Shown: one piece after another, positions 1 through 64,000 of the stretch
Numbering within the stretch: the stretch's first letter is position 1
Layout of the letters: every line of letters begins with the position of its first letter
DNA from: Bacteroidota bacterium
Lineage (GTDB): Bacteria; Bacteroidota; Bacteroidia; 2-12-FULL-35-15
DNA length: 64,000 bases
Assembly: GCA_947476185.1 (NCBI GenBank)
Contig: CANJPX010000010.1
Coordinates: forward strand, 574-64,573
Direction of reading: 5' to 3'
The notes under the pieces: generated by a model
Database searches by the model: none
Told to the model about the DNA's origin: nothing
Seen by the model: only the letters and a program-made list of their open reading frames with translations
Made by a program: the position numbers and the translations under genes

Positions 1-19
1 TTACTAAAAAAACCGGACC

Positions 20-709
20 ATGAAACGCTATCTCCCAGCTCCTGCTTTTATTAGCTGCGCACTTATCCTTCTTTGCAGCTACGACAAATCAACCAAAGAA
101 TCGGAAGATCTGAACAAACAACTCGCAAACCCATATGATGTGATCATTGTTCCTGGAGTTCCTTATCAGAAGAGATCGATGAAAATGGTTTTGAAAGCAC
201 GTATTCTTTGGGCCAAGTATTTATTTGAAAGGGGGATCACTAAAAATATTATTTTTTCAGGAGCCTCTGTTTACACACCCTACGTGGAGAGTAAAGTAAT
301 GAAGATCTATGCAGATTCTTTGGGGTTGCCGGTAAAAAATATCCATTGTGAAGAGGAAGCAGAACATAGTACCGAAAACGTATTTTACTCGGTACAATTA
401 GCAAAAGAGCAAGGATTTAAAAGGATAGCGCTTGCTACAGATCCTTACCAAGCACATCTTTTAGGTAGATATATCAAAAAGAACTTCCCAGAAATAGAAA
501 TTATTACCATTAAGTATGAAAACATTAATATGAGATCAGAATGGCCTGAAATTAATGCAGAATCAGCCTATGCGGAGAGTTTCGTTTCTTTGGTAAAAAG
601 GGAAAACAGGATAAAAAGATTAAAAGGTACAATGGGTATGAATATTATTGACAATAAAAAAGACTCTTCTAGTTTTTATAGAAGAGTCCCTTTATTTGCC
701 AAGTATTAA
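20..709 (+). CDS. DUF218 (YdcF/SanA/ElyC-like) family protein, probable lipoprotein
   Basis: 229-aa ORF with a lipoprotein-like N-terminus (..ALILLCSYDK). The body (VIIVPGVP.., IIFSGASVY) resembles DUF218-fold proteins. Family call from motif memory only. Confidence 0.5.
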   Translation: MKRYLPAPAFISCALILLCSYDKSTKESEDLNKQLANPYDVIIVPGVPYQKRSMKMVLKARILWAKYLFERGITKNIIFSGASVYTPYVESKVMKIYADSLGLPVKNIHCEEEAEHSTENVFYSVQLAKEQGFKRIALATDPYQAHLLGRYIKKNFPEIEIITIKYENINMRSEWPEINAESAYAESFVSLVKRENRIKRLKGTMGMNIIDNKKDSSSFYRRVPLFAKY

Positions 710-710
710 A

Positions 711-1007
711 CTAACCTTGCAATTTTTCTTTGTGTTTTTTCACCTGAGCCTTTAGTGCATCAATACTTGTATCAACGGCCTCTTCAAAACTCTTACATTG
801 TTTTTTTGCGAACAGATCATTGCCTGCAATATGTAATTTTATTTCAGCAATTTTATTTTCCAAACCTTCTGATTTATCAAGTTTCAGAATAACTTCACTT
901 TTTATTATTCCATCATAATAATGGGTTAATTTATCTACTCGTTCTTCTACGAATGCTAACAATTTTTTGTCTGCATCGAAATGCACGGATTGAATTTTTA
1001 CGGTCAT
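711..1007 (-). CDS. hpf: ribosome hibernation promoting factor / ribosome-associated inhibitor A (sigma-54 modulation protein family)
   Basis: 98 aa. Start MTVKIQSVHFDADKKLLAFVEERVDKL..HYYDGIIKSEVILK is the typical HPF/RaiA fold sequence. Conserved position next to xerC and rpsU as in many Bacteroidota. Confidence 0.85.
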   Translation of the reverse strand: MTVKIQSVHFDADKKLLAFVEERVDKLTHYYDGIIKSEVILKLDKSEGLENKIAEIKLHIAGNDLFAKKQCKSFEEAVDTSIDALKAQVKKHKEKLQG

Positions 1008-1045
1008 GATACTGTCCTCCTATTATTTATTATTATTGATTATTG

Positions 1046-1930
1046 CTACCCCTTAGGATGTGCTTGTTTATGAATGTTTTTTAATTTTTCTACTGTGTTA
1101 TGCGTATATACTTGCGTTGCCGAAAGGTTTGCATGTCCAAGCAATTCTTTTATTGCATTTAAATCGGCCCCATTATTTAACATATGCGTTGCAAAAGTAT
1201 GACGTAAAACGTGCGGACTTTTTTTATCAATTGTTGTGACAAGTGAAAGGTAATTATTAACGAGGCGATAAACTAATTTTTCATACATTTTTTTTCCACT
1301 TTTCATTTCAAAAAGAAATTCATTCGGCAAATCCACTTTTTGAGATATATAATTTTGGAGACTGTTTTTCATCTCATTATTAAATGGTAAGATCCTTTCT
1401 TTATTTCGTTTACCCAACACTTTCAATTGACAGGCATAAAAATCCACATTTGCCTGCTTCAAATTTATCAACTCCGACAAACGGATTCCGGTTGCATAAA
1501 AAAGTTCAATTATTAATTTGTTGCGGACACCATCCACATCGTCTCCGAAATCTACATTATCGATAAGCACATTCATATTGTCCTTTTCAATAAATACAGG
1601 TAATCGTTTTGATGTTTTCGGGGACATGATCTTCAACATCGGATTTTCTTTGACACTATTTTGCCTCAAAAGATATTTGTAGAAGGTTTTAAGAGTAGTG
1701 ATCTTGCGATTGACAGAACGAGGACTGATCTTTTGATCCATCAATTCAACAATCCAGGAACGGACAACTGTATGATTGATCTCTGAAATATTTTTTATAT
1801 TGTATGTGGTTTGTAGAAAGGAACAGAATTGATCCAGATCGGAGGAGTAAGCCAAAATAGTATGGCTTGACAATCGTTTTTCGAATTGAAGGTATTGTAA
1901 AAAACTATCCCGGCTAGCATCCATAAACAA
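1046..1930 (-). CDS. xerC: tyrosine site-specific recombinase, XerC/XerD family
   Basis: 294 aa with the C-terminal catalytic region HVLRHTFATHMLNNGADLNAIKELLGHANLSATQVYTH (R..H..R..Y tyrosine recombinase motifs). Housekeeping synteny rpsU-xerC-hpf. Confidence 0.8.
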   Translation of the reverse strand: MFMDASRDSFLQYLQFEKRLSSHTILAYSSDLDQFCSFLQTTYNIKNISEINHTVVRSWIVELMDQKISPRSVNRKITTLKTFYKYLLRQNSVKENPMLKIMSPKTSKRLPVFIEKDNMNVLIDNVDFGDDVDGVRNKLIIELFYATGIRLSELINLKQANVDFYACQLKVLGKRNKERILPFNNEMKNSLQNYISQKVDLPNEFLFEMKSGKKMYEKLVYRLVNNYLSLVTTIDKKSPHVLRHTFATHMLNNGADLNAIKELLGHANLSATQVYTHNTVEKLKNIHKQAHPKG

Positions 1931-2065
1931 AAAGGAGAATTACACAGATAATCCAAAAAATAAAGAGGAAAAATCTACCTGTTTAACGTTTATAACTGAT
2001 TAAAGTTATAGACAAACCCGTATATTTTTCCTCTTCAGGAAATATTTAACAAATGCAAAGAAGAA

Positions 2066-2260
2066 TTATGCTTCTTCGTTACGTTGCATTTTTTCTTTAT
2101 AGATCGCTTTAATTTTAGCTTCGCGGAAAACTACAGAAGGCTTAATGAACTTTGAACGCTCACGTAATTCTTTAACAACACCCGTTTTTTCAAATTTCTT
2201 TTTGAATTTCTTTAGTGCTTTTTCGATTGCTTCGCCTTCTTTAACTTGTACTATTAACAT
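2066..2260 (-). CDS. rpsU: 30S ribosomal protein S21
   Basis: 64 aa, highly basic. MLIVQVKEGEAIEKALKKFKKKFEKTGVVKELRERS.. matches bS21. Confidence 0.9.
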   Translation of the reverse strand: MLIVQVKEGEAIEKALKKFKKKFEKTGVVKELRERSKFIKPSVVFREAKIKAIYKEKMQRNEEA

Positions 2261-2443
2261 CTTTTAAATTTTTGATTTGTTGATTTATTGAATTGGAGAA
2301 TAAAATAATTCACCAATCTTATTTTCCCAATTACTTAATTGGGGGTGCAAATATAATTAAATTTTCTAAATTATAAATCCAAATCCCTGAATTTTTTCAA
2401 TTTTTTTCTGATTTTGCCAAAAAGATCAAAGAGAAAATGGATC

Positions 2444-3583
2444 TTATTTCATTATTTCCCGAGCAATAACCATCTTTTGAATCTCAGAGGTTCCCTCACC
2501 AATAGTACACAATTTACTATCACGGTAATATTTTTCTGCCGGAAAATCCTTTGTATATCCATAACCACCAAAGATCTGAACAGCTTCGTTTGATGTTCTA
2601 ACAGCTACTTCAGATGCATAATATTTTGCATAAGCACCTTCTTTGGTCATTTTTTCACCTTTATTTTTTTTATCTGCAGCAAAAAGTGTCAATAATTCGG
2701 CGGCTTCAATTTCGGTTGCCATATCTGCCAACTTAAATGAAATTGCCTGAAACTGAGAAATTGGTTTTCCAAATTGCTCACGCTCTTTAGAATATTTAAG
2801 TGCGCAGTCAAAAGCTCCTTTTGCAATTCCAACTGCCAAGGATGCGATGGAAATACGTCCACCATCCAAGACTTTCATCGCTTGAATAAATCCATCTCCT
2901 TCTTTGCCTAACATCTGATCTTTGTGAACACGACAATTATCAAAAATCAACTCTGCTGTTTCAGAAGCACGCATGCCCAATTTATTTTCTTTTTTCCCTG
3001 ATTTAAATCCCGGTGTTCCTTTTTCGATAATGAAAGCAGTCATTCCGTGAGAATCTCCTTTTTCACCAGTACGCGCAATTACAACTGCTACATTTCCACT
3101 GATCGCATGCGTAATAAAATTTTTAGAACCGTTAAGCACATAAAAATCACCCTCCTTTTTTGCAGTTGTGGTCATTCCACCCGAATCAGAACCTGTTCCA
3201 GTTTCTGTTAAGCCCCAAGCACCTATCCATTCTGCCGTTGCCAATTTTGGAAGATATTTTTTCTTTTGTTCTTCATTCCCGAATGCTAAGATATGACCTG
3301 TACACAAAGAGTTGTGAGCCGCCATTGACAATCCGATCGAACCACAGATCTTTGACAATTCAACTATTGCAGTTACGTATTCCGTATAAGAAAAACCTGA
3401 ACCGCCATATTCCTGAGGCACCAAAACGCCCATCAATCCAAGTTCTCCAAGTTTTTTAAAAACTTCGATAGGAAACTCTTGTGATTCATCCCATTCCATC
3501 ATTTTAGGACGAATATGATCCGCTCCAAATTTTTTAATCATATCAGCGATCATTCGCTGATTTTCATTCGTGCTAAAGTCCAT
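2444..3583 (-). CDS. acyl-CoA dehydrogenase (short/branched-chain type)
   Basis: 379 aa with typical ACAD motifs (GLTE..GSD, catalytic C-terminal region ..IYEGTSEIQ..). Confidence 0.85.
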   Translation of the reverse strand: MDFSTNENQRMIADMIKKFGADHIRPKMMEWDESQEFPIEVFKKLGELGLMGVLVPQEYGGSGFSYTEYVTAIVELSKICGSIGLSMAAHNSLCTGHILAFGNEEQKKKYLPKLATAEWIGAWGLTETGTGSDSGGMTTTAKKEGDFYVLNGSKNFITHAISGNVAVVIARTGEKGDSHGMTAFIIEKGTPGFKSGKKENKLGMRASETAELIFDNCRVHKDQMLGKEGDGFIQAMKVLDGGRISIASLAVGIAKGAFDCALKYSKEREQFGKPISQFQAISFKLADMATEIEAAELLTLFAADKKNKGEKMTKEGAYAKYYASEVAVRTSNEAVQIFGGYGYTKDFPAEKYYRDSKLCTIGEGTSEIQKMVIAREIMK

Positions 3584-3684
3584 TGTTGTAGTATTAATTT
3601 CTTAAGAATGACAAAAATATAAATTTTATTGGAATGCAAAATTTTTGACTTCAGATAATATATTTTTGGGGCGGACGCTTTAAT

Positions 3685-3728
3685 CTTTAAAAATTCATAT
3701 AGCACGCAGCAAAGCTGTGTGCTATATG
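3685..3728 (-). terminator. candidate rho-independent terminator downstream of the T9SS cargo gene
   Basis: Inverted repeat catatagcacgcag/ctgtgtgctatatg (one mismatch), followed on the minus strand by a short T-run (aattttt). Confidence 0.4.
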
Positions 3729-3759
3729 AAAAATCAAAAGCAAAAACAAGCTATCTAGA

Positions 3760-5517
3760 TTAATTCCTTATAAGCTTAACTATTTTAGAAGACTCTCCTT
3801 TTACAAAAAGAAAATAAACACCACGATCAAATTCAGACAATGAAATTCTTGTATTTGCATCGTCAATTTTTCCTTGGATAATAACTCTGCCAATATTATC
3901 AGTTACAGTATAGTTCATACCTATGATTCGTTGATCGGCACTAATATTAAATTCACCATTGGAAGGATTAGGGAAAACAACTAAATGATTTAGTACATCT
4001 AATTCATCCACTCCGATATACGTTTCTAAAACAACGATGCTTGAAGCGGTACAGCCAAACGAATTTGTCGCAACTATTGAATAATTGCCGGTAACAGAAA
4101 TAACATAAACAGATGAATCAGCACCTGGTATCGGATTTCCATTTAAATACCATTGCAATTGGAAACCTGTGGTATAACACGTTAAAGTATTGCCACTGAT
4201 TAGAAAAGTTGGATTATACGGGATTGGTGCAACAAAAACATTTTGCTGGTTACTATTAGAACTACAGCCATTGGCATTCGTTAATTGCGCCCAATAATTA
4301 CCTGCTTGATTTACCATAATAGAAGAAGTATCACCATTGACAACGGATGTTGTATCGTTATACCATTGAATAGTACTTGAACCGACACCAGTAACACTTA
4401 GCATAACTGAATCTCCCAGACATATCGTATCGTTTCCTGAAAGAGATATTGCAGATGGGGGTGTAGGTGCAGGATAAACATGGACAGTATCATAATTCAT
4501 AAAGGTTTGGACAACATAACTGGCAACGACTATATTACCCGAAGTTCCAGCTGCTCCACTGAAAGGGATCGTACCAGTTCCAGATACACTAAAAGGAAAA
4601 CTGCCCAAATTATCGTCAGCAGAAATATTATCCTCATCCCAAATTGTAATAGAATATGGGGGGTCAATTAAAATAATATTGAGACTATTCCATGACCCTG
4701 ACTCTGTACCGCTTAATGATGCAGACGTATAGAGGTTTGTGGAAAGTGAATTAAAAATCTGAAAATAGGGGTCAGGACTAAAAAATGTTGAGCTCGGCTC
4801 TTCGACATCTCCACTCCAATTACTATTCACACTAAAGAGATTTACATCGGTTATCTTATATCCTAAAATATCCGTTTGCAAAGAGACAACATAATCACCA
4901 GGTGAAGAATATAATTGCGCAGAAGGATGTTGCAAAGTGCTCGTATTTCCGTTTCCGAAATTCCAATTATAAACAGTTGGATTTGGTGCCCCATCGATAA
5001 GTGCATCAAAATTTACAAGTGCAGTATCGCAGGACATTGCAGGACTGAATGTAAATCCGGAATTTCCACCGGCAACAGGATCTATTTGAACAAAAATCTG
5101 AGTTGTTGAATTCTGGTTTCCTACTGTAGCAAGATTTACAACTAGATTCACATCTATGGTAAAAAAGCCCGATTGTAAAGGAGTTCCACAAATTTTTACA
5201 CAACCTCTAATATTCACATTTGGATCGTATTGGCATCCGGTGGCTGCGTTATTACATTCCCAATGCAATCCAAAAGGCAATCCGGAAACCCCAATAATCT
5301 TGAAATAATTAACAGCAAAACCAGAAGTATCAAGGAACATAACAAAAGTAACATCTTCAGAATAAGGAACTGTTTGTGTTCCGGTGGGAAGGGTGGTTGG
5401 ATATATTCCCGGACTATTTAATGAAGAATCAATATGGCAACCGGGACATTGTCCAAATGAAACATTATAAATAAGAAAAGAGAGAGAAAAGAATAATCCA
5501 AGAGTAATTTTTTTCAT
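3760..5517 (-). CDS. secreted protein with Ig-like/PKD-type repeats and T9SS type A C-terminal sorting domain
   Basis: 585 aa. N-terminal signal peptide, Cys-rich beta-repeat body. C-terminus ..VVFPNPSNGEFNIS..YTVTDNIGRVI..GVYFLFVKGE.. is the characteristic Por/T9SS C-terminal domain. Confidence 0.75.
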   Translation of the reverse strand: MKKITLGLFFSLSFLIYNVSFGQCPGCHIDSSLNSPGIYPTTLPTGTQTVPYSEDVTFVMFLDTSGFAVNYFKIIGVSGLPFGLHWECNNAATGCQYDPNVNIRGCVKICGTPLQSGFFTIDVNLVVNLATVGNQNSTTQIFVQIDPVAGGNSGFTFSPAMSCDTALVNFDALIDGAPNPTVYNWNFGNGNTSTLQHPSAQLYSSPGDYVVSLQTDILGYKITDVNLFSVNSNWSGDVEEPSSTFFSPDPYFQIFNSLSTNLYTSASLSGTESGSWNSLNIILIDPPYSITIWDEDNISADDNLGSFPFSVSGTGTIPFSGAAGTSGNIVVASYVVQTFMNYDTVHVYPAPTPPSAISLSGNDTICLGDSVMLSVTGVGSSTIQWYNDTTSVVNGDTSSIMVNQAGNYWAQLTNANGCSSNSNQQNVFVAPIPYNPTFLISGNTLTCYTTGFQLQWYLNGNPIPGADSSVYVISVTGNYSIVATNSFGCTASSIVVLETYIGVDELDVLNHLVVFPNPSNGEFNISADQRIIGMNYTVTDNIGRVIIQGKIDDANTRISLSEFDRGVYFLFVKGESSKIVKLIRN

Positions 5518-5593
5518 AGTGAGTAGTTTAGTTCAAAAACAAATATATAAAAAATACCATTTTACAAAAAAAAACTTACAACCAGAAATATTC

Positions 5594-6121
5594 CTAATAA
5601 TTGACTAAACTAATAATAGTTGAGGAGTATGGTGCTAATTTTTCTCTACCTTTTAGGAAATCAAGCTCCACAACAAAAGCAAATCCGGCAACATTTCCCT
5701 GTTGCATTTGAATTAACTTAACCGCAGCTTCTGCCGTACCACCTGTAGCCAACAAGTCATCGTGAATCAAAACATTCCAGCCGGGCTGAATTTCATCGAT
5801 CTGCATTTCTACTTTTGCACTCCCATATTCCAGATCATACTCGTATGCAATTTTTTTATACGGCAGCTTTCCCGCTTTTCGCACCAGAATAAAAGGAATA
5901 TTCATTTTGTTCGCCAGTGCAAATCCAAATAAAAAGCCGCGGCTTTCAACTCCAACAATAGCATTGATATTTTTATCAGCAACCCGTTCGGCAAATTCAT
6001 TTACAATTTCGTTGCACAATTGCTGATTATGAAAAATAGGTGTTATGTCTTTAAATAATATTCCCGGTTTTGGAAAGTCTTCGACATCGCGAATGATCCC
6101 TTTTATTTTTTTTTGTAACAT
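5594..6121 (-). CDS. apt: adenine phosphoribosyltransferase
   Basis: 175 aa. ..DFPKPGILFKDITP.. and the PRPP-binding loop VELDFLKG / HDDLLATGGT. Confidence 0.85.
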   Translation of the reverse strand: MLQKKIKGIIRDVEDFPKPGILFKDITPIFHNQQLCNEIVNEFAERVADKNINAIVGVESRGFLFGFALANKMNIPFILVRKAGKLPYKKIAYEYDLEYGSAKVEMQIDEIQPGWNVLIHDDLLATGGTAEAAVKLIQMQQGNVAGFAFVVELDFLKGREKLAPYSSTIISLVNY

Positions 6122-6213
6122 ATCTCGTTTATTAATTATGAGTAACTCATTCTTCCGTTTCCTTGCAAGGAAGAAATTTCTTCGGAATTATAAGCTAGCT
6201 CGTTTTACAAATT

Positions 6214-7173
6214 TTAATCTAAAATTAAATACGGTACAATTTTACGGTATGTTTCGTCATCTACCAAATCTGTTTTTTTTATTTCATCAACCGATTTGTA
6301 TTTACCATGACTTTTACGATAATTTACAATTGCATTTGCAACATTCCATTTGATATAGCCATTTTTAAGATCTGCAACTTCACAAGTATTGATGTTGATC
6401 CTTTTTATTTTTGATGGATCGATCCCAATATATTTTTCAATGACATCCAATTTCTCCTGGTCAAATTTCCATATCTCCAACAACTGTTCTTTTGAAACAA
6501 AGCCTCCGATCGAATTACGGTATTTAATTATATTCTTAGCGTAGAAAGGTCCTATGCCTTTAATGGTTGTAAGTTGAGAAGAATCAGCAGAATTCAATTC
6601 TATTAAAATCACCATTTCTGCTTTTATAGTTTTCAAACTTGCGGCATTTTTAACTTTTCCATTTTGGAAAACTGCTTTTGTATTTTCACTACTTCGATTT
6701 TCGTCACCTGCAGAAGCAAAATGAATGAAGGGTTCCAACGAATCATAGAGCTCTTCCTTGATACAATACATTTTCTTCACATCTTCTTTCTTTCTGAATT
6801 TCCCTCCTTTTGATTCATAGTTTTTAATGGACTTAATTTGTTTTTCATTTAAGCCCAAGCGTTTCCATTCTCCTACCGATAAATTATTCGGGTCAAAATT
6901 GAAACGTTCCACCTTTGTTTTATCAGGAAAAGCATTCTCCAATTTGGGAGTAACTTTCTCAGGACATTCCGAGGAACTTGCTTTTTCTTTTATCGAAGCC
7001 TGAAAGACCTGGACATCTTTATCAAACTTTGTAAAATCCACTTTCTCCTGATTGATAAAACGAGAAGAAATATTCAGATAAAGGATCAATGCGCAAATAA
7101 TTCCTGTCAGAATAAATACGCCGTTACGTTCACGTTTATTAAACGTAAAAAAATCTCGAAAAATGTTTTTCAT
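6214..7173 (-). CDS. ComEA-like helix-hairpin-helix DNA-binding protein with N-terminal membrane anchor
   Basis: 319 aa, one TM helix near the N-terminus. Two HhH motifs (..LNSADSSQLTTIKGIGPFYAKNII.. and ..INTCEVADLKNGYIKWNVANAIV..). Confidence 0.65.
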   Translation of the reverse strand: MKNIFRDFFTFNKRERNGVFILTGIICALILYLNISSRFINQEKVDFTKFDKDVQVFQASIKEKASSSECPEKVTPKLENAFPDKTKVERFNFDPNNLSVGEWKRLGLNEKQIKSIKNYESKGGKFRKKEDVKKMYCIKEELYDSLEPFIHFASAGDENRSSENTKAVFQNGKVKNAASLKTIKAEMVILIELNSADSSQLTTIKGIGPFYAKNIIKYRNSIGGFVSKEQLLEIWKFDQEKLDVIEKYIGIDPSKIKRININTCEVADLKNGYIKWNVANAIVNYRKSHGKYKSVDEIKKTDLVDDETYRKIVPYLILD

Positions 7174-7300
7174 AAATTTACAGCTCCAAATTATTAGTTA
7201 ATAATTTATTATACCATTCAACATTTGTCTTTTTCGACAAGCGTTGCATTAATACGTGTTGGAGCAGTAAGTAAAAATTGGAGCAGTAAAAATTTATTGC

Positions 7301-8767
7301 TTAGTTGAGTGCTGGACGCTTCTGCGTGAGATAATAAACAGGAATGCCTATAAAAACACAAATAAGACCGAATCCGGTATTTCTACCATCATAAATAATT
7401 AATATTGTACAAATAGCCAAAGCCGACAAAATATAAAGTGCGGGAATAACAGGATATCCGAAAGCTTTATAAGGGCGTTCTGTATCAGGTTCTTTTCTTC
7501 TCAACACAAAAAGTCCGGCAATTGTAACGATATAAAAAATCATTGAAGCAAAAGTTGAATAATTCACTAAGTCGCTATATGTACCGGAAAGACAGAGTGC
7601 ACAAGCCCAGGCACATTGTATCCATAAAGCAAAAGAAGGAACATTGTTTGAATTTAAGGTCCCCGCTTTCTTCAAAAATAATTTCTCCTTAGCCATAGCA
7701 TAGTACACTCTTGCTCCAGCCAAAATCAATCCATTATTGCAACCGAAAGTTGAGATCATAATCAATCCGGCCATGATGAACAATGCAACATTTCCAAAGA
7801 TCATCGTAGCAGCGCTTGCTCCTACTCTGTCATTTGTTGCAAACTGGATCCCCTGCCCGAAAGCATCATTTGCCAAAGGGTCTCCCTTCAAAGGAAGTAA
7901 AGCCAGGTAGGCCACATTAGCCAAAATATACAATACGGTTACAAGGAGTGTTCCTAGAAATAAACTTCGTGGAATATTTTTTTTAGGATCTTTTATTTCC
8001 CCTGCAATGAATGTCACATTGTTCCAAGCATCAGCTGAAAAAAGTGAATTTATTATTGTTGACCCCATTGCACCAATCAATGCAAATCCTGCAAGGTGAG
8101 AAATACTTATCGAGCCATCTTTATTTATTGTTGTTGTGCTGGCATCCCATGCATTTTTAAAATTTTCTGCCAAGGTATTGCTTTTGAAAGCCATCGCTAT
8201 TCCAAGAACTATCAATGCAAATAAGGCAAACAACTTTGTAGAAGTGAAAACAAGTTGAATTAATTTCCCATTTCTAATGCCACGAGTATTTGAAAAAGTG
8301 AGCAGCAAAATGGAGATGATTGCTAAGATCTGTTTCCAGGTAATTACAAATGCACCATCAGCAATTGAAATGATCTGTCCTTGTAGTTCAGGAAAAAATA
8401 TTGCGGAATAATTTGCAAAAGCCACGGCAACAGCAGCGATAACGCCTGTTTGAATAACAGTGAAAACTGTCCATCCGTAAAGGAAAGAAATTAAATTACC
8501 AAAAGCTCTTTGAATATAAACGAACTGTCCGCCTGCTTTGGGCATCATACCAGCTAATTCACCATAACTCAATGCCGCCAGCACCGTTATCACTCCTGTA
8601 ATTATCCAAAGTAAAAGTAAATACCCTGCTGAACCAACTGCTCGCGACATACTTGCGCTAACAATAAAAATTCCGGAACCAATCATTGATCCGGCAACGA
8701 TCATTGTTGCATCAACTAAACCTAGTACACGTTTTAATTCCGGTTGCTCTTCTTTCATAATTTTCAC
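7301..8767 (-). CDS. amino acid permease (APC superfamily)
   Basis: 488 aa, about 12 predicted TM segments. N-terminal ..KRVLGLVDATMIVAGSMIGSGIF.. signature of APC transporters. Confidence 0.85.
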   Translation of the reverse strand: MKIMKEEQPELKRVLGLVDATMIVAGSMIGSGIFIVSASMSRAVGSAGYLLLLWIITGVITVLAALSYGELAGMMPKAGGQFVYIQRAFGNLISFLYGWTVFTVIQTGVIAAVAVAFANYSAIFFPELQGQIISIADGAFVITWKQILAIISILLLTFSNTRGIRNGKLIQLVFTSTKLFALFALIVLGIAMAFKSNTLAENFKNAWDASTTTINKDGSISISHLAGFALIGAMGSTIINSLFSADAWNNVTFIAGEIKDPKKNIPRSLFLGTLLVTVLYILANVAYLALLPLKGDPLANDAFGQGIQFATNDRVGASAATMIFGNVALFIMAGLIMISTFGCNNGLILAGARVYYAMAKEKLFLKKAGTLNSNNVPSFALWIQCAWACALCLSGTYSDLVNYSTFASMIFYIVTIAGLFVLRRKEPDTERPYKAFGYPVIPALYILSALAICTILIIYDGRNTGFGLICVFIGIPVYYLTQKRPALN

Positions 8768-8856
8768 CGCTAAGGCACAAATATTTATTTTGAAAAATAT
8801 TAAATCTACGGTTTTAAAAAAAGACGGAATGAACCGCCCTTCCCTAAAATAAATAT

Positions 8857-10356
8857 TTATTTTTTATCCTTATCAGGATTATTCAGTTTACTATTTTTAA
8901 TACTGTATCCGAAATAAATTATGAAACCAATAGCTAACCAAATGATCAATCGTAACCAAGTATCTCCAGGCAAAGCAACCATCATTGCCAAACAAGAAAC
9001 GATTCCTAAGATTGGGACCAATGGAACAAATGGTGTTTTAAATTCTCTAGGCAAGTCAGGTTGTTTTTTGCGCAATACTATTACACCTACACATACAAGC
9101 ACAAAAGCAAGTAAAGTTCCTATGCTAGTCATTTCACCTACAACACGGGCTGGAACGAAAGCGGCAAACAAACTAACGAACAACATGAATAATAAATTTG
9201 ATTTTGAAGGTGTTCCGAATTTAGGATGTACTTTCGAAAATATTTTTGGTAGTAAGCCGTCTTTTGACATTGAAAAAAATACGCGCGACTGCCCCATTAA
9301 CATCACCATGATCACAGAAGAATATCCTGCAAGAATTGCAATAATGATCGCCTTGTTTAACCAAGGATAAGCAGGAACTATCACTCCATCCGCTCCGGCA
9401 GTTCCCATATGGTCAATAGCAACAGCAACGGGTGCAATACCATCTGCACCTTGAAAACTGGTATAGTTTGCCACACCGGTCATAACATGCGCAAACAAAA
9501 TATACAGAACAGTACAAATTGCCAATGAAACCAAGATACCTATCGGCATATCGCGTTTTGGGTTTTTTGCTTCCTGAGCTGCTGTCGAAACAGCATCAAA
9601 ACCAATGTATGCGAAGAAAATTATCCCAGCAGCACGAACAATTCCGCTCCATCCGAAACTTCCAAAATCACCTGTATTTACAGGAATATATGGATGATAG
9701 TTTTCAGAATTAATAAACCCCCAACCAAGAATTATAAAAATAAGTACAACAATAACTTTTAAAGCAACAATAAAATTATTTACCGCAGCGGATTCACGGG
9801 TTCCTTTTATTAGTAATAATGACATTAACACTACGATGAAAATTGCGGGAAAATTAATCATTCCATGCACAACAGTACCATCTGCGAGAGTAGCAGAATC
9901 AAATGGTGACATTGTCATTGATGCAGGCAAATGAATATCATAATATCCTAAAAATTTTACAAAATATCTTGACCAACTAATGGAAACGGTAGCAGCACCA
10001 ACGGCATATTCAAGGACAAGATCCCATCCGATTATCCAAGCAATAAATTCTCCCATGGTAGCATAAGAATATGTATAAGCACTTCCTGCGACAGGGATCA
10101 TGGAAGCAAATTCGGCATAACACAAACCTGCAAAACCACAAGCTACTGCAGCAATAATAAAGGATATTGTAACAGCAGGTCCTGCATTATTTCCAGCAGC
10201 ACCACCTGTAATTGAAAAAAGTCCGGCACCGATAATCGCGCCAATTCCTAAGGCAACAAGAGAACGGGCACCAAGAGTACGCTTCAAACTTCCATGTTCT
10301 TCTGATGCTTCTCCTTGTAAAGAGCTGATCGATTTTTTGATCCAAAGGTTTGCCAT
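8857..10356 (-). CDS. amino acid permease (APC superfamily), tandem paralogue
   Basis: 499 aa polytopic membrane protein. ..LKRTLGARSLVALGIGAIIGAGLF.. APC signature. Adjacent to a second APC permease. Confidence 0.85.
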   Translation of the reverse strand: MANLWIKKSISSLQGEASEEHGSLKRTLGARSLVALGIGAIIGAGLFSITGGAAGNNAGPAVTISFIIAAVACGFAGLCYAEFASMIPVAGSAYTYSYATMGEFIAWIIGWDLVLEYAVGAATVSISWSRYFVKFLGYYDIHLPASMTMSPFDSATLADGTVVHGMINFPAIFIVVLMSLLLIKGTRESAAVNNFIVALKVIVVLIFIILGWGFINSENYHPYIPVNTGDFGSFGWSGIVRAAGIIFFAYIGFDAVSTAAQEAKNPKRDMPIGILVSLAICTVLYILFAHVMTGVANYTSFQGADGIAPVAVAIDHMGTAGADGVIVPAYPWLNKAIIIAILAGYSSVIMVMLMGQSRVFFSMSKDGLLPKIFSKVHPKFGTPSKSNLLFMLFVSLFAAFVPARVVGEMTSIGTLLAFVLVCVGVIVLRKKQPDLPREFKTPFVPLVPILGIVSCLAMMVALPGDTWLRLIIWLAIGFIIYFGYSIKNSKLNNPDKDKK

Positions 10357-10454
10357 ATATTGCGTCTTTTAAATTTGTATGAGTTCCAAATATATACAAG
10401 TTTTAATTAGAAATCCAAATATATCAATTCCGTTTCCCTATTTTTACTAACATT

Positions 10455-11738
10455 ATGAACATTCTTATTATAAGTATTTTTATCCTCGGATACCTTGCAA
10501 TTGCATTTGAACACGTAATCAAAATTAATAAATCTGCAACAGCTTTATTAACAGGTGTAATTTGTTGGGCTGTCTATGTATTAATGATTAGTGACCCACA
10601 ATTGATCGCAGTCAAATTTTCAAATCATATTAATGAAATTTCCGGAATACTTTTCTTTTTGATGGGGGCGATGACGATTGTAGAATTGATAGATGCGCAT
10701 GATGGATTCGATGTAATAACCTCACGAATAACAACTTCAAATAAACGCAGCTTACTTTTTATAATTTGCACAATTACTTTTTTTCTATCCGCAATACTTG
10801 ACAACCTGACTACTACAATCGTCATGGTGTCGTTATTGCGAAAACTGATTGATGACAAGAACGATCGAATGCTATTTATCGGATTGGTTATAATTGCTGC
10901 AAATGCGGGAGGGGCATGGAGTCCAATCGGAGATGTAACAACCACTATGCTATGGATCGGTGGAAAAATCACAGCGACAAACATTATGCTAAAACTATTC
11001 GTTCCCAGTTTAGTGTGTTTATTGACACCTGTAATCATTCTTTCGTTTAAATTAAAAGGAAATGTAGATCGCCCATTAACAAACTCTGAAAAATCATCAA
11101 ACCCAACAAATTTGCTTGAAAGAAACACTGTCTTTATTTTAGGACTAGGAGCACTTTTGTTTGTTCCTGTTTTTAAAACCTTAACTAATTTACCACCATT
11201 TATGGGTGTATTATTCGGATTAGGAATACTTTGGATCGTTACAGAAGTAATACACAGCAAGAAAAATGATGAAGACAAAGACTCATTATCAGTTGTGCAA
11301 GCACTAAGAAAAATTGATGTCCCCAGTATATTGTTTTTCTTAGGAATACTAACTGCTGTTGCTGCGCTGGAATCAACAGGGATATTATCACAATTTGCTC
11401 AATTTATGAATGACAAAATCGGAAACTTAAATATTATTGTACCGACAATTGGTATACTATCCGCCGTTATTGATAATGTCCCTTTAGTGGCAGCTTCTAT
11501 GGGAATGTACGATATTACAAGCTACCCTGCCGATTCTTATTTATGGGAATTCCTTGCCTATTGTTCCGGAACCGGTGGCAGTATTTTGATCATAGGTTCA
11601 GCTGCAGGAGTTGCTGCAATGGGAATGGAAAAAATTGATTTTATGTGGTATTTCAAAAAAATCGCAGGGCTGGCAACAATTGGGTATTTCGCCGGGATAA
11701 TATGCTACATTGGAATTGAATATTTTTTTCATCTTTAA
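10455..11738 (+). CDS. NhaD/ArsB-family ion transporter (putative Na+/H+ antiporter NhaD)
   Basis: 427 aa, 10-12 TM segments. Internal duplication typical of the ArsB/NhaD permease fold. Confidence 0.7.
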   Translation: MNILIISIFILGYLAIAFEHVIKINKSATALLTGVICWAVYVLMISDPQLIAVKFSNHINEISGILFFLMGAMTIVELIDAHDGFDVITSRITTSNKRSLLFIICTITFFLSAILDNLTTTIVMVSLLRKLIDDKNDRMLFIGLVIIAANAGGAWSPIGDVTTTMLWIGGKITATNIMLKLFVPSLVCLLTPVIILSFKLKGNVDRPLTNSEKSSNPTNLLERNTVFILGLGALLFVPVFKTLTNLPPFMGVLFGLGILWIVTEVIHSKKNDEDKDSLSVVQALRKIDVPSILFFLGILTAVAALESTGILSQFAQFMNDKIGNLNIIVPTIGILSAVIDNVPLVAASMGMYDITSYPADSYLWEFLAYCSGTGGSILIIGSAAGVAAMGMEKIDFMWYFKKIAGLATIGYFAGIICYIGIEYFFHL

Positions 11739-11762
11739 TTCTAGATGTTCTATATTTGAATA

Positions 11763-13919
11763 ATGAAAAAAGTAGTCTCTCTCTTTCTGTTTTTTTTACA
11801 CTTTGCTCTTTTTGCCCAGCATGGATCAGAATTTGTAATTACAAAATTTACTGATTCAATTAAGGTACTCCCAATAAACAAATTTTGGAAGTTTCAACCC
11901 GAAGATGATATTGCTTGGGCCAATCCATCCACGAATGATAGTTTATGGCAAAGCACCACCACTGCGATCCAATCATCAGACCTTTCAAAAATAAAATTCA
12001 CAGGAATTGGCTGGTTCAGATTACACTTGTTCATTCCGAAAGAAATGGAGCAAAAAACATTTGTCCTTTTGGTTTCACAACATGGTGCTTCTGAATTTTA
12101 TTTAGACGGAAAACTAATTCATTCCTTTGGAACACCTTCAGCCGAAAAAACGAAAGAAGTAAAAAATTCACCAAACAATAAACCAATTCTCATATCCTTC
12201 GATTCCTCGGGATCACATCTCTTAGCGGTAAGATATTCAAATCAGACAGCTTGGGAAATGTATGATAATTATTTAGAAGATGATGTAGGATTCTCAGTAA
12301 CGGCAGCAGAAGCGGGATTCGGAATAAATAATTACATAGAAGACCTGCATGATCTAACGGTCATTTTTATTTTCCTATTTACCTTTTTCATCACACTCGC
12401 TTTTGTGCACTTTTTACTTTTTCTCTTTTACAGAGCGCAGCAGTCAAATTTATATTACAGCGTATTCATCTTACTTTTCAGTTGTATTTTTCTTTTTCCA
12501 ACCATTACTAGTTATAATTCAAACCCCGACTCTATAAGCAAATTAACATTCATGTTATATTTTATGCTTCCAGTCTTTTTTAACGCTTTGCTCGGTTTTA
12601 TCTTTTCACTTTTTCACACAAAAATTCCAAAATTATTTTGGATAGTCACTGGTATTTTAGGACTTATTCTGATACTTAAACTTCTAAGAGTTGAGCCTCG
12701 TATCCTATCTTTTTCATTCGTATGCATGACCACAATTATATCTTCTATTGAAGTTTTTAAAGCAATTATAAAAAAGAAAAAGGGAGCTTGGGCCGTTGGT
12801 ATTGCTGCAATAAGTTTTTTAATACTTATTCTGATCGTTCTGCTAAAAAACGCTTTAGGATTTGGAACAGGGTTTACAATCGGCAGTGAAGATCCGGGAG
12901 GTGTTTTCCTTATCGGATTACTCGTTCTGACTATTTTAGGGATACCTGTTTCTATGAGTATTTATCTTGCGCGTGATTTCGCTGTAACAAGCAAAAATCT
13001 CTCAAAGAAGCTTCTCGAGGTGGAGGAACTTTCTGAAAAGAGTATCGAGCAAGAGAAAGAAAAACAAAAAATATTATCGTCACAAAATGAATTGTTAGAA
13101 GTACAAGTGAAAGAACGCACTTCAGAAATTGAGGAACAGAAAAAATTAATAGAAGAAAAAAACAAAGATATTACTGACAGTATAAATTATGCTAAAAGGA
13201 TACAAGATTCAATCCTTCCCGAACAATCTTTATTAAACTCCATTTTCACTGACTCGTTTGTATTATTTAAACCAAAAGATATTGTCAGCGGCGATTTTTA
13301 TTGGTTTGCAGAACACAAAGGCGTAAAAATAATCGCTGTTGCTGACTGCACAGGGCATGGTGTTCCTGGTGCATTAATGAGTATGATCGGTAGCAATATT
13401 CTGAATAAATTAGTCCTTGAAAATGGTCTAACACAACCCGATTTGATATTAAACGAATTACACGAAGAAGTAAGAACTGCATTAAAACAAAAGGAAAACG
13501 CCTCAGAAACTCATGACGGAATGGACATTGCCATCATCAGTATCACAAAAGACCAATTGCATTATTCAGGTGCGCACCGCCCTCTTTACCTTATCAAAAA
13601 TAATATTTTGCTGGAGATAAAAGCAGACAAATTTCCTATCGGAGGAATTCAAGAGGAAGAAAAGAGAATTTTTACAAATCATGTATTAACTTTACAGCAC
13701 AATGATAAGACCTATTTATCATCTGATGGATTTGCAGATCAATTTGGCGGAGAAAGCGGGAAGAAATTAATGACAAAAAAATTCAAAGAATTGTTGCAGA
13801 ATATTCAACATGAATCAATGAAAACTCAGAAGATTTTTTTGGATAAGACGATAGAAAATTGGAAAGGATCAAAAGAACAAGTTGACGATATTTTAGTAAT
13901 AGGATTTAAGTACTTATAA
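11763..13919 (+). CDS. 7TM receptor (7TMR-DISM-like extracellular domain + 7 TM helices) fused to intracellular PP2C/SpoIIE-type Ser/Thr phosphatase
   Basis: 718 aa. Signal peptide, about 190-aa extracellular beta-rich domain, 7 hydrophobic helices, coiled-coil (EQEKEKQKILSSQNELLEVQVKERTSEIEEQKKLIEEK). C-terminal PP2C motifs (GDFYWF, ADCTGHGVPGALMSMIG, DGMDIA, SDGFADQFGG). Confidence 0.8.
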   Translation: MKKVVSLFLFFLHFALFAQHGSEFVITKFTDSIKVLPINKFWKFQPEDDIAWANPSTNDSLWQSTTTAIQSSDLSKIKFTGIGWFRLHLFIPKEMEQKTFVLLVSQHGASEFYLDGKLIHSFGTPSAEKTKEVKNSPNNKPILISFDSSGSHLLAVRYSNQTAWEMYDNYLEDDVGFSVTAAEAGFGINNYIEDLHDLTVIFIFLFTFFITLAFVHFLLFLFYRAQQSNLYYSVFILLFSCIFLFPTITSYNSNPDSISKLTFMLYFMLPVFFNALLGFIFSLFHTKIPKLFWIVTGILGLILILKLLRVEPRILSFSFVCMTTIISSIEVFKAIIKKKKGAWAVGIAAISFLILILIVLLKNALGFGTGFTIGSEDPGGVFLIGLLVLTILGIPVSMSIYLARDFAVTSKNLSKKLLEVEELSEKSIEQEKEKQKILSSQNELLEVQVKERTSEIEEQKKLIEEKNKDITDSINYAKRIQDSILPEQSLLNSIFTDSFVLFKPKDIVSGDFYWFAEHKGVKIIAVADCTGHGVPGALMSMIGSNILNKLVLENGLTQPDLILNELHEEVRTALKQKENASETHDGMDIAIISITKDQLHYSGAHRPLYLIKNNILLEIKADKFPIGGIQEEEKRIFTNHVLTLQHNDKTYLSSDGFADQFGGESGKKLMTKKFKELLQNIQHESMKTQKIFLDKTIENWKGSKEQVDDILVIGFKYL

Positions 13920-13959
13920 GGTGCAAATAAGATCTAAATATAGAACACATTTTTTGAAG

Positions 13960-15939
13960 ATGATATATTTTATATTCATCTGCTTACTTTTGACCCCTTC
14001 AACTTCAAAGGCCTCATCAAAAGATTCACTGTTGTTCCAAAGCCGCATTGATTCAATTCAAAAACTTATAGATAATTCAACACTTGATACAGCAAAAATA
14101 ACTTATTTAATTGCCATAGCGAGGGGATATGAAATCAAGGACCGATTAAAAGCATTTGATTACGCAAATACCGCATACGCATTAGCTCAAAAGACCGGGG
14201 ATAAAAACAAGATAGGAGAATGTCTGAATTATCTTGGTGATCTCAATTGGTTCACCGGAGATTATGCAAGTTCCTCCGACTATTATTTCAAGGCATTACA
14301 TATTTACGAAGGGTTGAATGATAAGGCAGGGATGGCAGAATGTTATAGAAACATTGGCTGGATCTATCAGGGACAAGGACTGTATAAAAAGACGATCGAA
14401 TATTATAATAAATCATTGGAAATAAATACTCAGCTCGGATTAAAGCGCAAAATGGTTGCAAATTATGACGACATCGGTATTACAAAAAAAATATTGGGAG
14501 ATTATCCGGAAGCAATTAGATACTGCAAACTCACAATAAAATTAGCCCAAGAGATAAAAAGCACTAAAGGACTGGCTATAGGCTATGGAAATTTGGCGAA
14601 CGTTTATGTCGCAATGGGACAATTTGATCTGGCCATTGAAAACTTTATGCTTGGAATAAAATTTCATGAATTGATAGAGGATCAATTCAATTTCGCAGAA
14701 GGAAATTACGGCTTGGCAGATTGTTATTTTAAAATAGGCAACTATTTCAAGACCATTGAATATGCTGAAAAATCGGCAGCTATTGCAAAAAAATTCGATT
14801 ACAAGACCATCGCTTCTTCCGACTATAAACTATTGGCAGACGCATATTCCCGGAGAGCTGATTTTGCAAATGCATTTAAATATTTAAATCTTTATACTGA
14901 CCTTAAAGATTCAACATACAATGAAAAAAATAGCCGGCAAATAAATGAAATGTCAGCAAAATACGAATCTGAGAAAAAAGAATTGATGATCAATTCCTTA
15001 GAAAAAGATAAAACATTATCTGAGGAAAAATCGGAGCAGGACAAAAAATTCAAACTCTACATGATGATCTTTTGCATGATGATCATTGTTTTTGCAATCA
15101 GCTTATTCAGAAGCAACATGCAAAAGAAGAAGACCAATTCATCCTTATCATTGGCTTATAAAGAAATTGAAGTTAAAAATAAAGACATTACCGATAGTAT
15201 AAATTACGCGAAACAAATTCAAAGAGCAAGACTTCCGAATCCATCGATAATATTAAAACATTTACCTGAAGCTTTTGGATTTTATAAACCTAAGGATGTA
15301 GTAAGCGGAGATTTTTACTGGTTTGCGGAACACGAAAATGGTAAGCTATTATTGGCTGCTGCTGATTGTACAGGACACGGGATCCCCGGTGCATTTATGA
15401 GCTTGATCGGCATTGATGAATTAAATCATGCTACCTTAGAAAAACGATTAAGTCATACATCCACCATTTTATCTTCTGTAAATAAAGGTGTAAAAAAAGC
15501 ATTGCGACAAAACGAACAAAATTCTATGTCGCGAGATGGAATGGATATTGCGCTTTGTATCTTCGATTTGAAACACAATACATTGGAATATTCCGGAGCT
15601 AATCGCCCTTTATATTATATTCGTGATAATAAATTACATGATATAACTCCCACTAAGGCAGCAATAGGTGGAACTACTGATAATGACCAGGAATTTAAAA
15701 GCCATACCATTGAATTAAAAAAACATGACATGATCTACGTTTTTACCGATGGATTCGCTGATCAGTTTGGCGGAGAGAGCGGTAAAAAATTCATGACAAA
15801 ACGTTTCAAAGACTTGCTACTTTCTATACATAACAAGCCTATTCCGGAGCAAGAGGCGCTGTTAGAAAAAAGTTTAAACGATTGGAAAAAAGATATCAGT
15901 CAGGTTGATGATATCCTTGTATTAGGAATTCGTATTTAA
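13960..15939 (+). CDS. TPR-repeat sensor with single TM segment fused to PP2C/SpoIIE-type phosphatase (tandem paralogue of the preceding gene)
   Basis: Signal peptide at MIYFIFICLL.. (the ORF track starts at GTG 13921). About 7 TPR-like repeats, a TM helix (MMIFCMMIIVFAISLF), then the same PP2C motif set (GDFYWFAEHENG, ADCTGHGIPGAFMSLIG, TDGFADQFGG). Confidence 0.8.
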   Translation: MIYFIFICLLLTPSTSKASSKDSLLFQSRIDSIQKLIDNSTLDTAKITYLIAIARGYEIKDRLKAFDYANTAYALAQKTGDKNKIGECLNYLGDLNWFTGDYASSSDYYFKALHIYEGLNDKAGMAECYRNIGWIYQGQGLYKKTIEYYNKSLEINTQLGLKRKMVANYDDIGITKKILGDYPEAIRYCKLTIKLAQEIKSTKGLAIGYGNLANVYVAMGQFDLAIENFMLGIKFHELIEDQFNFAEGNYGLADCYFKIGNYFKTIEYAEKSAAIAKKFDYKTIASSDYKLLADAYSRRADFANAFKYLNLYTDLKDSTYNEKNSRQINEMSAKYESEKKELMINSLEKDKTLSEEKSEQDKKFKLYMMIFCMMIIVFAISLFRSNMQKKKTNSSLSLAYKEIEVKNKDITDSINYAKQIQRARLPNPSIILKHLPEAFGFYKPKDVVSGDFYWFAEHENGKLLLAAADCTGHGIPGAFMSLIGIDELNHATLEKRLSHTSTILSSVNKGVKKALRQNEQNSMSRDGMDIALCIFDLKHNTLEYSGANRPLYYIRDNKLHDITPTKAAIGGTTDNDQEFKSHTIELKKHDMIYVFTDGFADQFGGESGKKFMTKRFKDLLLSIHNKPIPEQEALLEKSLNDWKKDISQVDDILVLGIRI

Positions 15940-16853
15940 TTTTTCAATTGCTCATCCAAAATTTTCAGTCCTTCAAAAAATGTATGTGGAGCATATCCTA
16001 ATTCTTTTCTTGCTTTGCTTATATCAAGGCCGGTACGAGGTGGACGTTTAGCCGCTTGATTAAGAGTATCAGATTTAGATGGCGTAATTACTGATTTATC
16101 GAGCTTCCAAAAATCAGCGACCTTATATACTAAATCCAAAATACTCATTGTTTCAGGACCTGACAAATGGTAGATTCCTTTTGCTTTTTTATCAGCGATC
16201 AAAATACAACCATCTGCAAGATCTTCAGCAAGGGTAGGAGAACGAAATTGATCATCCACCACATTTATTTTTTGTCCTTTTGTTAATGCATCCTTCGCCC
16301 ATAAAACAATATTGGATCGACTCATATTATCAACTATCCCATAAACGATAATGGTACGAGCAATGGCCCAGCTGATGTTACTTTTCTGCAAGACCTTTTC
16401 AGATTCAAATTTAGAAAGTGCATAATAACTTTGTGGCTTAGGAATATCTGTTTCTAAATATTCGCTTCCTTTTTCACCATCAAAAATAAAATCAGTTGAC
16501 AAATGGATAAGATGACAATCACTTTTTTCTTTAGAGGAGAAAATAACACCTGCAATATTTTGAACAGCGGTAACATTCAGTGCCCAACATTCTTCGCGTT
16601 TCGTTTCGCATGCATCAACGTTGGTCATTGCAGCGGTATTGATAATTACATCTGGAAGATATTTATTGAAAACAGATTCTACTTCAGATCTATTTGTGAT
16701 GTCGAGAGATTCGTAGGTATAACCTTCTTTTTTAATCAGGCGATTATTGCCGAGAGAAGTCGCAATTACCTCTACATCATTTCTTTTTATTAATGCATAG
16801 ATTATTTTTTGTCCAAGTAATCCATTACTGCCGGTAATGAGTATTTTTTTCAT
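15936..16853 (-). CDS. rmlD: dTDP-4-dehydrorhamnose reductase
   Basis: 305 aa. N-terminal Rossmann ILITGSNGLLG. Blocks VINTAAMTNVDACE, STDFIFDG, YALSKFESEKVL, VDDQFRSPTLAEDLAD match RmlD block by block. Confidence 0.8.
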   Translation of the reverse strand: MKKILITGSNGLLGQKIIYALIKRNDVEVIATSLGNNRLIKKEGYTYESLDITNRSEVESVFNKYLPDVIINTAAMTNVDACETKREECWALNVTAVQNIAGVIFSSKEKSDCHLIHLSTDFIFDGEKGSEYLETDIPKPQSYYALSKFESEKVLQKSNISWAIARTIIVYGIVDNMSRSNIVLWAKDALTKGQKINVVDDQFRSPTLAEDLADGCILIADKKAKGIYHLSGPETMSILDLVYKVADFWKLDKSVITPSKSDTLNQAAKRPPRTGLDISKARKELGYAPHTFFEGLKILDEQLKN

Positions 16854-16934
16854 AAAAAAATTTATTTTTAAAGTCAGATAACCTTTGATACAATTTTGAT
16901 AATTATCTGATTTTACACAACAAAAAAATCAAAT

Positions 16935-17948
16935 CTATTGTGCAAACAATTCCTTCAATTTACTGATCTGGTCGGAGGTGCCAAGCACAAATAATTTTGC
17001 ATCAGGAATTATTTTCGTATCCGCGCTAGGGTTTATCACATATTCTCCCTGAGCGGTTTTAAATCCAATAATATTAGCACCGGATTTGTTTCTCACTTCC
17101 AGATCACGAATCGTTTTATTTTGGTAAACCTCCGGCAAATTTTCAAACGTAATTTCTTCCAACCGGATATTGTCACCACCTTGACCGGCAATATAATCCA
17201 CAAACTCCATAACATCAGGTTTCATAACCAAGGAGGCCATGTGTGCACCACCTAATTTATCGGGCATGATGACATTGTTAGCACCAGCAATCTTTAATTT
17301 TTTATCCGAATTATCTTCCGAAGCTCTGCTAATGATCGTAAAATTCGGATTTAATGTACGCGCAGAAAGCACGATGAATAAATTATCGGCATCAATAGGT
17401 AAAGTTGTGATCAGGGCTTTCGCTTTTAAAATACCTGCTTTCAAGAGCACCTCATCTAAAGTTGCATCACCTTCCATCACAAGGTCGGCATATTGATGAT
17501 TAATGGCTGCAACAATATCCTTCTTTTGTTCGATGACGACAAAACGCGTATTGTGTTTTTTTAATACATGAGCCGCTTGTTTACCATTTCTTCCGAAACC
17601 ACAAACAATCACATGATTTTCTAATTTCCCAATTGCTGTATTCACTTTCTTATTTTTAAAATAATCTTTAAACTCTCCTTCTGAAATATATTTTGTAATA
17701 GAAGAAACGGCATAGGCAAATGTACCGAAACTAATTATAATTAAAAAAGCTGTAAATAATCGTCCGGCAGGGCCTAAGGGATGAACCTCCTGAAAACCGA
17801 CTGTTGCAACGGTGATTACAGTCATGTAAAAAGCATCTAAAAATCCATAGTGCTCAATTACCATAAATCCTATAATTCCAATACAAATAATCAGAAATAA
17901 AAGGCCAATTGCAATGTAAATTTTAGAAAACTGACGATTGAAGAGCAC
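16935..17948 (-). CDS. two-TM pore-loop cation channel with tandem RCK (TrkA-N/TrkA-C) gating domains
   Basis: 337 aa. TM1, pore helix + filter (FYMTVITVATVGFQEV), TM2, then Rossmann GFGRNG RCK domain. The filter is TVGFQE, not canonical TVGYGD. Confidence 0.75.
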   Translation of the reverse strand: MLFNRQFSKIYIAIGLLFLIICIGIIGFMVIEHYGFLDAFYMTVITVATVGFQEVHPLGPAGRLFTAFLIIISFGTFAYAVSSITKYISEGEFKDYFKNKKVNTAIGKLENHVIVCGFGRNGKQAAHVLKKHNTRFVVIEQKKDIVAAINHQYADLVMEGDATLDEVLLKAGILKAKALITTLPIDADNLFIVLSARTLNPNFTIISRASEDNSDKKLKIAGANNVIMPDKLGGAHMASLVMKPDVMEFVDYIAGQGGDNIRLEEITFENLPEVYQNKTIRDLEVRNKSGANIIGFKTAQGEYVINPSADTKIIPDAKLFVLGTSDQISKLKELFAQ

Positions 17949-18009
17949 TGCTAAGGGATAAGGAATTTATATGAATTTACTAATCTGGGAATTTACTGAA
18001 AAATAAAAG

Positions 18010-18240
18010 TTAAAGATCCCAAACACTTTTGCGCTTACTTTTAAAAGGTTTAAAAAACTCTTTGTGTTCCAAAATAAATGCCATTATAAAATATACAATC
18101 ACAGGAGATCCAACAGTGAAGAATGATAAATAAATAAAATACATGCGGATCTTTGTAGAATTGATACCTAGCTTTTTGCCCCACCATTCACAAACACCAA
18201 ATGCACGTGTTTCGAACCATGTTTGCGTACTTTTTATCAT
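18010..18240 (-). CDS. PspC-domain small membrane protein
   Basis: 76 aa. ..RAFGVCEWWGKKLGINSTKIRMYFIYLSFF.. resembles the PspC domain followed by a TM helix. Confidence 0.5.
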   Translation of the reverse strand: MIKSTQTWFETRAFGVCEWWGKKLGINSTKIRMYFIYLSFFTVGSPVIVYFIMAFILEHKEFFKPFKSKRKSVWDL

Positions 18241-18266
18241 ATTGGATAAGTTTTATCAGCATAAAA

Positions 18267-19541
18267 TTACGAATTTTTTAGTAAATAATTGCCAATAGAA
18301 CAGTTTAAACATTTTTTGTTTGAACAATACTCAGTCTTTAGTTGCAACAAGGCTTGGGTAGAATGAGCTGATCCAACAGAAATGTTCAAGGAACTCCATT
18401 TCTTAACAATCGAGTTTCTTTCACCTGAAGTTTGCTCCAAGAATAATAATGCTCGATCAATGAATCTTTCATCATCCTTTTGTTTCCCATAAACAAACAA
18501 AAATGGCACAATCGTATTAATAATAATGTTATCTATTGCTTCAACACCTAAATGTTTTGCTCTTTTTAATGCTTTTTTATCGAATACAAAATGTGTTTCC
18601 CAATATTCTGAAACGGACACATTCATTAATTTTCGGAGCTCAGCCGGATTCCCCATTTCCAATATTTTTGAAAATAAATGACTAGAATTAAAAATCAGGT
18701 TTGCAAACTGTGCAATACGGACATTTGGGAAATTGACCGGGCGTAACCGTAAATATTTCCATAAATGCTTTTCTATGGAATTCAACTTGAATTTTTGTTT
18801 CAAAAAAGCATATTCATTTTGAAGTTGTTGAGGATATTTTTCTTCAAAATGTTCGGCTAACATTCCTGCTTGTCCGAATAATAAGGCTTCAATTTGCAGC
18901 AAGCTACTTTTATGTTTCCCCAAAAAGTTGGAAGGCAATGATTTTGCCAGCAACTCAAAAGGGTCTGCATTGGTTTTAAAACCAAAATTGCGGGCAAGTT
19001 GATGATAAAATGTTTCTTCCCAATTAGTATTATTTTGTTCTAAACTATTTAAAATAGATCCCGATTTACGTTCTAACCGTTCCAATAAAAGTCTGTCCAA
19101 AGTGCTATTGATTATCACTTGGGGCACTGTTGCGATCTGTTTTTCACAAGGGATCCAATCGTTGCTTGATTTAAAACCAAGGTACTTTTGAAACAGCCTT
19201 TCATGAATGCGATCTTTAATTTCTATGGTCGGAATTTCCTCTCCGGAGCTCCGAAACAAATTTACATCCGCATTATTTACGACATGTAAAATAATATTAT
19301 CGTATGCTTTGTCATTTTGGTGAAAATGTTTTTTCCAGTCGCTGGCATTAATATGAACTTCAATATTACCTGCCCATAACGTATCTCCGACTTTTACTTT
19401 ACCATTAAAAAAATCGGGGCCGGCATCAAAATTATACTCTCCCGGTTTTTCTATTATTACCTCATCTCCATTAGTAGTTTTCAGCTCCAGCTGATCAAAC
19501 AATCTGAATTTCCAGATGTGGTGAAGGAATTCTTCGGTCAT
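18267..19541 (-). CDS. DUF2851 family protein (conserved Bacteroidota protein of unknown function)
   Basis: 424 aa. N-terminus ..LHHIWKFRLF..GDEVIIEKPGEYNFDAGPDFFNGKV..WAGNIEVHINASDWKKHFH..YDNIILHVV matches my memory of the DUF2851 N-terminal signature. Confidence 0.55.
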   Translation of the reverse strand: MTEEFLHHIWKFRLFDQLELKTTNGDEVIIEKPGEYNFDAGPDFFNGKVKVGDTLWAGNIEVHINASDWKKHFHQNDKAYDNIILHVVNNADVNLFRSSGEEIPTIEIKDRIHERLFQKYLGFKSSNDWIPCEKQIATVPQVIINSTLDRLLLERLERKSGSILNSLEQNNTNWEETFYHQLARNFGFKTNADPFELLAKSLPSNFLGKHKSSLLQIEALLFGQAGMLAEHFEEKYPQQLQNEYAFLKQKFKLNSIEKHLWKYLRLRPVNFPNVRIAQFANLIFNSSHLFSKILEMGNPAELRKLMNVSVSEYWETHFVFDKKALKRAKHLGVEAIDNIIINTIVPFLFVYGKQKDDERFIDRALLFLEQTSGERNSIVKKWSSLNISVGSAHSTQALLQLKTEYCSNKKCLNCSIGNYLLKNS

Positions 19542-19839
19542 AATTTAATGCGAATATAGGAGCGAAAATAAACGTTATAATCAAGATGCTAAAAATCAAA
19601 TCAAAGGAATATTAGGAGTCGGAGGTAGAAAAATAAAACTATTTAATAAAGGAAAGGCAAACCGGCAAATTGGCTGCTCATACATTTTCATAAAATGACC
19701 ATGCACCTATACATTTCCTTCAAATAATTTAAATCGAACAGGTGTATGTTCAACGTCACAAACAAATTTGATTTTTGGCATTGAATAAAATACTTTTCAT
19801 CCGTTTTTTTGTGACACAAATTTAATATGGGGAAATATT

Positions 19840-20676
19840 ATGAAAACGATTCTTGTTCCTACTGATTATTCGGAGGTTGCGAATAATGCAGGGCGTTATG
19901 CCATTGAACTAGCGAAGCGATTGGACGCGTCACTTTTACTTTTTCACGCATTTCGGCAGCTCCCATTACTTTCATCTCTACCATTGATCTTCAATCAAGT
20001 TGAGCAAAACAAAATTGCTCTGGAGGAACTAAAAGCGGAAGAGTATACAATGAAACACGAATGCTGTTCTCAGGTAACAACGGAATCTGTTGTTTTTAAA
20101 GGAAGTGTGACCAATGGAATTCTCGAAATAATAAAAACAAGAAAAATAGATTATATTGTGATGGGGATAAATGATTCAAGCTTATTGTCCGAGATCCTGG
20201 TTGGTAGTCATGCCATATCCGTAGTCAATAAAACAAATATCCCGATTTTTATTATTCCCAAAAATTCCAAATTTAAAAAGATCAAAAAATTTGTTTTCGT
20301 GCATAATTATTATGAACCAATTCCAAAAAATGTCTCAGAAGAATTAAAAACACTCTGTACTAAATTAAAAACAGAACTCATGATTTATGGGAAACCAGAG
20401 TTACATGGAGAGGGAAATCTAGCCCAGGCCGTATCACTTATTGAAAAAGAATTTGCAAAGGCCGGCCCTATGGCCCTCAAAGAATTTATTTCCTATATAG
20501 ACGAAGAAGATCTGAGTGGAGAAATTATTTCATACATCGAAGAAACACATGCTGATCTATTAGCAATGCTTCCGAGCCAATCAAAAACACTTTCGAAATT
20601 ATTTCAGCGGGATGATGCAATCCTGATGGCCTACATAAGCAATGTACCGCTGCTTATTTTACATGAGGAAAATTAA
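19840..20676 (+). CDS. universal stress protein, tandem UspA domains
   Basis: 278 aa. MKTILVPTDYSEVANNAGRYAIELAKRLDASLLLFHAF.. is a typical UspA start. A second Usp-like half is present. Confidence 0.8.
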   Translation: MKTILVPTDYSEVANNAGRYAIELAKRLDASLLLFHAFRQLPLLSSLPLIFNQVEQNKIALEELKAEEYTMKHECCSQVTTESVVFKGSVTNGILEIIKTRKIDYIVMGINDSSLLSEILVGSHAISVVNKTNIPIFIIPKNSKFKKIKKFVFVHNYYEPIPKNVSEELKTLCTKLKTELMIYGKPELHGEGNLAQAVSLIEKEFAKAGPMALKEFISYIDEEDLSGEIISYIEETHADLLAMLPSQSKTLSKLFQRDDAILMAYISNVPLLILHEEN

Positions 20677-20689
20677 AAAGATGTGAATA

Positions 20690-21529
20690 CTACAAATATT
20701 TTTCAAGTAATGCTTCCATTTCTTTTTGCAACTTCATCGCTTCCTCTCTTGCTTTTTCAGCAAAATTATCGCCAGTACTTGCATAAATAATTCCGCGAGA
20801 GGAGTTTACTAATAAACCACATTTTTTATTCATTCCGTATTTAGCAACATCACTAAGACTTCCGCCTTGAGCGCCAACACCAGGTACCAGTAAAAAACTA
20901 TCAGGAATAATCTTTCGGATATCAGAAAGCATTTCTGCTTTTGTTGCACCAACAACATACATCATGTTATCGGGACATGACCAGGATTTGGAAATTTCAA
21001 GAACATTCTCAAAATTCCTCCCCCTACCCCCTCCAGAGGGGGACAATATCTCAGTCAGTTGAAAGTCTGAAGCTCCGGAATTGGAAGTCAATGCTAATAA
21101 GATCACCCATTTATTTTTGTATTCCAAAAAGGGTGTCACACTATCTTCTCCCATATATGGAGCAACAGTAATCGAGTCAAAATCTAAGTTCTCCAAAAAT
21201 GCTTTTGCATACATCTTTGATGTGTTGCCTATATCACCACGTTTTGCATCTGCAATTGTAAAAATATCCGGACACGTTTGATTGATATACTTGATCGTTC
21301 TTTCTAAACTGACCCAGCCTTTTGCACCTTGCGTTTCATAAAAAGCCATATTCGGTTTATAAGAAACACAAAAATCTTTCGTGGCGTCAATGATCTGTTT
21401 ATTGAATTCGAAAATTGGGTCTTCAGATTTTAACAGATGCTGAGGGATCTTGGTAATATCAGAATCTAAGCCAACGCATAGAAAGCTTTTTTTCTTTTTT
21501 ATGTTTTCGAAAAGTTCTGTTCTTGTCAT
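20690..21529 (-). CDS. pyrF: orotidine 5'-phosphate decarboxylase (type 2)
   Basis: 279 aa. ..[16 protein letters not shown].. motifs of long-form PyrF. Carries an odd low-complexity stretch [10 protein letters not shown] encoded by a GC-rich palindromic motif (see findings). Confidence 0.85.
21018..21046. repeat. GC-rich palindromic mini-motif (CCCCCTACCCCCTC-CAGA-GGGGG), copy inside pyrF
   Basis: Direct reading. Very unusual G/C runs for this AT-rich sequence. A near-identical motif recurs at 21618-21650. Confidence 0.45.
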
Positions 21530-21617
21530 TTGATTCCGCTACCTCTATTGAAAGAGGAAATTGATTTTTTTATTTGATGTGTATAGCAACTATTATTAAT
21601 TTTAGTTGCGAATATTC

Positions 21618-21650
21618 TTTTACACCCCCCTACCCCTCTCAAGAGGGGAA
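21618..21650. repeat. GC-rich palindromic mini-motif (CCCCCCTACCCCTCTC-AA-GAGGGG), intergenic copy between pyrF and prfA
   Basis: Shares CCCCCTACCCC + TC + AGAGGGG with the 21018-21046 copy. Forms a 6-7 bp G/C stem. Confidence 0.45.
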
Positions 21651-21723
21651 TTAATTAGTTTGTAAATATTAATTTCAGTACTTTGTAGTCATTTCAAAAT
21701 TGAAACATTTCCAAATTTTCAAA

Positions 21724-22800
21724 TTAAACCCCAACACCACCTTCTTTCAATCGTTCTGAATTCTCGGCCAACTGAAGTGCATCGATCATATTTTGAATTT
21801 TGCCATCCATAAAATCTGTAAGATTATACAGTGTCATATTAATACGATGATCAGTAATCCTGTTTTGAGGATAATTATATGTTCTGATCTTTTCGGAACG
21901 ATCACCCGTTGCAACAATGGTTTTTCTACGTTTAGATATTGCATCTAAATGTTTTGTCATTTCGATATCGTACAATTTGGTACGCAACATTTGCATTGCT
22001 ATCTCACGATTTCCAAGTTGAGAACGATCTTGCTGACAAACAACAACGATTCCGGTTGGTTTATGCGTCAACTGCACTTTTGTTTCAACCTTATTTACGT
22101 TCTGTCCACCTGCACCACCGGAGCGCGATGTTTGCATTTCAATATCACCGGGATTTAAAACAACATCCACCTCATCTGCCTCAGGCATAACCAAAACTGA
22201 AGCTGCAGATGTATGCACACGGCCCATTGTTTCGGTCAAAGGAACACGCTGAACACGATGCACACCAGCTTCAAACTTCAACATTCCATAAGCATTGTCT
22301 GAAGTGATCTTGATTATAACCTCTTTGAATCCACCCATTGTTCCATCGTTGGAATCAACTACTTCATACTTTAAGCCTTTTTCATCAAAATAACGACAAT
22401 ACATTCTGAAAAGATCACCTGCAAAAATACTCGCTTCATCACCACCTGTACCGGCACGAATTTCCATAACGGCATTACGTGCATCCTCAGGATCTTTAGG
22501 GACAAGCATTTGACGGATATCATTTTCCATTTGCTCCTTCTTTGGAAGAAGTTCTTCCATATCCATCTTTGCCATCTCTTTCATCTCATCATCTTTTTCG
22601 TTGGCAAAAACGCTCTTATTGAACTCGATATTCTCAACTACATTTTTGTATTCGTGGTAAGCATTTACAACCAATGTAAGATCTTTATATTCTTTATTGA
22701 ATTTTTTAAATTCCTTCATATCGCCAATTACTTTGGGATCCGACAGTTTCTGTTCAACCTCTTCCCAACGTCTTTTTATGGCAGCTAATTTTTCTAACAC
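21724..22800 (-). CDS. prfA: peptide chain release factor 1
   Basis: 358 aa with the GGQ motif ([16 protein letters not shown]) and the RF-1 type PxT-region. N-terminal [22 protein letters not shown]. Confidence 0.9.
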
Positions 22801-22875
22801 TTTTTTTTACTAATTATAAGTTATGAATTATGAGTTGCGAAAGTACAAAAAAAACATGTTAAGAATAGTATTAAT

Positions 22876-23106
22876 TAAAGTCTTCGACTCCGCTCAGACT
22901 GACGTAATCGATTGGAATTTTGTCGTTGTCATGTTGAGCTTAGCCTGTACTGAGCTTTTGTCGAAGTATCGAAACATGTGGGTTAGCTTACGCAAACTCT
23001 TCTACACTTCGTCTGGCTCAGTGCAGGCTAAGCTCAGAGTGACAGCAGCACTTCGACTCCGCTCAGACTGACAATTGTGTTGTTACACTGAGCGGAGTCG
23101 AAGTGC
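22876..23106. repeat. structured non-coding element with nested inverted and direct repeats (possible MITE-like repeat or structured RNA)
   Basis: CTTCGACTCCGCTCAGACTGAC occurs twice (22882 and 23052). Its reverse complement is at 23086-23105, giving an 18-bp perfect stem. Inner inverted repeat TGAGCTTAGCCTGTACTGAGC / GCTCAGTGCAGGCTAAGCTCA (22935 vs 23012). GC content clearly above the local background. Confidence 0.45.
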
Positions 23107-23143
23107 TTTGTAAATTACTTAACTAAATATATTTGCCTCGCCA

Positions 23144-24316
23144 CTAATATTCATAAGTTCCGTTTTCGGAAATGATCGTTAACTGTTTTTTTGTTGATGC
23201 TTCCACTCTACCTACAACTTGTGCATCCACACCAAATGATCTGGAGATAGCAATGATATCATCCGCAATAGATTTGGGAACATATAATTCCATTCGATGT
23301 CCCATATTAAAAACTTTGTACATTTCTTTCCAGTCGGTAGCACTTTGTTCTTGAATCAATTTAAACAAAGGAGGAATAGGAAATAAATTGTCTTTAATAA
23401 TATGTACATTATCTACAAAATGCAAAACCTTTGTTTGTGCACCACCACTGCAATGTACCATTCCATGAATATCTGAACGGTGATGGTCAATTATTTTTTT
23501 TATGATCGGCGCGTATGTACGAGTCGGAGACAAAACTAATTTCCCTGCAGTTACTTCTTCTGTGCCGACATTTATTTTATCGGTCAATTTAATTTTACCG
23601 CTGTAAACAAGCTCTTCAGGAACGGCAGCATCATAACTTTCAGGATATTTTTTTGATACTGATTTTTCAAAAACATCATGACGGGCAGATGTCAAACCGT
23701 TGCTCCCCATTCCGCCATTGTATTCTGTTTCATAATTCGCTTTTCCCGATGACGACAAACCAACGATCACATCACCTGCTTGAATACTTGCATTATCAAT
23801 CACATCACTTCGTTTCATCCGGCAAACAACTGTTGAATCAACAATGATGGTACGAACCAGATCCCCCACATCAGCAGTTTCACCACCGGTGGAATAAATT
23901 CCAATTCCAAAATCTCTAAGTTGCTGCAATACTTCCTCTGTTCCATTAATGATAACAGACAGGACTTCTGCGGGAATATTGTTTTTATTCCTTCCAATAG
24001 TGGATGACAATAATATATTATCAATTGCTCCAACACAAAGAAGGTCATCTGTATTCATAACAATGGCATCCTGAGCGATACCTTTCCAAACGGAGATATC
24101 TCCTGTTTCTTTCCAATAGGTATATGCCAATGAAGATTTTGTACCGGCACCATCAGCATGCATTACGATGCAATAATTTTCGTCACCACTTAAATAGTCG
24201 GGGACAATTTTACAAAATGCTTTCGGGAAAAGTCCTTTGTCGATCTTAGAAATGGCTTTGTGCACATCTTCTTTGGATGCGGAAACGCCACGTTGATTGT
24301 ATCTGTTATCTGTCAT
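23144..24316 (-). CDS. purM: phosphoribosylformylglycinamidine cyclo-ligase (AIR synthase, PurM family)
   Basis: 390 aa. Motifs ADGAGTKS, GGETADVGDL, GLSSSG correspond to PurM GTDGVGTK/GGETAEM/GSSGxHSNG blocks. Confidence 0.8.
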   Translation of the reverse strand: MTDNRYNQRGVSASKEDVHKAISKIDKGLFPKAFCKIVPDYLSGDENYCIVMHADGAGTKSSLAYTYWKETGDISVWKGIAQDAIVMNTDDLLCVGAIDNILLSSTIGRNKNNIPAEVLSVIINGTEEVLQQLRDFGIGIYSTGGETADVGDLVRTIIVDSTVVCRMKRSDVIDNASIQAGDVIVGLSSSGKANYETEYNGGMGSNGLTSARHDVFEKSVSKKYPESYDAAVPEELVYSGKIKLTDKINVGTEEVTAGKLVLSPTRTYAPIIKKIIDHHRSDIHGMVHCSGGAQTKVLHFVDNVHIIKDNLFPIPPLFKLIQEQSATDWKEMYKVFNMGHRMELYVPKSIADDIIAISRSFGVDAQVVGRVEASTKKQLTIISENGTYEY

Positions 24317-24370
24317 TTTTGTTTTCCTGACTTTAAGGTCGGGGCCATATTAAAGACGGGGCCATATTAA

Positions 24371-24410
24371 ATAAAAACATCCCGTAAAAGTACGGGATGT
24401 TTTTTATTTA
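24371..24410. terminator. bidirectional rho-independent terminator (downstream of the OmpA-family gene)
   Basis: Perfect hairpin CATCCCGTA-AAAG-TACGGGATG flanked by AAAAA on one side and TTTTTTATTT on the other. Confidence 0.65.
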
Positions 24411-24425
24411 TTCTATAATAAGAAT

Positions 24426-26537
24426 TTATTTTTCTTCTTCGTCTTCACCTTCTGTTTTAGGAACAACAGGAGCGATCACAGGAACATCTTTAGGTGCATT
24501 AGGATCAACAAAATCCTTACGTAACACTTTAAATACCGTACGTCTGTTCTTCTGCATCAAAGCCTCAAATACTTCTTTCGGCTGCCCTTTAGTTGTTTTA
24601 TTGATATATGATTCAGATAATGTATAATCAACTTTTCCATCCGGCTCAATATCAACTTCTAAAGGACTTTTCTCACCATAACCTTTTGGGGTCATACGTG
24701 CAGCAGGAATTCCTTTTGAAACCAAATAGTCAACGCAAGACTTAGCACGCGCTTCAGACAATTTCTGATTTGCAGGATCGCTACCTCTATAATCCGTATG
24801 AGAACTTAATTCGATAGTGATGTTCGGGTTATCGATCAAAGTTTGATAAAGGAAATTCAATGAATCCTGAGATTCCGGTCTCAAATCTGCTTTACCTAAA
24901 TCGTATAATACATCAGGGAAACGCATTTCTTTTTTGATAGGCGCTAAACAAAAATCATGTTTAAAGATCTTTGCTTCTTCAACACCAACTGTAGTTTCTT
25001 TTACTTTATCAGAACCGTTCAAAAATCCTAATGCAGCTTGTGTGGTTTTAACATCAGGTCCAACCTGAGTAGTAATTACATAAGAAGTATTTGGGATAAC
25101 ATAACGAGCGGTACCATTTTCAGCAAATTTGAAATAACCTGCTGCATCTGTTTTTGTTTCAACAGAAGATCCGTCAGAACCAACTAATTTTACTGTCACA
25201 CCAGGAATTACTTCTTTGTATAAACAATCAGAAACAACACCTTCAATAGTAAACAACAATGGAGGAAGAACGAATGACCAGATATCATCAGCACCTTTTG
25301 TTCCTTCACGGTTTGAAGAAAGATAACCTCTTTCTTTTTTACCTTCGAAAATAATACCGAAATCATCACCAGCAGAGTTGATAGGGTATTTCATATTTGT
25401 AACGTTACCCCATTGGTCATCACCTTTTTTCTCAGCTTTGAAGATATCCAAACCACCCATTCCTAAGTGACCTGTAGAAGAGAAATATAAAGTACCATCT
25501 TCGTGGATGAAAGGATAAACATCATTACCCGGAGTATTGATAGAAGTTCCAAGGTTTATAGGATTTCCCCATTTAGCACCTTTTTTCTCATATTTCACCA
25601 TCCAGATATCATTTTCACCTTGTCCGCCTGGCATGTTAGATGAAAAGAACAATGTCGTACCATCAGCAGAAATACAAGGAGTAGCATATTTTAGTGTATC
25701 GATACAAAATGCCATTTTAACAGGATCTCCCCAACCAGCACTCTTTTTAGTAGCTGACCAAATTTGATTGTAAGTAACATTTTTCTTGTCAACAATACAT
25801 CGAGTAAAGTATATAACATCACCTTTCTTGGTAACGCTACTTAATCCTTCATTATCTTTAGTGTTCACAGGCTCAGGAAGAGATGTCGGAGTATTCCACT
25901 TCCCGTTCTTATCCATCATTGCTTCAAAAATATCACTATAGTTTTCTCCATTTGTACCATCAATTGCAGAACCAATAACTCCGGGACGCATAGATGTGAA
26001 ATAGATCTTATTATATTTTTTATCTGCATATGAAGGAGCGAAATCAGGATCTTTTGTATTCAATAATGCAATGTTCTCAACCTTATAACGGGTTGCGGCA
26101 TCTTTCCATTTTTGAGCCAACTCACATGATTTAGCGCCATCTTCACCACGAGGATCAGAAGGAACTTCTTTTTTATAGTTGTTATACTCGATCAATGCTT
26201 CGTTATATTTCTCCAATGCTTTTTTAGCATCTGCCAAATACAATTTTGCTTTCGGGTCAGTGTAATTAGCCTTTATAGCTTTCAGATACCAAGCTTCTGC
26301 TTGTTTATTGTCGCCAATCAAACGATAACACTCTGCTGTTCTGAATACGATAAAAGCCTTATCTTCCTTCTTCTTTGCCTTTGTATATGCTTTTTTGTAT
26401 AGCTCGATAGAGTTGAAATATTCCTGACTTTCAAATGCTTTTTTTGCATCAGCCATAAAATTTTTCTGTGCAAAAGCGGAAGCTGAAAATAAAAGAGCAA
26501 GAGCTAAAATTGCAGTTAATTTTGTAATTATCTTCAT
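24426..26537 (-). CDS. OmpA-family outer-membrane/peptidoglycan-associated protein with N-terminal TPR repeats and TolB-like beta-propeller
   Basis: 703 aa. Signal peptide, TPR-like helical repeats, WD40-like beta-propeller repeats (..IYFSS..). C-terminal OmpA-like domain (..SSHTDYRGSDPANQKLSEARAKSCVDYLVS..). Confidence 0.75.
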   Translation of the reverse strand: MKIITKLTAILALALLFSASAFAQKNFMADAKKAFESQEYFNSIELYKKAYTKAKKKEDKAFIVFRTAECYRLIGDNKQAEAWYLKAIKANYTDPKAKLYLADAKKALEKYNEALIEYNNYKKEVPSDPRGEDGAKSCELAQKWKDAATRYKVENIALLNTKDPDFAPSYADKKYNKIYFTSMRPGVIGSAIDGTNGENYSDIFEAMMDKNGKWNTPTSLPEPVNTKDNEGLSSVTKKGDVIYFTRCIVDKKNVTYNQIWSATKKSAGWGDPVKMAFCIDTLKYATPCISADGTTLFFSSNMPGGQGENDIWMVKYEKKGAKWGNPINLGTSINTPGNDVYPFIHEDGTLYFSSTGHLGMGGLDIFKAEKKGDDQWGNVTNMKYPINSAGDDFGIIFEGKKERGYLSSNREGTKGADDIWSFVLPPLLFTIEGVVSDCLYKEVIPGVTVKLVGSDGSSVETKTDAAGYFKFAENGTARYVIPNTSYVITTQVGPDVKTTQAALGFLNGSDKVKETTVGVEEAKIFKHDFCLAPIKKEMRFPDVLYDLGKADLRPESQDSLNFLYQTLIDNPNITIELSSHTDYRGSDPANQKLSEARAKSCVDYLVSKGIPAARMTPKGYGEKSPLEVDIEPDGKVDYTLSESYINKTTKGQPKEVFEALMQKNRRTVFKVLRKDFVDPNAPKDVPVIAPVVPKTEGEDEEEK

Positions 26538-26697
26538 AATCGATTTTTAGGTTTTACGTATTAGTGGCTGCTAAAATAAATAAATATTTGGAACAAAAAA
26601 ATTCTTTTTATGTCTATTTTATTTTATAATTCCACTTTTAAAGCCAGATATCACCGCCAAAATTGCTTTTGACAGGGTATCAGGTGCTTTTTTCCTC

Positions 26698-28887
26698 CTA
26701 TTTAGTGAACAATAACTCCCGATATTTTGGCAATGGCCAGCTTTCGTCATCTACCAATATTTCTAGCTTATCTACGTGATAACGAATTACATCGAAATAG
26801 GATTTTACCTTTTCACAATATTCAATCGCCTGTTTTTTAACATCATTAATTGAATTTGCTTTCTTTCGTGCTTCGGTCATCTCATCTACCTTTGTTTTGA
26901 TGGTATTTATATGTTCTGATATCTCAACGATCATTTCCATTTGAATTTGTGCACTTTTCTTAAAATCAGCAGCACTCATGATATCTTTCAATCCTCTTAC
27001 ATTTTCTATCAGCAAACTTTGATATTTTATTGCAGTCGGAATGATGTGATTAAAAGACAGGTCGGCCATTACGCGTGATTCTATCTGGATCTTTTTTGTA
27101 TAGGTTTCTAGGTAAATATCATACCGAGCGTGTTGTTCCCGCTCACTCATAATGTGGTTTCTTTCAAATAAACTCATCGTTTGCTTAGAAACAAAAGCCC
27201 CCAATGCCAACGGTGTTGTTTTAATGTTTGAAAGTCCGCGTTTTTCTGCTTCTTTCACCCATTCCTCACCATAACCATTTCCTTCGAAGCGAATTTTTTT
27301 CGACTCAACGATACACTCTCTCAAAACCTGAAAGATAGCTTCGTCTTTTTCAATACCTTTTGAAATTAATGCATCCACATCTTTTTTGAATTTCACCAAC
27401 TGATCTGCCATGATAGCATTTAACACTGTCATTGGACCGGCACAGTTCTGAGAAGACCCTACAGCGCGGAATTCAAATTTGTTTCCTGTAAAAGCAAATG
27501 GTGACGTTCTGTTTCTATCGGTATTGTCCAATAAAATATCCGGGATCTTACCAATTCCAAGCTTCAAAGCTGTCTTTTCATCCGGACTCATCTTGCCGGA
27601 TTTTACTTTTGTTTCCAACTCATCCAGCACATTGGAAAGTTGCGTTCCAAGGAAAACAGAAACAATTGCAGGAGGCGCTTCGTTTGCTCCCAAACGGTGA
27701 TCGTTGTTTGCAGTTGCGATACATGCACGCAACAGATCGGCATTATCGTGTACTGCTTTTACGGTATTAATAAAGAAGGTTAAGAATTGTAAATTGGTTT
27801 TTGGTGTTTTACCCGGACTCAATAAATTTTTTCCTGTATTGGTGCTCAAACTCCAGTTATTATGTTTACCACTGCCATTCACACCTGCATAAGGCTTCTC
27901 GTGCAACAGTACTCTAAAATTGTGTCTGCGCGCAACTTTCTCCATCACATCCATCAACAATTGATTGTGGTCAACAGCTAAATTACACTCTTCAAAAACG
28001 GGTGCACACTCAAATTGGTTGGGTGCTACTTCATTGTGACGGGTTTTAATAGGTATCCCTAATTTTAATGATTCGATCTCAAAATCACGCATAAAAGAAG
28101 TAGCGCGATCGGGAATAGAACCAAAATAGTGATCATCCAACTGTTGGCCTTTTGCAGGGATATGTCCGAATAATGCTCTGCCGGTCATCGCAAGATCGGG
28201 GCGGGCGTTAAATAAAGCATCGTCTACTAAAAAGTATTCTTGCTCCCAGCCCAATGTTGCGTTCACTTTTGTCACATTCTTATCGAAATACTGGCAAACA
28301 TCAACTGCTGCTTTATCAACTGCAGCCAAGGCTTTTAATAATGGCGTTTTAAAATCCAACGCTTCACCGGTATATGAAACAAAGATGGTTGGAATACATA
28401 ATGTCTTTCCGATAACAAAAGCCGGAGAAGTAGGATCCCAAGCAGTATACCCACGTGCCTCAAAAGTATTGCGGATTCCACCATTCGGGAATGACGAAGC
28501 ATCAGGTTCTTGCTGAACCAATTGTCCGCCTCCGAAACGCTCAATTGCTCTTCCACCTTCTGTAGGTTCAAAAAAAGCATCATGTTTTTCGGCTGTTGTG
28601 CCAGTCAAAGGTTGAAACCAATGTGTATAATGAGTTGCACCTTTAATATTTGCCCATGATTTCATAGATGCTGCTACCTGGTCAGCCATCTTTCTATCAA
28701 TCTGGGTTCCTTGTTCCATTGCAGCCATAACGCTGTTAAATCCTTCTTCCGAAAGATATTCTCTCATGGCATCAATGCCGAAAACATTTTCGCCGAAAAA
28801 TTCTGATACTTTGTTGTTTGGCATGTGAACGTCAAGAGGCACCCTTGAAAGTACTGTTTCTAATGCTTTAAATCTGTGAAAGGCCAT
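26698..28887 (-). CDS. glnA: glutamine synthetase type III
   Basis: 729 aa, the characteristic GSIII length. Conserved GS catalytic region (..NGSGKHNNWS.., ..RLGANEAPPAI..). Confidence 0.9.
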   Translation of the reverse strand: MAFHRFKALETVLSRVPLDVHMPNNKVSEFFGENVFGIDAMREYLSEEGFNSVMAAMEQGTQIDRKMADQVAASMKSWANIKGATHYTHWFQPLTGTTAEKHDAFFEPTEGGRAIERFGGGQLVQQEPDASSFPNGGIRNTFEARGYTAWDPTSPAFVIGKTLCIPTIFVSYTGEALDFKTPLLKALAAVDKAAVDVCQYFDKNVTKVNATLGWEQEYFLVDDALFNARPDLAMTGRALFGHIPAKGQQLDDHYFGSIPDRATSFMRDFEIESLKLGIPIKTRHNEVAPNQFECAPVFEECNLAVDHNQLLMDVMEKVARRHNFRVLLHEKPYAGVNGSGKHNNWSLSTNTGKNLLSPGKTPKTNLQFLTFFINTVKAVHDNADLLRACIATANNDHRLGANEAPPAIVSVFLGTQLSNVLDELETKVKSGKMSPDEKTALKLGIGKIPDILLDNTDRNRTSPFAFTGNKFEFRAVGSSQNCAGPMTVLNAIMADQLVKFKKDVDALISKGIEKDEAIFQVLRECIVESKKIRFEGNGYGEEWVKEAEKRGLSNIKTTPLALGAFVSKQTMSLFERNHIMSEREQHARYDIYLETYTKKIQIESRVMADLSFNHIIPTAIKYQSLLIENVRGLKDIMSAADFKKSAQIQMEMIVEISEHINTIKTKVDEMTEARKKANSINDVKKQAIEYCEKVKSYFDVIRYHVDKLEILVDDESWPLPKYRELLFTK

Positions 28888-29175
28888 TTTTGATTGAGGA
28901 TTTAAGGATTTATGTTTATGGATTTTTATATTTTTTGTTCAGAAAATCAATTTTTCGAGACAAAAGTATAAAAAATAGGGGGTGCATATCAAATAATACC
29001 ACTATTTTTTATTAACACCCCCTAAAAAGTTGGAGATTATGAATTAAAGTTGGAAATAAAAGGATCTGGAAAAGAATTTTGGATGAGAACTTTTAAAAAT
29101 AAGATTTGTGCAAAAAGACTCTCCTATAAATAGTGCGTATTTTTTCAAGCATTAAAATTAATTTCACACCATATA

Positions 29176-29210
29176 AATAAAAAAACGTCTCCGCAATTTT
29201 GCGAAGACGT
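29176..29210 (-). terminator. rho-independent terminator downstream of tatA
   Basis: Hairpin ACGTCTCCGC-AATTTT-GCGAAGACGT (10-bp stem, 1 mismatch), followed on the minus strand by TTTTTTATT. Confidence 0.55.
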
Positions 29211-29244
29211 TTTATTCTATTTCCTAATACTAAAAAACCTAATG

Positions 29245-29574
29245 CTATTTTGTGGTATCCTCTATAGCTTTGCCTTCCACCTCAACCGTTTTTGCAGCAT
29301 CCTCTATTTGCCGTTTCATCCCATCACCTGCTTTTGTAATTTCTGATTGGATCTCTGAAGTATGTTTTTCTAATTCATCTCTGAAACCTTGTGTGCTTTT
29401 TGAAATTTCATTTTCAATTTGAGCTTTCGCATCATTCAATTCCCTCAAACCTTGCCCAAGGCCTTTAGCGATGCCTGGTAATTTATCGGAGCCGAAGAAC
29501 ATAATGACCACCAGGACCACAATGAAAATTTCACCACCGCCAAGATTTAAAAATAAAAAAACTGAATTGAGCAT
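29245..29574 (-). CDS. tatA: twin-arginine translocase subunit TatA/E
   Basis: 109 aa. N-terminal TM helix then amphipathic helix ..GGGEIFIVVLVVIMFFGSDKLPGIAKGLGQGLREL.. typical of TatA. Confidence 0.8.
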   Translation of the reverse strand: MLNSVFLFLNLGGGEIFIVVLVVIMFFGSDKLPGIAKGLGQGLRELNDAKAQIENEISKSTQGFRDELEKHTSEIQSEITKAGDGMKRQIEDAAKTVEVEGKAIEDTTK

Positions 29575-29852
29575 GAATAATTGTTGATTGTTAGTTGCAG
29601 GCTTTTAAAGCTCCAACAAATAAAATTACATTACAAAGTTACATAATTATTTGTATCATGATACCTCTGCAAAAACACTATTCCACGAAAAAAAAATTCT
29701 TTTGGCGAGATCTTTTTTTACCCCGCTTCGTCGTCCCTTTACAAATAAGAAATAAAAACAAATTTTAATTCCTTTCCTTTCGCTCCGCATAAAAGGAATG
29801 GTTTATTGAAGATCATTTGATCTGAGGGTTTGCCAATACGTTTAAATTTGGT

Positions 29853-29888
29853 AATAAAAAAACCGATAAATTTCTTCATCGGTTTTTC
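29853..29888 (-). terminator. rho-independent terminator downstream of secDF
   Basis: Hairpin AAAACCGAT-GAAGAAATTT-ATCGGTTTT, followed on the minus strand by TTTTTTTATT. Confidence 0.5.
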
Positions 29889-29905
29889 AAAATATTATTT
29901 ATTAA

Positions 29906-32900
29906 TTATGCCTTTTTCTCTGCGTCAGGCTTTTCTCTTTCAAGATCAATTACAATTGGAGTAGCAATACAGATCGAAGAATAGGTTCCGATCGCGATAC
30001 CGATCAACAATGCGAATGCAAAGCCTTTGATCGTTTCTCCACCGAAAATAAAGATCGCCATCATTACAAAGAAAATAGTCAATGCAGTATTGATAGTACG
30101 ACTTAATGTACTGTTCAATGCATAGTTGATCACTTTCACGCGTTCGTTCTTATCAAGATCCGCCTTATTACGTTCTGTCAAGTATTCACGAATACGGTCA
30201 AACACAACTACTGAATCCACCATCGAATAACTCATTACAGTTAAAATTGCAGCGATAAAATCCTGTGTGATCTCTAATGAGAAAGGTAAAACACCATCAA
30301 ATATAGAGTATACAGACAATACAATAAATACGTCATGAAACAAAGCCACAACCGCACCTAAACCATATTGCCATTTTTTGAATCGAATAAAAATGAAGAC
30401 AAACATCACCAAACAAGATAATAAAATAGCCCAGATAGCTTTTGTTTTAATATCACGCGAAACAGTTTCTCCCACTTTCTGAGAACTCATTACCTGATAT
30501 TTTTCATTCAAAGTAGTTAAGCCTTCATTCAACTTCGCCTCTACTGATCCTTCTGCATTTTCTGAAGCATCTTCAATTAAATAAGTTGTTGTGATACGAA
30601 CCTGAGAACCTCCTTCACCGTATGTTTTTACTTCGGGAGCATCACCAAAACTCACTGTTAATGCTTTACGGATATCCTCAGTAGATTTTGGATTATCGAA
30701 ACGAACCACATACGAACGACCACCTTTAAAATCCACCCCTAAGCTAAAACCACCTTTGTGCACATAAGAGAAAACACCAGCAGCAATTACCAAAGAAGAA
30801 AATATATAATACCATTTTCTTTTCCCTACGAAATTGATATTGATATTTTTAAATGCATGAGCAGTATATTTATTACCAAAAGTAATTTCTTTATTTTTTC
30901 CTAACCAACGATCAAACACCAAACGTGTGATAAAGATCGCGCAAAATAAAGATGAAACAATACCAATGATCAATGTAGTAGCAAACCCTTGAATTGGCCC
31001 TGTACCGAATACATATAAGATAATACCCAACAATAATCCGGTGATGTGGGAATCGATCACAGATGACATCGCGTTTCTATAACCTTCTTTTATTGAAACA
31101 GAAACTGCTTTGCCCAGATTCAACTCCTCCCGTACACGTTCGAAGATCAAAATGTTGGCATCCACTGACATGGCAATTGTTAATACGATACCCGCAATAC
31201 CAGGCAATGTTAACACCGCACCGAAAGAGGCAAGAATTCCAATTACAAAAAAGTTATTGATGATCATGGCAAAATCTGCTACTAAACCAGCTTTGCTGTA
31301 ATACAAGACCATAAATACAAATACTAATAGCAACGCTATAATAGTTGAGAAAAAACCTTTTGAAATGGCTTCAGCACCTAATACCGGACCTACAGTTTCT
31401 TCAGCAACAATACGTGCAGGAGCTGGTAATTTACCGGCTTTTAAGATCGTCACTAAGTCGGTTGCTTCTGCCATTGAAAAATGACCGGTAATGGAAGTTG
31501 AACCACCTGCAATTTCTCCATTTATGACAGGATAAGAATAAACGCTATTATCTAAAACGATCGCCACACATTTGCCGACATTATCGCGCGTTAATTTTTT
31601 CCAAATATTTGCGGCATCGGTATTCATTGTCATCGAAATATTCGGAGAACCACCACTTGACTGATCAAATACAACGCGGGCATCAGTAATAATATCACCT
31701 GATAAGGGAGCTGTCCCTCTTGTAACTGAACCATCCATCGCCAATAACATTAATACTTTTTCTGCCTGATCGGATGTTTTAAAGGTCCAGAAGAAACGTG
31801 TATAAGGTTTAAACAATGATCTGATCTTTGGCATACGCAAATATTCACCAATTTGAGCAGTATCTGTGATCAAGGCGTATCCAACAACAGGTCCTTCACC
31901 TAAACCCTGTATCTCATTTTTTTCGTTGTATTTATAAGAAGGATTCATCAAAGAGAACAATGGATTTTCCATTCTCAATTTTTTTGCTGAATCGGCAGCA
32001 GTTGTAGCGACAACTGCAGTAGTGTCCTTCTTAGCATCTCCAAGGTTCTCTGCTAATGAAGTAGATGTAGCTTTTTTAACAGAGTCTTTTGCAACAGCCG
32101 GTGTTTTTCCTTTCACAACAGCTTCTGTAGAATCTTTTGCAGTACTGTCTTTTACTAGAGACGGTGACAATATTTCTTTGAGACGCTTATTTGCTTTTGA
32201 AAAAGCCAATGCAATTCCATTTTTTTCATCGCTATTATCATAAGCGATCCAAAACTCAAGATTTGCTGTTCCTTGCAAAAGTTTACGAACACGTTTTTTA
32301 TCTGTAACACCCGGCAATTCAATAAGGATACGACCAGAAGAAGCTAAACGCTGAATATTCGGTTGAGTAACACCAAATTTATCGATACGCGTACGTAATG
32401 TTTTTTCTGATGTTTCGATGGCTTCATCCATACGGGCACGTAAAAATTTCAACACATCTTCATCGGATGTATTAAAATCTATTTTCCCTTTCAATTCAAT
32501 TGTTTGGAAATTAATTGACAAACGACCTGTTGGATTCAATTTTTTATATTCCTCACCAAACAAGGTCACATAATCTTTAGAAGAAGTTTTCTGAGCAGCT
32601 GTAGCATTTTCCAATGCTTTTGTAAAACTAGGATCATTGCTGTTATTTGATAGTCCGCGAATGATCTCCGGTACAGAGATCTCCAAAGTAACGTTCATAC
32701 CACCTTTCAAATCCAAACCAAGATTTAACTCCCGACTTCTTACTTCCTCGTATTTATATTTAAAAATACCAAGATCAATAACCGGAAGCTTTTTCAGCGA
32801 ATCCAAATAACTATTTTTTCTTGAATTTTTAACAGAATCCAAATACGTTTTTTGTTCAACTTCAGAAGTTGAGATTTTCTTAGATGCCTCTACAACCTCT

Positions 32901-33037
32901 TTCCCCGTTATATAATCTTCAGAATATCTTTTTGCATCCTTTTCGATATTAACGCCTACATAAGTAAACATTAAATAATAAGCACAGGCAAGAGCCAGTA
33001 AAATCGCAAATAGCCTAATTGCACCTTTGTTCTGCAT
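29906..33037 (-). CDS. secDF: protein translocase subunit SecDF (fused SecD-SecF)
   Basis: 1043 aa with two 6-TM SecD/SecF-type membrane modules and a large periplasmic domain. The fused form is typical of Bacteroidota. Confidence 0.9.
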   Translation of the reverse strand: MQNKGAIRLFAILLALACAYYLMFTYVGVNIEKDAKRYSEDYITGKEVVEASKKISTSEVEQKTYLDSVKNSRKNSYLDSLKKLPVIDLGIFKYKYEEVRSRELNLGLDLKGGMNVTLEISVPEIIRGLSNNSNDPSFTKALENATAAQKTSSKDYVTLFGEEYKKLNPTGRLSINFQTIELKGKIDFNTSDEDVLKFLRARMDEAIETSEKTLRTRIDKFGVTQPNIQRLASSGRILIELPGVTDKKRVRKLLQGTANLEFWIAYDNSDEKNGIALAFSKANKRLKEILSPSLVKDSTAKDSTEAVVKGKTPAVAKDSVKKATSTSLAENLGDAKKDTTAVVATTAADSAKKLRMENPLFSLMNPSYKYNEKNEIQGLGEGPVVGYALITDTAQIGEYLRMPKIRSLFKPYTRFFWTFKTSDQAEKVLMLLAMDGSVTRGTAPLSGDIITDARVVFDQSSGGSPNISMTMNTDAANIWKKLTRDNVGKCVAIVLDNSVYSYPVINGEIAGGSTSITGHFSMAEATDLVTILKAGKLPAPARIVAEETVGPVLGAEAISKGFFSTIIALLLVFVFMVLYYSKAGLVADFAMIINNFFVIGILASFGAVLTLPGIAGIVLTIAMSVDANILIFERVREELNLGKAVSVSIKEGYRNAMSSVIDSHITGLLLGIILYVFGTGPIQGFATTLIIGIVSSLFCAIFITRLVFDRWLGKNKEITFGNKYTAHAFKNININFVGKRKWYYIFSSLVIAAGVFSYVHKGGFSLGVDFKGGRSYVVRFDNPKSTEDIRKALTVSFGDAPEVKTYGEGGSQVRITTTYLIEDASENAEGSVEAKLNEGLTTLNEKYQVMSSQKVGETVSRDIKTKAIWAILLSCLVMFVFIFIRFKKWQYGLGAVVALFHDVFIVLSVYSIFDGVLPFSLEITQDFIAAILTVMSYSMVDSVVVFDRIREYLTERNKADLDKNERVKVINYALNSTLSRTINTALTIFFVMMAIFIFGGETIKGFAFALLIGIAIGTYSSICIATPIVIDLEREKPDAEKKA

Positions 33038-33309
33038 AATTGTAATAATTAAATTGTTTTATTATTAATTTGATTCTAAATAAAAATTACTCAAAACCAC
33101 TATTCAGTATTTAGTTTTCCTGAATTTAAGGGTGCAAATATAGAATAACAATTATTATTTACCAATTTTAAGATGATTTGGTTGATTTTATGATTTTCGA
33201 GGTTTATTAGATGGGTAATTTTTCTGCAAAAAAAACCAATGAAGCACAATCATAAAGAACCCCTTTCAATGATATATTGCTTATATTTGTGAGTATTAAT
33301 TCCGTTGTC

Positions 33310-35586
33310 ATGAAGTCGTTCAAACAATTTTTCATTCTCACCCTTCTGTTTTTTTCAATCCGCACAGGCATTGCTCAACCCTACATGGAGTGGAACGACA
33401 GCATTCCGGTAAAGATCGGCGCCACCACTCTATTAAATGCATGGGCTGGAGGATTAAATTTTATCCAGACTTCCAACATCGACCTGAATATGGATGGTAT
33501 CAAGGATCTGTTTTTGTTCGACCGGACCGGAAATAAAATACGTACCTATATTAATAAAGGGATTGCAGGTACGGTTGATTACAAATATGATCCTCAATAT
33601 GAAAGCAAATTCCCAAAGCTACACGACTGGGCATTACTGGTGGATTATAACTGTGACGGGAAAGAGGATATTTTCGGATATTCAAATTATGGCGGCGGAT
33701 TCATGGTTTATAAGAACACCTCTTCCATCGCCACAGGATTGCAATTTACCTTGGTTACGAATTTGCAATATTCGATGTACAATCCTCCTACCGGATCGCT
33801 CATTAACTTATATGTAAGTTCTGCCGATATTCCTGCGATCAGCGATATTGATAACGATGGAGACATGGATATAGTAACCTTTGCCATTACCGGAACCTAT
33901 ATGGAATATCATAAAAACATGAGTATGGAGCTTTATGGCACGTGCGACAGTTTGAAATTCCAGATGGCAAACCGATGCTGGGGATACGCTGCAGAAAATG
34001 CATTAAGTAACGATTATACCTTATTCGACACGTGTTTTGGAAATGTACCCGTACCTGAATTCACTCCTTCCAATCCGTCAAACAAATCTGCCGAAAGACA
34101 TTCCGGTTCCTGTCAGCTCTGCATCGATTTGGATAATGATGGTGATAAAGAATTTATTGTAGGTGATATCTCATTTAATAATCTGACAATGCTCACAAAT
34201 GGAGGGGCAATAAACGATGGAAGTTTTGTTGCCAAAGACATTGCATTTCCGGCAAACAACACCAGCACAGCGGCTGTTGACCTGGCTGTTTTCCCATGTG
34301 CATATTATGTTGATGTAAATTACGATGGTATAAAAGATCTTGTCGTGAGTCCGAATGCACCTAGCATTTCTGAAAATTTCAATAGTGTGGTCTATTATAA
34401 GAACAACGGAACAAATAGTTTTCCCGTTTTTCAATTCCAACAAGCAAATCTTTTGCAGGATAATATGATCGATGTTGGTGAAGGAGCTTATCCAGTATTT
34501 TTCGATTATGATAATGACGGATTGAAAGATCTCTTTATTGGGAATAATGGCTATTACGGAGCGACGGTTTATTCGCATCAGATAGCTTTATTTAAAAATA
34601 CAGGCACAGCAACTGTTCCAAAATATGACCTTGTTACACGTGATTATGCAGGATTAAGTTCATTAGGATTAACCAACATGGTTCCCGCATTCGGTGATCT
34701 GGACGGGGATACAGATGCAGATATGATGATAGGCTCTGCGGATGGAAAATTGCAATATTTTGAAAATACCGCCACGATCGGTTCAACAGCAAATTTTGTT
34801 TTGACTGCTGCAAACTTCAAAAACTCTTTTAACCGTGTTATCGATGTTGGGGATTTTGCTGTTCCACAAATTGTGGATATGGATAATAGCGGAACAAACG
34901 ATCTGGTAATAGGAGCAAGAAATGGAAAACTTGCATACTACCGTCATACGGGCACTACTCCTATTCCAATAATGGATTCCATCACTCATTTTTTCGGAAA
35001 TGTGAAAGTGAATCTTCCCGGATATTTTACAGGATATAGTTATCCTTATGTCTTCAAGCAGGGTGGTGTCACAAATATGTTGGTTGGTACAGAAAGCGGT
35101 TATATCCGCAGATACAATAACATTGATGGAAACTTAGGCGGAATTTTCACAATGGCCGATTCTACCTTTTTGGATATTTTTCAAGGCAGCAGAGTTGCAC
35201 CAAATGGTGCTGACATTAATAATGATGGTTTACTGGATCTCATAGTTGGAAATTATCAAGGCGGAGTATCCTTCTATAAAGGCGTTTCCGCTCTTACGAC
35301 TTCTAACATCGACAATTTAATTCATTTCAATTTCAATCTATTTCCAAATCCGGCTAACAATAATTTCAGCATTCATATTCTGAATGAAGAAAATAAAATG
35401 TATGTATTGGAATTGTATAATGTAATGGGGCAAATCATCAGTTCAGAAAAAATCATGAACAATATCGCTACGTTCAGCACCGAAAAACTTTCACCGGGAA
35501 TGTATATTTGTAAAGTTTCTGAAATAAATTCTGAAGGACAAAAACAATCCGGCTCATTGACAAAAAGAATTATTATTCAACATTAA
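33310..35586 (+). CDS. FG-GAP/VCBS-repeat beta-propeller protein with T9SS type A C-terminal sorting domain
   Basis: Signal peptide MKSFKQFFILTLLFFSIRTGIAQ. Many ..DxDxDGxxD.. FG-GAP-like calcium-binding repeats. C-terminus ..LFPNPANNNFSIHIL..YVLELYNVMGQII..GMYICKV.. is the T9SS C-terminal domain. Confidence 0.75.
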   Translation: MKSFKQFFILTLLFFSIRTGIAQPYMEWNDSIPVKIGATTLLNAWAGGLNFIQTSNIDLNMDGIKDLFLFDRTGNKIRTYINKGIAGTVDYKYDPQYESKFPKLHDWALLVDYNCDGKEDIFGYSNYGGGFMVYKNTSSIATGLQFTLVTNLQYSMYNPPTGSLINLYVSSADIPAISDIDNDGDMDIVTFAITGTYMEYHKNMSMELYGTCDSLKFQMANRCWGYAAENALSNDYTLFDTCFGNVPVPEFTPSNPSNKSAERHSGSCQLCIDLDNDGDKEFIVGDISFNNLTMLTNGGAINDGSFVAKDIAFPANNTSTAAVDLAVFPCAYYVDVNYDGIKDLVVSPNAPSISENFNSVVYYKNNGTNSFPVFQFQQANLLQDNMIDVGEGAYPVFFDYDNDGLKDLFIGNNGYYGATVYSHQIALFKNTGTATVPKYDLVTRDYAGLSSLGLTNMVPAFGDLDGDTDADMMIGSADGKLQYFENTATIGSTANFVLTAANFKNSFNRVIDVGDFAVPQIVDMDNSGTNDLVIGARNGKLAYYRHTGTTPIPIMDSITHFFGNVKVNLPGYFTGYSYPYVFKQGGVTNMLVGTESGYIRRYNNIDGNLGGIFTMADSTFLDIFQGSRVAPNGADINNDGLLDLIVGNYQGGVSFYKGVSALTTSNIDNLIHFNFNLFPNPANNNFSIHILNEENKMYVLELYNVMGQIISSEKIMNNIATFSTEKLSPGMYICKVSEINSEGQKQSGSLTKRIIIQH

Positions 35587-35679
35587 TAAATAGAACTCAG
35601 TTCACCCTACCATCGGGATATTGAAACAAGTTCAGAATAACCACTAGATCAAAAAAACATTCCTACCTTTGTAGAATAA

Positions 35680-35994
35680 ATGCATACGCAGTTAAAAAAA
35701 TATTTTTCAATCCTATTCCTTTTCCTACTGTTATTTCCAATAATAGAAAAAGGATTACACTCCTATGAGCATCAGAAAGATCTTCATTGCACCGCGACAG
35801 AAAAACATTTTCACGACCTTGAACACGCTTGTTCCATTTGCGATTTTACGACCACAGACTCTAATAACTCACCGGAATCGGGCGTACAATTTATTATTAG
35901 CGCTAAAGAATTTTCCTTTTTTCCGTTTACTCAACAATTAAAAATTCCATACCCGTATTCTAATCTTCCTTCACGGGCACCTCCTGTAGCTTAG
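35680..35994 (+). CDS. hypothetical small membrane-anchored His/Cys-rich protein
   Basis: 104 aa. N-terminal hydrophobic segment then HSYEHQKDLHCTATEKHFHDLEHACSICDF. No family recognised. Coding status uncertain. Confidence 0.3.
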   Translation: MHTQLKKYFSILFLFLLLFPIIEKGLHSYEHQKDLHCTATEKHFHDLEHACSICDFTTTDSNNSPESGVQFIISAKEFSFFPFTQQLKIPYPYSNLPSRAPPVA

Positions 35995-36081
35995 TTTTTT
36001 TTAAATAATTCTTTTTGTTGATTTCTGTCCATGACAAGGGATCAATAATTAATATTTGCATTTTGAAAACTAAGTGATCTT

Positions 36082-37224
36082 ATGAAAAAAAATTTATTGC
36101 TTGCATTGATGCTTTTTGCAAGGCAACTATTCGCACAAACAGATAGTTTAAATTCTGACTCATTGCTGCTTCTGCAGATCCAGAACGACATGAAGGAAGC
36201 TGCTGCTCCACCAACAATTCAACAACGAATTGCGGCTTCCGCAAATCCTGATATAAGCGCAATTGGCGATTTTAGGGGATATTACAGAAGTTATGGCAAA
36301 CATAATTTTGATGCTGCACTTCACGAAACCGAATTCTCTTTTCAATCTGTGGTCGATCCATATGCCCGTGCCGATTTCTTTTATTCTGTTGCCGAAGATG
36401 AAAAAACAGGGGAATTTTCAGGTGAGATCGAAGAAGGATATTTGACAACTCTATCTCTGCCGGGGCATTTACAATTAAAAGCAGGAAGATTCAAAGAACA
36501 AATGGGGCGCATAAATCCTGTTCATGCGCATGCACTTCCATTCATTGATATGCCCGATGCGTATGTAAATTTTTTCGGAGAAGATGGATTCAAAGGAGAT
36601 GGTCTTTCCTTAAGTTGGTTATTACCGAATCATTCATTTTTCCAGGAACTAACTGTGGAAGCAACTAATGTAAGCGAGGGTCCGAGTTTTGAAAGAAGTG
36701 CCGGAAATAATTATTTATACAATGCACATCTAAAAAATTTCTGGGACCTTACGGATAATGCAACTTTGGAATTAGGCTTGTCAGGAATGACAGGAGAAAA
36801 TCTGATGAAAAAAATCACCAATATCGGAGCGATCGATCTTACCTATAAATGGAAACCTATCCGTTATAACACCTATAAATCTGTCACATTTCAGAATGAG
36901 TTGTATTATAGTCAGGCAGCACTCGACAGCTCAACAGTTAACGCAATTGGATTTTACTCTTTGCTGAATGTGCAAATTGCAAAACGAAGTTTCCTTGCAG
37001 GAAGATTTGATTATTCAAACAATCCTTACTCAGCAAAATTTGTGCAAGAGTCAGGCTCTTTAACGCTAGGATTTCTGGCAACAGAATTTCAAAAAATTGA
37101 GATAGAAGGGAAATACACAACGATGAATACGGCACTTGCAGAAAATGACAATCAGAAAAAATTTGTCTCAGCATATCTGAGATGGATCTTCGTCATTGGA
37201 TCTCATGGAGCACATACTTATTAA
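36082..37224 (+). CDS. hypothetical secreted outer-membrane (porin-like) beta-rich protein upstream of znuA
   Basis: 380 aa. Signal peptide (..LFAQ). Alternating amphipathic beta-strand pattern with aromatic girdles. No specific family recognised. Confidence 0.4.
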   Translation: MKKNLLLALMLFARQLFAQTDSLNSDSLLLLQIQNDMKEAAAPPTIQQRIAASANPDISAIGDFRGYYRSYGKHNFDAALHETEFSFQSVVDPYARADFFYSVAEDEKTGEFSGEIEEGYLTTLSLPGHLQLKAGRFKEQMGRINPVHAHALPFIDMPDAYVNFFGEDGFKGDGLSLSWLLPNHSFFQELTVEATNVSEGPSFERSAGNNYLYNAHLKNFWDLTDNATLELGLSGMTGENLMKKITNIGAIDLTYKWKPIRYNTYKSVTFQNELYYSQAALDSSTVNAIGFYSLLNVQIAKRSFLAGRFDYSNNPYSAKFVQESGSLTLGFLATEFQKIEIEGKYTTMNTALAENDNQKKFVSAYLRWIFVIGSHGAHTY

Positions 37225-37258
37225 AAAAATAAAAACAATTTTAAAAAAACAAAAAAAA

Positions 37259-38209
37259 ATGAAATCAATTATTAAAAAATACCTGAACTTTAAAAATAAA
37301 GTAAAGCGTAATTCAAAGATCATTACCTCTATATGTATCCTATTTTCAATTAATTCGGCCATTGCGGGTACGATTCATGTTGTCACTACAACACAGGATA
37401 CCAAAAGCATTGCAGAAATAATTGGAGGAACGAAAGTGGATCTTTTTGCCATCGCAACAGGTTATCAGAATCCGCATTTTGTGGATCCAAAACCAAGTTA
37501 TATCATCAAACTTTCGAATGCTGATCTGTATGTAACACTTGGTCTTGATCTGGAAGCAGGATGGTCACCATCGTTGCTGACAAGTTCTAAAAATAAAAAA
37601 ATCCAAAAAGGCAGTGATGGTTATGTTGATGCTTCTGTTGGCGTAAATCTGATGCAAGTACCTTCTTCCATAAATCGTGCGGAAGGTGATATCCATGTAT
37701 TTGGAAACCCTCATTATTGGCTCGATCCATTGAATGGAAAAATTATTGCAAGAAATATTTGTAATGGACTTGAAAAAATATCTCCTGAGAATAAAGATTA
37801 TTTCGAAGCGAATCTAAAAACATTTGACGCACAGATAGATGCAAAAATAAAAGTGTGGACCGCTGCAATGGAGGGGTTTAAAGGAGCGAAAATAATCGCA
37901 TATCACAATGAATGGTGTTACTTCGAAAACCGTTTCGGTTTAAAGATCGTTGATTTTATGGAACCAAAACCGGGCATTCCTCCCTCACCATCACAACTGG
38001 TGAAGATCATAAAAGAGGTAAAAGAAAATAGCATCAAAGTGATCATTACATCGCCTTACTTTACAACCTCTTCATCTGATGTTGTTTCAAAACAGACCGG
38101 TTCAAAAACTGTGGTGTTGGCAACTTCTGTCGGAGCTTTTGATGGAATAAAAAACTATTTCGACTTGTTCGACTACAACATAAAACTATTAAGCGCATCA
38201 CTAAAATAA
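37259..38209 (+). CDS. metal ABC transporter substrate-binding protein (ZnuA/TroA cluster-9 family)
   Basis: About 316 aa from the MKSIIKK start. Signal peptide. Typical cluster A-I SBP organisation (..AEGDIHVFGNPHYWLDP.., ..KIIAYHNEWCYF..). Confidence 0.75.
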   Translation: MKSIIKKYLNFKNKVKRNSKIITSICILFSINSAIAGTIHVVTTTQDTKSIAEIIGGTKVDLFAIATGYQNPHFVDPKPSYIIKLSNADLYVTLGLDLEAGWSPSLLTSSKNKKIQKGSDGYVDASVGVNLMQVPSSINRAEGDIHVFGNPHYWLDPLNGKIIARNICNGLEKISPENKDYFEANLKTFDAQIDAKIKVWTAAMEGFKGAKIIAYHNEWCYFENRFGLKIVDFMEPKPGIPPSPSQLVKIIKEVKENSIKVIITSPYFTTSSSDVVSKQTGSKTVVLATSVGAFDGIKNYFDLFDYNIKLLSASLK

Positions 38210-38251
38210 TCAATACAAATTTTTATTTATTAATTTCTAATTCTATTTATT

Positions 38252-39100
38252 ATGTTCGACATGTTTCAATTGGATTTTATGCTTCTTGCATTTGTGATAA
38301 GCATTATAATAGGTATCTTACTGTCTTATCTTGGCGTGCATGTAGTGGGAAGAGGAATTGTTTTTGTGGATCTTGCACTCGGTCAGATCTCCTCACTTGG
38401 CGTTGCATTTTCTGATTATGTAGGTTATGGCAAAACGATCATCCCGATATTATTTGCTTTGTTCGGAGCATTGCTGATGTCGCTCATCAACATTAAAGAC
38501 AAGCGGCTGAAGCTTGAAGCAGTAATTGGAATTATTTATGCTGTTTCATCTGCAGTAACAGTAATGTTAATCTCCAAAACCCCACATGGTGATTCGGACA
38601 TTCAAGAGGTACTTTTTGGAAATATCCTTTCTATTGATTGGACACAAATAACGATCATCGGAAGTATTTTCGGAGCAATTGCCTTGTTTCATCTTATCTT
38701 TTACAAGAAGTTCTTTTTATTGACCGAATGTTTTGAAACAGAAAACAGCCAACTGGGACAAACAGTCTTTAAGAAAAAAGGCGAATTCAGTTTCTGGAAT
38801 TTCATGTTCTATTTATCAATCGGATTAGCAATTGTATTTGCGGTGAGGGTGAGCGGAGTAATTCCGGTTTTTGCCTTTCTGATAATTCCGGCAGTTGCAT
38901 CGATCATGCTTTTCAAAAATAATCTTGGTCTTGTAATTTCTTCTATACTGATAAGTATCATAGGTGCATTTTTCGGATTGAACGTTTCCTATCATTTTGA
39001 TTTCCCTGCTGGCTCATCATTAGTAGCAGTATTAGGGGGTATTTTCTTCATGATCTCCTTGTTCTATATATTCAAAAGCATGATGAAAAAGAAAAACTGA
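38252..39100 (+). CDS. metal ABC transporter permease (ZnuB/ABC-3 family)
   Basis: 282 aa with 8-9 TM segments, ABC-3 type. Directly follows the SBP gene. No ATPase gene adjacent. Confidence 0.75.
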   Translation: MFDMFQLDFMLLAFVISIIIGILLSYLGVHVVGRGIVFVDLALGQISSLGVAFSDYVGYGKTIIPILFALFGALLMSLINIKDKRLKLEAVIGIIYAVSSAVTVMLISKTPHGDSDIQEVLFGNILSIDWTQITIIGSIFGAIALFHLIFYKKFFLLTECFETENSQLGQTVFKKKGEFSFWNFMFYLSIGLAIVFAVRVSGVIPVFAFLIIPAVASIMLFKNNLGLVISSILISIIGAFFGLNVSYHFDFPAGSSLVAVLGGIFFMISLFYIFKSMMKKKN

Positions 39101-39216
39101 ATTCTAACCGATCATCAAATAAGGAGTATGTGAATAAGTTTCAAATTCGGATACAAATGTTTCAATTTGGCTTTTTCAATAATTAAATATACATTTGTTA
39201 GTATAAAAGTTTAAAA

Positions 39217-39606
39217 TTGAAAAAGTCACTGATCTTATTTTTGACATTCATTTACCTGGTTGTAGCATCAGGCGTGGCTTTTAATTTCCATTACTGCCGA
39301 GGTAAGATCAGCAGCATCTCTCTTGCATTTGTCAGCAACCACGATAATTGTTGTGGAAAAAAGAAAATGACAAAGAAAAACTGTTGTAAAAACAAAACCT
39401 CAGTTTTAAAAATAAACGACAATCAACATTCTTCAACAAATATCAAAGCGCCTTCAACAATCATTACGGCTATTGACGCTAGTTTTACACAGATCAACTT
39501 CAGTGTTGCATCTATCATTGAAGCGAAAACCATTTCAAGAATTCACGCCCCCCCTGATATTTATCAGGATTCGATATACCTGCAATATCGCGTATTGATC
39601 ATTTAG
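39217..39606 (+). CDS. hypothetical small Cys-rich membrane-anchored/secreted protein
   Basis: 129 aa. Hydrophobic N-terminus then HYCRGK..NHDNCCGKKKMTKKNCCKNK. No family recognised. Confidence 0.35.
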   Translation: MKKSLILFLTFIYLVVASGVAFNFHYCRGKISSISLAFVSNHDNCCGKKKMTKKNCCKNKTSVLKINDNQHSSTNIKAPSTIITAIDASFTQINFSVASIIEAKTISRIHAPPDIYQDSIYLQYRVLII

Positions 39607-39763
39607 AATTTTCCTTTTTGTCATTTCCATACTAATTTTCAGTAATGGGAATTTTATGCTTTTGCATATGCCTATGACAACAATTTCTGTATTTCTATTT
39701 CGGGAATAATTACAAACTTATTTTTACAATTTCAATATTTATTAATCATAAAATACAACGCTA

Positions 39764-39997
39764 ATGAAAACTAAAATCATTCTATCAAGTTTCGTACTTT
39801 CAACAATAATTATTTTTTCTTGTAACGGTGAAGCAAAGAAAGATGCCACCGCAACTGAAAATGCGAGTCAGCCTGTAGCAGCTTTTGCTTATACCTGTCC
39901 GATGCATCCTGATGTAAAAAGCGATAAACCGGCACAATGCCCTGATTGTGGAATGGATCTGGAAAAAGTAGAAAAGACAGATAGTATCAGCCATTAG
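39764..39997 (+). CDS. small lipoprotein consisting of a heavy-metal-binding domain (HMBD; YxCPMHP...CPxCGMxL motif)
   Basis: 77 aa. Lipobox ..IIFSC. Motif AYTCPMHPDVKSDKPAQCPDCGMDLEKV matches the HMBD found at N-termini of CusB-like and other metal efflux proteins. Confidence 0.65.
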   Translation: MKTKIILSSFVLSTIIIFSCNGEAKKDATATENASQPVAAFAYTCPMHPDVKSDKPAQCPDCGMDLEKVEKTDSISH

Positions 39998-40099
39998 ATC
40001 CTATAAAATAAATTGTTTTTATGATTCGTCAAATAAAATATTTTAATCATGTTATATAGATTACTATTTTTTCTTCTTCCATTAGGATATCTATTTTCA

Positions 40100-40107
40100 C
40101 CCCCCCC
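40100..40107. repeat. poly-C homopolymer (8 C) at the junction between a signal-peptide ORF and a cytochrome c domain ORF
   Basis: Direct reading of ttttcaCCCCCCCCactt. Frames 40049..40234 and 40150..40470 differ by one position. Confidence 0.9.
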
Positions 40108-40149
40108 ACTTACTTTGCTAAGAGGTTTGAAAAAGAACAGAAAGATACC

Positions 40150-40470
40150 TTGGTTACAATTTCACCAATTGAAAAAATTAAAAAAGGAAAATTATTATTT
40201 GAACAAAACTGTTTGTTGTGTCACGGTGCTTTAGGAAAAGGAGATGGATATGCCGGCATTTATCTAAATCCAAGACCCTTTGACATCAGTTCCGAAAAGG
40301 TACAAATACAAAGTGATTCCACCCTTTTTTTTAAAATCACTCTTGGAAAAGCACCTATGCCAACTTTCAAAGCACTGCCTTTTGAATCAAGATTATATCT
40401 ATTAATGTATGTCAGAGAACTTGGGAAAAATAATAATAAACAGACCGCTAAAAATGATTCGAAGAACTAA
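40150..40470 (+). CDS. class I c-type cytochrome domain (CxxCH); apparently frameshifted from its signal peptide at the poly-C tract
   Basis: ..KLLFEQNCLLCHGALGKGDGYAGIYLNPRPFD.. heme-binding CLLCH. As it stands the ORF starts at a TTG with no export signal. The upstream frame-2 ORF (40049..) encodes MLYRLLFFLLPLGYLFSPPP. Confidence 0.6.
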   Translation: MVTISPIEKIKKGKLLFEQNCLLCHGALGKGDGYAGIYLNPRPFDISSEKVQIQSDSTLFFKITLGKAPMPTFKALPFESRLYLLMYVRELGKNNNKQTAKNDSKN

Positions 40471-41674
40471 CTACTGCATATGGATAATTATTTTTTCTTT
40501 TTTAATAGTTGAAAAAGGAGAAGCAATAAATAATGACACCATTTCAAAAAAAGAAAACTTTAAATTCTCCCGAATTGTATTTTCCGGAAACGGTTATTGT
40601 GGAGTCGATGTACATTTAAATAAGTCTCTAAAAGACAGTACGGGAATGGAATCTACATCCCTTCCAATTGGTTTGGCTCCAATCATATTATGGAAGCTCA
40701 CACCTCAGTTATTTATTGAAAGTGAATTCGATTTTATGATGGATCATGGAATGTTAAGTGGAGAAATTGGATATGCAAATTTATGCTACTCCACGAATAA
40801 ATTGGGCACGATACAAATAGGAAAATTTCTTAGTCCGTTCGGAATTTATTCAGAACGCTATCACCCATTTTGGATAAATAATGCTCCAAATACACCGTTG
40901 GGATTCGCACATGAAGGATCTTCACCTGAATCAGAGTTAGGTGTTTGTTATAAAGTAGGTTCCAAACATTTTACATATGCTATGTATGCATCTTTGAGTC
41001 CAAAAATAGATGGAGGGAGTGAAAATGTAAAAAATGCAGGTAAAATTATTTTCCACATTGATCTGAGAGAAAAGTTCAATAAAAAAATTGGTTTGGGCGC
41101 TCGAGTAGGAATTTTGCCATTTAAAAACCCTTCTATAGAACTGGGACTTTCCTATAAATGGATGCAATTGGAAGTTGGCGAACATTACGATGGAACAGCG
41201 GTCACACACACGCATCCATCTGGCGAGCAATCAAAATATTACATTGGGAATATGTATGCTGTTGATCTTACGATTGAAAAAATCCTTGCCCGATTGAAAG
41301 GTAAGATTGATATAAAAGCACAAGTAAATTACACAGATGTTGGAACTAATAATTTTATAAAAACTAGTCCAAGTGGAATTACTGAAATTGATTATTCTTA
41401 TTCAAATAAGAGTGAAATTGGATTTGCAATGCTATCCTTTAAACCAATATTAGTTGACAATTACATCCTAAAAAGATCAGGAATATTTGTACGTGGAGGG
41501 ACCTTACAATTGCCTATTGGTTCTTTATGGTACGAGACAACCTATGAAATCACAGCTGGATTAAATTATTCATTTAATTGGCAAAATATCCTGAAAATAG
41601 GATACCAGCAGATTTCAACTGCAAAAAAAGGTTATACAAATAATATATTGTTACAATGGGCTGTAGGTTTTTAA
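40454..41674 (+). CDS. hypothetical outer-membrane beta-barrel protein
   Basis: About 406 aa from MIRRTNYCIWIIIFSFLIV. Amphipathic beta-strand pattern. C-terminal ..LLQWAVGF ends in Phe (OM barrel signature). Confidence 0.45.
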   Translation: MIRRTNYCIWIIIFSFLIVEKGEAINNDTISKKENFKFSRIVFSGNGYCGVDVHLNKSLKDSTGMESTSLPIGLAPIILWKLTPQLFIESEFDFMMDHGMLSGEIGYANLCYSTNKLGTIQIGKFLSPFGIYSERYHPFWINNAPNTPLGFAHEGSSPESELGVCYKVGSKHFTYAMYASLSPKIDGGSENVKNAGKIIFHIDLREKFNKKIGLGARVGILPFKNPSIELGLSYKWMQLEVGEHYDGTAVTHTHPSGEQSKYYIGNMYAVDLTIEKILARLKGKIDIKAQVNYTDVGTNNFIKTSPSGITEIDYSYSNKSEIGFAMLSFKPILVDNYILKRSGIFVRGGTLQLPIGSLWYETTYEITAGLNYSFNWQNILKIGYQQISTAKKGYTNNILLQWAVGF

Positions 41675-41688
41675 ATAGAAAATTCGTA

Positions 41689-41940
41689 ATGCTAACAATT
41701 TGCTTTGCGCTTGCATTTATTATTCATAGTTGCAAAACAAAAAATGAGCTAATAATAGAAAAAAGCGGAGCTCAACTTTGGGGAGAAAATTGTGGCCGCT
41801 GTCATAACACACCTGACCCAACAACATATACAGATGAAAAATGGGAAACTGTTGCCATGCATATGAAAGTCAGGGCAAATATATCTTCCAAAGAAATCGT
41901 TTTGATCAAGGAATTTTTGAAATCAGCAAATGGCGATTAA
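41689..41940 (+). CDS. small lipoprotein with a single CxxCH heme-binding motif
   Basis: 83 aa from MLTICFALAFIIHSC (lipobox). ..LWGENCGRCHNTPDP.. Ends 11 nt before the TonB-dependent receptor gene. Confidence 0.55.
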   Translation: MLTICFALAFIIHSCKTKNELIIEKSGAQLWGENCGRCHNTPDPTTYTDEKWETVAMHMKVRANISSKEIVLIKEFLKSANGD

Positions 41941-41950
41941 AAATTAAATA

Positions 41951-44185
41951 ATGAAAAAACTATATTATAAATATATCATCCTTCTTGGAATCCTGTTCAT
42001 TACTATTCTGAGCACAAATGCTCAAAATATTGCAGGAACTGTATTTGGAATAAATGATAAAGGGTTAAATGAAATTCTTCCAGGTGCAAATGTATATTGG
42101 AAAGGAACATCCATTGGCACTTCAACAGATATTAATGGCAAATTTCAAGTTCCAAACCCTGAAGCGGTTCCCTCCAAATTAATTATCAGCATGATTGGTT
42201 TTATGAGCGACACAATGACAATTGAAAAACCAGATCAATTGAATATAAAAGTTGTATTAAAAAGCAGCATCACATTAAAAACTGTCAATATTGAAGCGAA
42301 ACAAAATTCCACAATGTATTCAACTTTTAACCCAATCAATTCTGAAGTAATTAGTGGAAAGGAATTACTTAAAGCTGCCTGCTGCAACCTTTCGGAAAGT
42401 TTCAGCACGAATGCCTCTGTTGATGTCGCATTTACCGATGCAGTCTCTGGAGCAAAAAAAATTCAAATGCTTGGACTTGATGGTGTGTATACACAAGTGT
42501 TATCTGAGAATATGCCGATGTTAAGAGGATTGTCAGCGGCTTACGGTTTAAATTATATTCCAGGCACATGGATTGACAACATCTTAGTTACCAAAGGAAC
42601 AGGATCTGTAGTGAATGGATATGAAAGTATATCAGGACAAATCAATCTTGAGTTTTTAAAACCACAAAATCAAAAAAAACGTTTGTTTATTAATTTGTAT
42701 GCAAATGAAAAAGGGCGGGATGAAATAAATGTCCATTTGGCAAAAAAATTTAATACAAAATGGACAACACTTCTATTTACCCATTTGAGTGATATGAGCA
42801 TGAAGAATGATGCTAATAAAGATGGATTTTTAGATATGCCCTTAACTCGTCAATACAATATTTTTAACCGATGGGATTATCATAATCAGAAAAATTTCGA
42901 ACAGCAGTTTGGAATAAAAGCACTTTATGAAATGCGTCAAGGAGGACAAACAAATTTCAATTACAACAGAGATCATGATAGCACAAGTGCTTATGGTATA
43001 GGTATCAATACTACTGCTTTAGAATATTTTTCAAAAACAGGATTCATGTTTCCATCAAGACCTTTAAAGAGCGTTGGTATTCAAACTTCAGGAAAATGGC
43101 AACAACAAGAAATGTATTTTGGTATAAGAAAATACAATGGAGAACAAAAGAATTTTTATACAAATATCATTTATGCAAACTTCATCAACAATACAGATCA
43201 CAAATATAAATTGGGTGCAAGCTATATGTTAGATGATTATTCAGAAAAGTACAACGACTCATCTTTTACCAGAACAGAAAGTGTTCCCGGAGTATTTGCC
43301 GAATATACTTATACACACCCTGATAATTTTTCTATCGTTATCGGCGGCCGCGCAGATTACCATAACATGTATGGAATACAATATACACCACGTTTGCATT
43401 TACGTTTCAATGCAACAAAAACAACTACTTTTAGGCTATCAGGAGGCAGAGGCTTCAGAACATCAAACATTTTTGTGGAAAACCAATCTGTATTCGCAAG
43501 TTCAAGAAAGGTCGTAATCGCAGAAAAGCTTAAGCCTGAAATTGCTTGGAACTATGGCGTTTCGGCTAATCAAAAATTTACTTTATTCGATAATGAAGCT
43601 TCTGTAAATGTTGATTTTTTCAGAACCGATTTTCAGAATCAAGTAATCGTTGATATTGATCAAAGCGTAAACAAAGTGGTGTTTTATAATTTAAATGGAA
43701 GATCTTATTCCAATAGTTTGCAAATTGATTGTGGTTATTCTCCCATAAAAATGTTTGACATAAAGGTTGCCTATAAATGGTACGATGTTAAAACAACATA
43801 TAATTATGAATTACTCGACAAGCCCTATATTCCAAAGCATCGCGTGATGTTCAATATGGCATATTCAACATATATGGATATTTGGAAATTTGATTTTACA
43901 ACAAATTGGCTAGGAGAAAGCAGATTGCCAAGTACAGAATTATCTCCTATTGAATATAAATTACCAAAACATTCAAACCCTTACTTTTTACTAAATGCGC
44001 AGATTACAAAAAAATTTAAAACATTTGAACTTTACTTGGGTTGCGAAAACATTTTGAATTACACGCAGAGAAATCCAATCATTGCCTCAGAAAACCCATT
44101 TGGCAGCAACTTCGATGCTTCAATGATCTATGCACCTATTGAAGGTCGAAATATTTATGGGGGATTCAGAATGAGTATCAAATAA
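41951..44185 (+). CDS. TonB-dependent outer-membrane receptor with N-terminal carboxypeptidase-regulatory-like domain
   Basis: 744 aa. Signal peptide, CarbopepD_reg-like start (..NIAGTVFGINDKGLNEILPGANVYW..), plug, 22-strand barrel length. Contains a CC pair (..LLKAACCNLSESF..). Confidence 0.85.
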   Translation: MKKLYYKYIILLGILFITILSTNAQNIAGTVFGINDKGLNEILPGANVYWKGTSIGTSTDINGKFQVPNPEAVPSKLIISMIGFMSDTMTIEKPDQLNIKVVLKSSITLKTVNIEAKQNSTMYSTFNPINSEVISGKELLKAACCNLSESFSTNASVDVAFTDAVSGAKKIQMLGLDGVYTQVLSENMPMLRGLSAAYGLNYIPGTWIDNILVTKGTGSVVNGYESISGQINLEFLKPQNQKKRLFINLYANEKGRDEINVHLAKKFNTKWTTLLFTHLSDMSMKNDANKDGFLDMPLTRQYNIFNRWDYHNQKNFEQQFGIKALYEMRQGGQTNFNYNRDHDSTSAYGIGINTTALEYFSKTGFMFPSRPLKSVGIQTSGKWQQQEMYFGIRKYNGEQKNFYTNIIYANFINNTDHKYKLGASYMLDDYSEKYNDSSFTRTESVPGVFAEYTYTHPDNFSIVIGGRADYHNMYGIQYTPRLHLRFNATKTTTFRLSGGRGFRTSNIFVENQSVFASSRKVVIAEKLKPEIAWNYGVSANQKFTLFDNEASVNVDFFRTDFQNQVIVDIDQSVNKVVFYNLNGRSYSNSLQIDCGYSPIKMFDIKVAYKWYDVKTTYNYELLDKPYIPKHRVMFNMAYSTYMDIWKFDFTTNWLGESRLPSTELSPIEYKLPKHSNPYFLLNAQITKKFKTFELYLGCENILNYTQRNPIIASENPFGSNFDASMIYAPIEGRNIYGGFRMSIK

Positions 44186-44220
44186 TAATAAACACAATTA
44201 AAAATCAAAAACTAAAAAAA

Positions 44221-44580
44221 ATGAAAAGAAAACTATTTACGGGAATCATAGCCGTGCTTTTGCTATTTTCTTCAAACGTAAAAGCACAAGATTTAAAAAG
44301 TGCGGAAATAAAAATTAAGACTTCTGCAACTTGCGACATGTGCAAAAAAACAATAGAAAGTGCTCTCGCATTCGAAAAAGGCGTAAAAAAATCAACGTTG
44401 GATGTACCTACAAAAATAGTTACAGTTGTATACAACCCAAAGAAAACAACGCCAGAAAAAATTCGACTGGCAATTTCCAATGCAGGATATGAAGCTGACA
44501 GCTTAAAAGCTAATCCTAAAGCATGGAGCAACTTAGAGGATTGTTGCAAAAAAGGCACCACTTGTGAAGAAAAAAAATAA
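44221..44580 (+). CDS. periplasmic heavy-metal-associated (HMA) domain protein (copper-chaperone-like)
   Basis: 119 aa. Signal peptide. HMA fold with metal-binding ..TSATCDMCKKTIESAL.. (CxxC). C-terminal ..EDCCKKGTTCEEKK Cys cluster. Confidence 0.75.
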   Translation: MKRKLFTGIIAVLLLFSSNVKAQDLKSAEIKIKTSATCDMCKKTIESALAFEKGVKKSTLDVPTKIVTVVYNPKKTTPEKIRLAISNAGYEADSLKANPKAWSNLEDCCKKGTTCEEKK

Positions 44581-44785
44581 TTGTTGAAGTTCTCTATTTT
44601 CAATAACGATTGAATACTAATAATTGTAGCATTTTAGAGCAATTTTAAAAATAATTTTAGTAAATTTGATTCAATGAATACGTGGATATTCAAATAAATG
44701 GGATTAAGAATAACAAAACCCTAACAAAATATCAAAATCACTAGAAACTCTTTTAAAATAAAATAATCGCAAATAAATAAAACCA

Positions 44786-45559
44786 ATGAAAAAAATAATA
44801 CTAATCACTCTTGCCGGCATTATCTCTAGTTTTGGCTTTGCACAAACGACAGCAACAGACTTCACAGTAAATGATTGTTCCGGAACTTCACATCATCTTT
44901 TCGCTGAATTGGATGCAGGTAAAGTTATTGTAATTGCTTTTGTAATGCCATGCACTTCTTGTATCGCACCATCTGTTTCTGCTTATTCGGAAGTACAAAA
45001 CTATGCAAGCACTTATCCTGGACGTGTTTTATTTTATTTATCCGATGACCTGGGAACTGCTACCTGTTCATCAATAACAAACTGGGGAACAACAAATGGA
45101 ATAACCGGAGTTCCAGTGTTTTGCAATACCGCTGTCAAACAAGCAGATTATGGTGCAGCAGCAATGCCTAAAATTGTAGTTTTAGGTGGTCCTACTCATA
45201 CTGTTCTTTTTTCGCAAGACAATGGATTGAATGTAACAAATTTCAATGCTGCTATTAATTTAGGATTAGTTGCAGGCATCTTTGAAAATTCAAAATCCGA
45301 CTTCGAATTGTCAGTTTTCCCTAATCCTTCAAAGACAGATAAAACCACTATAAACTACACTCTGAAAGAAGGTTCTGATGTCACCGTTGACATTTATAAT
45401 ACAATTGGTGAAAAAGTTAAGACCATCGCGCTTGAAAAGCAAGCTGCAGGAAAACACGAATCAATATTAGATTTTGAATCATTGACCAATGGAATTTATT
45501 TCATAAAGTTGAATGCGGGAGAATCATCTCAAGTACTCAAATTCAGTGTTTCACATTAA
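44786..45559 (+). CDS. thioredoxin-fold (TlpA/redoxin-like, CxxC) protein with T9SS type A C-terminal sorting domain
   Basis: 257 aa. Signal peptide. ..GKVIVIAFVMPCTSCIAPS.. redoxin-type active site. C-terminal ..LSVFPNPSKTDKTTINYTL..GIYFIKLNAG.. T9SS C-terminal domain. Confidence 0.65.
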   Translation: MKKIILITLAGIISSFGFAQTTATDFTVNDCSGTSHHLFAELDAGKVIVIAFVMPCTSCIAPSVSAYSEVQNYASTYPGRVLFYLSDDLGTATCSSITNWGTTNGITGVPVFCNTAVKQADYGAAAMPKIVVLGGPTHTVLFSQDNGLNVTNFNAAINLGLVAGIFENSKSDFELSVFPNPSKTDKTTINYTLKEGSDVTVDIYNTIGEKVKTIALEKQAAGKHESILDFESLTNGIYFIKLNAGESSQVLKFSVSH

Positions 45560-45584
45560 GATTTTATTTTGATTGTTATTTTAC

Positions 45585-45626
45585 AACCTGATATTATCTT
45601 TTAATAATATCAGGTTGTTTTTTTTA
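45585..45626 (+). terminator. rho-independent terminator after the first thioredoxin-T9SS gene
   Basis: Perfect hairpin AACCTGATATTAT-CTTTTA-ATAATATCAGGTT followed by GTTTTTTTTAATT. Confidence 0.7.
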
Positions 45627-45646
45627 ATTATTAAATTTTAAATTCT

Positions 45647-46756
45647 ATGCGTTCTCTTATTTTTATTGCAACGACAATTCTATTCGCAAATAATATTTAT
45701 TCGCAAGGATGTTGTTCAGGTGGCAGTGGCAGTCCAATTGCAGGAGGAGCTTCACAGGGAGTCCTTCAAGACAGACAGGTTGAAGTTGCAGCAAATTATC
45801 AATACATCAACACGAATAAATTTAAATCCGGTGACAAAGATACGGCAGCTTTATTCGATGGATTCACAAGTAACTACATGTATCTTCGATTAGCATATGG
45901 CCTGACAAAAAACCTGACCATGTCTGTTGAATCAGGATATTATTTAAATAAAACACAAATCGGATTAAACAGAGTCGATACATTTAGTTCAGCCGGAATT
46001 GGCGACCTGATTTTATTTCCAAGATATGATGTATTAAACAGAACATCAGAAAAAAAACGCACAGAAATCACCTTGGGTATCGGACTAAAAATTCCATTAG
46101 GCATGTATGACGACTCAACTCTTTTTTACACAAACCCATATACAAGAAAACAGCTTTTCAGACCGTCACCTCCTTCAGTACAACCCTCTACAGGAGCGAA
46201 TGATTTTATTTTTTACGGCTTCTTTTACAGAGGTTATCCTGAAAAAAAATTCAGAGTATTCATGAATACATTATACGTTCGCAAAGGCTGGAGTCCAATT
46301 GGAGCGAAATTCGGGGATTACGCAAGTGTCGGTTTATTTGCCGGTCAAACCTTCTTTAAAAAATTAGGAGTTACCATACAGGTAAAAGGAGAATGGATCG
46401 GAAAAATGAAAGCCAGCCAAAATGCAGATGATATGATGAATATGTATAATGTGGATATCGTTTCAACAGGCAGCCGAAAAATATTATTTGTGCCTCAGCT
46501 TAGTTATAGCTATAACAGCTTCTCTATTTATGCCTTGACAGAAATTCCGCTTTACCAATATGTCAACAAAGTACAAGTAGCATCGCAAGTTCAGGCAACT
46601 GTGGGGATTTCATATCGATTTAATGCGTATAAAAAAATAGCCGTTAAAAGTGATTCGCAAAGTCTTTATGTTTGTCCGATGGGCTGTGTTGGAAGCGAAA
46701 GCAATGAACCTGGAAAATGCAAAGAATGCGGAATGGAATTAATAAAAAGAAAATAA
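45647..46756 (+). CDS. outer-membrane beta-barrel protein with N-terminal Cys-rich stretch and C-terminal heavy-metal-binding domain (HMBD) extension
   Basis: 369 aa. Signal peptide then QGCCSGGSGSP. Barrel body ending ..VGISYRF. C-terminal tail ..YVCPMGCVGSESNEPGKCKECGMELIKRK is the same YxCPM...CxxCGMxL motif as the 39764 lipoprotein. Confidence 0.55.
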   Translation: MRSLIFIATTILFANNIYSQGCCSGGSGSPIAGGASQGVLQDRQVEVAANYQYINTNKFKSGDKDTAALFDGFTSNYMYLRLAYGLTKNLTMSVESGYYLNKTQIGLNRVDTFSSAGIGDLILFPRYDVLNRTSEKKRTEITLGIGLKIPLGMYDDSTLFYTNPYTRKQLFRPSPPSVQPSTGANDFIFYGFFYRGYPEKKFRVFMNTLYVRKGWSPIGAKFGDYASVGLFAGQTFFKKLGVTIQVKGEWIGKMKASQNADDMMNMYNVDIVSTGSRKILFVPQLSYSYNSFSIYALTEIPLYQYVNKVQVASQVQATVGISYRFNAYKKIAVKSDSQSLYVCPMGCVGSESNEPGKCKECGMELIKRK

Positions 46757-46767
46757 AAAATAATCGA

Positions 46768-47544
46768 ATGAAAAAATTATTGACACTTATTTCTGTATTC
46801 TTATTTGTTTCAGTGTCTTTATACGGGCAAACAGCAATTGACTGGACCAAACTAGATTGTTCAGGAATCAGCCATAATCTTTATACGTATTTAAATAATG
46901 AGGATGTTGTAATTATGGAATTTGCTATGGGTTGTAGCAGTTGTACCAATGCCGGAGCACGACTACTTAGTATAAAAGACAAATATGCAATTTCTAATCC
47001 TGGGAAAGTAAACGTATTCTATATGGATTACTGGCCTGGAAATACCTGTGCAACTGTTGTTTTACCTACAACTACGCCTTATGCCTTTGATGCTGTATTT
47101 GATCATTCACTTGCAGAAAAAGATAATTATTTTGCTAGCTCCTCTCCAATGCCCGGTATTGCAATTGCTGCGGGAAGTTCACATCAGATAATTTATCAGG
47201 TAAATAGTTTTGTTGATGCTGATACTACATTAATTGAACAAGCAATCACTGCATTTTTCGCAACAGCAAACATTAAAGAAAACCTTTTCGAAAATACAAT
47301 AACACTTTCTCCAAATCCCTCCACTGGAGATGTAATAATTAATTTTACAAATACAGAAACAGAAAACATTAATATTTCACTTTTTAATTTAAATGGTCAA
47401 TTGATTAAAGGACTCTTTAATGAGAAAGTATCAGTTGGAGATTTCAAAAAAATAATTGATATCCGATCCTATCCTAAAGGCTTATATTACATTAACATTT
47501 CCAATTCAAAATACTCAATTAACAAAAAGATAGTTGTAAATTAA
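46768..47544 (+). CDS. thioredoxin-fold (CxxC) protein with T9SS type A C-terminal sorting domain, paralogue of 44786..45559
   Basis: Signal peptide MKKLLTLISVFLFVSVSLYGQ. ..DVVIMEFAMGCSSCTNAG.. C-terminal ..TLSPNPSTGDVIINF..GLYYINIS.. T9SS C-terminal domain. Collinear similarity with the 44786 protein (..DCSG.SH.L...L.....V.I..F.M.C.SC..). Confidence 0.65.
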   Translation: MKKLLTLISVFLFVSVSLYGQTAIDWTKLDCSGISHNLYTYLNNEDVVIMEFAMGCSSCTNAGARLLSIKDKYAISNPGKVNVFYMDYWPGNTCATVVLPTTTPYAFDAVFDHSLAEKDNYFASSSPMPGIAIAAGSSHQIIYQVNSFVDADTTLIEQAITAFFATANIKENLFENTITLSPNPSTGDVIINFTNTETENINISLFNLNGQLIKGLFNEKVSVGDFKKIIDIRSYPKGLYYINISNSKYSINKKIVVN

Positions 47545-47580
47545 GTCCCTTATCAGATTTCTTCTGATTATGTTGTACAT

Positions 47581-47970
47581 TTGTTTCATAACGAAATACT
47601 ATTGAAATCATTTATTGCACTATTAATTGCTTTTGCCATTATTTTCCAATCAGCCGGAAAGCTAATTATTATTGTGCATTACTCCTTAAACAAAGAATAC
47701 ATTTCAAAAAACTTATGTGAAAACAGAGCAAAGCCAAAAATGCATTGCAACGGTAAATGTCATTTAAAAAAGGAATTACAAAAAGAAGACAAGAAAGATA
47801 ATTCTCCATCAAATAATTTAAAAGAAAAGTATGAAGTACAATTTTTCGAAAAATTTAAAAAAATAATAAATATCCTGCCTTTCAGCGAAAGAGAAAAAGC
47901 TACAACAACTTATTTGTTTCCATTCTCATCTGAGGACCTGAGCGCCATATTTCACCCACCACAATCATAA
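47581..47970 (+). CDS. hypothetical small membrane-anchored Cys/His-rich protein
   Basis: 129 aa. N-terminal TM segment then ..HYSLNKEYISKNLCENRAKPKMHCNGKCHLKK... Loosely similar layout to the 39217 protein. Confidence 0.3.
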   Translation: MFHNEILLKSFIALLIAFAIIFQSAGKLIIIVHYSLNKEYISKNLCENRAKPKMHCNGKCHLKKELQKEDKKDNSPSNNLKEKYEVQFFEKFKKIINILPFSEREKATTTYLFPFSSEDLSAIFHPPQS

Positions 47971-48165
47971 TTAACGATAAAATTTAATTTTCCGTGTTGC
48001 CTTTTTGCAGATGGCATAAACTATTAACATTTCTGTTGATGGATGTTTTTTTACATGCAATTATTTGGTTACGGGAAAAAGTTCACATTTTTAGAACTAC
48101 TTTTTAGAAAAACAAATCAATTATCGATTTGTTATATTTTTATTTATCTAATAATTATAAATATT

Positions 48166-48954
48166 ATGAAACCACATAAAATATTTTTCGCATTTTTTTT
48201 ATCAGTTACACTTCTTGCTTCATCTTGTAAAAAAGACAAAGATGAAGAAACGCCAACACCTTCAGTTCCCGCTGCCACATCTGGAAGCCTGGCACTTCAT
48301 TTTGAAAATATGGTGGGAGATAGTGCCTTGGTAATGAATACCGAATCATATGTAACTGCAAACAATGATACAATTACTGTTTCTGCATTTAAATATTATA
48401 TCAGCAACATTGTATTAACTAAAAGCGGTGGAGGAACATATGTTGAAAATGAGAGTTACCATTTAATTGATGCTTCTGACTTATTAACCGGTGAATTTAC
48501 TCTTCCAAATGTTCCTTTCGGGGATTACACAGGAATTACATTTATGATCGGTGTTGACAGTACACGGAATGTTTCAGGTGCACAAACCGGAGCATTAGAT
48601 CCTGTAAATGGAATGTACATGGGAATGGGTGCAGGTTATATCCAAGCAACCTTGGAAGGATTATCTCCACAGTCAACATCTGGAGGGCACATGTTCATGT
48701 ACCAAGTTGCTGGATTCCAAGGAATATACAACCCTCTTAAAACTATTTCTCCAACTTTTTCAGGTGGTATCGCCACTGTCACATCAAGTGTTATTCCAGA
48801 AATTCACTTCAAAACGAATTTATTAGAATGGTTCACAACGCCTAACAACATTAGCATTTCCGCTGTGAGTATGGTAATGTCTGTTAACTCAACAAGTCTA
48901 AATTTCGCTGACAACTATGCAGACATGATAAGCGTTGAACACATACACAATTAA
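48166..48954 (+). CDS. lipoprotein, possibly MbnP-like (copper-associated periplasmic protein family)
   Basis: From MKPHKIFFAFFLSVTLLASSC (lipobox). ..FKYYISNIVLTKSGGGTYVENESYHLIDAS.. and C-terminal ..NFADNYADMISVEHIHN resemble what I recall of Bacteroidota MbnP-family proteins. Tentative. Confidence 0.4.
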   Translation: MKPHKIFFAFFLSVTLLASSCKKDKDEETPTPSVPAATSGSLALHFENMVGDSALVMNTESYVTANNDTITVSAFKYYISNIVLTKSGGGTYVENESYHLIDASDLLTGEFTLPNVPFGDYTGITFMIGVDSTRNVSGAQTGALDPVNGMYMGMGAGYIQATLEGLSPQSTSGGHMFMYQVAGFQGIYNPLKTISPTFSGGIATVTSSVIPEIHFKTNLLEWFTTPNNISISAVSMVMSVNSTSLNFADNYADMISVEHIHN

Positions 48955-48961
48955 TAAATAT

Positions 48962-49021
48962 AGTATCATATAGTCGCTTCGTGGATCTTTCTATTACGGC
49001 TATATGATACTTTTATAATTT
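48962..49021 (+). terminator. rho-independent terminator after the MbnP-like gene
   Basis: 15-bp inverted repeat AGTATCATATAGTCG / CGGCTATATGATACT (1 mismatch) followed by TTTTATAATTT. Confidence 0.5.
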
Positions 49022-49161
49022 CTAAAAGGAGTCAATTGCAATTTGATAATCTGACTAATAATTTATAGGCATAAAAAATATTTTTATAAGAAAAAAACTA
49101 ACAAAAGAAATATCATTTTATATCAAGAAAAGAACCTTAACTTTAACTTAAATTAAAAAAA

Positions 49162-49545
49162 ATGAAACATTCATTTAGGTATTTAGCAATTCTTTATTTC
49201 GTTACTTTAATTGCAATGACTATCACGTCATGTAAAAAAGAAGGAACCGGTGGAAAATCTAGTGTAAGTGGAAGTGTAAAGCACCATTCCAGACTTATTC
49301 CCAACGCTATTGTTTACATAAAATATGGTGCAACAGAATTTCCGGGAACAGATATTAGTAAGTATGATGACCACGTAACTTCGGATGCGGATGCACATTA
49401 TGAATTCAAAGACCTGCGCAAAGGTGATTATTATTTGTATGGAGCTGGATACGACACGTATGGCCTTTTTAATGTTACCGGAGGCGTTGGTATAAAATTA
49501 AAATACAACAAGTCAATTACCATAGATGTTCCGGTAACGGAGTAA
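49162..49545 (+). CDS. hypothetical lipoprotein with beta-sandwich (carboxypeptidase-regulatory/transthyretin-like) features
   Basis: 127 aa. Lipobox ..MTITSC. ..GSVKHHSRLIPNAIVYIKYG.. pattern. Confidence 0.4.
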   Translation: MKHSFRYLAILYFVTLIAMTITSCKKEGTGGKSSVSGSVKHHSRLIPNAIVYIKYGATEFPGTDISKYDDHVTSDADAHYEFKDLRKGDYYLYGAGYDTYGLFNVTGGVGIKLKYNKSITIDVPVTE

Positions 49546-49645
49546 AAAAATTTGAAGCTCAAATCGATTTGACATCACGTTTTATTTTTTAAAGAACTAC
49601 GATTAACGAAAAACTTAACCATTCCGATTTTTATTATTTATTAAA

Positions 49646-51106
49646 ATGAAGCGTAAACAAAAAATACTATTTTTTATTCCATTAACAATTTTTATTGTTT
49701 GCTTCTTAACGACATGCACCAACGATAAAGGAATACCTGATTACAATCAATTTCCTGATGATGTCGGAAAAATAATTTTCACTAAATGTGCTACGCCCGG
49801 CTGTCACACAGATATAAGCAAAGGTGCAACAGGAGGTCTTTCACTGGAAAGTTGGGATAAAATGTTTGATGGAGGGAAAACCAGTGCCTGTGTTATCCCC
49901 TACAGAAATGACTACAGCACATTTTTTTCCTATATAAATACATATTCAGATCTAGGTGTAACACTTTTACCGGTTATGCCATACAATAAAAATCCTTTAA
50001 CGCGTGAGGAAGTTATACTATTAGGAAACTGGATCAATGCAGGGGCGCCCAGCAGAGATGGCACTATAAAATTTGCAGACGATCCTAATCGTAAAAAGTT
50101 TTATGTCACAAACCAAGGTTGTGATGTTGTAACTGTGTTTGATCAAAAAACACAATTACCAATGCGTTACATCAATGTAGGAAACTCCGCAGCTACGGAA
50201 TCTCCGCATGACATAAAAGTTTCACCTGATGGACAATATTGGTATGTTGTATTTTTACAAGGAAATTCAATCCAAAAATATAAAACGAGTGATGACACTT
50301 TTGTGGGTGAAGCTTTTTTAGGTGTAAAGAGTTGGAATTCTTTTACGATGACAAGTGATGGTTCTAAGGCCTATGTGGTTGACTGGAGCAGCAGTGGCGA
50401 TGTTGCAGTGGTAGACCTTAACACATTTGCTGTAACACATAATATTGGTTTTAATTATCCACATGGTTCTTGTCTTAATCCAACAGAAGATACTTTATAT
50501 GTAACGGAACAAAACAATAGCAGCAAAATGTATAAAGTTCCCGTAAATGATTTTTCTGCATTCTCAGAAATAAATTTATTTACAACACCGCCTCCCTCTT
50601 TTCTGAATTCACATCTTGTAGACTTTTCCCCTGATGGAACAGAATATTTTGTGACTTGTCAAGGAACATCAGAAGTCAGAGTTTTTCAACAAGGAACAGA
50701 TCAATTATTAGCGACAATACCGGTTGGAGGACTTCCTTCTGAAATGGCAATTTCAGATCTTCACAATTATTTATTTGTTACCTGTGAAGAGGATACACTT
50801 TCCTTTCCAGGCAAAAGAGGAAGCATCGCTGTAATCGACATTGCAAGTAATTCATTAATAAAAACAATTTATTCGGGCCATCAACCGCATGGAATTGATG
50901 TTGACGATGAAAAAAATCTGGTTTATATCGCCAACAGAAATAAAACGAATGATGGCCCGGCACCTCATCACACAAGCGTTTGCGGCGGCAGGAATGGGTA
51001 TGTTACTTTTATTGATATGAATAGTTTAGAATTGATTCAAGCGGGTGCCGGCGCAAAAAAAACCGAGGTTTCCGTGGATCCATATGAAGTAGCTGTCCGT
51101 CACTGA
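49646..51106 (+). CDS. lipoprotein with N-terminal mono-heme cytochrome c domain fused to a YVTN-type beta-propeller (cd1-like architecture)
   Basis: 486 aa. Lipobox ..FLTTC. ..IIFTKCATPGCHTD.. (CxxCH) and ..LTREEVILLGNWINAGAP cytochrome c C-terminal helix. Repeated propeller blades (FYVTNQG, AYVVDWSS, LYVTEQNN, YFVTCQG, LFVTCEED, VYIANRN). Confidence 0.7.
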   Translation: MKRKQKILFFIPLTIFIVCFLTTCTNDKGIPDYNQFPDDVGKIIFTKCATPGCHTDISKGATGGLSLESWDKMFDGGKTSACVIPYRNDYSTFFSYINTYSDLGVTLLPVMPYNKNPLTREEVILLGNWINAGAPSRDGTIKFADDPNRKKFYVTNQGCDVVTVFDQKTQLPMRYINVGNSAATESPHDIKVSPDGQYWYVVFLQGNSIQKYKTSDDTFVGEAFLGVKSWNSFTMTSDGSKAYVVDWSSSGDVAVVDLNTFAVTHNIGFNYPHGSCLNPTEDTLYVTEQNNSSKMYKVPVNDFSAFSEINLFTTPPPSFLNSHLVDFSPDGTEYFVTCQGTSEVRVFQQGTDQLLATIPVGGLPSEMAISDLHNYLFVTCEEDTLSFPGKRGSIAVIDIASNSLIKTIYSGHQPHGIDVDDEKNLVYIANRNKTNDGPAPHHTSVCGGRNGYVTFIDMNSLELIQAGAGAKKTEVSVDPYEVAVRH

Positions 51107-51519
51107 TGTCTCCATTACCCGAAAATAGCAACATTATACTTTTTGATGGCATCTGTAATCTCTGCAATTCATATGTCAATAAAACTATCAAGCTCGACAA
51201 AAAAAATAAATTTAAATTTGCTACACTTCAATCAGAAGTTGGAAAAAAAATATTACGTGAATGCTTGATTGACCCTTCAGTAACTGACAGCATTATTTTA
51301 TTTGAAAACAAAACTGCCTATTCAAAATCAACGGCCGTACTTAAGATTGCAAAACTCATTGGCGGACTTTATTCATTAGCCTTCGCTTTTATTATTATCC
51401 CACCATTCATTCGAAATGCTGTTTACGATTTCATTGCAAAAAACAGGTATAAATGGTTTGGAAAAAAGGAAACATGTATGGTTCCTACAGAAGAAATAAA
51501 GTCAAAATTTATTTCTTAA
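51106..51519 (+). CDS. thiol-disulfide oxidoreductase, DCC family (DUF393)
   Basis: 137 aa. ..IILFDGICNLCNSYVN.. is the DCC-family DGxCxLC signature. Its ATG overlaps the upstream TGA (TGATG), suggesting translational coupling. Confidence 0.75.
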   Translation: MSPLPENSNIILFDGICNLCNSYVNKTIKLDKKNKFKFATLQSEVGKKILRECLIDPSVTDSIILFENKTAYSKSTAVLKIAKLIGGLYSLAFAFIIIPPFIRNAVYDFIAKNRYKWFGKKETCMVPTEEIKSKFIS

Positions 51520-51949
51520 TTTTTGGAAGTTTTAATTTCAAAATCTTTTTCTCATAATCTATTACTCCATTATATTTCAAAAGCAGATCGCTTCCCAAAA
51601 CACCATCAACAGGCTTCAATCCAATTTGTTTATACGATTGGTTCACATGAGAAAGGTCGAGTAAAATAGTTTTATAATCTTCGATCTGGAGTTCTCCGAT
51701 CTTCATTTTTTTTATGACAACAAGTTCGCTCTTCATTGTATTCGTACCCAAACCACTTGATAAACTACTATGCTTTTCAAATGTTTTTTTTGCAACGTAT
51801 TTCTCAATTCTTGTTTTATCGAATACCGTCTTTGAAGCACCAGTATCAACGATCAAATGGGCTACTTTTTTATTGATATACAATTTTATCATCAGATGAA
51901 AACCATCACCTGCGATATCTAAAATTTTTAATGGAATTGTTGTAATCAT
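51509..51949 (-). CDS. retropepsin-like (clan AA) aspartic protease domain protein
   Basis: 146 aa with ..AHLIVDTGASKTVFD.. (DTG active-site motif). Confidence 0.6.
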   Translation of the reverse strand: MITTIPLKILDIAGDGFHLMIKLYINKKVAHLIVDTGASKTVFDKTRIEKYVAKKTFEKHSSLSSGLGTNTMKSELVVIKKMKIGELQIEDYKTILLDLSHVNQSYKQIGLKPVDGVLGSDLLLKYNGVIDYEKKILKLKLPKIKK

Positions 51950-51951
51950 GG

Positions 51952-51988
51952 GAGTAAAAAAAAGGCGATCGAATAATCAGATCGCCTT
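51952..51988 (-). terminator. rho-independent terminator downstream of mdh
   Basis: Perfect 10-bp stem AAAGGCGATC-GAATAATCA-GATCGCCTTT followed on the minus strand by TTTTTTTACT. Confidence 0.6.
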
Positions 51989-52008
51989 TAAAATAAAATT
52001 AATTAATA

Positions 52009-52944
52009 TTAAACAGCAAGAGTACTTAAAATGCTATTCATGTTTCTTACTGCATCTGCACTTTTAGCAAAAGCAGCTTTTTCTTCGTCATTCAATTTTA
52101 CATCTACAATTTTCTCCCAACCATTTTTTCCAATGATAACAGGAACTCCAATACAAATATCTTTTTGTCCATATTCACCATCTAAATAAACGCAGCAAGA
52201 AAATAATTTTTTCTGATCGTTCAAAATACTATCAACTAAAGCGGCAACAGCTGCTCCAGGAGCATACCAAGCAGAAGTACCTAGCATACCTGTTAATGTA
52301 GCACCACCAACCATTGTATCTGCAGCAACTTTTTTCAATTTTTCAGCATCAAGTAATTGTGAAACTGGAACTCCTTTGTAGGAAGCCATTCTTGTTAACG
52401 GAATCATTGTAGTATCACCGTGACCACCAATAACCATTCCTTCAATATCATTCGGAGAAGCGTTCAAGGCTAAAGATAAATAACATTTAAAACGAGCGCT
52501 ATCCAAGATTCCGCCCATTCCGATAATTCTATTTTTCGGTAATTTGCTATCTTTCAATGCAAGGTAAGTCATTGTATCCATTGGATTACTCACAACCACA
52601 ACAATTGCATTTGGAGAATGTTTTAATAAATTTTCTGTAACACCTTTTACGATGCCCGCATTTATTCCGATCAATTCTTCTCTTGTCATTCCAGGCTTAC
52701 GAGGAACTCCACTTGTAATAACAACAACATCACTGTTAGCCGTTTTTGAATAATCATTTGTGCTACCGCTAACACGGGTATCAAACCCATTTAATGTTGC
52801 AGTTTGCATCATGTCCAATGCCTTTCCTTCAGCAAAATTTTCTCTGATATCTAGCAATACTACCTCTGAAGCGATTTTACGAAATGCTAATACATCTGCT
52901 GATGTAGCGCCAACATTTCCAGCTCCTACTACTGTTACTTTCAT
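52009..52944 (-). CDS. mdh: malate dehydrogenase (LDH-like MDH family)
   Basis: Start taken at MKVTVVGAGNVGATSADVL (the ORF track extends 22 codons upstream). Typical ..ITSGVPRKPGMTREEL.. and substrate-binding blocks. Confidence 0.85.
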   Translation of the reverse strand: MKVTVVGAGNVGATSADVLAFRKIASEVVLLDIRENFAEGKALDMMQTATLNGFDTRVSGSTNDYSKTANSDVVVITSGVPRKPGMTREELIGINAGIVKGVTENLLKHSPNAIVVVVSNPMDTMTYLALKDSKLPKNRIIGMGGILDSARFKCYLSLALNASPNDIEGMVIGGHGDTTMIPLTRMASYKGVPVSQLLDAEKLKKVAADTMVGGATLTGMLGTSAWYAPGAAVAALVDSILNDQKKLFSCCVYLDGEYGQKDICIGVPVIIGKNGWEKIVDVKLNDEEKAAFAKSADAVRNMNSILSTLAV

Positions 52945-53155
52945 ATTTTTTTTGATTTTTAGGTTATCGAAATTTTCGAGGGCTAATTTAGAAAAGAAAA
53001 ACATATTCAACTATGTTTTTTTGAACAGTTTTAGCAATTTAATAGCATTTTTAAAAAAATCACTTTTTTGATGCAACTTAAATTTAACTTTTTGCATCTG
53101 CCTGAAAGGCAGATTATAATATTTGCATTATATTAGTAGCGATAAAACTTTCTTT

Positions 53156-55789
53156 ATGAAAAAGACGACACTTCTTCTTCTCGTTTTTGCAATTGTATTT
53201 TTTATACCAAATTTGGTAATAGCACAAGGTGGTGATTGCACAACAGCCGATCCATTTTGTACAGGTGTAAGCTATACTTTCCCTGCTTCTACAACAACTG
53301 CTGCGGCGACAGGCCCGGATTATGGTTGCTTGCTTTCGCAACCAAATCCGGCATTTTATTATGTGCAGATTGCTACTCCGGGAACGCTGATCATCGATAT
53401 TTCTCAACAAACTGCTGCCGGCTTAGGTACCGATGTAGACTTTATTTGTTGGGGACCTTTTACTTCTCCTTCAGCCGGATGTGCTTCCGGATTAATAGGC
53501 TCAGCAGTTGATTGCAGTTTTTCAACTGCAGCAAATGAAACATGTACTATCCCATCTGCCTTAACAGGGCAATTCTATATTTTGCTTTTAACAAATTTTG
53601 AAGGCGTTGCTGCAGACATAACTTTTGCCTCCAACGGTTCCAGTACTGCAACGACCAATTGTGCTATCCTATGTAACATGACAGGATTAACAGCAGTTCC
53701 CGGACCTTGTAATCCTGCCACAAATACGTATACATTGAGTGGCGTCATAACCTATGCCGACCCGCCTACCACCGGCACGTTAACCGTCACGAACAGTTGT
53801 AGTGGGGTCACGCAAGTCTTTAATCCACCATTTCCAGCTACATCGGTCAGTTACTCACTGGCCGGAATGCCTGCCACAGGAGCGGGCTGTACAGTAACGG
53901 CCGTGTTTTCTGGCGACCCATTGTGTACATTAACAACTCCTTTCACAGCTACGGCCCCTTGTACAGTTTCCTGTTTGATTTCTGCAGTTACAGCAACGCC
54001 GACAGCTTGTAATGCTGTAACTCAACAATATGATGTGAGCGGGAACGTTACTTTTGTGAATGCTCCTGCTTCAGGGACATTAACAATTACGAATTCTTGC
54101 GGAGGAACACCGGTAGTTTTCAACGCACCATTTACAAGTCCTGCTGCCTATAGCTTCCCGGGATTAATTTCAAACGGCGCATCCTGTAATGTAACTGCTG
54201 TTTTTTCTGCAGATCCTGCTTGTACTTTCACGCAAGCGTATATTGCTCCAGCACCTTGTCCGGTTTCATGTTCGATAACGGCATTAACTGCAACACCATC
54301 GGCATGTGATCCTGTAACAAACAATTATTCAGTTACAGGAAGTATCTCCTTTGTAAATCCGCCAGCAACAGGAACCTTAACGGTTTCAAGTTCTTGCGGA
54401 GGTACGGTGCAAATTTTGAGTCCACCATTTGTGAGTCCGCTCGCATACGCCTTAAACGGACTAACGTCTAACGGTTCTGCCTGTGTTGTTACAGCCGTAT
54501 TTTCTGCAGATCCTTTGTGTATCTTAACTCAAAACTATACAGCCCCAGCCTCTTGTACGTTATGCCCTGTAACTGCAGCTAACAATGGTCCATTATGTGC
54601 CGGACAAACATTAAACCTCACAGCAACAACTGTTGCAGGCGCAACCTATAGCTGGACAGGTCCCGGTGGATTTGTTTCAACACTGCAAAACCCTACAATT
54701 CCTGCAACTACCGCGGCAATGTCAGGAGTTTACACTGTTACAATTAATATAGTAACACCAGCCTGCAGCGGAGCTTCCAGCACCACAGTTACAATAAATG
54801 CCCTTCCTGTTGTTATAGTGAATTCTCCGACAACATGTACAGGCATTTCGACAACACTTACAGCAAGCGGAGCTACAACTTATTCCTGGTCTTCCGGTGA
54901 AATAACCAATCCAATAACAGTTCCAGGAACATCCACAAGCTATACCGTAACAGGAACGACAGCAGGTTGCACAGGAACTGCGGTAGCAGTTGTAACAAGC
55001 TCCCCTCCACCTATCGTTAGTTTTGCTGGAGTAAATTTAAGCGGTTGCAATCCTGTTTCGGCAAGTTTCACTGCTGACCAAACAGGGAATCCGGGAGCAA
55101 CATATACTTGGAATTTTGGTGATGGGACAACAGGAACAGGTCCTACTACTTCACATGTCTATTTGACCAATGGATGCCACACTGTAACATTAACAGTAAG
55201 TTTCGGAGCGGGATGTTCAACCACAGATTCCATACCTTGTATGGTAAATGTTTTTGCTCAACCGACTGCAAATTTCACATTTGCTCCTACTACTATTGAT
55301 ATCTTAAATCCAACAGCATTCTTTACAAACGCTTCTGCTAATTCTACTATTTGGGCCTGGGATTTTGGAGACAACACTTCCTCGACAACAGAAAACCCTA
55401 TTCATACCTGGGGAGAAATGGGGGCCTATCCTGTAACCTTATACGCTTCAACAGCAAATGGCTGTATCGACTCAATTACCTATATTATCTACATTGAAGA
55501 TATTGTTACCGCTTATATTCCAAATACATTTTCTCCGAATGCTGATGGAGTGAATGATATTTTTAATATTTATTCCCACGGTATTTCTCCAGACAATTTT
55601 GAAATGTTGATCTTCGACAGATGGGGAAATAAAATATATACTTCACGAAATATTAATGAAGGATGGAATGGCGCGGTAAATAATCGTGGAGAAGTTGTTG
55701 AAATTGATGTTTATGTATACCATTTTAATTACAGAGATTTCAAAGGCGGAAAACACAAAGCCATTGGACATGTAACAATTATAAAATAA
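53156..55789 (+). CDS. large cell-surface adhesin-like protein with gliding-motility-associated (T9SS type B) C-terminal domain
   Basis: About 877 aa from MKKTTLLLLVFAIVFFIPNLVIAQ. Cys-rich N-terminal domain shared with the next gene, three about 95-aa repeats (..TAVPGPCNPATNTYTLSG..), Ig-like and PKD (..YTWNFGDGTTGTGPTTSHVY..) domains. C-terminal ..YIPNTFSPNADGVNDIFNIY..LIFDRWGNKIY..GWNG.. CHU_C-type domain. Confidence 0.8.
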   Translation: MKKTTLLLLVFAIVFFIPNLVIAQGGDCTTADPFCTGVSYTFPASTTTAAATGPDYGCLLSQPNPAFYYVQIATPGTLIIDISQQTAAGLGTDVDFICWGPFTSPSAGCASGLIGSAVDCSFSTAANETCTIPSALTGQFYILLLTNFEGVAADITFASNGSSTATTNCAILCNMTGLTAVPGPCNPATNTYTLSGVITYADPPTTGTLTVTNSCSGVTQVFNPPFPATSVSYSLAGMPATGAGCTVTAVFSGDPLCTLTTPFTATAPCTVSCLISAVTATPTACNAVTQQYDVSGNVTFVNAPASGTLTITNSCGGTPVVFNAPFTSPAAYSFPGLISNGASCNVTAVFSADPACTFTQAYIAPAPCPVSCSITALTATPSACDPVTNNYSVTGSISFVNPPATGTLTVSSSCGGTVQILSPPFVSPLAYALNGLTSNGSACVVTAVFSADPLCILTQNYTAPASCTLCPVTAANNGPLCAGQTLNLTATTVAGATYSWTGPGGFVSTLQNPTIPATTAAMSGVYTVTINIVTPACSGASSTTVTINALPVVIVNSPTTCTGISTTLTASGATTYSWSSGEITNPITVPGTSTSYTVTGTTAGCTGTAVAVVTSSPPPIVSFAGVNLSGCNPVSASFTADQTGNPGATYTWNFGDGTTGTGPTTSHVYLTNGCHTVTLTVSFGAGCSTTDSIPCMVNVFAQPTANFTFAPTTIDILNPTAFFTNASANSTIWAWDFGDNTSSTTENPIHTWGEMGAYPVTLYASTANGCIDSITYIIYIEDIVTAYIPNTFSPNADGVNDIFNIYSHGISPDNFEMLIFDRWGNKIYTSRNINEGWNGAVNNRGEVVEIDVYVYHFNYRDFKGGKHKAIGHVTIIK

Positions 55790-55814
55790 GAAACATTTTT
55801 TATAAAAAAATCCT

Positions 55815-56234
55815 ATGAATTCTACTTCTAAATTTGAAAGATCAATAAAAATAGGGATTTCTATTTTTATTTTATTTTTATTTTCGAATAAAATATCTGC
55901 ACAAAGCAGCATTCAAGTAATGAGTGCAGATGCTGTAAAAATGGCAATAACAACAAATCTGAATCATGGGTTGCCAAGATTTCAAGGGTTAAATGTTCAA
56001 TATGTTATTTCAGCAGATCAATTAGAAGGAGCCAAACAAAACCCTTCAAAATTTATTACGGTAATCAAAAATATTCCGGGAGTCTTTGATTGTACTATTG
56101 ATGCAAAAAATTTATTAGTCTATGTGAATTGTCCAAAAGATGATGGCTCGGATTATCTAGCAGCAATAAAATCAAAATTAGCTGAACACAATGTAAAAAT
56201 GATCTCTTATAAAGAGTTTATTTATAAAAAATAA
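55815..56234 (+). CDS. hypothetical small secreted protein between the two adhesin genes
   Basis: 139 aa with signal peptide (..LFSNKISAQ). No family recognised. Confidence 0.35.
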   Translation: MNSTSKFERSIKIGISIFILFLFSNKISAQSSIQVMSADAVKMAITTNLNHGLPRFQGLNVQYVISADQLEGAKQNPSKFITVIKNIPGVFDCTIDAKNLLVYVNCPKDDGSDYLAAIKSKLAEHNVKMISYKEFIYKK

Positions 56235-56279
56235 TATTTAATGATACTCAAACTGAAACGAATAAAAACGCTCCCTTGC

Positions 56280-59200
56280 ATGAAAAAAAAATTACATAAA
56301 ACAAGTTTTCGAAAAATTCTACAAATTTCAATTTCAAAAAAACTAATTGAAATTTTTTTAGGATTATTTCTGCTTGTATCAGGTCAAATATTCGGGCAAG
56401 GAAATAACCCATGTGCTGCAACCCCTTTGGCAACAAATGCAACTTGTATTGTTACAAATGGCACTACCGTGGGTGCAACTTATGCTAGCAATGCTGCAAA
56501 TGGAGGAAGCCCAACATGTGCCTCACCGGGAGCGCCAGATGTATGGTATAGTATTGTCGCTCCAGCTAGTGGAAGTATAACACTTACTATGTCAGGTGGA
56601 GGTATTACAGATGGAGGAATGGCATTATATAACGGCCCTTGTGGCGGCCCAACACAAATTGCCTGCAGTGATGACGCAATTGGTTTAATGCCTCAAATCG
56701 TTCAATCAGGTTTAACACCAGGTGCAACATACTATGTAAGGGTGTGGTCTTATTTTAGCGGCACAGGAACTTTTGGTATTTGTGATGTTGCAAATCCGGC
56801 CCCGCCTCCTCCTCCCGCAAATGACAATCCATGTGCAGCAACAGTTTTAACTCCAGGGGTGGCTTGTACATATACTGCAGGAACTACTTCAGGTGCAACA
56901 CAAACCTTAGCTGGTTGTGTTGGTACTGCCAATGATGATGTTTGGTATTCCTTCGTAGCGGCAGGAACTTCTCAAGTAATAACGGTAGCAGCATCGGCAG
57001 GTTTTGATCCTGTTGTTGAGGTATTCTCTGGAACGTGTGGCGGACTAACAGCTATGAGTTGTAATGACTTTGCATATTTGAGTGGATCTACTGGTGGCAG
57101 CACAATAGCGGGTCTAACAATAGGACAAACCTATTGGGTAAGAATTTATGATTACTTTTCAGGTGTTCCTGCAACTAGTACTTTTAATATTTGTATTACA
57201 ACTCCTCCTCCTCCTCCTCCTCCAGGACCGGGAGATGATTGTTCTCAGGCTATACCATTTTGTACAGGAACAACTTATACCTTCCCAAATAATACAGGGA
57301 TTGCATCTTTAGGAAGCGGTGGAACTTATGGTTGTTTATTATCCACTCCTAATCCCGTTTGGTATTTTATGCAAGCAGCTACTGCTGGAAATCTTAGTAT
57401 AGGGATCAACCAAGGTACAACTGCTGGTGCTGGAAATTTAGATCTTGACTATTGCTTATGGGGTCCATTTTCAAGTCAGGCAGCGGGTTGTGCAGGAATT
57501 TCAGCAGCAAATATTTTAAGTTGTAGTTATTCTATTGCTGCAACAGAAACAGCAAATATTCCAAACGCAATAGTAGGTCAATTTTATCTTTTATTACTAA
57601 CAAATTTCTCTAACTCTGCCGGGGTTATTCAATTCAGTCAGACACTAGGGCCGGGAAGTACAAACTGTGCAGTACTTTGCGGGATGTCAGCTTTAACAGC
57701 AGTTCCCGGAGCATGTGTCCCTGCTACTAACACATATTCCGTTACAGGATCTGTAACATTCGTTTACCCTCCTGCCACCGGAAATCTAGTGATCTCTAGC
57801 AGTTGTGGAGGAAGTGTTACTGTGCCAAGTGCTGGTCTGGCAAGTCCTTATAACTATACAATTTCTGGTATTACACCTACCGGTGGCCCCTGCACAATTA
57901 CTGCAGCCTTTACTGCTGATGCAACGTGCGCACTGAATCAAACATACACTGCACCTGCCCCCTGTACCTCATGTGTTGCAACGGCCACTAATACTGGGCC
58001 CTATTGCGCCGGAGCAACTATTCAACTGAATGCCACAGGTGGCGGAACATACAGTTGGAGCGGCCCTGGAGCTTTTACTTCAACCTTACAAAACCCTACC
58101 CGGCCAGCTTCTACAGTAGCCATGAGTGGCACCTATACAGTTACTGTTACAAATGGAGCTTCCACTTGTACAGCAATAACTGCTGTTACAGTAAACCCTA
58201 TACCAGTAATTACAGCACCGGCCAATATAGCTGTTTGTGCTGGCACAGCGATTGCCGCAACAAATTTTGTAAGTATACCAGCCGGGGCAACATATACCTG
58301 GTCTAATTCAAATGTGGCAATTGGCTTAACAGCTTCAGGTATAGGAAATGTCCCGGGATTCACGGGAACAAATGCTACTACGGCCGCAATTACAGGTACA
58401 ATTACGGTAACACCTACTTTGTCAGGTTGTGTTGGTTTACCAATTATCTATACAATCACCATAAATCCACAACCTACATCAGCCTTCACTCAAACAGCGA
58501 ATACTTGTTTGACTGGAAATTCGTTTACTTTTACAAGTGCCCCAGTTATACCTTTAGGTTATACACAATCATGGACTTTTGGTGGTGGTGGTGCCAGTCC
58601 GGCAACTTCAATAACTAGTCCTGTTACTGTTACTTATACCACTCCAGGCACATATACAATTACACATATTGTAACAGGACCGGGTGCTTGTACATCAACC
58701 ACAACATCAACGGTTACCATTTATCCAATGCCAATAGTAACGGTCAATTCAGTTACTATTTGTGCAGGACAAACTACTGTGTTAACGGCGGGCGGTGCAT
58801 CAACATATACCTGGAGCGCTGGAGCAACATCAGGAGGCGGAGCAACTGCAACAGCCTCTCCATTAACAACGACGACTTATACCGTAACTGGAACAAGCAC
58901 TGACGGGTGTACAGCAACAGCAATAGCAACAGTTACAGTTACTCCTCTTCCAATAGTAACTGTCAATTCTCCTACCATTTGTTTTGGAGCTACAGCTACA
59001 CTTAATGCTGCCGGCGGGACTACTTACCTTTGGTCAACTGGTGCAATAATAAACCCAATCACTGTTACCCCTGCAGGAACAACAACTTATACTGTAACAG
59101 GAACAACAGCAGCTTGCACGAACTCGGCAGTTTCAACTGTAACCGTTACGCCATTAACGACAGTTACGGCAGTGGCTAACCTCACATTTTGTCCTGGTGC

Positions 59201-62200
59201 AGCTGTACCTCTAAACACATTTACCAGTGCGCCTGCCGGAGCAACATTTACATGGACGAACTCTAATATTAATATAGGATTGGTTGCAAGTGGAGCTACA
59301 AGTGTTCCTGCATTTACAGCAACCAATGCTACTGCTGCCGCAATTACCGGCACAATTACCATTACACCAACATTATTAGGTTGTGTAGGAACTCCAAGTA
59401 CTTATTCAATTACCGTTAATCCTTCACCAATAACAACAGTCACATCTGCAACTATTTGTCCGGGTGGAACCGCAACATTAACTGCCGGAGGGGCCTCCAC
59501 TTATTCTTGGAGTGCCGGTGTAACAGTAACAGGAATAACTACTGCAACAGCAACACCTGCTTCAACAACTTCATACACAGTAACAGGAACTTCGGCTGCA
59601 GGTTGTACGAGCACAGCTGTGGCAACAGTTACTGTTTCTCCGGTATTAGTTATAACGGTTAACTCTCCGACAATTTGTGCGGGAGTAGCGACAACATTAA
59701 CTGCCGGTGGCGGAACAACCTATACTTGGAGTGCAGGCGCTACATCTACCGGAGCAAATACAGCAACCGCTTCACCTGTGACCACAACATCCTATACCGT
59801 AACAGGAACAACAGCAGGCTGTACAAATACTGCTGTTTCGATAATTACAGTAAATCCTTTACCAACAGTTACCGCTGAAGCGAACGAGGTAGTTTGTGCC
59901 GGGGCTTCCTTGCCTGCAAACACATTCGCCAGCACACCTGCCGGGGCAACATTTGCCTGGACAAATTCTGATCCCTCAATTGGATTAGCTGCTAATGGTA
60001 CAGTTAGCACTCCTGTTTTCATAGCGGTAAATGCTACTGCTAGTCCTATTGTTTCAACTGTTACGATCACTCCTACTTTAGCTGGATGTATTGGTACGCC
60101 AATAACATATACGATTACTGTTAATCCATTACCTATTGTTACAGTAAACTCTCCAACTATTTGTCCTGGAGGAACGGCATCACTTTCAGCTAGTGGAGCC
60201 ACATCCTACACTTGGACTGCTGGGGTAATTGTTACAGGTGTAAATACTGCAACATCAACACCAGCAACAACAGCCTCTTATACAGTTACAGGAACATCAG
60301 CTGCAGGCTGTACAAGCACTGCAGTTGCGACAGTTACTGTTGCTTCAACATTAACGGTAACAGTAAATTCTCCAACAATTTGTAACGGACAAGTTGCAAC
60401 ATTGACCGGAGCGGGTGCTGCAACCTATACCTGGAGTGCCGGAGCTTCAACAACCGGAGTTAATACGGCATCTGCTTCACCTTCAACAACTACATCTTAT
60501 ACTGTGACGGGAACATCTGCAGGTTGCAGTAATACTGCTGTTGCAACTGTTACTGTCAACCCATTACCAACAGTTACTGTTACATCACCTACTATCTGTG
60601 CAGGATCGACTGCTACATTAACCGGTGGTGGAGCTACTTCCTATTCATGGAGTGCAGGAGCAACATCTTCAGGTGTTAATACAGCTACAGCCTCTCCTAT
60701 TACCACTACATCTTATACCGTTACAGGAACAACTGCAGGTTGTACCAATACGGCTGTTAGTTTAGTTACCGTTAATCCGATACCTGTAGTTGCTGTTAAC
60801 TCGCCCACTATTTGTTCGGGAGCAACTGCTGCACTAACTGCTACCGGAGCTACAACCTATACTTGGAGTGCCGGTGCCGTTTCTTCCGGAGTTAATACGG
60901 CAAACGCTACTCCTGCTTCAACGACTTCCTACACAGTCACGGGAACACTTGCTGGTTGTACAGCAACTGCTATATCTACTGTAACCGTAACTCCTTTACC
61001 TGTCGTTTCAGTTAATTCACCTACTATTTGTAATGGACAAACAGCTGCCTTAACTGCTGCCGGAGCTGCCACCTATACGTGGAGCGGTGGAGCTTCCTCA
61101 ACCGGAGTAAACACAGCTACTGCGACTCCTGCGGTTACCACGACTTATACTGTTACAGGGACCACTTCCGGTTGTACCGGAACAGCAATATCTACGGTTA
61201 CCGTTAATCCTTTACCGATTGTTACTGTTAACTCTCCGACTATTTGTGCAGGAGCTACTGCCTCATTGACTGCTGGAGGAGCAGCAACTTATGTTTGGAG
61301 TGCAGGCGCAACAGCAACAGGAGTAAATACTGCAACAGCAACACCGGCAGGAACTACTTCATACACAGTTACAGGAACAACTGCAGGCTGCACAGGTTCT
61401 GCCGTTTCAACAGTTACTGTAAATCCTTTACCTGTTTTAACTGTTAACTCTCCAACGGTCTGTCCTGGACAAACCGCAACTTTAACTGCAAGTGGTGCTG
61501 CTACTTACACATGGAGTGCTGGTGCAACATCAACTGGAGTAAATACAGCAAGTGCTACACCGGCAGGAACAACTACCTATACTGTTACAGGTACTTCTTT
61601 GGGTTGTACCGGAACAGCTGTTGCAACAGTTACTATTGGAGGATCAATCACTGTAACCGTGAACTCTCCTACAATTTGTCCGGGTGGGACTGCTGCCTTA
61701 ATTGCTACCGGTGGTGCAACATATGTGTGGAGTGCTGGTGCCGTGCCATCAGGTGTTAGCACAGCTAATGCTAGTCCTGGTGTAACAACATCCTATACTG
61801 TCACGGGGACATCCGGTGGATGTACAGGATCAGCAGTAGCTACAGTTATTGTTGAAGTTCCTGTTGCTGTTACAGTAAATTCACCTACCATTTGTAACGG
61901 TCAAGTCGCGACATTAACTGCTTCTGGAGCAACTACTTATTCATGGACAGCCGGGGCTTCTTCTACCGGTATAAATACTGCTTCGGCATCGCCTTCAGCA
62001 ACCACATCTTATACTGTTACAGGTACTACAGCAGGTTGTACAGGAACTGCAGTCGCCTCAGTCACAGTAAATGCTATTCCAACTGTTACTGTCACTTCAC
62101 CTACTATTTGTGCTGGATCAACAGCAACATTAACAGGTGGAGGTGCTACAACTTATTCTTGGAGCGCAGGTGCTACCTCCTCCGGAGTAAATACAGCAAC

Positions 62201-64000
62201 AGCTTCTCCTGCAACAACAACATCATATACCGTTACAGGAACAACGGTAGGCTGTACCAATAGTGCTGTTAGTTTAGTTACTGTAAATCCAATTCCTGTA
62301 GTTGCGGTTAACTCGCCTACTATCTGTGCGGGAGCAACTGCTGCATTAACTGCTATAGGAGCTACTACTTATACATGGAGTGCTGGTGCTGTTTCTTCAG
62401 GAGTTAGTACTGCAAACGCTACTCCTGCTACAACGACTTCCTATACCGTTACGGGAACACTTTCTGGTTGTACAGCAACTGCTGTATCTACTGTAACCGT
62501 GACTCCTTTACCTGTTGTATCTGTTAATTCACCTACTATTTGTAATGGTCAAATTGCTTCATTAACTGCGGCAGGGGCTACAACTTATACATGGAGTGGT
62601 GGAGCATCAACAACAGGAGTAAATACTGCAGATGCCGTACCTTCCACTACCACTACATATACAGTTACAGGTACGAACTCAGGCTGCACCAATACAGCAG
62701 TTTCTACTGTTACTGTTAACCCTTTACCTGTTGTTACAGTAAGTTCACCAACTATTTGTGCAGGATCAGTCGCGACATTAACTGCTGGTGGGGCAGTGTC
62801 ATATACTTGGAGTGCAGGAGCAACTACCAGTGGCGTTAATACTGCAACAGCTTCGCCCGCAACAACAACATCCTATACTGTTACAGGTACAACTTCCGGA
62901 TGTACAGGTACAGCTGTTTCAACAGTGACCGTTAATCCTTTACCAGTTATTTCAGTCAACTCACCTACAGTTTGTCCGGGACAAACCGCAACATTGACTG
63001 CAAGTGGCGCGGCTACATATACTTGGAGTGCCGGTGCCACTTCGACCGGTGTTAACACTGCGACTGCTAGTCCAGGTGCTACTACCTCATATACTGTTAC
63101 AGGAACCTCGGCAGGTTGTACAGGAACTGCTATTGCAACAGTTACAATTGGAGGATCAATTTCAGTCACAGTTAATTCACCAACTATTTGTCCTGGAGGA
63201 ACAGCAACCTTGACAGCTGCTGGTGGTGCTACATATGTTTGGACAGCAGGTGCGACACCTTCCAGTGTAAGCACAGCGACTGCTAGTCCGGGTGCTACTA
63301 CGACCTATACTGTTACCGGAACAATGGGCGGATGCACAGGTTCTGCTGTTGCAACGGTTACTGTCGCCGCTTCTATTGCAATAACGGTCAATTCACCAAC
63401 AATATGTAACGGTCAAACAGCGAACTTAATCGCTTCAGGTGCTACAACATACGCATGGACCGCAGGAGCATCAAGTACCGGAGTAAACACAGCTGATGCA
63501 AGTCCGGCTACAACCACTTCTTATACTGTTACCGGGACCTTAGCAGGTTGTACAGGAACAGCCGTTACTATAGTTACTGTTACACCATTGCCTACCGTTA
63601 CAGTAACATCTCCTACAATTTGTATTGGAACAAGTGCAACAATAACTGCTGGAGGTGCAACAACATATTCATGGAGTGCGGGAGCAACTTCGACAGGTGT
63701 CACTACTGCTACGGCTTCCCCACTAGCAACAACAACTTACACGGTAACAGGTACAGCATCAGGCTGTACAAATACTGCAATATCTACAGTAACTGTTACA
63801 CCTTTACCAATCATTACAGTTAATTCACCAACTATTTGTGCAGGTGCAACAGCCGCATTGACAGCTCTAGGAGGATCTACATACTCTTGGAGTGCAGGAG
63901 CCGTTTCTACCGGTGTAAATACTGCGAATGCTTCACCTTTAGTAACAACAACGTATACTGTTACAGGAACAGCTACAGGTTGCAGTAACACTGCTGCCGC
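56280..64000 (+). CDS. giant repetitive cell-surface adhesin-like protein (SprB-like tandem Ig-like repeats), truncated at the window end
   Basis: ATG at 56280 ([40 protein letters not shown]). I read it by eye as one stop-free frame through 64000 (over 2570 codons). Two N-terminal NPCAAT.. domains with poly-Pro linkers. A domain paralogous to the 53156 protein N-terminus. Then dozens of about 72-aa units (..[69 protein letters not shown]..). Confidence 0.8.
57201..57221 (+). repeat. (TCC)7 trinucleotide repeat encoding a poly-proline linker in the giant adhesin
   Basis: Direct reading of tcctcctcctcctcctcctcc. A less pure CCG/CCT tract encodes the first PPPPP linker at about 56796-56818. 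Confidence 0.85.
58690..64000 (+). repeat. coding tandem repeat array (unit about 216-222 nt, 72 aa) with higher-order about 1.5-kb (7-unit) periodicity
   Basis: Unit-by-unit comparison. The block about 60580-62088 is repeated at about 62089-63600, with equivalent units in the same order at roughly 85-90% nucleotide identity. A third copy begins about 63600. A longer about 88-aa unit (..VTAxANxxxCxGAxxxxxxFxSxPAGATFxWTNS..) recurs at about 58200, 59160 and 59870. Confidence 0.8.

Follow-up and report, generated by a model that had tools for sequence, protein, structure and literature searches.

The DNA analysed here, called the window throughout, is a 64-kb stretch of an A/T-rich Bacteroidota genome (64,000 nucleotides), with a G+C content of approximately 35% around pyrF. 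The gene order at this locus, purM-prfA-pyrF-DUF2851, is kept in relatives. Two G/C-rich strings, CCCCCTACCCCCTCCAGAGGGGG at 21020–21042 and CCCCCCTACCCCTCTCAAGAGGGG at 21625–21648 (both read on the plus strand), had been singled out by a sequence-only reading of the window, and a string search recovered both. Copy A lies inside pyrF, and copy B in the spacer that separates the start of pyrF (21529) from the stop of prfA (21724). The sites had been placed correctly, but the ranges given for them, 21018–21046 and 21618–21650, were slightly wide; the full extents are 21018–21042 and 21622–21648. The features of the locus are as follows, with the motifs written on the pyrF-sense strand.

20690–21529, minus strand: pyrF, orotidine-5'-phosphate decarboxylase (Pfam OMPdecase), 279 aa, host of copy A
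21018–21042, minus strand: copy A, intact triplex motif within the coding sequence of pyrF, matching class II perfectly over 7 triplets, none in shuffles; pyrimidine arm CCCCCTC (21042–21036), loop TG, purine arm GAGGGGG (21033–21027), linker TA, mirror arm GGGGGAG (21024–21018)
21533–21559, minus strand: third copy, decayed, a few bases upstream of the pyrF ATG, CCTCTTTCAATAGAGG-TAGCGGAAT, recognised by alignment with the related locus L208
21622–21648, minus strand: copy B, intact triplex motif in the prfA-pyrF spacer, found by three-arm scan; pyrimidine arm CCCCTCT (21648–21642), loop TG, purine arm AGAGGGG (21639–21633), linker TAGG, mirror arm GGGGTGT (21628–21622)
21724–22800, minus strand: prfA, peptide chain release factor 1, upstream neighbour of pyrF in the conserved gene order

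The string CCCCTACCCC occurs at only two sites in the 64 kb, copy A and copy B. The same two copies are the only matches in the window to the hairpin pattern CCCCTC-N2-8-GAGGGG, for which 100 dinucleotide-preserving shuffles gave an expectation of 0.00. An ITxF-like scan, which required a homopyrimidine arm, its exact complement and a mirror arm, with stems of at least 5–6 nt and loops of 1–6 nt, found exactly two perfect three-armed motifs, both on the minus strand, and none in 30 shuffles; a relaxed scan that allowed one mismatch found none in 10 shuffles. A chance origin of the two motifs is excluded. The sequence-only reading had remarked on the rarity of G/C runs; tracts of at least five C or G are indeed uncommon in the window, but they are also present outside both sites. 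An Rfam search at the pyrF locus returned nothing meaningful.

Each element had been described as a palindromic repeat with a hairpin. The hairpin arms are present, but a plain palindrome is an incomplete description: a third arm follows that is the mirror image of the purine arm, G facing G and either A or T facing A (T faces A in copy B), making each element a triplex motif. No Watson-Crick pairing is possible between the third arm and the full first arm. The 11-nt core previously listed as a separate component dissolves into this architecture, its upstream C-run being the complement of the third arm that mirrors the purine arm of the hairpin. A class II motif, as defined for ITxF, consists of a homopyrimidine arm, its Watson-Crick homopurine complement and an antiparallel-matching third arm, with stems of 6–15 nt and loops of 1–6 nt (Holder et al., 2015, PMC4666352). 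Both copies match this class II intrastrand purine-motif definition perfectly over 7 triplets. Their stems measure 7 nt; both loops of copy A are 2 nt long, and copy B has a first loop of 2 nt and a second of 4 nt.

The best-studied family of such motifs is BoxC/PIT/TM_ECO of E. coli, with the consensus CCCTCNCCC-N3-6-GGGNGAGGG-N3(TTA or CCG)-GGGNGAGGG (PMC4666352). In vitro, CD and NMR show that single-stranded TM_ECO folds into a stable triplex, and NMR excludes a G-quadruplex, whereas footprinting in vivo indicated that the triplex is scarce or transient (PMC4666352). The 23 copies in K-12 are all intergenic, five sites being inverted pairs; the loci vary unusually strongly between strains, and no transposase or integrase has ever been found near them (PMC4666352). 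The pyrF copies share with this family (Hoyne and Maher, 2000; Holder et al., 2015, PMC4666352) the order of the arms (pyrimidine, purine, mirror purine), the triplet rule (G·G-C, A/T·A-T), a short second linker that is often TTA-, CTA- or TA-like, and the occurrence as single copies or inverted pairs at locally variable loci. They differ in having stems of 7 nt rather than 9 nt, with loops of 2–4 nt, and their arms begin CCCCCTC rather than CCCTCNCCC, so that the window copies, in a Bacteroidota host, depart from the TM_ECO consensus. Copy A further lies in frame within the housekeeping gene pyrF, whereas TM_ECO is always intergenic (PMC4666352). The pyrF elements belong to the BoxC/PIT triplex-motif class as a shorter-stemmed Bacteroidota variant, and the genic position is unusual. 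This locus extends the class, in that shorter form, to A/T-rich Bacteroidota.

From the sequence rules and the published work on TM_ECO, the pyrF copies are predicted to be capable of folding as triplexes in DNA; the purine-motif triplex reportedly does not form in RNA (PMC4666352). Ordinary structure prediction gives hairpins with only modest Watson-Crick folding energies of -5.5 to -6.2 kcal/mol and z-scores that are not significant. In Vienna folding, the C-arm can pair with either G-arm, giving alternative hairpins.

Comparison with other genomes allowed the third arm to be assessed. Different stems occupy the same two pyrF positions in relatives, and the tail changes along with them: CCCCCTTT / AAAGGGGG / GGGGGATT in one set, CCCCTCTC / GAGAGGGG / GGGGTGTG in a second and CCTCCCC / GGGGAGG / GGAGGGG in a third. 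In all, the pyrF locus presents five distinct combinations of stem and tail. We also scanned one genome per species with the pattern CCCCCTY-N2-6-RAGGGGG-N2-3-GGGGGA, which matched at least 120 stretches; those listed span Bacteroidota, Cyanobacteria, Patescibacteria, Omnitrophota, Chloroflexota, Desulfobacterota and other phyla. With a looser pattern, at least 120 stretches were also matched in viral contigs. Covariation was tested at tail positions that the search pattern leaves free, using 133 non-identical matches; related copies within one genome inflate the counts, although the matches come from more than 100 genomes. At the 7th triplet, a stem C is accompanied by a tail G in 38 of 39 matches and a stem T by a tail T in 90 of 94 (Fisher P = 1e-29); at the 8th triplet the counts are 14 of 17 and 43 of 43 (P = 4e-11). 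These data indicate that the third arm is under constraint and covaries with the stem.

Copy A is translated as S163–R171 of PyrF, SPSGGGRGR, from codons at 21017–21043. Among the best 120 PyrF homologues, all from uncultured Bacteroidota and 73–100% identical, variation is almost confined to the stretch between DFQ and (L/F)(Y/F)xxVL. The sequence-only reading had proposed that a small repeat was inserted here in frame and tolerated, and the alignment bears this out: close orthologues of 269 aa are empty at this site (DFQTTN-NLYQ), and others are filled, variant or tandem. The GGGRGR segment is also present in P0002–P0009, P0012, P0025, P0040 and P0065, which taken literally speaks against an insertion. 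Empty orthologues exist as well, however, and the shared segment means merely that the insertion predates this genome. Eight of the homologues listed have the empty form (269–270 aa, nothing inserted). The clade of the window has SPSGGGRGR; SPFEKGARGI is found in many homologues, SIVEKGRGM in a large group and VTLSGVEGQ in five, and some homologues carry two to five tandem units. In the DNA of relatives, what distinguishes a filled from an empty site is the motif together with a few bases, and the DNA that encodes SPFEKGARGI is another perfect triplex motif. Distant Bacteroidota PyrFs (63–75% identity) have an ordinary short loop and no G/C element. In a neighbour-joining tree of PyrF the empty and filled forms are interleaved, which is compatible with repeated insertion or repeated loss.

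The insert coincides with the stretch of lowest AlphaFold confidence (pLDDT <50 at residues 162–167), in a loop between helices at 151–158 and 172–183; at this position, the structures of homologues 3qw3 and 3r89 show either a gap or a loop of other length. The repeats generate length polymorphism and tandem expansion in this protein loop. The L208 pyrF contains two full 39-nt units in tandem, and L207 (10480–10640) a five-unit array of 30-nt repeats that brings PyrF to 321 aa. Four of these five units lack 9 nt between two G-runs, suggesting slippage between the G-runs as the mechanism of deletion. In L209, the pyrimidine arm of the genic motif has been mutated away, leaving a PyrF that reads SIIERGRGL; this points to a motif that is decaying rather than maintained. 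The peptide VTLSGVEG is encoded by a different repeat, an inverted repeat around small GIY-YIG ORFs in L005 and L208, so that the same codon position of PyrF has taken at least two unrelated repeat families. These GIY-YIG ORFs encode 102–111 aa (L005:14340–14950 and L208:13830–14320) and are flanked by the inverted repeat GTCACCCTGAGCGGAGTCGAAGGG, which, read as VTLSGVEG, is found at the PyrF loop of P0015, P0018, P0019, P0021 and P0026. Although near pyrF, these ORFs were set aside: their flanks carry this different repeat and no triplex motifs.

Copy B lies approximately 95 nt upstream of the pyrF ATG and 75 nt downstream of the prfA stop. Its orthologues are present in L005, L127 and L208; L003 and L128 have a different motif immediately before the pyrF ATG, and the leader copy is absent in L006, L207 and L209. 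The L208 leader holds both a distal and a proximal copy. It is 82% identical to the leader in the window, where the hairpin at 21533–21559 aligns with the intact proximal L208 motif TCCCCCTTGGAGAAGGGGGCAAGGGGGATT, identifying it as a decayed third copy. The pattern in L006 (neither copy) and in L003 and L005 (both copies) had suggested that genic and leader copies are coupled. We dropped this idea, since L127 has a leader copy and an empty genic site; the two pyrF sites are independent. Sequestration of a Shine-Dalgarno sequence, which we considered for the viral matches, was likewise set aside, as the window element faces away from any plus-strand gene. Shine-Dalgarno sequences are rarely used in Bacteroidota.

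We asked whether the copies could serve the genes beside which they lie. The sequence-only reading suggested that the intergenic copy might terminate prfA transcription, and copy B is indeed on the same strand and contains a G/C hairpin of 6–7 bp a short distance past the prfA stop. An intrinsic (Rho-independent) terminator requires such a hairpin to be followed directly by a T-run. Here TAGGGGGGTGTAAAAG follows instead and a terminator scan does not call copy B; no such element lies after prfA in L006 or L207, and the model leaves the third arm unexplained. A role as terminator, or as a 3' hairpin that stabilises the prfA mRNA, is therefore improbable. We give slightly less credence still to a cis-regulatory device specific to pyrF, such as a pyrimidine-sensitive pause or attenuator, in which the homopyrimidine arm would slow RNA polymerase at low CTP/UTP and the hairpin would then alter the structure of the leader or mRNA. 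Copies are concentrated at pyrF (the window has 2–3 and L208 as many as 4), and the whole leader is predicted to fold more stably than its shuffles (z = -2.7). Every intact copy at the locus is sense-oriented, which could be a hint of function. However, their presence is patchy: L006, L207 and L209 have no leader copies and the 269-aa PyrFs no genic copy. The motif class also occurs in unrelated genes, in both orientations and in many phyla; it is this patchiness and this recurrence elsewhere that disfavour regulation specific to pyrF. There is also no U-tract, and the genic copy in L209 has decayed by loss of its pyrimidine arm.

A simpler view is that the elements are mere G/C hairpins or two-tetrad G-quadruplexes with an incidental mirror arm, or that the segment in PyrF is a low-complexity loop native to the protein. 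The G-runs could form a G-quadruplex, the alternative hairpins predicted by Vienna use either G-arm, and the length of the PyrF loop varies across Bacteroidota. But the third arm obeys the purine-motif rule position by position, including positions that the search pattern left free, and NMR excluded a G-quadruplex for TM_ECO (PMC4666352). The loop codons also have the same architecture as the intergenic copy and are conspicuous in a genome of 35% G+C. We thus consider these simpler readings improbable as well. In our assessment, the pair in the window probably represents solo copies of an insertion-prone intrastrand triplex motif repeat, the copy in pyrF being tolerated and needing no function specific to that gene.

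As solo copies of such a repeat, the elements would behave as follows. The pyrimidine arm would pair with the purine arm on one DNA strand, and the mirror G-rich arm would fold back onto the purine arm through reverse-Hoogsteen G·G-C and A/T·A-T triplets. The repeats would be prone to insertion and locally unstable. One presumably entered a disordered surface loop of OMP decarboxylase in frame, where it is translated (SPSGGGRGR) and tolerated, and was passed down a clade of uncultured Bacteroidota; the leader holds one intact and one decayed copy. Any effects, such as a stable leader hairpin or local expansion and deletion, would likely be incidental.

Strict and relaxed scans of the 64-kb window found no further triplex motifs beyond the pyrF locus. 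With the copies in these 64 kb confined to that locus, dispersal in this genome is deduced from relatives. In L208, an RmlD-type reductase gene carries an in-frame TM_ECO-like motif, CCCCTTTCC-TTC-GGAGAGGGG-CA-GGGGTGAGG, encoding NPFPSERGRGEVS, that is missing from the L003 and L005 orthologues. In L003, a further copy, inverted and slightly degenerate, lies at the stop of prfA, and TM_ECO-like versions of 8–9 nt occur in the other Bacteroidota loci L129, L208 (at 14659) and L279. Among the genome-scan matches listed, most copies are intergenic, often as inverted pairs 40–120 nt apart, and in low-G+C genomes approximately one-eighth lie inside a long ORF. Eight host genes were confirmed by Pfam: leucyl-tRNA synthetase (LeuRS), another class I aminoacyl-tRNA synthetase, ATP-dependent DNA ligase, penicillin amidase, a GT1/GT4 glycosyltransferase, RNase HII, a SAM-dependent methyltransferase and a class V aminotransferase. 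Both orientations of the motif are found in these eight genes. The repeats account for the recurrent low-complexity peptides SPxxxGGxG and PPxPxxxGG in Bacteroidota and metagenomic proteins, which matters for annotation.

BoxC/PIT/TM repeats have been known since the 1990s without an identified function or source of mobility. A candidate partner came from L279 (2575–3002; Flavobacteriaceae bacterium UBA7954), where a complete DUF559 (PF04480) domain lies in frame in LeuRS, directly before the editing domain. Two inverted triplex motifs bracket the domain and are read as the peptides LPPAPSEGGG and SSGEGWGEV, the frame being open throughout. A tblastn search with this domain against all retrieved loci gave 8 full-length matches and one short partial match (L205). 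In 7 of the 8 full-length matches, the DUF559 ORF is flanked on both sides by inverted motifs at a distance of 2–118 nt. Because those loci had been preselected for carrying motifs, we took an independent sample of ten DUF559 genes from plasmid and chromid records by tblastn. Eight of the ten have G/C-rich motifs within about 200 nt, as against essentially none in shuffles, and in four cases (two Synechocystis plasmids, Pseudanabaena and Sphingomonas) motifs lie on either side of the gene. The Sphingomonas copy is wedged between sufB and sufC.

The background of motifs in the surrounding 50 kb is low: Sphingomonas has 4, of which 2 touch the gene, and Azospirillum has 2, one of them at 48 nt. 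In the other 50-kb neighbourhoods, Photobacterium has a cluster of 10 that begins at 206 nt, and in N. gonorrhoeae 4 of 6 motifs lie within 190–853 nt. In E. coli K-12 (NC_000913.3, L330), the DUF559 gene ycjD (1351407–1351760) is 167 nt from TM_ECO no. 9 (1351204–1351239), on the 3' side. With 18 TM loci in 4.64 Mb, we roughly estimate the chance of such proximity at 0.003. The 2015 description of TM_ECO mentions neither ycjD nor any endonuclease (PMC4666352). Our literature search, which was incomplete in coverage, found no paper that links DUF559 with triplex repeats and none on triplex repeats in frame in Bacteroidota genes. DUF559 endonucleases thus offer a specific candidate partner for BoxC/PIT-type repeats. 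The plasmid pGJ3-1 of Photobacterium sp. GJ3 (L343) is notable for its arrays: 10 motifs with 10-nt stems alternate in strand over 1.3 kb adjoining the DUF559 gene (25360–26654), and 7 more lie approximately 18 kb from this first array (43648–44708).

The relation between gene and motif may take either of two forms. The orientation of motifs around DUF559 genes is not uniform and follows two configurations, and the data fit motifs that are the ends of a DUF559 element as well as DUF559 genes that insert into pairs of motifs. We know of no transposition chemistry for DUF559. The 64-kb window contains no DUF559 gene, and a single-protein DUF559 query of viral contigs gave no confirmed relative. 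The closest precedent is REP/REPIN-RAYT (Bertels and Rainey, 2011, PMC3116915; Di Nocera, 2013, PMC3733652), which has in common with the present repeats short G/C-rich hairpins, solo or in inverted pairs, and an associated gene flanked by inverted copies, usually at about one copy per genome. REPs differ in that they lack a mirror arm, bear a GTAG or CGTC tag, are extragenic and have as partner a Y1 (IS200-like) transposase rather than a PD-(D/E)XK DUF559 protein. The linker contains GTAG in the window copies and is TTA, CTA, CAA or CCG in relatives. For TM_ECO, no linked mobility gene was found (PMC4666352), whereas DUF559 genes adjoin such motifs here.

Given the motifs that flank DUF559 genes and the analogy with REP/REPIN-RAYT, solo copies are most likely non-autonomous partners, which would have been spread by a DUF559 (Vsr-like PD-(D/E)XK) gene elsewhere in the genome. 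The wider proposal we advance only tentatively, with somewhat more doubt than conviction: that triplex-motif repeats, those at pyrF included, are the non-autonomous partners of DUF559 genes in a REPIN/RAYT-like selfish or domesticated system. Such a system would range from E. coli (ycjD and BoxC) to Cyanobacteria, Deinococcus, Bacteroidota and candidate phyla, and would also write peptides, or a whole endonuclease domain, in frame into housekeeping proteins.

Entry into conserved enzymes in frame sets these repeats apart from the E. coli copies and likens them to the Rickettsia palindromic elements, selfish palindromic repeats that are inserted in frame at surface positions of conserved proteins and translated. 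The latter are A/T-rich Rickettsia-specific families, RPE-1 to RPE-8, of approximately 100–150 bp with no mirror arm. At 25–27 nt and in a Bacteroidota host, the pyrF element does not belong to them; the common feature is the in-frame insertion. The mobile GC clusters of yeast mitochondrial DNA are also G/C-rich and palindromic; the genome that hosts them is very A/T-rich, and some are inserted in frame in the protein gene var1. They are organellar and 30–50 bp long, and to our knowledge no triplex architecture has been described for them.

Several other features were noted along the way. In L209 (5552–6595), one called gene combines 4HBT thioesterase and PDDEXK_3 nuclease domains and may be another case of a small nuclease gene fused into, or inserted beside, a housekeeping gene. 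Within the window, a tandem direct repeat, GGGGCCATATTAAAGAC-GGGGCCATATTAAA (24341–24374), lies 25–58 nt upstream of the start of purM (AIR synthase; 24316, minus strand) and is a possible operator. The longest homopolymer tracts, C7 at 39548–39554 and C8 at 40100–40107, are possible sites of slippage or phase variation. Finally, between 52000 and 64000 the G+C content climbs from approximately 0.33 to 0.46, and this region contains many recurring GGGGC(A/T/C) motifs, apparently in repeated domains of a very large gene.

Follow-up and report, generated by a model that had tools for sequence, protein, structure and literature searches.

The window, by which we mean the whole stretch of 64,000 nucleotides analysed here, carries a cluster of short repeat units between the genes for an AIR synthase of the PurM type and a class-I release factor. 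Both genes lie on the minus strand, so that the order along the gene strand is purM, element, prfA. The element spans 22879-23107 and is made up of three simple units (A1, A2 and A3) and two nested compound units (B1 and B2). A simple unit, of which the 22-mer of the earlier note is one copy, is about 26 nt long and, read on the strand opposite to that 22-mer, consists of (T/C)GTCA, four variable bases, GAGCGGAGTCGA and four complementary bases. The features of the region are as follows.

21724..22800, minus strand: class-I release factor gene (prfA)
22838..22854, minus strand: T8-GTACTTTCG block, outside the cluster and following it closely in the downstream direction of the genes; T7-9-GTACTTTTG in relatives
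22879..22904, minus strand: A1, solo simple unit, C-GTCA GTCT GAGCGGAGTCGA AGAC-T, with a self-complementary 4-bp stem and an A-T closing pair
22927..22977, plus strand: B2, compound nested unit, TGTCA TGTT GAG-CTTAGCCTG-(TACT GAGCTTTTGTCGA AGTA)-TCGA AACA-T
22978..22995, no strand: spacer separating the tails of B2 and B1 and forming the apex of hairpin H2
22996..23044, minus strand: B1, compound nested unit, TGTCA CTCT GAG-CTTAGCCTG-(CACT GAGCCAGACGA AGTG)-TAGA AGAG-T
23049..23073, minus strand: A2, simple but chimeric unit, T-GTCA GTCT GAGCGGAGTCGA AGTG, with a broken stem
23081..23105, plus strand: A3, simple unit pointing the other way, T-GTTA CACT GAGCGGAGTCGA AGTG, with the tag GTTA instead of GTCA
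23144..24316, minus strand: AIR synthase gene, PurM type

The 22-mer CTTCGACTCCGCTCAGACTGAC, which the earlier note had placed at both ends of the element, does occur there on the plus strand, at 22882-22903 and 23051-23072. An inverted copy with three mismatches lies at 23082-23103, and dinucleotide shuffles of the window gave no match. The stem-loop formed by the second copy and its reverse complement is real and stronger than had been described: it pairs 23047-23066 with 23088-23107 over 20 perfect base pairs, and its arms reach 28 nt at 89% with a gap of 5 nt; the 18-nt length, the 14-nt loop and the distance of 12 nt given before are slightly off. The inner inverted pair also holds, with arms at 22927-22955 and 23016-23044 (29 nt, 86% complementary); they enclose 60 nt instead of about 50, and the quoted 21-mer has one mismatch against its partner.

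The GC content of the element (0.49-0.52) is above that of its flanks (0.27-0.38), as claimed. Folding gave -104.9 kcal/mol on the purM/prfA sense strand (z = -10 against shuffles) and -122.3 kcal/mol on the opposite strand (z = -12). The 82-aa open reading frame at 22823-23071, already judged implausible as a protein, matches no Pfam family; it is a spurious reading frame produced by the repeat units. Rfam returned no match in the window at the gathering score, and at E < 10 the hairpins gave only chance matches to microRNA precursors and one snoRNA family.

A1 stands alone, B2 and B1 are paired tail to tail, and A2 and A3 are paired head to head, an arrangement that accounts for all the direct and inverted repeats noticed earlier. 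The tail-to-tail pair, B2 and B1 with their tags pointing outward, forms hairpin H2 (22927-23044). Its left arm, read from the sequence, is B2, with an outer stem TGTT/AACA and an inner hairpin TACT/AGTA; folded as DNA, B2 places the inner hairpins inside the outer stem (-8.3 kcal/mol, z = -3.3). Its right arm is B1, with an outer stem CTCT/AGAG and an inner hairpin CACT/AGTG that was recovered by regular expression with four of four stem pairs. The head-to-head pair consists of A2 and A3. The 5' half of A2 is identical to that of A1 and its 3' half is like that of A3, and its partner in pairing is A3, not itself; since A2 pairs with A3 over the 20 bp given above (23047-23066 with 23088-23107), hairpin H1 is the head-to-head pair. 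As DNA, H1 folds with -27.9 kcal/mol (z = -11).

When all 64 kb were searched without filters, using a covariance model built for the simple unit, only A1, A2 and A3 were found (E from 1e-7 to 3e-6), the next match having E = 0.16. A1, which was also recovered by a regular expression for paired stems, was the top match in the window (40.8 bits, E = 9e-8), while A3 scored 35.4 bits and A2 34.6 bits, with two non-standard pairs flagged in A2. The tags of A1, A2, B1 and B2 are all (C/T)GTCA and that of A3 is TGTTA. By nearest-neighbour energies, single units reach -1 to -2 kcal/mol, which is not better than shuffles; pairing within the unit is accepted because of the covariation described below, not on thermodynamic grounds.

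The same spacer was then compared with that of related organisms. A metagenome scan with PurM yielded 80 loci, the three closest of which (L144-L146; PurM 85-92% and PrfA 87-90% identical) keep the purM-prfA arrangement with a spacer of 120-131 nt. Ten contigs from several samples (L240-L249) encode a PrfA that is 96% identical as protein, with 85% identity at the DNA level, and have a spacer of 143 nt. The spacer in the window measures 343 nt. No units were present in the purM-prfA spacer of the related contigs examined, at least 13 in number (L144-L146 and L240-L249).

The relatives' spacers were folded directly because a simple terminator scan missed hairpins with long loops. They contain a hairpin abutting a run of 7-9 T, followed by GTACTTTTG, which looks like the purM terminator. 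The corresponding T8-GTACTTTCG block of the window has no abutting hairpin, and the cluster lies 24 nt upstream of it. We take this block, upstream of prfA, to resemble the Bacteroidetes -7 promoter element TAnnTTTG; in the relatives, the T-run block looks like a purM terminator that overlaps a Bacteroidetes-type -7 box of prfA. The terminator scan found nothing at the cluster, neither H1 nor H2 having a T-run directly after it. As the cluster is absent from the spacer of the closest relatives found, it is no conserved RNA but was gained, or replaced the ancestral terminator hairpin, recently in this lineage. No target duplication is visible at its borders, the spacers of the relatives being too diverged for exact boundaries.

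The distribution of the unit was determined by scanning viral contigs and then one genome per species with a query made of the core and the TGAC tag, leaving the flanking bases free. The pattern TCGACTCCGCTCNNNNTGAC was found in at least 120 stretches of species-representative genomes from more than 10 phyla, and the narrower pattern TCGACTCCGCTCAGNNTGAC in 22 stretches of viral contigs. Among the matches listed, the Bacteroidota are represented by Flavobacterium, Pedobacter, Chryseobacterium, Algoriphagus, Chitinophaga, Hymenobacter and others, and the remaining phyla by Acidobacteriota, Verrucomicrobiota, Planctomycetota, Zixibacteria, Calditrichota, Latescibacterota, Omnitrophota, Chloroflexota and a few Proteobacteria. 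Alternative cores of like shape occur beside the main one (GAGCGAAGTCGA, GAGCGCAGTCGA and GAGCTTGTCGA), as do longer loops, and nested copies suggest that there may be a target preference, such as for insertion 3' of GTC. A search of the literature for the unit core and its common variants as literal sequence returned chance matches to primers only.

Since the search pattern did not extend to the far half of the stem, the sample of units is unbiased with respect to pairing. In 166 distinct units, the far half pairs at each of four positions in 83-96% of cases, and a fifth, closing A-T pair is present in 59%. In a set of 148 units, 86% of cells were paired versus 58% in shuffles (0 of 500 shuffles reached 86%), and the covariation score was 0.80 versus 0.25 in shuffles, structures slid by 1-3 columns scoring 0.17 or less. 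Stem pairs of the G.T type outnumber those of the A.C type (22 versus 6), which favours the GTCA strand as the folding strand. The tag was TGTC in 76% and CGTC in 10% of the 166 units, and no clear CCA tail was seen in them.

In loci of low GC content, about 90 of 105 units are intergenic; their orientation shows no strong preference with respect to the neighbouring genes, and convergent, divergent and same-direction spacers are all occupied. Pairs and arrays account for about half of the units, with 32 tail-to-tail, 22 head-to-head and 17 head-to-tail arrangements. Sequence selected for purM alone contained five units in 408 kb, versus none in shuffles. Together, these results define a family of short hairpin-forming DNA repeats that occurs in many phyla and lies mainly in intergenic positions. 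Other origins of the conserved core were considered. The cores of hammerhead and other small ribozymes, the T-arm of tRNA and the GGA-loop site of CsrA were all dropped because the conserved positions misfit and because the orientation of the units relative to genes is unconstrained.

The units are also linked to a gene. The first case was a 101-aa GIY-YIG gene bracketed by units in a unit-rich locus. Among the matches listed, a GIY-YIG gene was present in 6 of 120 loci seeded with units, each time in the order unit-gene-unit; there was none in the purM control loci and none in the 64-kb window. In the usual layout, a forward unit precedes the start codon by 60-90 nt and an inverted unit follows the stop codon at a distance of at most about 20 nt, with the tags outward; in one locus (L041), the gene is adjoined by a nested unit similar to B1 and B2. 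A Pfam tally of 103 small open reading frames located at most 150 nt from a unit gave GIY-YIG six times and every other family two times at most.

The association was also approached from the protein side, with a profile search that returned thousands of homologues. Among the best 120 of these, 38 contain peptides encoded by units, typically a C-terminal GFDSAQPD, and four of four genes picked from this first subfamily in named genomes have units, or variants with long loops, on both sides. A frameshifted copy in a locus of the Acidobacteriaceae led to a second subfamily of nucleases, many of which have ...PSLRSG or ...LRSAQDDK as their C-terminus; there the stop codon is supplied by the TGA in the tag. 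Units flanked both sides of the gene in four of four members of this subfamily that had been selected without such tails, bringing the protein-first total for the two subfamilies to 8/8. As a negative control, phage-borne relatives from a different subfamily (GKGAKYT type) had units in none of eight cases.

The proteins associated with units match PF01541 only, and NCBIfam holds no specific model for them. The nearest solved structures are the UPF0213 proteins 1ZG2 and 1YWL. In a profile comparison, the Bacteroidota clade was equally close to the unit-flanked clade of the Acidobacteriota type (E = 1.6e-30) and to the unit-free phage clade (E = 5.6e-31). The unit family tightly flanks small stand-alone GIY-YIG genes.

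Taken together, these results lead us to propose, with a probability of about 0.7, that the element is a mosaic resembling a BIME, built from short nuclease-linked DNA hairpin repeats and representing a variant of the kind formed by Ssn nucleases and Ssn-related motifs (SRM), and that it arrived recently at this locus. Each unit combines a (T/C)GTCA tag, a complementary stem of 4-5 bp of free sequence and a constant GAG...CGA core, here GAGCGGAGTCGA. By analogy with the Neisseria system (PMC11893778), a cognate GIY-YIG nuclease specific for single-stranded DNA would recognise the hairpins formed by the GTCA strand of the units and would cut a few bases 5' of the tag. By the same analogy, units may spread or persist with the nuclease gene as REPs do with RAYTs, the gene and its flanking units acting as source or keeper of the dispersed copies. 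As the window contains no GIY-YIG gene, the cognate nuclease is assumed to be encoded elsewhere in the genome. The cluster lies in the 3' region of purM, upstream of the promoter-like block of prfA, where its two very stable hairpins might conceivably protect the 3' end of purM or hinder read-through into prfA.

This last effect borders on another reading, that the element now serves mainly as the terminator or 3'-end stabiliser of purM, in place of the ancestral terminator hairpin. At the corresponding position, the hairpin of the relatives abuts its T7-9 run, while the T8 run of the window survives without an abutting hairpin, 24 nt away from the cluster, and REPs of E. coli reportedly act as 3'UTR elements. 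We nevertheless consider such a main role unlikely, for no T-run follows H1 or H2, the terminator scan is silent, and the effect would be a secondary one that leaves the distribution of the family, the covariation and the link to the nuclease unexplained. Of the terminator or attenuator suggested in the earlier note, a possible side effect is thus retained, the cluster standing where relatives have a hairpin and a T-run. A conserved structured RNA issuing from the spacer (an sRNA, or a cis-regulatory leader or attenuator) is extremely improbable. The extreme fold energies of both strands would suit it, and the cluster, lying between two genes of the same strand, is probably transcribed. However, Rfam offered chance matches only, the cluster is missing from the spacer in at least 13 related contigs, with flanking proteins 85-96% identical, and elsewhere the units are found in both orientations relative to flanking genes (32 versus 22) and also in divergent spacers. 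Inverted copies of a dispersed DNA repeat explain the whole structure, and the stable structured sRNA of the earlier note is not supported.

The remaining readings concern how the repeats came to be there. Insertion in one piece of a 230-nt MITE, derived by deletion from an insertion sequence, agrees with the amount of extra DNA relative to the relatives (about 200-220 nt, roughly the size of the element) and with the outward tags of H2, which resemble terminal inverted repeats. It is very unlikely, given that about 1.1 Mb of retrieved loci did not contain the B-arm GAGCTTAGCCTG, that only the units of about 26 nt recur, with stems and spacings differing each time, and that no target-site duplication is visible; nor are the ends of the block inverted copies, for A1 and A3 are such copies but A1 stands alone, 22 nt from B2. 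The MITE-like mobile repeat was nonetheless the closest of the three options offered earlier, in that a dispersed multi-copy family absent from the relatives' spacer is indeed involved; what fits poorly is a single 230-nt transposon having terminal inverted repeats and target duplications, the element being a mosaic of hairpin units of about 26 nt, of the REP/SRM type. Mobilisation by a RAYT, that is, a Y1 HUH transposase of the IS200/IS605 type, as in a classical REP/BIME or REPIN cluster, we regard as highly improbable. The two agree in architecture, with short tagged hairpins in alternating orientations, intergenic and in head-to-head and tail-to-tail pairs, and Bacteroidetes carry RAYT subclasses 2.4 and 2.6 (PMC6006769). 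Against this, the tag is (T/C)GTC and not GT[AG]G, the REPs of subclass 2.6 in Bacteroidetes differ in sequence (for example GCTAGCGCGAGCG..., supplement of PMC6006769) and were rejected as a source, and no Y1 transposase appears among the 25 families listed for open reading frames adjacent to units, GIY-YIG alone being recurrent. Moreover, REPs that carry a CGTC tag have been described without a linked transposase (Di Nocera 2013, PMC3733652).

If the element is the mosaic of nuclease-linked repeats that we propose, its striking structure is explained as repeat DNA, and a candidate sRNA or riboswitch is removed from this locus. The case also shows that such a cluster can replace the terminator hairpin of a gene among relatives so close that their release-factor genes retain 85% DNA identity. 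For annotation, units can be expected to give rise to spurious reading frames, such as the 82-aa one here, and to false protein tails, such as the ...GFDSAQPD and ...PSLRSG of annotated nucleases.

Among known repeats, the RAYT-linked REP, BIME and REPIN families resemble the present one in the tagged hairpin, the mosaic clusters and the single-copy nuclease gene flanked by its own repeats, the REPtron (Nunvar 2010; Bertels and Rainey 2011; Ton-Hoang 2012; Quentin 2018). RAYT REPs have the tag GTAG and an enzyme of the HUH Y1 type, whereas the present units have a (T/C)GTC tag and a GIY-YIG enzyme; and REP sequences are usually lineage-specific, while the present core is common to several phyla. 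Closer in tag are the CGTC-tagged REPs, in which the tag is often TGTC and whose five phyla include Bacteroidetes and Chlorobi (Di Nocera 2013, PMC3733652). Compared by their description, not by a consensus sequence (for example that of the Gramella forsetii family), they share with the present units an A-T first stem pair, intergenic location, paired units, G-T stem pairs and the lack of a transposase gene. They have stems of 8-9 bp, loops of 4-5 nt and a short unpaired tail; the present unit comes to 8 stem pairs, and so to that geometry, only if the core G.A, A.G and G-C are counted as stem.

The closest likeness is to the Ssn/SRM systems. SsnA of Neisseria, a stand-alone GIY-YIG nuclease of 94 aa, binds just one strand of the dRS3/NTS repeat CGTCATTCCCGCGMAVGCGGGAATCYRG, and this only as single-stranded DNA; it cuts the DNA a few bases before the repeat, on the upstream side, and belongs to a system that limits natural transformation (Chenal 2025, PMC11893778). 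SRMs flank ssnA homologues in many phyla, in the arrangement NTS-ssnA-NTS, which the authors compare with insertion sequences and with REP/RAYT; the main text does not name Bacteroidota (PMC11893778). In both families, an unpaired HGTC tag stands directly 5' of a short hairpin, and the copies are many, mostly intergenic, often clustered and in both orientations. In both, they flank a stand-alone GIY-YIG gene of about 100 aa on both sides in several phyla, the proteins found here being of PF01541 type only and no more than candidate members of the Ssn clade (cd10448). The bias of the present units towards G.T over A.C would also fit recognition of DNA on one strand. The association of units and nuclease observed here is thus an independent rediscovery of a published kind.

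The two differ in where the conserved sequence lies. The NTS has the form CGTC-ATTCCCGC-loop-GCGGGAAT-CYRG, with a conserved stem of 8 bp and a dispensable loop, whereas the present units have 4-5 Watson-Crick pairs of free sequence and are conserved in the internal GAG...CGA core. The published SRM pattern, HGTCWYN(0-2)YYVSBRHN(0-5)WNVSBRGN(0-2)RNCYNB, matches the canonical NTS, used as a positive control, but gave no match among 167 canonical units or anywhere in the window. On its sequence, the element is best classed as a variant of the published Ssn/SRM kind, the variant being new and the kind already known. A core with a freely covarying stem near GIY-YIG genes in many phyla would extend the 2025 picture of Ssn and SRM to a class missed by the published pattern.

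With odds that we put slightly below even, the TGTCA-N4-GAG(N5-6)CGA-N4' repeats may go further and represent a second, uncatalogued Ssn-type specificity class, common in Bacteroidota and present in Acidobacteriota, Verrucomicrobiota, Planctomycetota and others, whose nuclease would read the constant core and tolerate any complementary outer stem. Were this true, published counts of SRMs would miss a large share of such systems, and the enzymes could offer cutters of single-stranded DNA with partly free sites defined by a stem. In Neisseria SsnA, the sequence of the stem is needed and the loop is dispensable (PMC11893778); the proposed second class would be its reverse.

Small GIY-YIG genes (~100 aa) carry repeat units on both sides at six of the fetched loci, and the tags at these genes usually point outward, as in terminal inverted repeats:

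L138, 389-868: unit-bracketed GIY-YIG gene
L118, 2038-2510: unit-bracketed GIY-YIG gene
L130, 1644-2014: unit-bracketed GIY-YIG gene
L066, 1424-1968: unit-bracketed GIY-YIG gene
L096, 2492-3139: unit-bracketed GIY-YIG gene
L041, 2400-3060: unit-bracketed GIY-YIG gene

The downstream unit is often translated within the annotated GIY-YIG proteins, giving tails such as ...GFDSAQPD. In the Acidobacteriota-type clade, the second subfamily of unit-flanked nucleases, many proteins end in ...PSLRSG, and there the stop codon is the TGA of the unit tag. In two Bacteroidota lineages (L230 and L231-L233), a unit-flanked GIY-YIG gene is enclosed by hsdR and hsdM of a type I restriction-modification system. 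The unit tags at these loci point inward, and downstream of the gene lie three to four tandem repeats of ~75 nt, each containing one unit.

L230, 1467-1881: unit-flanked GIY-YIG gene between hsdR and hsdM
L231 and L232, 1501-1815 in both: unit-flanked GIY-YIG gene between hsdR and hsdM

In a Flavobacterium MAG (L024, 3881-4462), an ORF adjoining a unit contains NUMOD4, a motif that serves homing endonucleases as a DNA-binding module.

Units or unit fragments are also found in head-to-tail arrays, which may be misread by repeat or CRISPR finders:

L066, 1424-1553: five units with a period of 26-27 nt
L081, 3090-3600: block of ~500 nt in which whole units are mixed with repeated half-units (GTGCTCGACCTGACAAA)
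L236, 1150-1420: four tandem long-loop units

Within the window element, the simple unit A2 (23049-23073) shares an identical tag and 5' stem half with A1 (22879-22904) and an identical 3' stem half with A3 (23081-23105). With its two halves matching different neighbours, A2 is a chimera, which suggests recombination or template switching inside the shared 12-nt core.

Upstream of prfA, a T7-9-GTACTTT(T/C)G block is kept in all the purM-prfA relatives (L144, L145, L146 and L240), while the sequence preceding it is freely variable. The block, which in these relatives also forms the T-run of a terminator-like hairpin of purM, resembles the -7 promoter box of Bacteroidetes.

Window 22838-22854, minus strand: T-run and GTACTTT(T/C)G block

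Separately, the gap that separates the start of purM from the end of the OmpA/TPR gene upstream of it contains a 21-nt inverted repeat (ATTAAATAAAAACATCCCGTA / TACGGGATGTTTTTTATTTAT, arms 4 nt apart; window 24366-24411). This repeat is flanked on both sides by A-runs and T-runs and has the look of a common bidirectional terminator.

In twenty-two IMG/VR viral contig stretches (L001-L022), the exact core was present together with paired stems, mostly as solo copies adjoining the start or end of a gene. The repeats may be carried between hosts by phages or prophage-like regions. Finally, a canonical motif of the Neisseria Ssn repeat type (NTS), with an 8-bp stem (CGTCATCCCCGGCTTGACCGGGGATCCAG), was located at 1319-1347 of the Calditrichota contig L059. 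Units of the GAG...CGA type occur with it within one 8-kb stretch, and therefore both classes can coexist in one genome.

Follow-up and report, generated by a model that had tools for sequence, protein, structure and literature searches.

Separate, partly decayed copper-homeostasis cassettes, probably gathered on one strand at a variable site of a conserved Bacteroidota backbone

Leader-type genes and the described copper systems

In Bordetella, the receptor operon headed by CruR is repressed, not induced, by copper, and CruR itself combines a CxxC motif, 45 residues and an RAPP motif three residues before the stop codon (PMC9426467). CutF carries a CxxxC motif and a proline-rich C terminus; CutF-like leaders, 19% of which come from Bacteroidota, have been reported 5′ of TonB-like and RND genes, with efflux genes as the commonest downstream neighbours, and some of them are not copper-specific (PMC9973294). 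In MbnP, the WxW residue Trp174 serves as the kynurenine precursor and is required for copper binding (PMC11951088).

The 64,000-nucleotide stretch of Bacteroidota DNA analysed here (the window) contains a run of 15 genes, G1–G15 (39217..51519), in which every ORF is on the + strand, as are all features described below. The 12-kb same-strand cluster of metal genes proposed in a preliminary description is real, and profile searches bear out 11 of the 15 family assignments (HMBD twice, HMA, MbnP, TonB-dependent receptor, two T9SS tails, DCC, one cytochrome c, and ZnuA and ABC-3 upstream). The same-direction run starts further upstream, at 33277 and 35680, not at 39217. Four Pfam-confirmed metal-binding domains per 15 genes is, we infer, far above chance. 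A thiophilic-metal theme, with copper as the most likely metal, is well founded, because HMBD, HMA, MbnP and CruR/CutF-like leaders agree. When the locus is compared with 95 related loci (80 MbnP-anchored genome loci and 15 anchored on the receptor or on G14), it is probably best described as a variable hotspot in a conserved backbone, in which separate copper-homeostasis cassettes, partly decayed, have been gathered on one strand. It would be a lineage-specific patchwork in which a small copper-sensing leader gene apparently stands at the start of each cassette.

Three small ORFs have the layout of such leaders. The first, small104 (35680..35994; 104 aa), is outside the 15-gene region and was located by tblastn with the homologue from a relative (L006; 64% identity). 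It consists of a signal/TM segment, CSIC, a 44-aa spacer, RAPP, two residues and the stop codon. Among the best 150 of 246 representatives of its family, CxxC is present in 147/150 and R[GA]PP in 135/150, 128 have a spacer of 44 or 45 aa, and two to three residues separate PP from the end, a geometry that matches the CxxC-45-RAPP arrangement of CruR. The gene is immediately 5′ of a TonB receptor in 8/8 relatives, and a TAnnTTTG site is located 9 nt 5′ of it. G1 (39217..39606), which occupies a leader position, is a small membrane protein of the HYC_CC_PP (DUF8199) type (NCBIfam NF047658, E 3e-15) with a TAnnTTTG site 20 nt upstream. In L083, L085 and L096, its homologues (annotated as PF26622) are found directly 5′ of a receptor–HMA pair; L087–L091 contain similar ORFs. 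The conserved geometry comprises CC, a spacer of 52–55 aa, PP and a tail of 15–16 aa; in G1 itself, PP precedes the C terminus by 16 residues, which places it narrowly beyond the published filter for CutF-like proteins. G11 (47581..47970), assigned by motif layout and position, contains a signal segment followed by CxxxC, a ∼65-aa spacer, FHPP, two residues and the stop codon, resembling CutF's CxxxC and proline-rich C terminus. It directly precedes MbnP in 55 of the 80 MbnP-anchored loci, and its homologues have a spacer of 64–68 aa and, in 37/43, PP among the last six residues.

The three families do not match one another, and none of them matches Pfam DUF2946. They apparently resemble CruR/CutF copper-sensing nascent peptides, a likeness confined to motifs and position. 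G1 and G11 had been listed as Cys-rich metal-handling envelope proteins, but their signal segment, Cys motif, fixed spacer and PP fit regulatory leader peptides better. By analogy with CruR or CutF, the Cys motif of the nascent chain of small104, G1 or G11 would sense copper while the ribosome is at the C-terminal PP, and this would set the expression of the downstream genes.

The block upstream of the MbnP unit

In close relatives, the backbone order is FG-GAP protein, small104, TonB receptor, G11, MbnP, MbnH, OMP349, G13, G14, DCC and malate dehydrogenase. Here, an 11.5-kb block (36.0–47.5 kb) stands in place of the first receptor. It contains an ABC binding protein and permease, the leader G1 together with an HMBD lipoprotein, two small cytochromes, a putative outer-membrane protein, a widespread receptor–HMA pair, and two T9SS CxxC proteins around an outer-membrane protein with an HMBD tail. 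G6 (41951..44185) is a TonB-dependent receptor with Plug, barrel and CarbopepD_reg domains. It belongs to a highly conserved Bacteroidota family with more than 100 homologues at 66–80% identity and an invariant AACCN motif in the plug region, among which no characterised close relative was found. G7 (44221..44580) is a periplasmic HMA protein with CxxC (PF00403, E 1.4e-12; homologues 54–68% identical). Both assignments made earlier are upheld by the profile matches. An HMA gene follows the G6-type receptor in 13/13 loci, and in L085 and L096 the pair is isolated among housekeeping genes. HMA and HMBD domains also bind zinc, cadmium, silver and mercury.

G2 (39764..39997) is an HMBD lipoprotein, as originally described (PF19335, E 2.5e-13). 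In L083 and L093, a homologue with 74% identity, preceded by a copy of G1, stands at the head of an RND efflux operon of the Cus/Czc type; in L083, the adaptor of this operon also carries an HMBD. Since efflux adaptors of the CusB/CzcB type typically have an HMBD and efflux genes are the most frequent followers of CutF-like leaders (PMC9973294), the cluster could serve mainly in tolerance of heavy metals (Cu/Ag/Zn/Cd) and not in acquisition, with HMBD and HMA proteins buffering periplasmic metal and the leaders inducing on excess, as in CutF. We consider this unlikely: the window has neither an RND pump nor a P-type ATPase or multicopper oxidase near the cluster, the core parts are of import type (TonB receptor, ABC binding protein and permease, MbnP), and copper represses the CruR-headed operon of Bordetella (PMC9426467).

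The ABC genes are preceded by Z0 (36082..37224), a secreted protein of 380 aa, possibly of the outer membrane, with no Pfam or NCBIfam family and no homologue among the compared loci. The ZnuA/ZnuB pair noted just upstream of the cluster is confirmed as a ZnuA-family cluster A-I metal ABC substrate-binding protein (37256..38209; PF01297, E 1.2e-53) and a ZnuB-like ABC-3 metal permease (38252..39100; PF00950, E 2.2e-36), and no ABC ATPase motif occurs in the whole window. The scores of the binding protein against the NCBIfam equivalogs AztC, ZnuA and MntC are all far under their cut-offs and point to no particular metal. A ZnuA-family protein could indicate zinc or manganese and the metal range of HMA and HMBD is broad, both of which count against a copper reading. 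A Zur-type island for low zinc, made up of a ZnuD-like receptor, ZnuA/ZnuB and Cys-rich zinc binders, would agree with the best NCBIfam names of the ABC genes, which are zinc transporters, with the capacity of HMBD and CxxC motifs to bind zinc, and with those CutF-like leaders that are not specific for copper (PMC9973294). However, the sub-threshold ZnuA matches, the absence of the ATPase gene from the window, the membership of MbnP in a copper protein family and the CruR-like geometry of small104 make zinc or another metal distinctly unlikely, and a search of the intergenic regions for a repeated operator found none.

G3 (40049..40470) is a small c-type cytochrome (Cytochrom_C 24.8 bits, cut-off 21.3) that is frameshifted at a C8 tract (40101–40108), in agreement with the original report of a cytochrome broken at poly-C; the tract could be a phase-variable switch, or else an error of sequencing. 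G4 (40448..41674), a secreted protein of ∼408 aa with a C-terminal Phe, had been called an outer-membrane barrel. It has no family match at E values up to 10 and no homologue among the compared loci, and we retain it only as a putative outer-membrane protein. G5 (41656..41940) is a small lipoprotein in which the single CxxCH (CGRCH) is confirmed, but its matches are weak (Cytochrome_CBB3 17.4 bits vs a cut-off of 27; TorC E 3e-4). G8 (44786..45559) and G10 (46768..47544) both have T9SS sorting tails (Por_Secre_tail, E 5.9e-13 and 1.3e-13, respectively) and are paralogues (27% identity, E 1e-28), as had been stated. The thioredoxin fold ascribed to them is only putative, suggested by a pattern of CxxC followed by Met-Pro: the best thioredoxin profile is Thioredoxin_4 at E 0.13 (G10), and neither protein has a PDB sequence match. 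A terminator-like hairpin (45583..45618; 15-bp stem, then a T run) separates G8 from G9 (45647..46756), which has an N-terminal CC and is a putative outer-membrane protein. The C-terminal HMBD of G9 is confirmed (residues 341–367, E 5e-7), but the barrel proposed for it has no family match; the protein is distantly related (31% over 110 aa) to OMP349, the outer-membrane partner present in 56 of the 80 MbnP loci.

The MbnP unit and downstream genes

G12 (48166..48954) is an MbnP-family lipoprotein (PF20243, E 1.6e-46), and the sole PDB match of its AlphaFold model is MbnP (7L6G, E 1e-6), which bears out the initial assignment. At the WxW site, present in 84/86 copies, G12 reads MGM (MxM in 2/86), and it also carries K162T and H180Q in columns that are invariant in the other 84 copies. 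In all, G12 differs at four positions that are otherwise invariant. The changes are limited to one patch, and the remainder is retained, including the C-terminal EHIHN. MbnH is not encoded anywhere in the window, and the gene for the partner outer-membrane protein is missing as well; the site that both genes occupy in relatives is taken by a stable hairpin directly 3′ of MbnP (48953..49020; 24-nt arms, −28 kcal/mol, z −4.68). With mbnH and the outer-membrane partner gone and the WxW/His site lost, the MbnP unit is partly decayed or altered here.

Downstream, G13 (49162..49545) is a small lipoprotein, probably a beta-sandwich (weak CarboxypepD_reg match, E 0.024), found in 32/80 MbnP loci; in L001 it is paired with G14 and MbnP is absent. 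G14 (49646..51106) is a lipoprotein with YVTN and lactonase matches whose homologues are 60–73% identical. Its YVTN propeller, noted in the preliminary description, is seven-bladed, is modelled confidently and resembles YVTN proteins, cd1/NirN and BtuG, but the cytochrome c domain assigned to it is not confirmed: the N-terminal domain is modelled with low confidence, PSCyt1 scores 19.7 bits (cut-off 22), and the invariant motif is C-x4-CH, not CxxCH. The invariant residues are C48, C53, H54, H441, H442 and C446. The family assignments made for the products are mostly right; haem binding by G5 and G14 is putative, their profile scores being below cut-off. G15 (51106..51519) is a DCC1-like thiol-disulfide oxidoreductase, as proposed (PF04134, E 1.4e-30), which follows G14 only in the closest clade (6 loci). 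Export signals had been ascribed to most of the products; by inspection, G15 has no signal peptide.

The frameshift in G3, the deletion of mbnH and its partner, the four lost MbnP residues and the ABC system without an ATPase in the window might suggest that a large part of the cluster consists of decaying remnants that now do little. This is highly improbable, since every other ORF is intact, G6, G7 and G14 are about 60–80% identical to widespread homologues, the substitutions in MbnP keep to a single patch, and the C8 tract has the other explanations given above.

Synteny and comparison with known systems

Neighbourhood conservation across Bacteroidota holds for modules and not for the whole 15-gene set. 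Three modules are conserved independently of one another: a small leader followed by the TonB receptor and periplasmic HMA protein; G11, MbnP, MbnH, outer-membrane protein and G13, sometimes with G14 and DCC; and a CxxC...RAPP leader followed by a receptor. Around MbnP (80 loci), G11 is found in 55, OMP349 in 56, MbnH in 48, G13 in 32, G14 in 9 and DCC in 6. The G1–G15 composition recurs among the 95 loci only in L003, which is from the same MAG, and this is also the only one of the 80 loci in which G1–G10 and the Znu genes are located beside MbnP. None of the other compared loci, whether MbnP-, receptor- or G14-anchored, contains a counterpart of G3, G4, G5, the N-terminal domains of G8/G10 or the Znu block. 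Close relatives (L004–L006, L009–L011 and L013) keep the backbone but differ in their inserts, which in L009 and L013 contain another HMA gene.

The preliminary description took the 15 genes as one integrated, undescribed system of surface, outer membrane and periplasm that captures and redox-processes copper. The genes are co-directional with many short gaps (G3–G7 and G9–G11 are tightly packed), nearly all products bear a metal or thiol signature, and relatives, too, have HMA and outer-membrane genes beside MbnP loci. Nevertheless, such a system is very unlikely given a composition restricted to one MAG, modules that occur independently in other loci, strong hairpins 3′ of G8 and MbnP that split the block, putative thioredoxin-like proteins (G8/G10) with no shown redox partner, and a frameshifted cytochrome. 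The hairpins, the intergenic gaps and the TAnnTTTG sites indicate several transcription units. So many metal genes on the same strand could still mean functional coupling within the lineage.

In the preferred reading, a variant assembly of copper-uptake and copper-handling operons and not one new 15-gene machine, the metal would be copper and the direction of transport import. The TonB receptor would carry a copper species over the outer membrane and pass it to the periplasmic HMA protein, while copper on the surface or within the periplasm would be bound by MbnP-type lipoproteins and HMBD proteins. Although the locus had been presented as unlike any described, its parts resemble known proteobacterial arrangements, namely CruR with a TonB-dependent copper importer, MbnT/MbnP/MbnH, and CutF-like leaders before RND efflux genes or TonB receptors (PMC9426467, PMC9973294, PMC3621798).

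Gene content of the metal region

The metal-related genes are best explained as a mosaic of copper-homeostasis cassettes, a reading that we hold with moderate confidence. The same-strand run reported for positions 39217–51519 was borne out, with 15 plus-strand ORFs plus one split ORF, and it starts further upstream, with an FG-GAP/T9SS protein (33277–35586) and then a 104-aa ORF (35680–35991; referred to here as small104). Most family calls of the preliminary description were confirmed by Pfam and NCBIfam profile searches, and its thiophilic-metal (copper) theme was judged right, the underlying observation being sound. On the plus strand, G1 (39217–39606) matched NCBIfam HYC_CC_PP, G2 (39764–39997) matched HMBD PF19335 (50 bits, above the curated cut-off), and G3 (40049–40470) matched Cytochrom_C PF00034 slightly over the cut-off and contains a CLLCH haem-attachment motif. 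G6 (41951–44185) is a TonB-dependent receptor (89 bits, above the cut-off) with an N-terminal CarbopepD_reg domain, and G7 (44221–44580) is an HMA protein (PF00403, 48 bits, above the cut-off) that bears a signal peptide. Por_Secre_tail was found in G8 (44786–45559; 49 bits) and G10 (46768–47544; 51 bits) and a C-terminal HMBD in G9 (45647–46756; 30 bits), all above their cut-offs. Further downstream, G12 (48166–48954) matched MbnP PF20243 (159 bits vs a cut-off of 27, E = 1.6e-46), G14 (49646–51106) a YVTN/lactonase propeller, and G15 (51106–51519) DCC1-like (107 bits, above the cut-off).

For three putative outer-membrane barrels, G4 (40448–41674), G9 and the secreted 380-aa protein Z0 (36082–37224), no family match to the barrel calls was obtained. 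In the thioredoxin-fold search of G8 and G10 (Pfam, up to E 10), the best match was Thioredoxin_4 at E = 0.13, for G10 only, and a profile search against the PDB gave chance matches only. The two proteins are paralogues (27% identity) with a common CxxC after a hydrophobic strand and a later Met-Pro. G5 (41656–41940) contains the CxxCH motif and has a cytochrome profile score under the cut-off. The motif of G14 is C-x4-CH, not CxxCH, its PSCyt1 score is under the cut-off, and its N-terminal domain is of low confidence in the model. Among 26 G14 homologues (59–71% identity), C48-x4-C53-H54 is invariant, as are H441, H442 and C446 near the C-terminus (APHHxxxCGGRNG), and the C-x4-CH and HHxxxC motifs may form a haem or metal site in the propeller lipoprotein. 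The model predicts a generic seven-bladed propeller, with YVTN surface proteins, Lp49, NirN and cd1 nitrite reductase as the top structural matches and BtuG1 and BtuG2 also matched. The G3 gene is frameshifted, and thereby split, where eight C stand in a row (40101–40108) in a genome of 33% G+C; removal of one C or addition of two would rejoin the signal peptide to the CxxCH domain. Either an error in the assembly or slipped-strand on/off switching may account for the tract. Scanning the window for Rfam families and tRNAs gave no matches.

On the right, the metal region is bounded by two minus-strand genes that follow the cluster, those for a retropepsin-like aspartic protease (PF13650, 51509–51949) and malate dehydrogenase (52009–53010); both keep their synteny in every close relative. 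At the 3′ end of the window (56240–64000, plus strand), a single ORF of more than 2588 codons starts at ∼56.24 kb with a signal peptide, contains repeats rich in Thr, Ala, Gly and Cys, and runs off the end; its composition suggests that it probably encodes a giant surface or T9SS protein. This ORF explains the higher G+C there (0.44–0.46 vs ∼0.34) and the seeming dearth of listed ORFs.

Leader-type small ORFs and the receptor–HMA module

In Bordetella, the experimentally characterized CruR (DUF2946) is a small exported protein whose nascent chain senses copper via CxxC, with the ribosome arrested on a C-terminal RAPP located 45 residues (±1–2) further on; it controls Rho-dependent termination ahead of a TonB copper importer, and its homologues head operons with TonB receptors, MbnPH-like genes and AhpC/TSA genes (PMC9426467, PMC12914433). 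The RAPP of CruR lies three residues from the end (PMC9426467). Rhodobacter CutF, likewise characterized by experiment, combines CxxxC with a proline-rich C-terminus (PMC9973294; bioRxiv 2025.02.05.636593), and 19% of the 5334 CutF-like proteins of one survey, often encoded upstream of RND efflux or TonB-like genes, come from Bacteroidota (PMC9973294).

G1 and G11 (47581–47970) had been described as Cys-rich small proteins; the Cys motifs are present (CC pairs in G1, CxxxC in G11), but both look more like regulatory leaders than like metal-handling envelope proteins. The lengths of small104, G1 and G11 are 104, 129 and 129 aa, their N-termini are hydrophobic by inspection, and each is followed on the same strand by a gene less than 1 kb away (gaps of 87, 157 and 195 nt, respectively). 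In small104, a signal segment is followed by CSIC, 44 residues, RAPP, two residues and the stop codon. An exhaustive phmmer search yielded 246 representatives of the small104 family, and among the best 150 of these, CxxC is found in 147 and RGPP or RAPP in 135, 108 of the 138 scored spacers measure 44 aa and another 20 measure 45 aa, and two or three residues follow PP in 122. The small104 gene lies directly ahead of a TonB receptor in 8/8 relatives. In the G11 family, CxxxC is present in 36 of 43 homologues and is followed by FHPP; the spacer is 64–68 residues despite poor sequence conservation, and PP lies at most six residues from the end in 37 of the 43. G11 is positioned between the receptor and MbnP and is followed by a long intergenic region. 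G1 (HYC_CC_PP/DUF8199) comprises two CC pairs, a spacer of 52–55 residues, PP, and a hydrophobic tail of 15–16 residues. The proline motif is thus within the last 15 residues in small104 and G11 and outside this limit by one residue in G1.

None of the three proteins matched PF11162 (DUF2946) up to E 10, and hhalign detected no significant relation among the three families as collected, the G1 homologue set being under-collected. By analogy, small104, G1 and G11 look like leaders that may work as CruR and CutF do, and we do not claim membership in DUF2946. The Bacteroidota-type −7 box, TAnnTTTG, occurs just upstream of small104 and of G1, and a stable hairpin (z −3.1) follows small104, both of which fit the leader model. 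A sigma-70 promoter scan performed no better than shuffles, and comparison of the intergenic regions revealed no operator or repeat common to them. Since Bacteroidota largely lack Shine-Dalgarno-based initiation, the CutF mechanism, in which a stem–loop over the ribosome-binding site is opened, is unlikely to apply as such. Literature searches gave nothing useful on HYC_CC_PP, DUF8199, or MbnP in Bacteroidetes.

The G6 family has more than 100 cluster representatives at 66–80% identity. A G7-type HMA gene follows the G6-type receptor in 13/13 recovered loci, and a gene of G1's family, DUF8199 (PF26622), precedes the pair. A metagenome scan anchored on G6 yielded 10 loci. In two loci (L085 and L096), the leader–receptor–HMA trio stands alone among housekeeping genes. 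Residues 137–159 of G6 form the family-invariant stretch KELLKAACCNxSESFSTNASVDV, and its Cys-Cys pair, located in the plug region, could bind metal. Against the PDB, the receptor profile matched the colicin I receptor only (E = 4e-8), which gives no ligand clue. CC pairs are also found at the N-terminus of G9 (QGCCSGG) and in G1, and OMP349, the uncharacterized outer-membrane partner of MbnP in relatives, starts with CDFCGCF.

At the head of a Cus/Czc-type RND efflux operon in loci L083 and L093 stand another copy of G1 (71% identity) and a homologue of G2 (74%); the adaptor encoded by this operon contains an HMBD. DUF8199 leaders appear to be reused as heads of cassettes for import-type and export-type genes alike. 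The segment 12739–22235 of L083/L093 contains three DUF8199 copies, placed ahead of the receptor–HMA pair, of the HMBD lipoprotein and Cus-type RND pump, and of an HMBD/HMA protein. A conserved module of a T9SS thioredoxin-like protein and the receptor was considered and rejected, as the T9SS neighbors in L083/L085 share the sorting domain alone with G8 and G10. The HMBD–RND link in L083 is what would speak for a metal-tolerance island, which we nevertheless regard as unlikely for the window, which contains no pump, ATPase or oxidase.

The genes directly behind small104 and Z0, a ZnuA-family binding protein (37256–38209, plus strand, PF01297) and an ABC-3 permease (38252–39100, plus strand, PF00950), had been named a ZnuA/ZnuB pair. 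This holds at the family level and fails at the equivalog level, where ZnuA, AztC and ZnuB scored 41–99 bits vs cut-offs of 268–350. No Walker A or LSGGQ signature of an ABC ATPase was found across the 64-kb window. The binding protein and permease (37256–39100) might carry a metal over the inner membrane, with no ATPase gene nearby. We consider zinc rather than copper as the metal of the region quite unlikely, although for this ABC unit, behind a CruR-like leader, it may hold.

The MbnP unit and the comparison of loci

The only significant Foldseek PDB matches of the AlphaFold model of G12 (pLDDT 75) were chains of 7L6G, the Methylosinus trichosporium MbnP (E = 1e-6, probability 1.0, TM 0.44–0.48). 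When the MbnP alignment was run as a sequence profile against the PDB, there were no matches up to E 10, so a fold search was needed to establish this link. The assignment of G12 to the MbnP family and fold holds. MbnH turns Trp174 of MbnP's conserved WxW motif into kynurenine, the copper site consists of kynurenine, a His and a Met, and the W174Y mutant binds copper poorly (PMC11951088). WxW is present in 84 of 86 aligned MbnP copies; the window and locus L003, from the same MAG, alone have MxM (YMGMGA). The window protein also carries K162T and H180Q at columns that are invariant in the other 84 copies, and two nearly invariant columns nearby are changed as well; in its closest relatives, one such conserved column is changed. 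No MbnH was matched by tblastn within the 64-kb window. The idea that WxW loss tracks the absence of an adjacent MbnH was rejected: 25 MbnP copies without a nearby MbnH keep WxW, and its loss is therefore peculiar to this MAG, with no MbnH in the window. Two readings of the window MbnP can be offered, that its canonical site is decaying after MbnH loss or that a Met-based site, independent of oxidative maturation, has taken its place. Partial decay of the gene set, to which the lost mbnH, the G3 frameshift and the missing ATPase would all point, is very unlikely in our judgment.

The mature N-terminus of G12 and the aligned MbnP lipoproteins is C-K-K-D-P-D-E-E, in which C, K and D are invariant or nearly so. 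The CKKDxDEE stretch resembles the Bacteroidota lipoprotein surface-export signal; if it acts as one, MbnP would be located on the cell surface, unlike the periplasmic proteobacterial MbnP. In five loci (L012, L016, L044, L046 and L051), MbnP is present as two paralogues in tandem that are preceded or separated by a G11-type leader, and the second copy often lacks the C-terminal EHIHN motif. G11, MbnP, MbnH and OMP349 are carried by the cultured Hymenobacter sp. 102 (L060), H. pini (L064), H. rigui (L070) and H. properus (L073), the first three of which have a second MbnH-like gene ∼4 kb downstream.

All window proteins were mapped onto 80 MbnP-anchored loci of species-representative genomes, taken from 582 matches. 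Contig JAPLDC010000298.1, from a Bacteroidota MAG of Lac Pavin, is essentially identical to the window over 8.6 kb. The single undescribed 15-gene system of the preliminary description was not supported by this neighborhood check, as the window's composition recurs among the 80 loci only in L003. A smaller set of genes does recur: G11 directly upstream of MbnP (55/80 loci), an MbnH-type di-haem peroxidase (48/80, adjoining MbnP in 46 MbnP copies), OMP349 (56/80), G13 (49162–49545; 32/80), G14 (9/80) and DCC (6/80). MbnH in the relatives was recognized from a CCP_MauG score of 183 bits, its best NCBIfam match being MbnH.

The window flanks are common to its closest relatives (L004–L006, L009–L011 and L013), in which the backbone order is FG-GAP, small104, TonB receptor, G11, MbnP, MbnH, OMP349, G13, G14, DCC, (aspartic protease), (malate dehydrogenase) and PKD protein. 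The window departs from this backbone in two ways. At the usual receptor position it has an 11.5-kb block (36.0–47.5 kb) with Z0, the ZnuA-like gene, the permease and G1–G10, and mbnH and OMP349 are missing, leaving an MbnP–G13 gap of 207 bp that holds a hairpin of very high stability (arms of 24 nt, −28 kcal/mol, z −4.7). The small104–G11 interval is variable in relatives too, L009 and L013 having there a different receptor together with a lipoprotein, an outer-membrane-like protein and a further HMA protein, and it thus acts as a hotspot that collects metal genes. A terminator-like hairpin with a 15-bp stem follows G8. None of the fetched loci had a counterpart of G3–G5, of Z0, of the Znu-like pair or of the G8 and G10 N-terminal domains; the sole counterpart of G9 in these loci is its distant relative OMP349, and in L001 the G13–G14 pair occurs without MbnP. 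At least five units make up the mosaic block: small104 with Z0 and the genes for the binding protein and permease; G1, G2 and G3–G7; G8; G9–G12; and G13–G15. One integrated new system is contradicted both by the synteny data and by the internal terminators and is highly improbable.

Proposed working and relation to known systems

In the mosaic that we favor, the G6 receptor would import a copper species and hand it over to the HMA protein G7, a pairing kept in every locus; G2, the HMBD tail of G9 and the MbnP-type lipoproteins would bind copper in the envelope or at the surface; and the leaders would tune each cassette to the copper supply. A broader reading, which we advance only tentatively and consider doubtful, is that at least three unrelated families of nascent-peptide sensors govern copper uptake in environmental Bacteroidota and that the window MbnP has switched to an MxM Cu(I) site. 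The sensor families may be CxxC-44-R[AG]PP (small104), CC-54-PP (DUF8199/HYC_CC_PP) and CxxxC-65-FHPP (G11), and they may stand ahead of, and even inside, operons for a hitherto unstudied receptor–HMA import route and the Bacteroidota-type MbnP/MbnH surface module. On this broader reading, the small104 geometry would be that of a very remote CruR homologue or a convergent re-invention. MbnP may have exchanged its kynurenine site, which is oxygen- or peroxide-dependent, for a Met-based Cu(I) site with no need of MbnH, and in a MAG from deep water of Lac Pavin such a switch could be an adaptation to low-oxygen water.

To our knowledge, copper acquisition is poorly understood beyond a few Proteobacteria and methanotrophs. 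In environmental Bacteroidota, a TonB receptor and a periplasmic HMA protein form a very highly conserved module (66–80% identity in more than 100 lineages), and the MbnP/MbnH locus has a version of its own that also includes an additional outer-membrane protein, a propeller lipoprotein and internal leader ORFs. The searchable literature yielded no experiments on either. The parts are Bacteroidota counterparts of known kinds, namely CruR with its receptor, the MbnT/MbnP/MbnH set and CutF-like leaders, the last already noted in silico in Bacteroidota (PMC9973294). New elements are the specific receptor–HMA module and the form that the MbnP locus takes in Bacteroidota, where OMP349, G11, G13 and G14 belong to it. 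Also new are a family that has no detectable DUF2946 similarity yet shows nearly identical geometry (CxxC-44-R[AG]PP), and an MbnP without WxW or MbnH. The leaders provide a way to ask whether translation arrest of the CruR/CutF type works in a phylum with different initiation and Rho factor, and with its MbnP lacking both WxW and MbnH, the window offers a natural experiment on how far the kynurenine site can be dispensed with. As Hymenobacter carriers of G11–MbnP–MbnH–OMP349 are cultured, these ideas are open to bench work.

Among described systems, OprC/NosA-type copper receptors resemble G6 in being TonB receptors in a copper-related neighborhood. However, TIGR01778 was not matched by G6, whose best NCBIfam matches are generic, only the general receptor fold is common to both, and a fixed periplasmic HMA partner belongs to the G6 family and not to OprC. 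BtuG, the Bacteroides surface propeller that caps TonB receptors, is similar to G14 in that G14 is a predicted seven-bladed propeller lipoprotein with BtuG1 and BtuG2 among its structural matches. This likeness is propeller-generic, and G14 differs in its extra N-terminal C-x4-CH domain and in having no adjoining receptor in the window.

Like the CutF-like leaders (cutFOG of Rhodobacter capsulatus; CzcI, CopL and CusD), G11 is shorter than 150 aa and combines a signal peptide with CxxxC and a proline motif at the C-terminus; a homologue of G1 in L083 lies ahead of an HMBD lipoprotein and a Cus-type RND operon. In contrast, the downstream genes of the window are of uptake or binding types with no multicopper oxidase, and the PP of G1 is 16 residues from the end. 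The small104 ORF is closest in design to CruR, which acts with BfrG/CrtA in Bordetella pertussis (PMC9426467, PMC12914433): both are small exported leaders in first position, with CxxC, a fixed spacer (44–45 aa in the small104 family vs 45 in CruR) and R-A/G-P-P two or three residues before the stop, and in relatives a TonB receptor comes next. They differ in that small104 has no detectable homology to PF11162 and belongs to the phylum Bacteroidota, in that in the window the leader is followed by the secreted protein Z0, an ABC binding protein and a permease rather than a receptor, and in that the window contains no PepSY_TM partner.

MbnP/MbnH with MbnT (PMC3621798, 7L6G) provides the counterpart of G12, which matches Pfam MbnP strongly and whose model has 7L6G as its match; directly after MbnP, 48 of the 80 related loci encode a di-haem peroxidase of the MbnH type, and a TonB receptor lies upstream. 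In the window, however, MbnH is absent, the WxW that supplies kynurenine is MGM and the invariant His is Gln. No methanobactin genes are present, G12 is a lipoprotein with KKDxDEE after the lipid Cys, and in Bacteroidota the loci also have the G11 leader, G13, G14 and a conserved outer-membrane protein.

Follow-up and report, generated by a model that had tools for sequence, protein, structure and literature searches.

The two HMBDs that have been studied experimentally are both parts of larger proteins. The N-terminal HMBD of LpCopA, a Cu(I) P1B-ATPase (8OVL, residues 35-68), is cytoplasmic, fused to its pump, and acts with an autoinhibitory tail. NMR and ICP-MS placed Ag+/Cu+ on M44/C59/M61 of this domain, whose role was concluded to be regulatory copper sensing rather than ion delivery, and whose fold and C42/H45/C56/C59 set resemble Zn sites (PMC11970713). 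The second, CusB_NT, comprises residues 28-88 of the 407-aa E. coli adaptor CusB and is periplasmic, lying at the N-terminus after the export signal. Its Cu(I) ligands are M49/M64/M66, CusF donates Cu(I) to it, and on its own it lacks full function (PMC6715271). A genome survey in Flavobacteriia, covering one genome, reported the absence of CusF, CueP, and Csp1 homologs and a Cys at the position of CusB M64 (PMC11213822).

The gene analyzed here encodes a free HMBD on a 64-kb stretch of Bacteroidota DNA, hereafter called the window, meaning the whole stretch that was analyzed. The features listed next all lie on the forward (+) strand of the window.

39217..39606 (+): HYC_CC_PP (DUF8199) gene (NCBIfam NF047658), whose small, Cys-rich product has a hydrophobic segment at its N-terminus
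39607..39763 (+): spacer of 157 nt between HYC_CC_PP and the HMBD gene, with the first ~80 nt conserved and palindromic in an alignment of six orthologous spacers
39764..39997 (+): free HMBD lipoprotein gene, ATG start, 77 aa, stop codon included
39764..39823 (+): signal peptide and lipobox, MKTKIILSSFVLSTIIIFSC passing the lipobox rule; predicted lipidated Cys20 at codon 39821-39823
39824..39886 (+): low-complexity linker, residues 21-41 (~21 residues), a probable flexible tether judged from AF2, indels, and a pN/pS of 0.45
39887..39973 (+): HMBD core, residues 42-70, Y-T-C45-P-M47-H48 ... C59-P-D-C62-G-M64-D-L, from the Pfam match, the LpCopA match, and the predicted fold
39974..39994 (+): conserved C-terminal tail KTDSISH, pN/pS 0.12
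40049..40470 (+): c-type cytochrome gene (CLLCH; Pfam Cytochrom_C/CBB3), split over two frames
41951-44185 (+): TonB-dependent receptor, TBDR (Pfam)
44221-44580 (+): secreted HMA/CopZ-like protein (Pfam, PF00403 match)
45647..46756 (+): barrel-like protein of 369 aa, whose C-terminal HMBD spans residues 341-367 (nt 46667-46747)

A sequence-only reading of the window had identified the ORF as a 77-aa HMBD lipoprotein, and the ORF is real. In the profile search that this reading proposed as a check, residues 43-69 match the Pfam HMBD profile PF19335 at 50.1 bits (E 2.5e-13, profile positions 2-28 of 28), far above the gathering cutoff of 23.6 bits. The full motif C-P-M-H ... C-P-x-C-G-M-x-L is present (C45 P46 M47 H48 ... 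C59 P60 D61 C62 G63 M64 D65 L66), and its residues, H48 excepted, are invariant across the subfamily alignment; over 509 HMBD repeats, both Met positions (M47 and M64) are 92% conserved. A word-indexed homolog search with the 77-aa protein returned 14 close relatives, one of which is an identical database copy (P0001). The MKTKI start is common to all, and 12 of the other 13 are 73-83 aa long, the exception being a 122-aa two-repeat protein (P0012). Ten of these 13 end in SH (D-S/N-x-S-H), while P0011 ends in AH, P0013 and P0014 in KK, and P0012 has a different tail; D73 in the tail is nearly invariant. Pooled over seven orthologous genes, pN/pS is 0.25, with values of 0.17 for the HMBD and 0.45 for the linker. 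The reading as a pseudogene or fragment was rejected because length, stop codon, and tail are conserved among orthologs and pN/pS is low. Judged from these comparisons, the ORF is a genuine gene under purifying selection. The domain call was correct, and the protein is of an ordinary type that is already catalogued.

The domain is folded much like its counterpart in LpCopA, as far as the predicted model can tell. AF2 assigns a pLDDT of ~86 to residues 41-70, and the top Foldseek match of this core is 8OVL (rmsd 1.1 Å over 29 residues, TM(target) 0.70, probability 1.0). The LpCopA MBD (PDB 8OVL/3RFU) is also matched by sequence, with an E-value of 2.5e-8 that falls to 2e-11 with a profile. Both belong to the same Pfam domain, carry the YTCPMHP...CPxCGM motif with its ligands conserved, and are 52% identical over 29 structurally aligned residues. 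The model thus predicts two beta-hairpins arranged like a zinc ribbon, the fold known from the solved structure of the LpCopA domain. M47/C62/M64 align with M44/C59/M61 of LpCopA and also with M49/M64/M66 of E. coli CusB, the latter alignment being weak (E 0.23 to 0.05). Binding of Cu(I)/Ag(I) through M47/C62/M64 is the most likely activity by homology with LpCopA and CusB. The domain may instead bind Zn(II) or act in sensing alone, since the LpCopA HMBD is regulatory and its fold and Cys/His set are Zn-like; ZnuA/ZnuB are also encoded just upstream. Four cysteines may form disulfides in the oxidizing periplasm.

The protein parts company with LpCopA in its setting, as it is predicted to be exported, lipid-anchored, and free-standing. 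The N-terminus MKTKIILSSFVLSTIIIFS-C20 satisfies a lipobox rule in the style of PROSITE PS51257, which asks for a K within the first 7 residues, 6 uncharged residues before the box, a box of the form [..]{2}-F-S-C, and a Cys between positions 15 and 35, which here is residue 20. The claimed lipobox (IIFSC) is therefore valid under this rule-based check, and 13 of 14 relatives retain its Cys; the protein is a predicted lipoprotein and signal peptidase II substrate. The linker that follows is variable and rich in indels among orthologs, with a pLDDT below 50 for residues 23-39. In Bacteroidota, lipoproteins are exported to the surface by a K-(D/E)2 or Q-A-(D/E)2 signal directly after the +1 Cys (PMC5080379). 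This signal is absent after Cys20, where the window protein reads NGEAKKD and the orthologs read N-[NST]-x-x-K-K-[DE], with no acidic pair and a net neutral or basic charge. Surface exposure was judged unlikely because of this absence, and the HMBD would then face the periplasm.

CusB_NT offers a closer parallel in location. Besides the shared periplasmic, N-terminal placement and the aligned ligands, an association with a CusA-type RND pump is common to CusB_NT and to orthologs of the window gene. The difference is that CusB_NT has lost all cysteines and is one part of an adaptor, whereas in the window protein the Cys4 set is retained and adaptor domains are absent. RND adaptors of the CusB/CzcB type are built from barrel-sandwich, beta-barrel, and hairpin domains (HlyD_D23 and others) and measure ~400 aa or more. 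We rejected the window protein as such an adaptor: it has only 77 aa, reaches 22.8 bits against a cutoff of 390 with NF007303 (positions 9-74), and lacks an HlyD match. CusF of E. coli, a small periplasmic protein that is encoded with a Cus-type pump and hands Cu(I) to the N-terminal site of the adaptor, may be a functional likeness, but it has an unrelated OB-fold with a Met2-His-Trp site and is soluble and not lipidated. No CusF family match was obtained for the HMBD ORF in Pfam (E <=0.1) or NCBIfam (E <=0.01). Periplasmic HMA/CopZ- or MerP-like proteins, such as that at 44221-44580, are also small exported Cys-based binders of soft metals found in the same islands; the Pfam search gave no PF00403 match (HMA; ferredoxin-like fold, MxCxxC) for the HMBD ORF. 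One paper that cites PF19335 for an MxCxxC ferredoxin-like chaperone (PMC13254101) was set aside, as that description fits HMA.

The sequence-only reading regarded the HMBD as normally an appendage of larger proteins, which implies that the free form is odd. This implication does not hold: of the 79 HMBD-encoding genome loci fetched, with 10-kb flanks, 26-27 (about a third) have a free HMBD protein of <=200 aa. Genomes of isolates, including Niastella vici, Pedobacter flavus, and Flavobacterium daejeonense, are among these 79. In an exhaustive HMMER search, the best 149 of 18,122 cluster representatives were classed by length, and 68 of them are <=200 aa, nearly all with 1-3 HMBD motifs; this best list favors multi-repeat proteins, whose scores add up, and undercounts single-repeat lipoproteins. 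Secreted multi-HMBD proteins and HMBD fusions to MFP or P-type ATPases, in Bacteroidota and other phyla, share the domain, periplasmic export, and copper-transport neighborhoods with the window protein. They differ in that 2-4 repeats and a signal-peptidase-I signal are usual among them, whereas members of the window subfamily combine a single repeat with a lipobox, a tether, and mostly an SH tail. Their NCBI name is 'heavy metal-binding domain-containing protein'. A literature search returned no experimental or expression study of any free HMBD protein.

The conserved partner of the free HMBD gene is HYC_CC_PP, which the sequence-only reading overlooked, and neither the cytochrome nor the barrel. 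In the window, HYC_CC_PP lies directly upstream of the HMBD gene on the same strand and scores 56.8 bits with NF047658, whose cutoff is 28. The two genes also adjoin in loci L005, L008-L011, L025, L029, L065, L075, L076, and L081, and are one gene apart in L004 and L033 (L numbers denote loci in other genomes); counted over genome loci with a free HMBD, HYC_CC_PP is a direct neighbor in 10 of 26, distant Bacteroidota included. In L005 and L088 it bears the annotation PF26622, and an HMBD-like 'HYCM...CxxCGM' signature is present in many HYC_CC_PP proteins. The spacer between the two genes has a weak predicted consensus fold (-6.5 kcal/mol, a single compensatory pair). Rfam gave zero matches anywhere in the window, and a sigma-70 and terminator scan, which does not cover Bacteroidota promoters, gave nothing informative. 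Compared with L008, the cassette is 80-90% identical in nucleotide sequence and its downstream neighbors 95-100%. The HYCM...CxxCGM signature, this divergence of the cassette, and the conserved palindromic spacer would suit a mobile cassette that pairs two related metal binders.

Beyond HYC_CC_PP, the commonest company of the free HMBD gene in relatives is an efflux system. The closest orthologous loci are non-independent samples. In orthologous loci whose contig extends beyond the HMBD gene (L004, L005, L009, and L010), the gene after the HMBD encodes an RND pump. The longer of these loci run from HYC_CC_PP-HMBD to a CusA-like RND and, contig permitting, to an outer-membrane factor and an HMBD-bearing adaptor. 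In L009, whose HMBD ortholog is 74% identical, the order is TBDR-HMA-HYC-HMBD-RND(1275 aa)-OEP-MFP(HMBD+DUF3347). The TM4 motif of the RND, GIAIAIGVMVDLGIVDVEN, is one that we take to be of the CusA type and not of the CzcA type, going by motif class and not by alignment to CusA, and it serves as a lead to a Cu/Ag-type pump in the orthologous loci. Over the 26 free-HMBD loci, RND, MFP, or OEP genes are found <=4 genes away in ~16 and P-type ATPases in 6, and multicopper oxidases are encoded in the related island L088. The orthologous loci would lead one to expect an RND pump or P-type ATPase in the window too, but none was found there, and the proposed acceptor is thus missing from the window; 29906-33037 is SecDF, and the other large ORFs are housekeeping or surface genes. 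Adjacency of this kind reflects co-inheritance or co-regulation and is no proof of physical transfer.

In the window, the cassette heads a copper/zinc island with ZnuAB, cytochromes c, a TBDR, HMA, barrel-HMBD, MbnP, DCC1, and two unclassified proteins of 380 and 421 aa. The sequence-only reading suggested a metallochaperone whose client would be the neighboring cytochrome c or the barrel-HMBD fusion further downstream, and the genes are indeed close (40049-40470 and 45647-46756). We consider this very improbable. The cytochrome adjoins a free HMBD only in the window and its closest relative, L008, while the RND takes that place in the four loci named above. c-type cytochromes bind heme via CxxCH and need no donor of Cu, Ag, or Zn. 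The cytochrome is also frameshifted in the window, at a C8 run (40100-40107) where, in the DNA alignment, L008 has CCCCCCTCC and an intact 152-aa ORF; the window sequence therefore carries a 1-nt deletion, which may be genuine or a homopolymer error of the assembly. As for the barrel, the claim of a second HMBD fused to it ~6 kb downstream proved accurate: the HMBD of the barrel-like protein matches PF19335 (30 bits, E 5e-7) 6.7 kb from the free gene, and a six-frame motif scan found just these two HMBD copies in the window. An HMBD on both proteins makes homotypic transfer from one to the other possible. Against this, the suggested co-occurrence of free HMBDs and barrel-HMBD fusions was seen in none of three barrel-HMBD loci in other genomes (L087-L089) within 10 kb, and the constant partner of the barrel-HMBD gene is a ~257-aa T9SS-tail protein that always precedes it. 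The barrel family is, moreover, widespread without the domain: of its 1,358 relatives, the 120 listed are either ~367 aa with an HMBD or ~330-340 aa without, one relative carries PF13557, and the barrel homolog in L010 lacks the HMBD. The same island invites another explanation, less remote and still quite unlikely, in which the protein would be an uptake-side receptor of Cu (or Zn) for the TBDR cluster, either at the cell surface or in the periplasm after import. Surface lipoproteins of Bacteroidota serve TBDRs and provide the analogy. After the cassette, the window and L008 share the order cytochrome c, 421-aa protein, cytochrome c, TBDR, HMA; a TBDR comes right after a free 2xHMBD gene in L075; the TBDR-HMA pair (41951..44580 in the window) sits immediately upstream of the cassette in L004 and L009; and ZnuA/ZnuB and MbnP are uptake-type components. 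This gene order is offset by the missing canonical surface-export signal after Cys20 and by the efflux components that are the commonest neighbors across loci, and a TBDR beside an efflux operon may only reflect a shared copper island.

A sensory function deserves somewhat more weight than uptake, and we still regard it as unlikely. In such a scheme the protein would be a trans-acting metal sensor or switch, whose metal loading alters its interaction with HYC_CC_PP or a transporter and thereby toggles transport, much as the LpCopA MBD relieves autoinhibition and CusB_NT activates its pump. The core of the LpCopA HMBD was assigned to regulatory copper sensing (PMC11970713), CusB_NT is the trigger of the Cus pump (PMC6715271), and the constant partner of the free HMBD is a small Cys-rich protein, not one particular transporter. 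In both precedents, however, the domain is covalently joined to the protein it regulates, whereas here it is a separate lipoprotein, and the 2-4 repeats in many free HMBD proteins fit capacity or buffering better. A structural Zn-ribbon peptide without a role in trafficking, or a non-functional remnant of an adaptor or ATPase gene, is scarcely credible. C45/H48/C59/C62 could hold Zn(II) in a Zn-like fold, and the protein is similar to the start of the CusB profile NF007303, up to about residue 74 (E 2.6e-5), but the selection and conserved length, stop, and tail described above argue against a remnant, the two conserved Met residues would be superfluous in a structural Zn site, and the metal-transport neighborhood is consistent across loci.

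What survives of the metallochaperone proposal is its biochemical half: chaperone-like handling of metal is the most reasonable reading, whereas the cytochrome and the barrel as partners are unsupported by the gene neighborhoods. We lean, with reservations, towards a periplasmic, membrane-tethered carrier or sensor of Cu(I)/Ag(I) that serves copper transport. The protein would be anchored by a lipid on Cys20 and would face the periplasm, with a disordered tether of ~20 residues leading to a single HMBD of 30 residues. The HMBD would hold Cu(I)/Ag(I) in a tri-sulfur site of M47, C62, and M64 at the tips of the hairpins, adjoined by C45, H48, and C59. With the Cys-rich HYC_CC_PP, it would form a two-gene cassette placed beside the copper-handling transporters of Bacteroidota, the commonest of which in relatives would be a CusA-like RND efflux pump whose adaptor has its own HMBD. 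The lipoprotein may capture periplasmic Cu(I) and then hand it over, or report its presence, as like domains exchange ligands, a job that would correspond to the role of CusF and CusB-NT in E. coli.

A bolder extension of the carrier-or-sensor model, which we put forward as a speculation more likely to fail than to hold, is that HYC_CC_PP and the free HMBD constitute an undescribed, portable, two-protein periplasmic relay or sensor of Cu(I) in Bacteroidota that replaces CusF and docks by HMBD-HMBD ligand exchange. Such a relay could dock onto any HMBD-bearing partner, be it an RND adaptor, a P1B-ATPase-associated protein, or the barrel-HMBD fusion of the window.

The main value of the present result is that it corrects the partners proposed for this protein. 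Sequence databases contain free HMBD proteins in great number, and the periplasmic handling of copper in Bacteroidota is poorly understood. If the HMBD lipoprotein and HYC_CC_PP are the missing periplasmic copper carrier or sensor, they would provide a free-standing counterpart to the only two studied HMBDs, those of LpCopA and CusB_NT, and would fill a gap in the metal homeostasis of a major phylum.

The protein under study is encoded by the second gene of a two-gene cassette:

39217-39606, + strand: HYC_CC_PP gene, 129 aa, Cys-rich, NF047658 at 56.8 bits (cutoff 28)
39764..39997, + strand: HMBD lipoprotein gene, ATG start, 77 aa, MKTKIILSSFVLSTIIIFSCNGEAKKDATATENASQPVAAFAYTCPMHPDVKSDKPAQCPDCGMDLEKVEKTDSISH

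[quoted passage not shown] By a PROSITE-style rule the N-terminus has a lipobox, with its Cys at residue 20, so that both features named in the sequence-only reading are borne out. A homology search returned 13 relatives and one identical database copy. All relatives share an MKTKI start, and 12 of the 13 are 73-83 aa long. Identity to the window protein is 64-84% for eleven, 44-51% for P0013 and P0014, and ~40% for P0012, a 122-aa protein with two HMBD repeats and no lipobox. In the subfamily alignment, the lipobox Cys is retained in 13 of 14 sequences and the HMBD motif is invariant, with a linker variable in both length and sequence; the C-terminus is SH (D-S/N-x-S-H) in 10 of the 13 relatives. 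When seven orthologous genes were compared codon by codon, pooled pN/pS was 0.25 (HMBD 0.17, tail 0.12, signal peptide 0.24, linker 0.45). This ratio and the conserved length, ends and motif mark the ORF as a coding gene under selection with a fixed architecture, not as a piece of a larger transporter gene.

AlphaFold2, run on the subfamily alignment, modelled a core of residues 41-70 with confidence (pLDDT ~86) and residues 23-39 as disordered (pLDDT <50). The top PDB match of the predicted HMBD is 8OVL (29 residues, rmsd 1.1 Å, 52% identity, probability 1.0), an HMBD from LpCopA, a Cu(I) ATPase of Legionella, solved by NMR; a sequence search of the PDB matched this domain too (E 2.5e-8; 2e-11 with a profile). 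From this fold and match, the predicted anatomy is a lipid anchor at Cys20, a flexible tether of ~20 residues, one 30-residue HMBD, and a conserved 7-residue tail. Cys20 is followed by NGEAKKD in the window protein and by NxxxKK[DE] in orthologs; the Bacteroidota surface-export signal, K-(D/E)2 or Q-A-(D/E)2 (PMC5080379), is absent from the residues following Cys20, and we infer from the N-terminus that the lipoprotein faces the periplasm.

In the LpCopA HMBD, Ag+ (a Cu+ surrogate) was located on M44, C59, and M61, with C42, H45, and C56 near the metal site in a zinc-ribbon-like arrangement, and the domain was given a copper-sensing, regulatory role (PMC11970713). HMMER alignment places the first three residues on M47, C62, and M64 of the window protein and the other three on C45, H48, and C59. 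The match to E. coli CusB is weak (E 0.23; 0.048 with a profile), yet in register: CusB M49, M64, and M66, the Cu(I) ligands of CusB_NT, which is loaded with Cu(I) by CusF and sets off the Cus pump (PMC6715271), align with M47, C62, and M64. The NCBIfam CusB model matches the first 67 residues (E 2.6e-5); because the score falls far under the family cutoff, this similarity is at domain level only. Across 509 repeats from the best database representatives, conservation is 92% at each of the two Met positions and 86% at the His; these methionines would be dispensable in a Zn site of purely structural function. With these ligand alignments and the conserved Met, Cu(I)/Ag(I) is our best guess for the bound metal, and Zn(II) is possible.

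The sequence-only reading took the HMBD to be normally an appendage of larger proteins, which would imply that the free form, here a stand-alone protein of ≤200 aa, is odd, a view that the database counts contradict. HMMER, run exhaustively against 1.84 billion cluster representatives, gave 18,122 HMBD matches at E ≤1e-3. Among the best 149 of these, 68 are ≤200 aa; a regular expression detects one to three HMBD motifs in 64 of the 68, and most have no lipobox and resemble ordinary secreted proteins. A free HMBD protein is also present in 26-27 of 79 genome loci from GTDB species representatives retrieved with HMBD peptide patterns, single-repeat forms being frequently lipoproteins (L006, L018, L025, L076, L081). 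The phyla represented include Bacteroidota, Ignavibacteria, Verrucomicrobiota, and Elusimicrobiota. The free HMBD is not unusual, and the window protein is a further member of a known, abundant protein type. Its close relatives are annotated 'hypothetical protein', the NCBI name 'heavy metal-binding domain-containing protein' was found on a barrel-fusion relative, and a literature search turned up no study of a free HMBD protein.

HYC_CC_PP (DUF8199 in other annotations), just upstream, is the constant neighbour of the free HMBD gene. The two adjoin directly in the window and in L005, L008, L009, L010, L011, L025, L029, L065, L075, L076, and L081, and are separated by one gene in L004 and L033; distant Bacteroidota lineages are among these loci. 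The gene 3' of the free HMBD differs among loci: downstream lies a large RND pump (L004, L005, L009, L010, L018, L029, L065), a P-type ATPase (L033, L083), or a TonB-dependent receptor (TBDR; L075). The window and its close relative L008 are the only loci in which cytochrome c, 421-aa protein, cytochrome c and TBDR come next in series. In L009, the best-resolved ortholog locus (HMBD protein 74% identical to that of the window), the order is T9SS protein, HYC-like, TBDR, HMA, HYC_CC_PP, HMBD, RND (1275 aa), outer-membrane factor, adaptor (HMBD + DUF3347), T9SS protein, HYC-like, 2xHMBD+HMA. The TM4 motif of this pump is GIAIAIGVMVDLGIVDVEN. It is closer to the motif class of CusA (AIG...VD) than to that of CzcA (DFG...DGA), a lead rather than a test. 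A genome survey of Bizionia, a flavobacterium, identified no CusF, and a CusB with Cys at the M64 position, i.e. an HMBD (PMC11213822).

Many HYC_CC_PP members (L016, L031, L033, L065, L072, L074, L075; e.g. L065 2892-3287) carry 'HYCM ... C-x-x-C-G-M', which resembles both halves of the HMBD motif and is replaced by CCGKKKM in the window's subfamily; the family is possibly a degenerate HMBD relative with a membrane anchor. In the spacer between the two genes, an ~80-nt block (39607-39690) conserved across six orthologous loci holds the palindromes TGTCA...TGACA and CTTATGC...GCATAAG. Its predicted RNA fold is weak, it has no Rfam match, and it could be an operator, terminator or attenuator.

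The cassette heads a ~15 kb metal island, in this order:

36082-37224: 380-aa protein, no Pfam or NCBIfam family, ends HTY
37196-39100: ZnuA-like and ABC-3/ZnuB-like genes, directly upstream of the cassette
then the HYC_CC_PP and HMBD lipoprotein genes
40049-40470: cytochrome c gene, split over two frames by a one-base deletion
40409-41674: 421-aa protein, no Pfam or NCBIfam family, ends VGF
then cytochrome c, TonB-dependent receptor, secreted HMA protein
44786-45559: T9SS-tail CxxC protein
45647..46756, + strand: barrel-HMBD fusion, 369 aa, HMBD at residues 341-367 (30 bits)
46717-47544: second T9SS-tail CxxC protein
47581-47970: Cys/His-rich 129-aa protein, N-terminal hydrophobic segment, HCNGKCHLKKE stretch, no family match
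48043-51519: MbnP (family E 1.6e-46), 127-aa protein, 486-aa beta-propeller protein, DCC1-like oxidoreductase

The 64-kb window holds no RND pump or P1B-ATPase, and scanned ORFs ≥100 aa at 33-52 kb gave no ABC ATPase match. The 380- and 421-aa proteins are possible outer-membrane barrels, the latter kept together with the cytochrome c/TBDR module in L008. No MbnH-type peroxidase was seen at 48043-51519, where the beta-propeller protein has a weak cytochrome-like N-terminus (CATPGCH). This block is syntenic in L088, a relative of the island that carries two extra multicopper oxidases and therefore points to copper. At ~56280-64000, one ORF of at least 2,570 codons, along which GC climbs from ~0.34 to 0.46, extends past the window end and probably encodes a giant surface protein.

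Comparison of window 39100-43500 with L008 1-4363 showed the cassette segment (39100-40000) to be only ~80-90% identical, versus 95-100% for downstream genes. This step at ~40000 indicates a divergence history of the cassette distinct from that of its neighbours, and suggests its recombination or replacement, or its faster evolution. The adjacent cytochrome c gene is frameshifted, as had been noticed: the deletion yields a C8 run (40100-40107) where L008 reads CCCCCCTCC within an uninterrupted ORF of 152 aa that includes a signal peptide. Either an assembly error in the homopolymer or a genuine pseudogene could account for the split.

The second HMBD that had been noted on a downstream barrel-like protein is also real, and a six-frame motif scan found these two copies only in the window. 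For the barrel family 1,358 relatives were detected; those listed, 120 in number, are of two kinds, with or without the C-terminal HMBD. In three loci of other genomes (L087-L089), the barrel is always accompanied by a T9SS-tail protein of ~257 aa encoded upstream, at ~9140-9980. The barrel-flanking proteins (~257-275 aa) combine a T9SS C-terminal sorting domain with a CxxC motif (PCTSC, GCSSC) and may be secreted thiol-disulfide oxidoreductases. T9SS-tail protein and barrel form a conserved two-gene module of their own.

On balance we lean toward a periplasmic protein on a tether that binds Cu(I)/Ag(I) and acts together with HYC_CC_PP next to copper transporters. In relatives, the transporter served would typically be a CusA-like efflux pump whose adaptor bears its own HMBD, and the lipoprotein would act in the manner of CusF or CusB_NT. 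A trans-acting sensor or switch, a role with a precedent in the regulatory LpCopA domain, is a distinctly less probable account; an uptake-side receptor serving the TBDR cluster is somewhat less probable again.

The sequence-only proposal that the HMBD feeds the neighbouring cytochrome or the barrel draws on their proximity in the window. Cytochrome c carries haem and would not obviously need a donor of Cu, Ag or Zn, its gene is interrupted, and the adjacency is not conserved past L008. As for the barrel, L087-L089 have no free HMBD within 10 kb, and in L010 the barrel homolog is without the HMBD. Functional coupling to either neighbour is thus unsupported and the proposal improbable; HMBD-to-HMBD exchange between lipoprotein and barrel is conceivable. 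Least credible is a structural Zn peptide or remnant, to which the zinc-ribbon-like arrangement would be suited and the conserved methionines and selected coding sequence are not. What might reward work at the bench is a single point, the conserved HYC_CC_PP-HMBD cassette.
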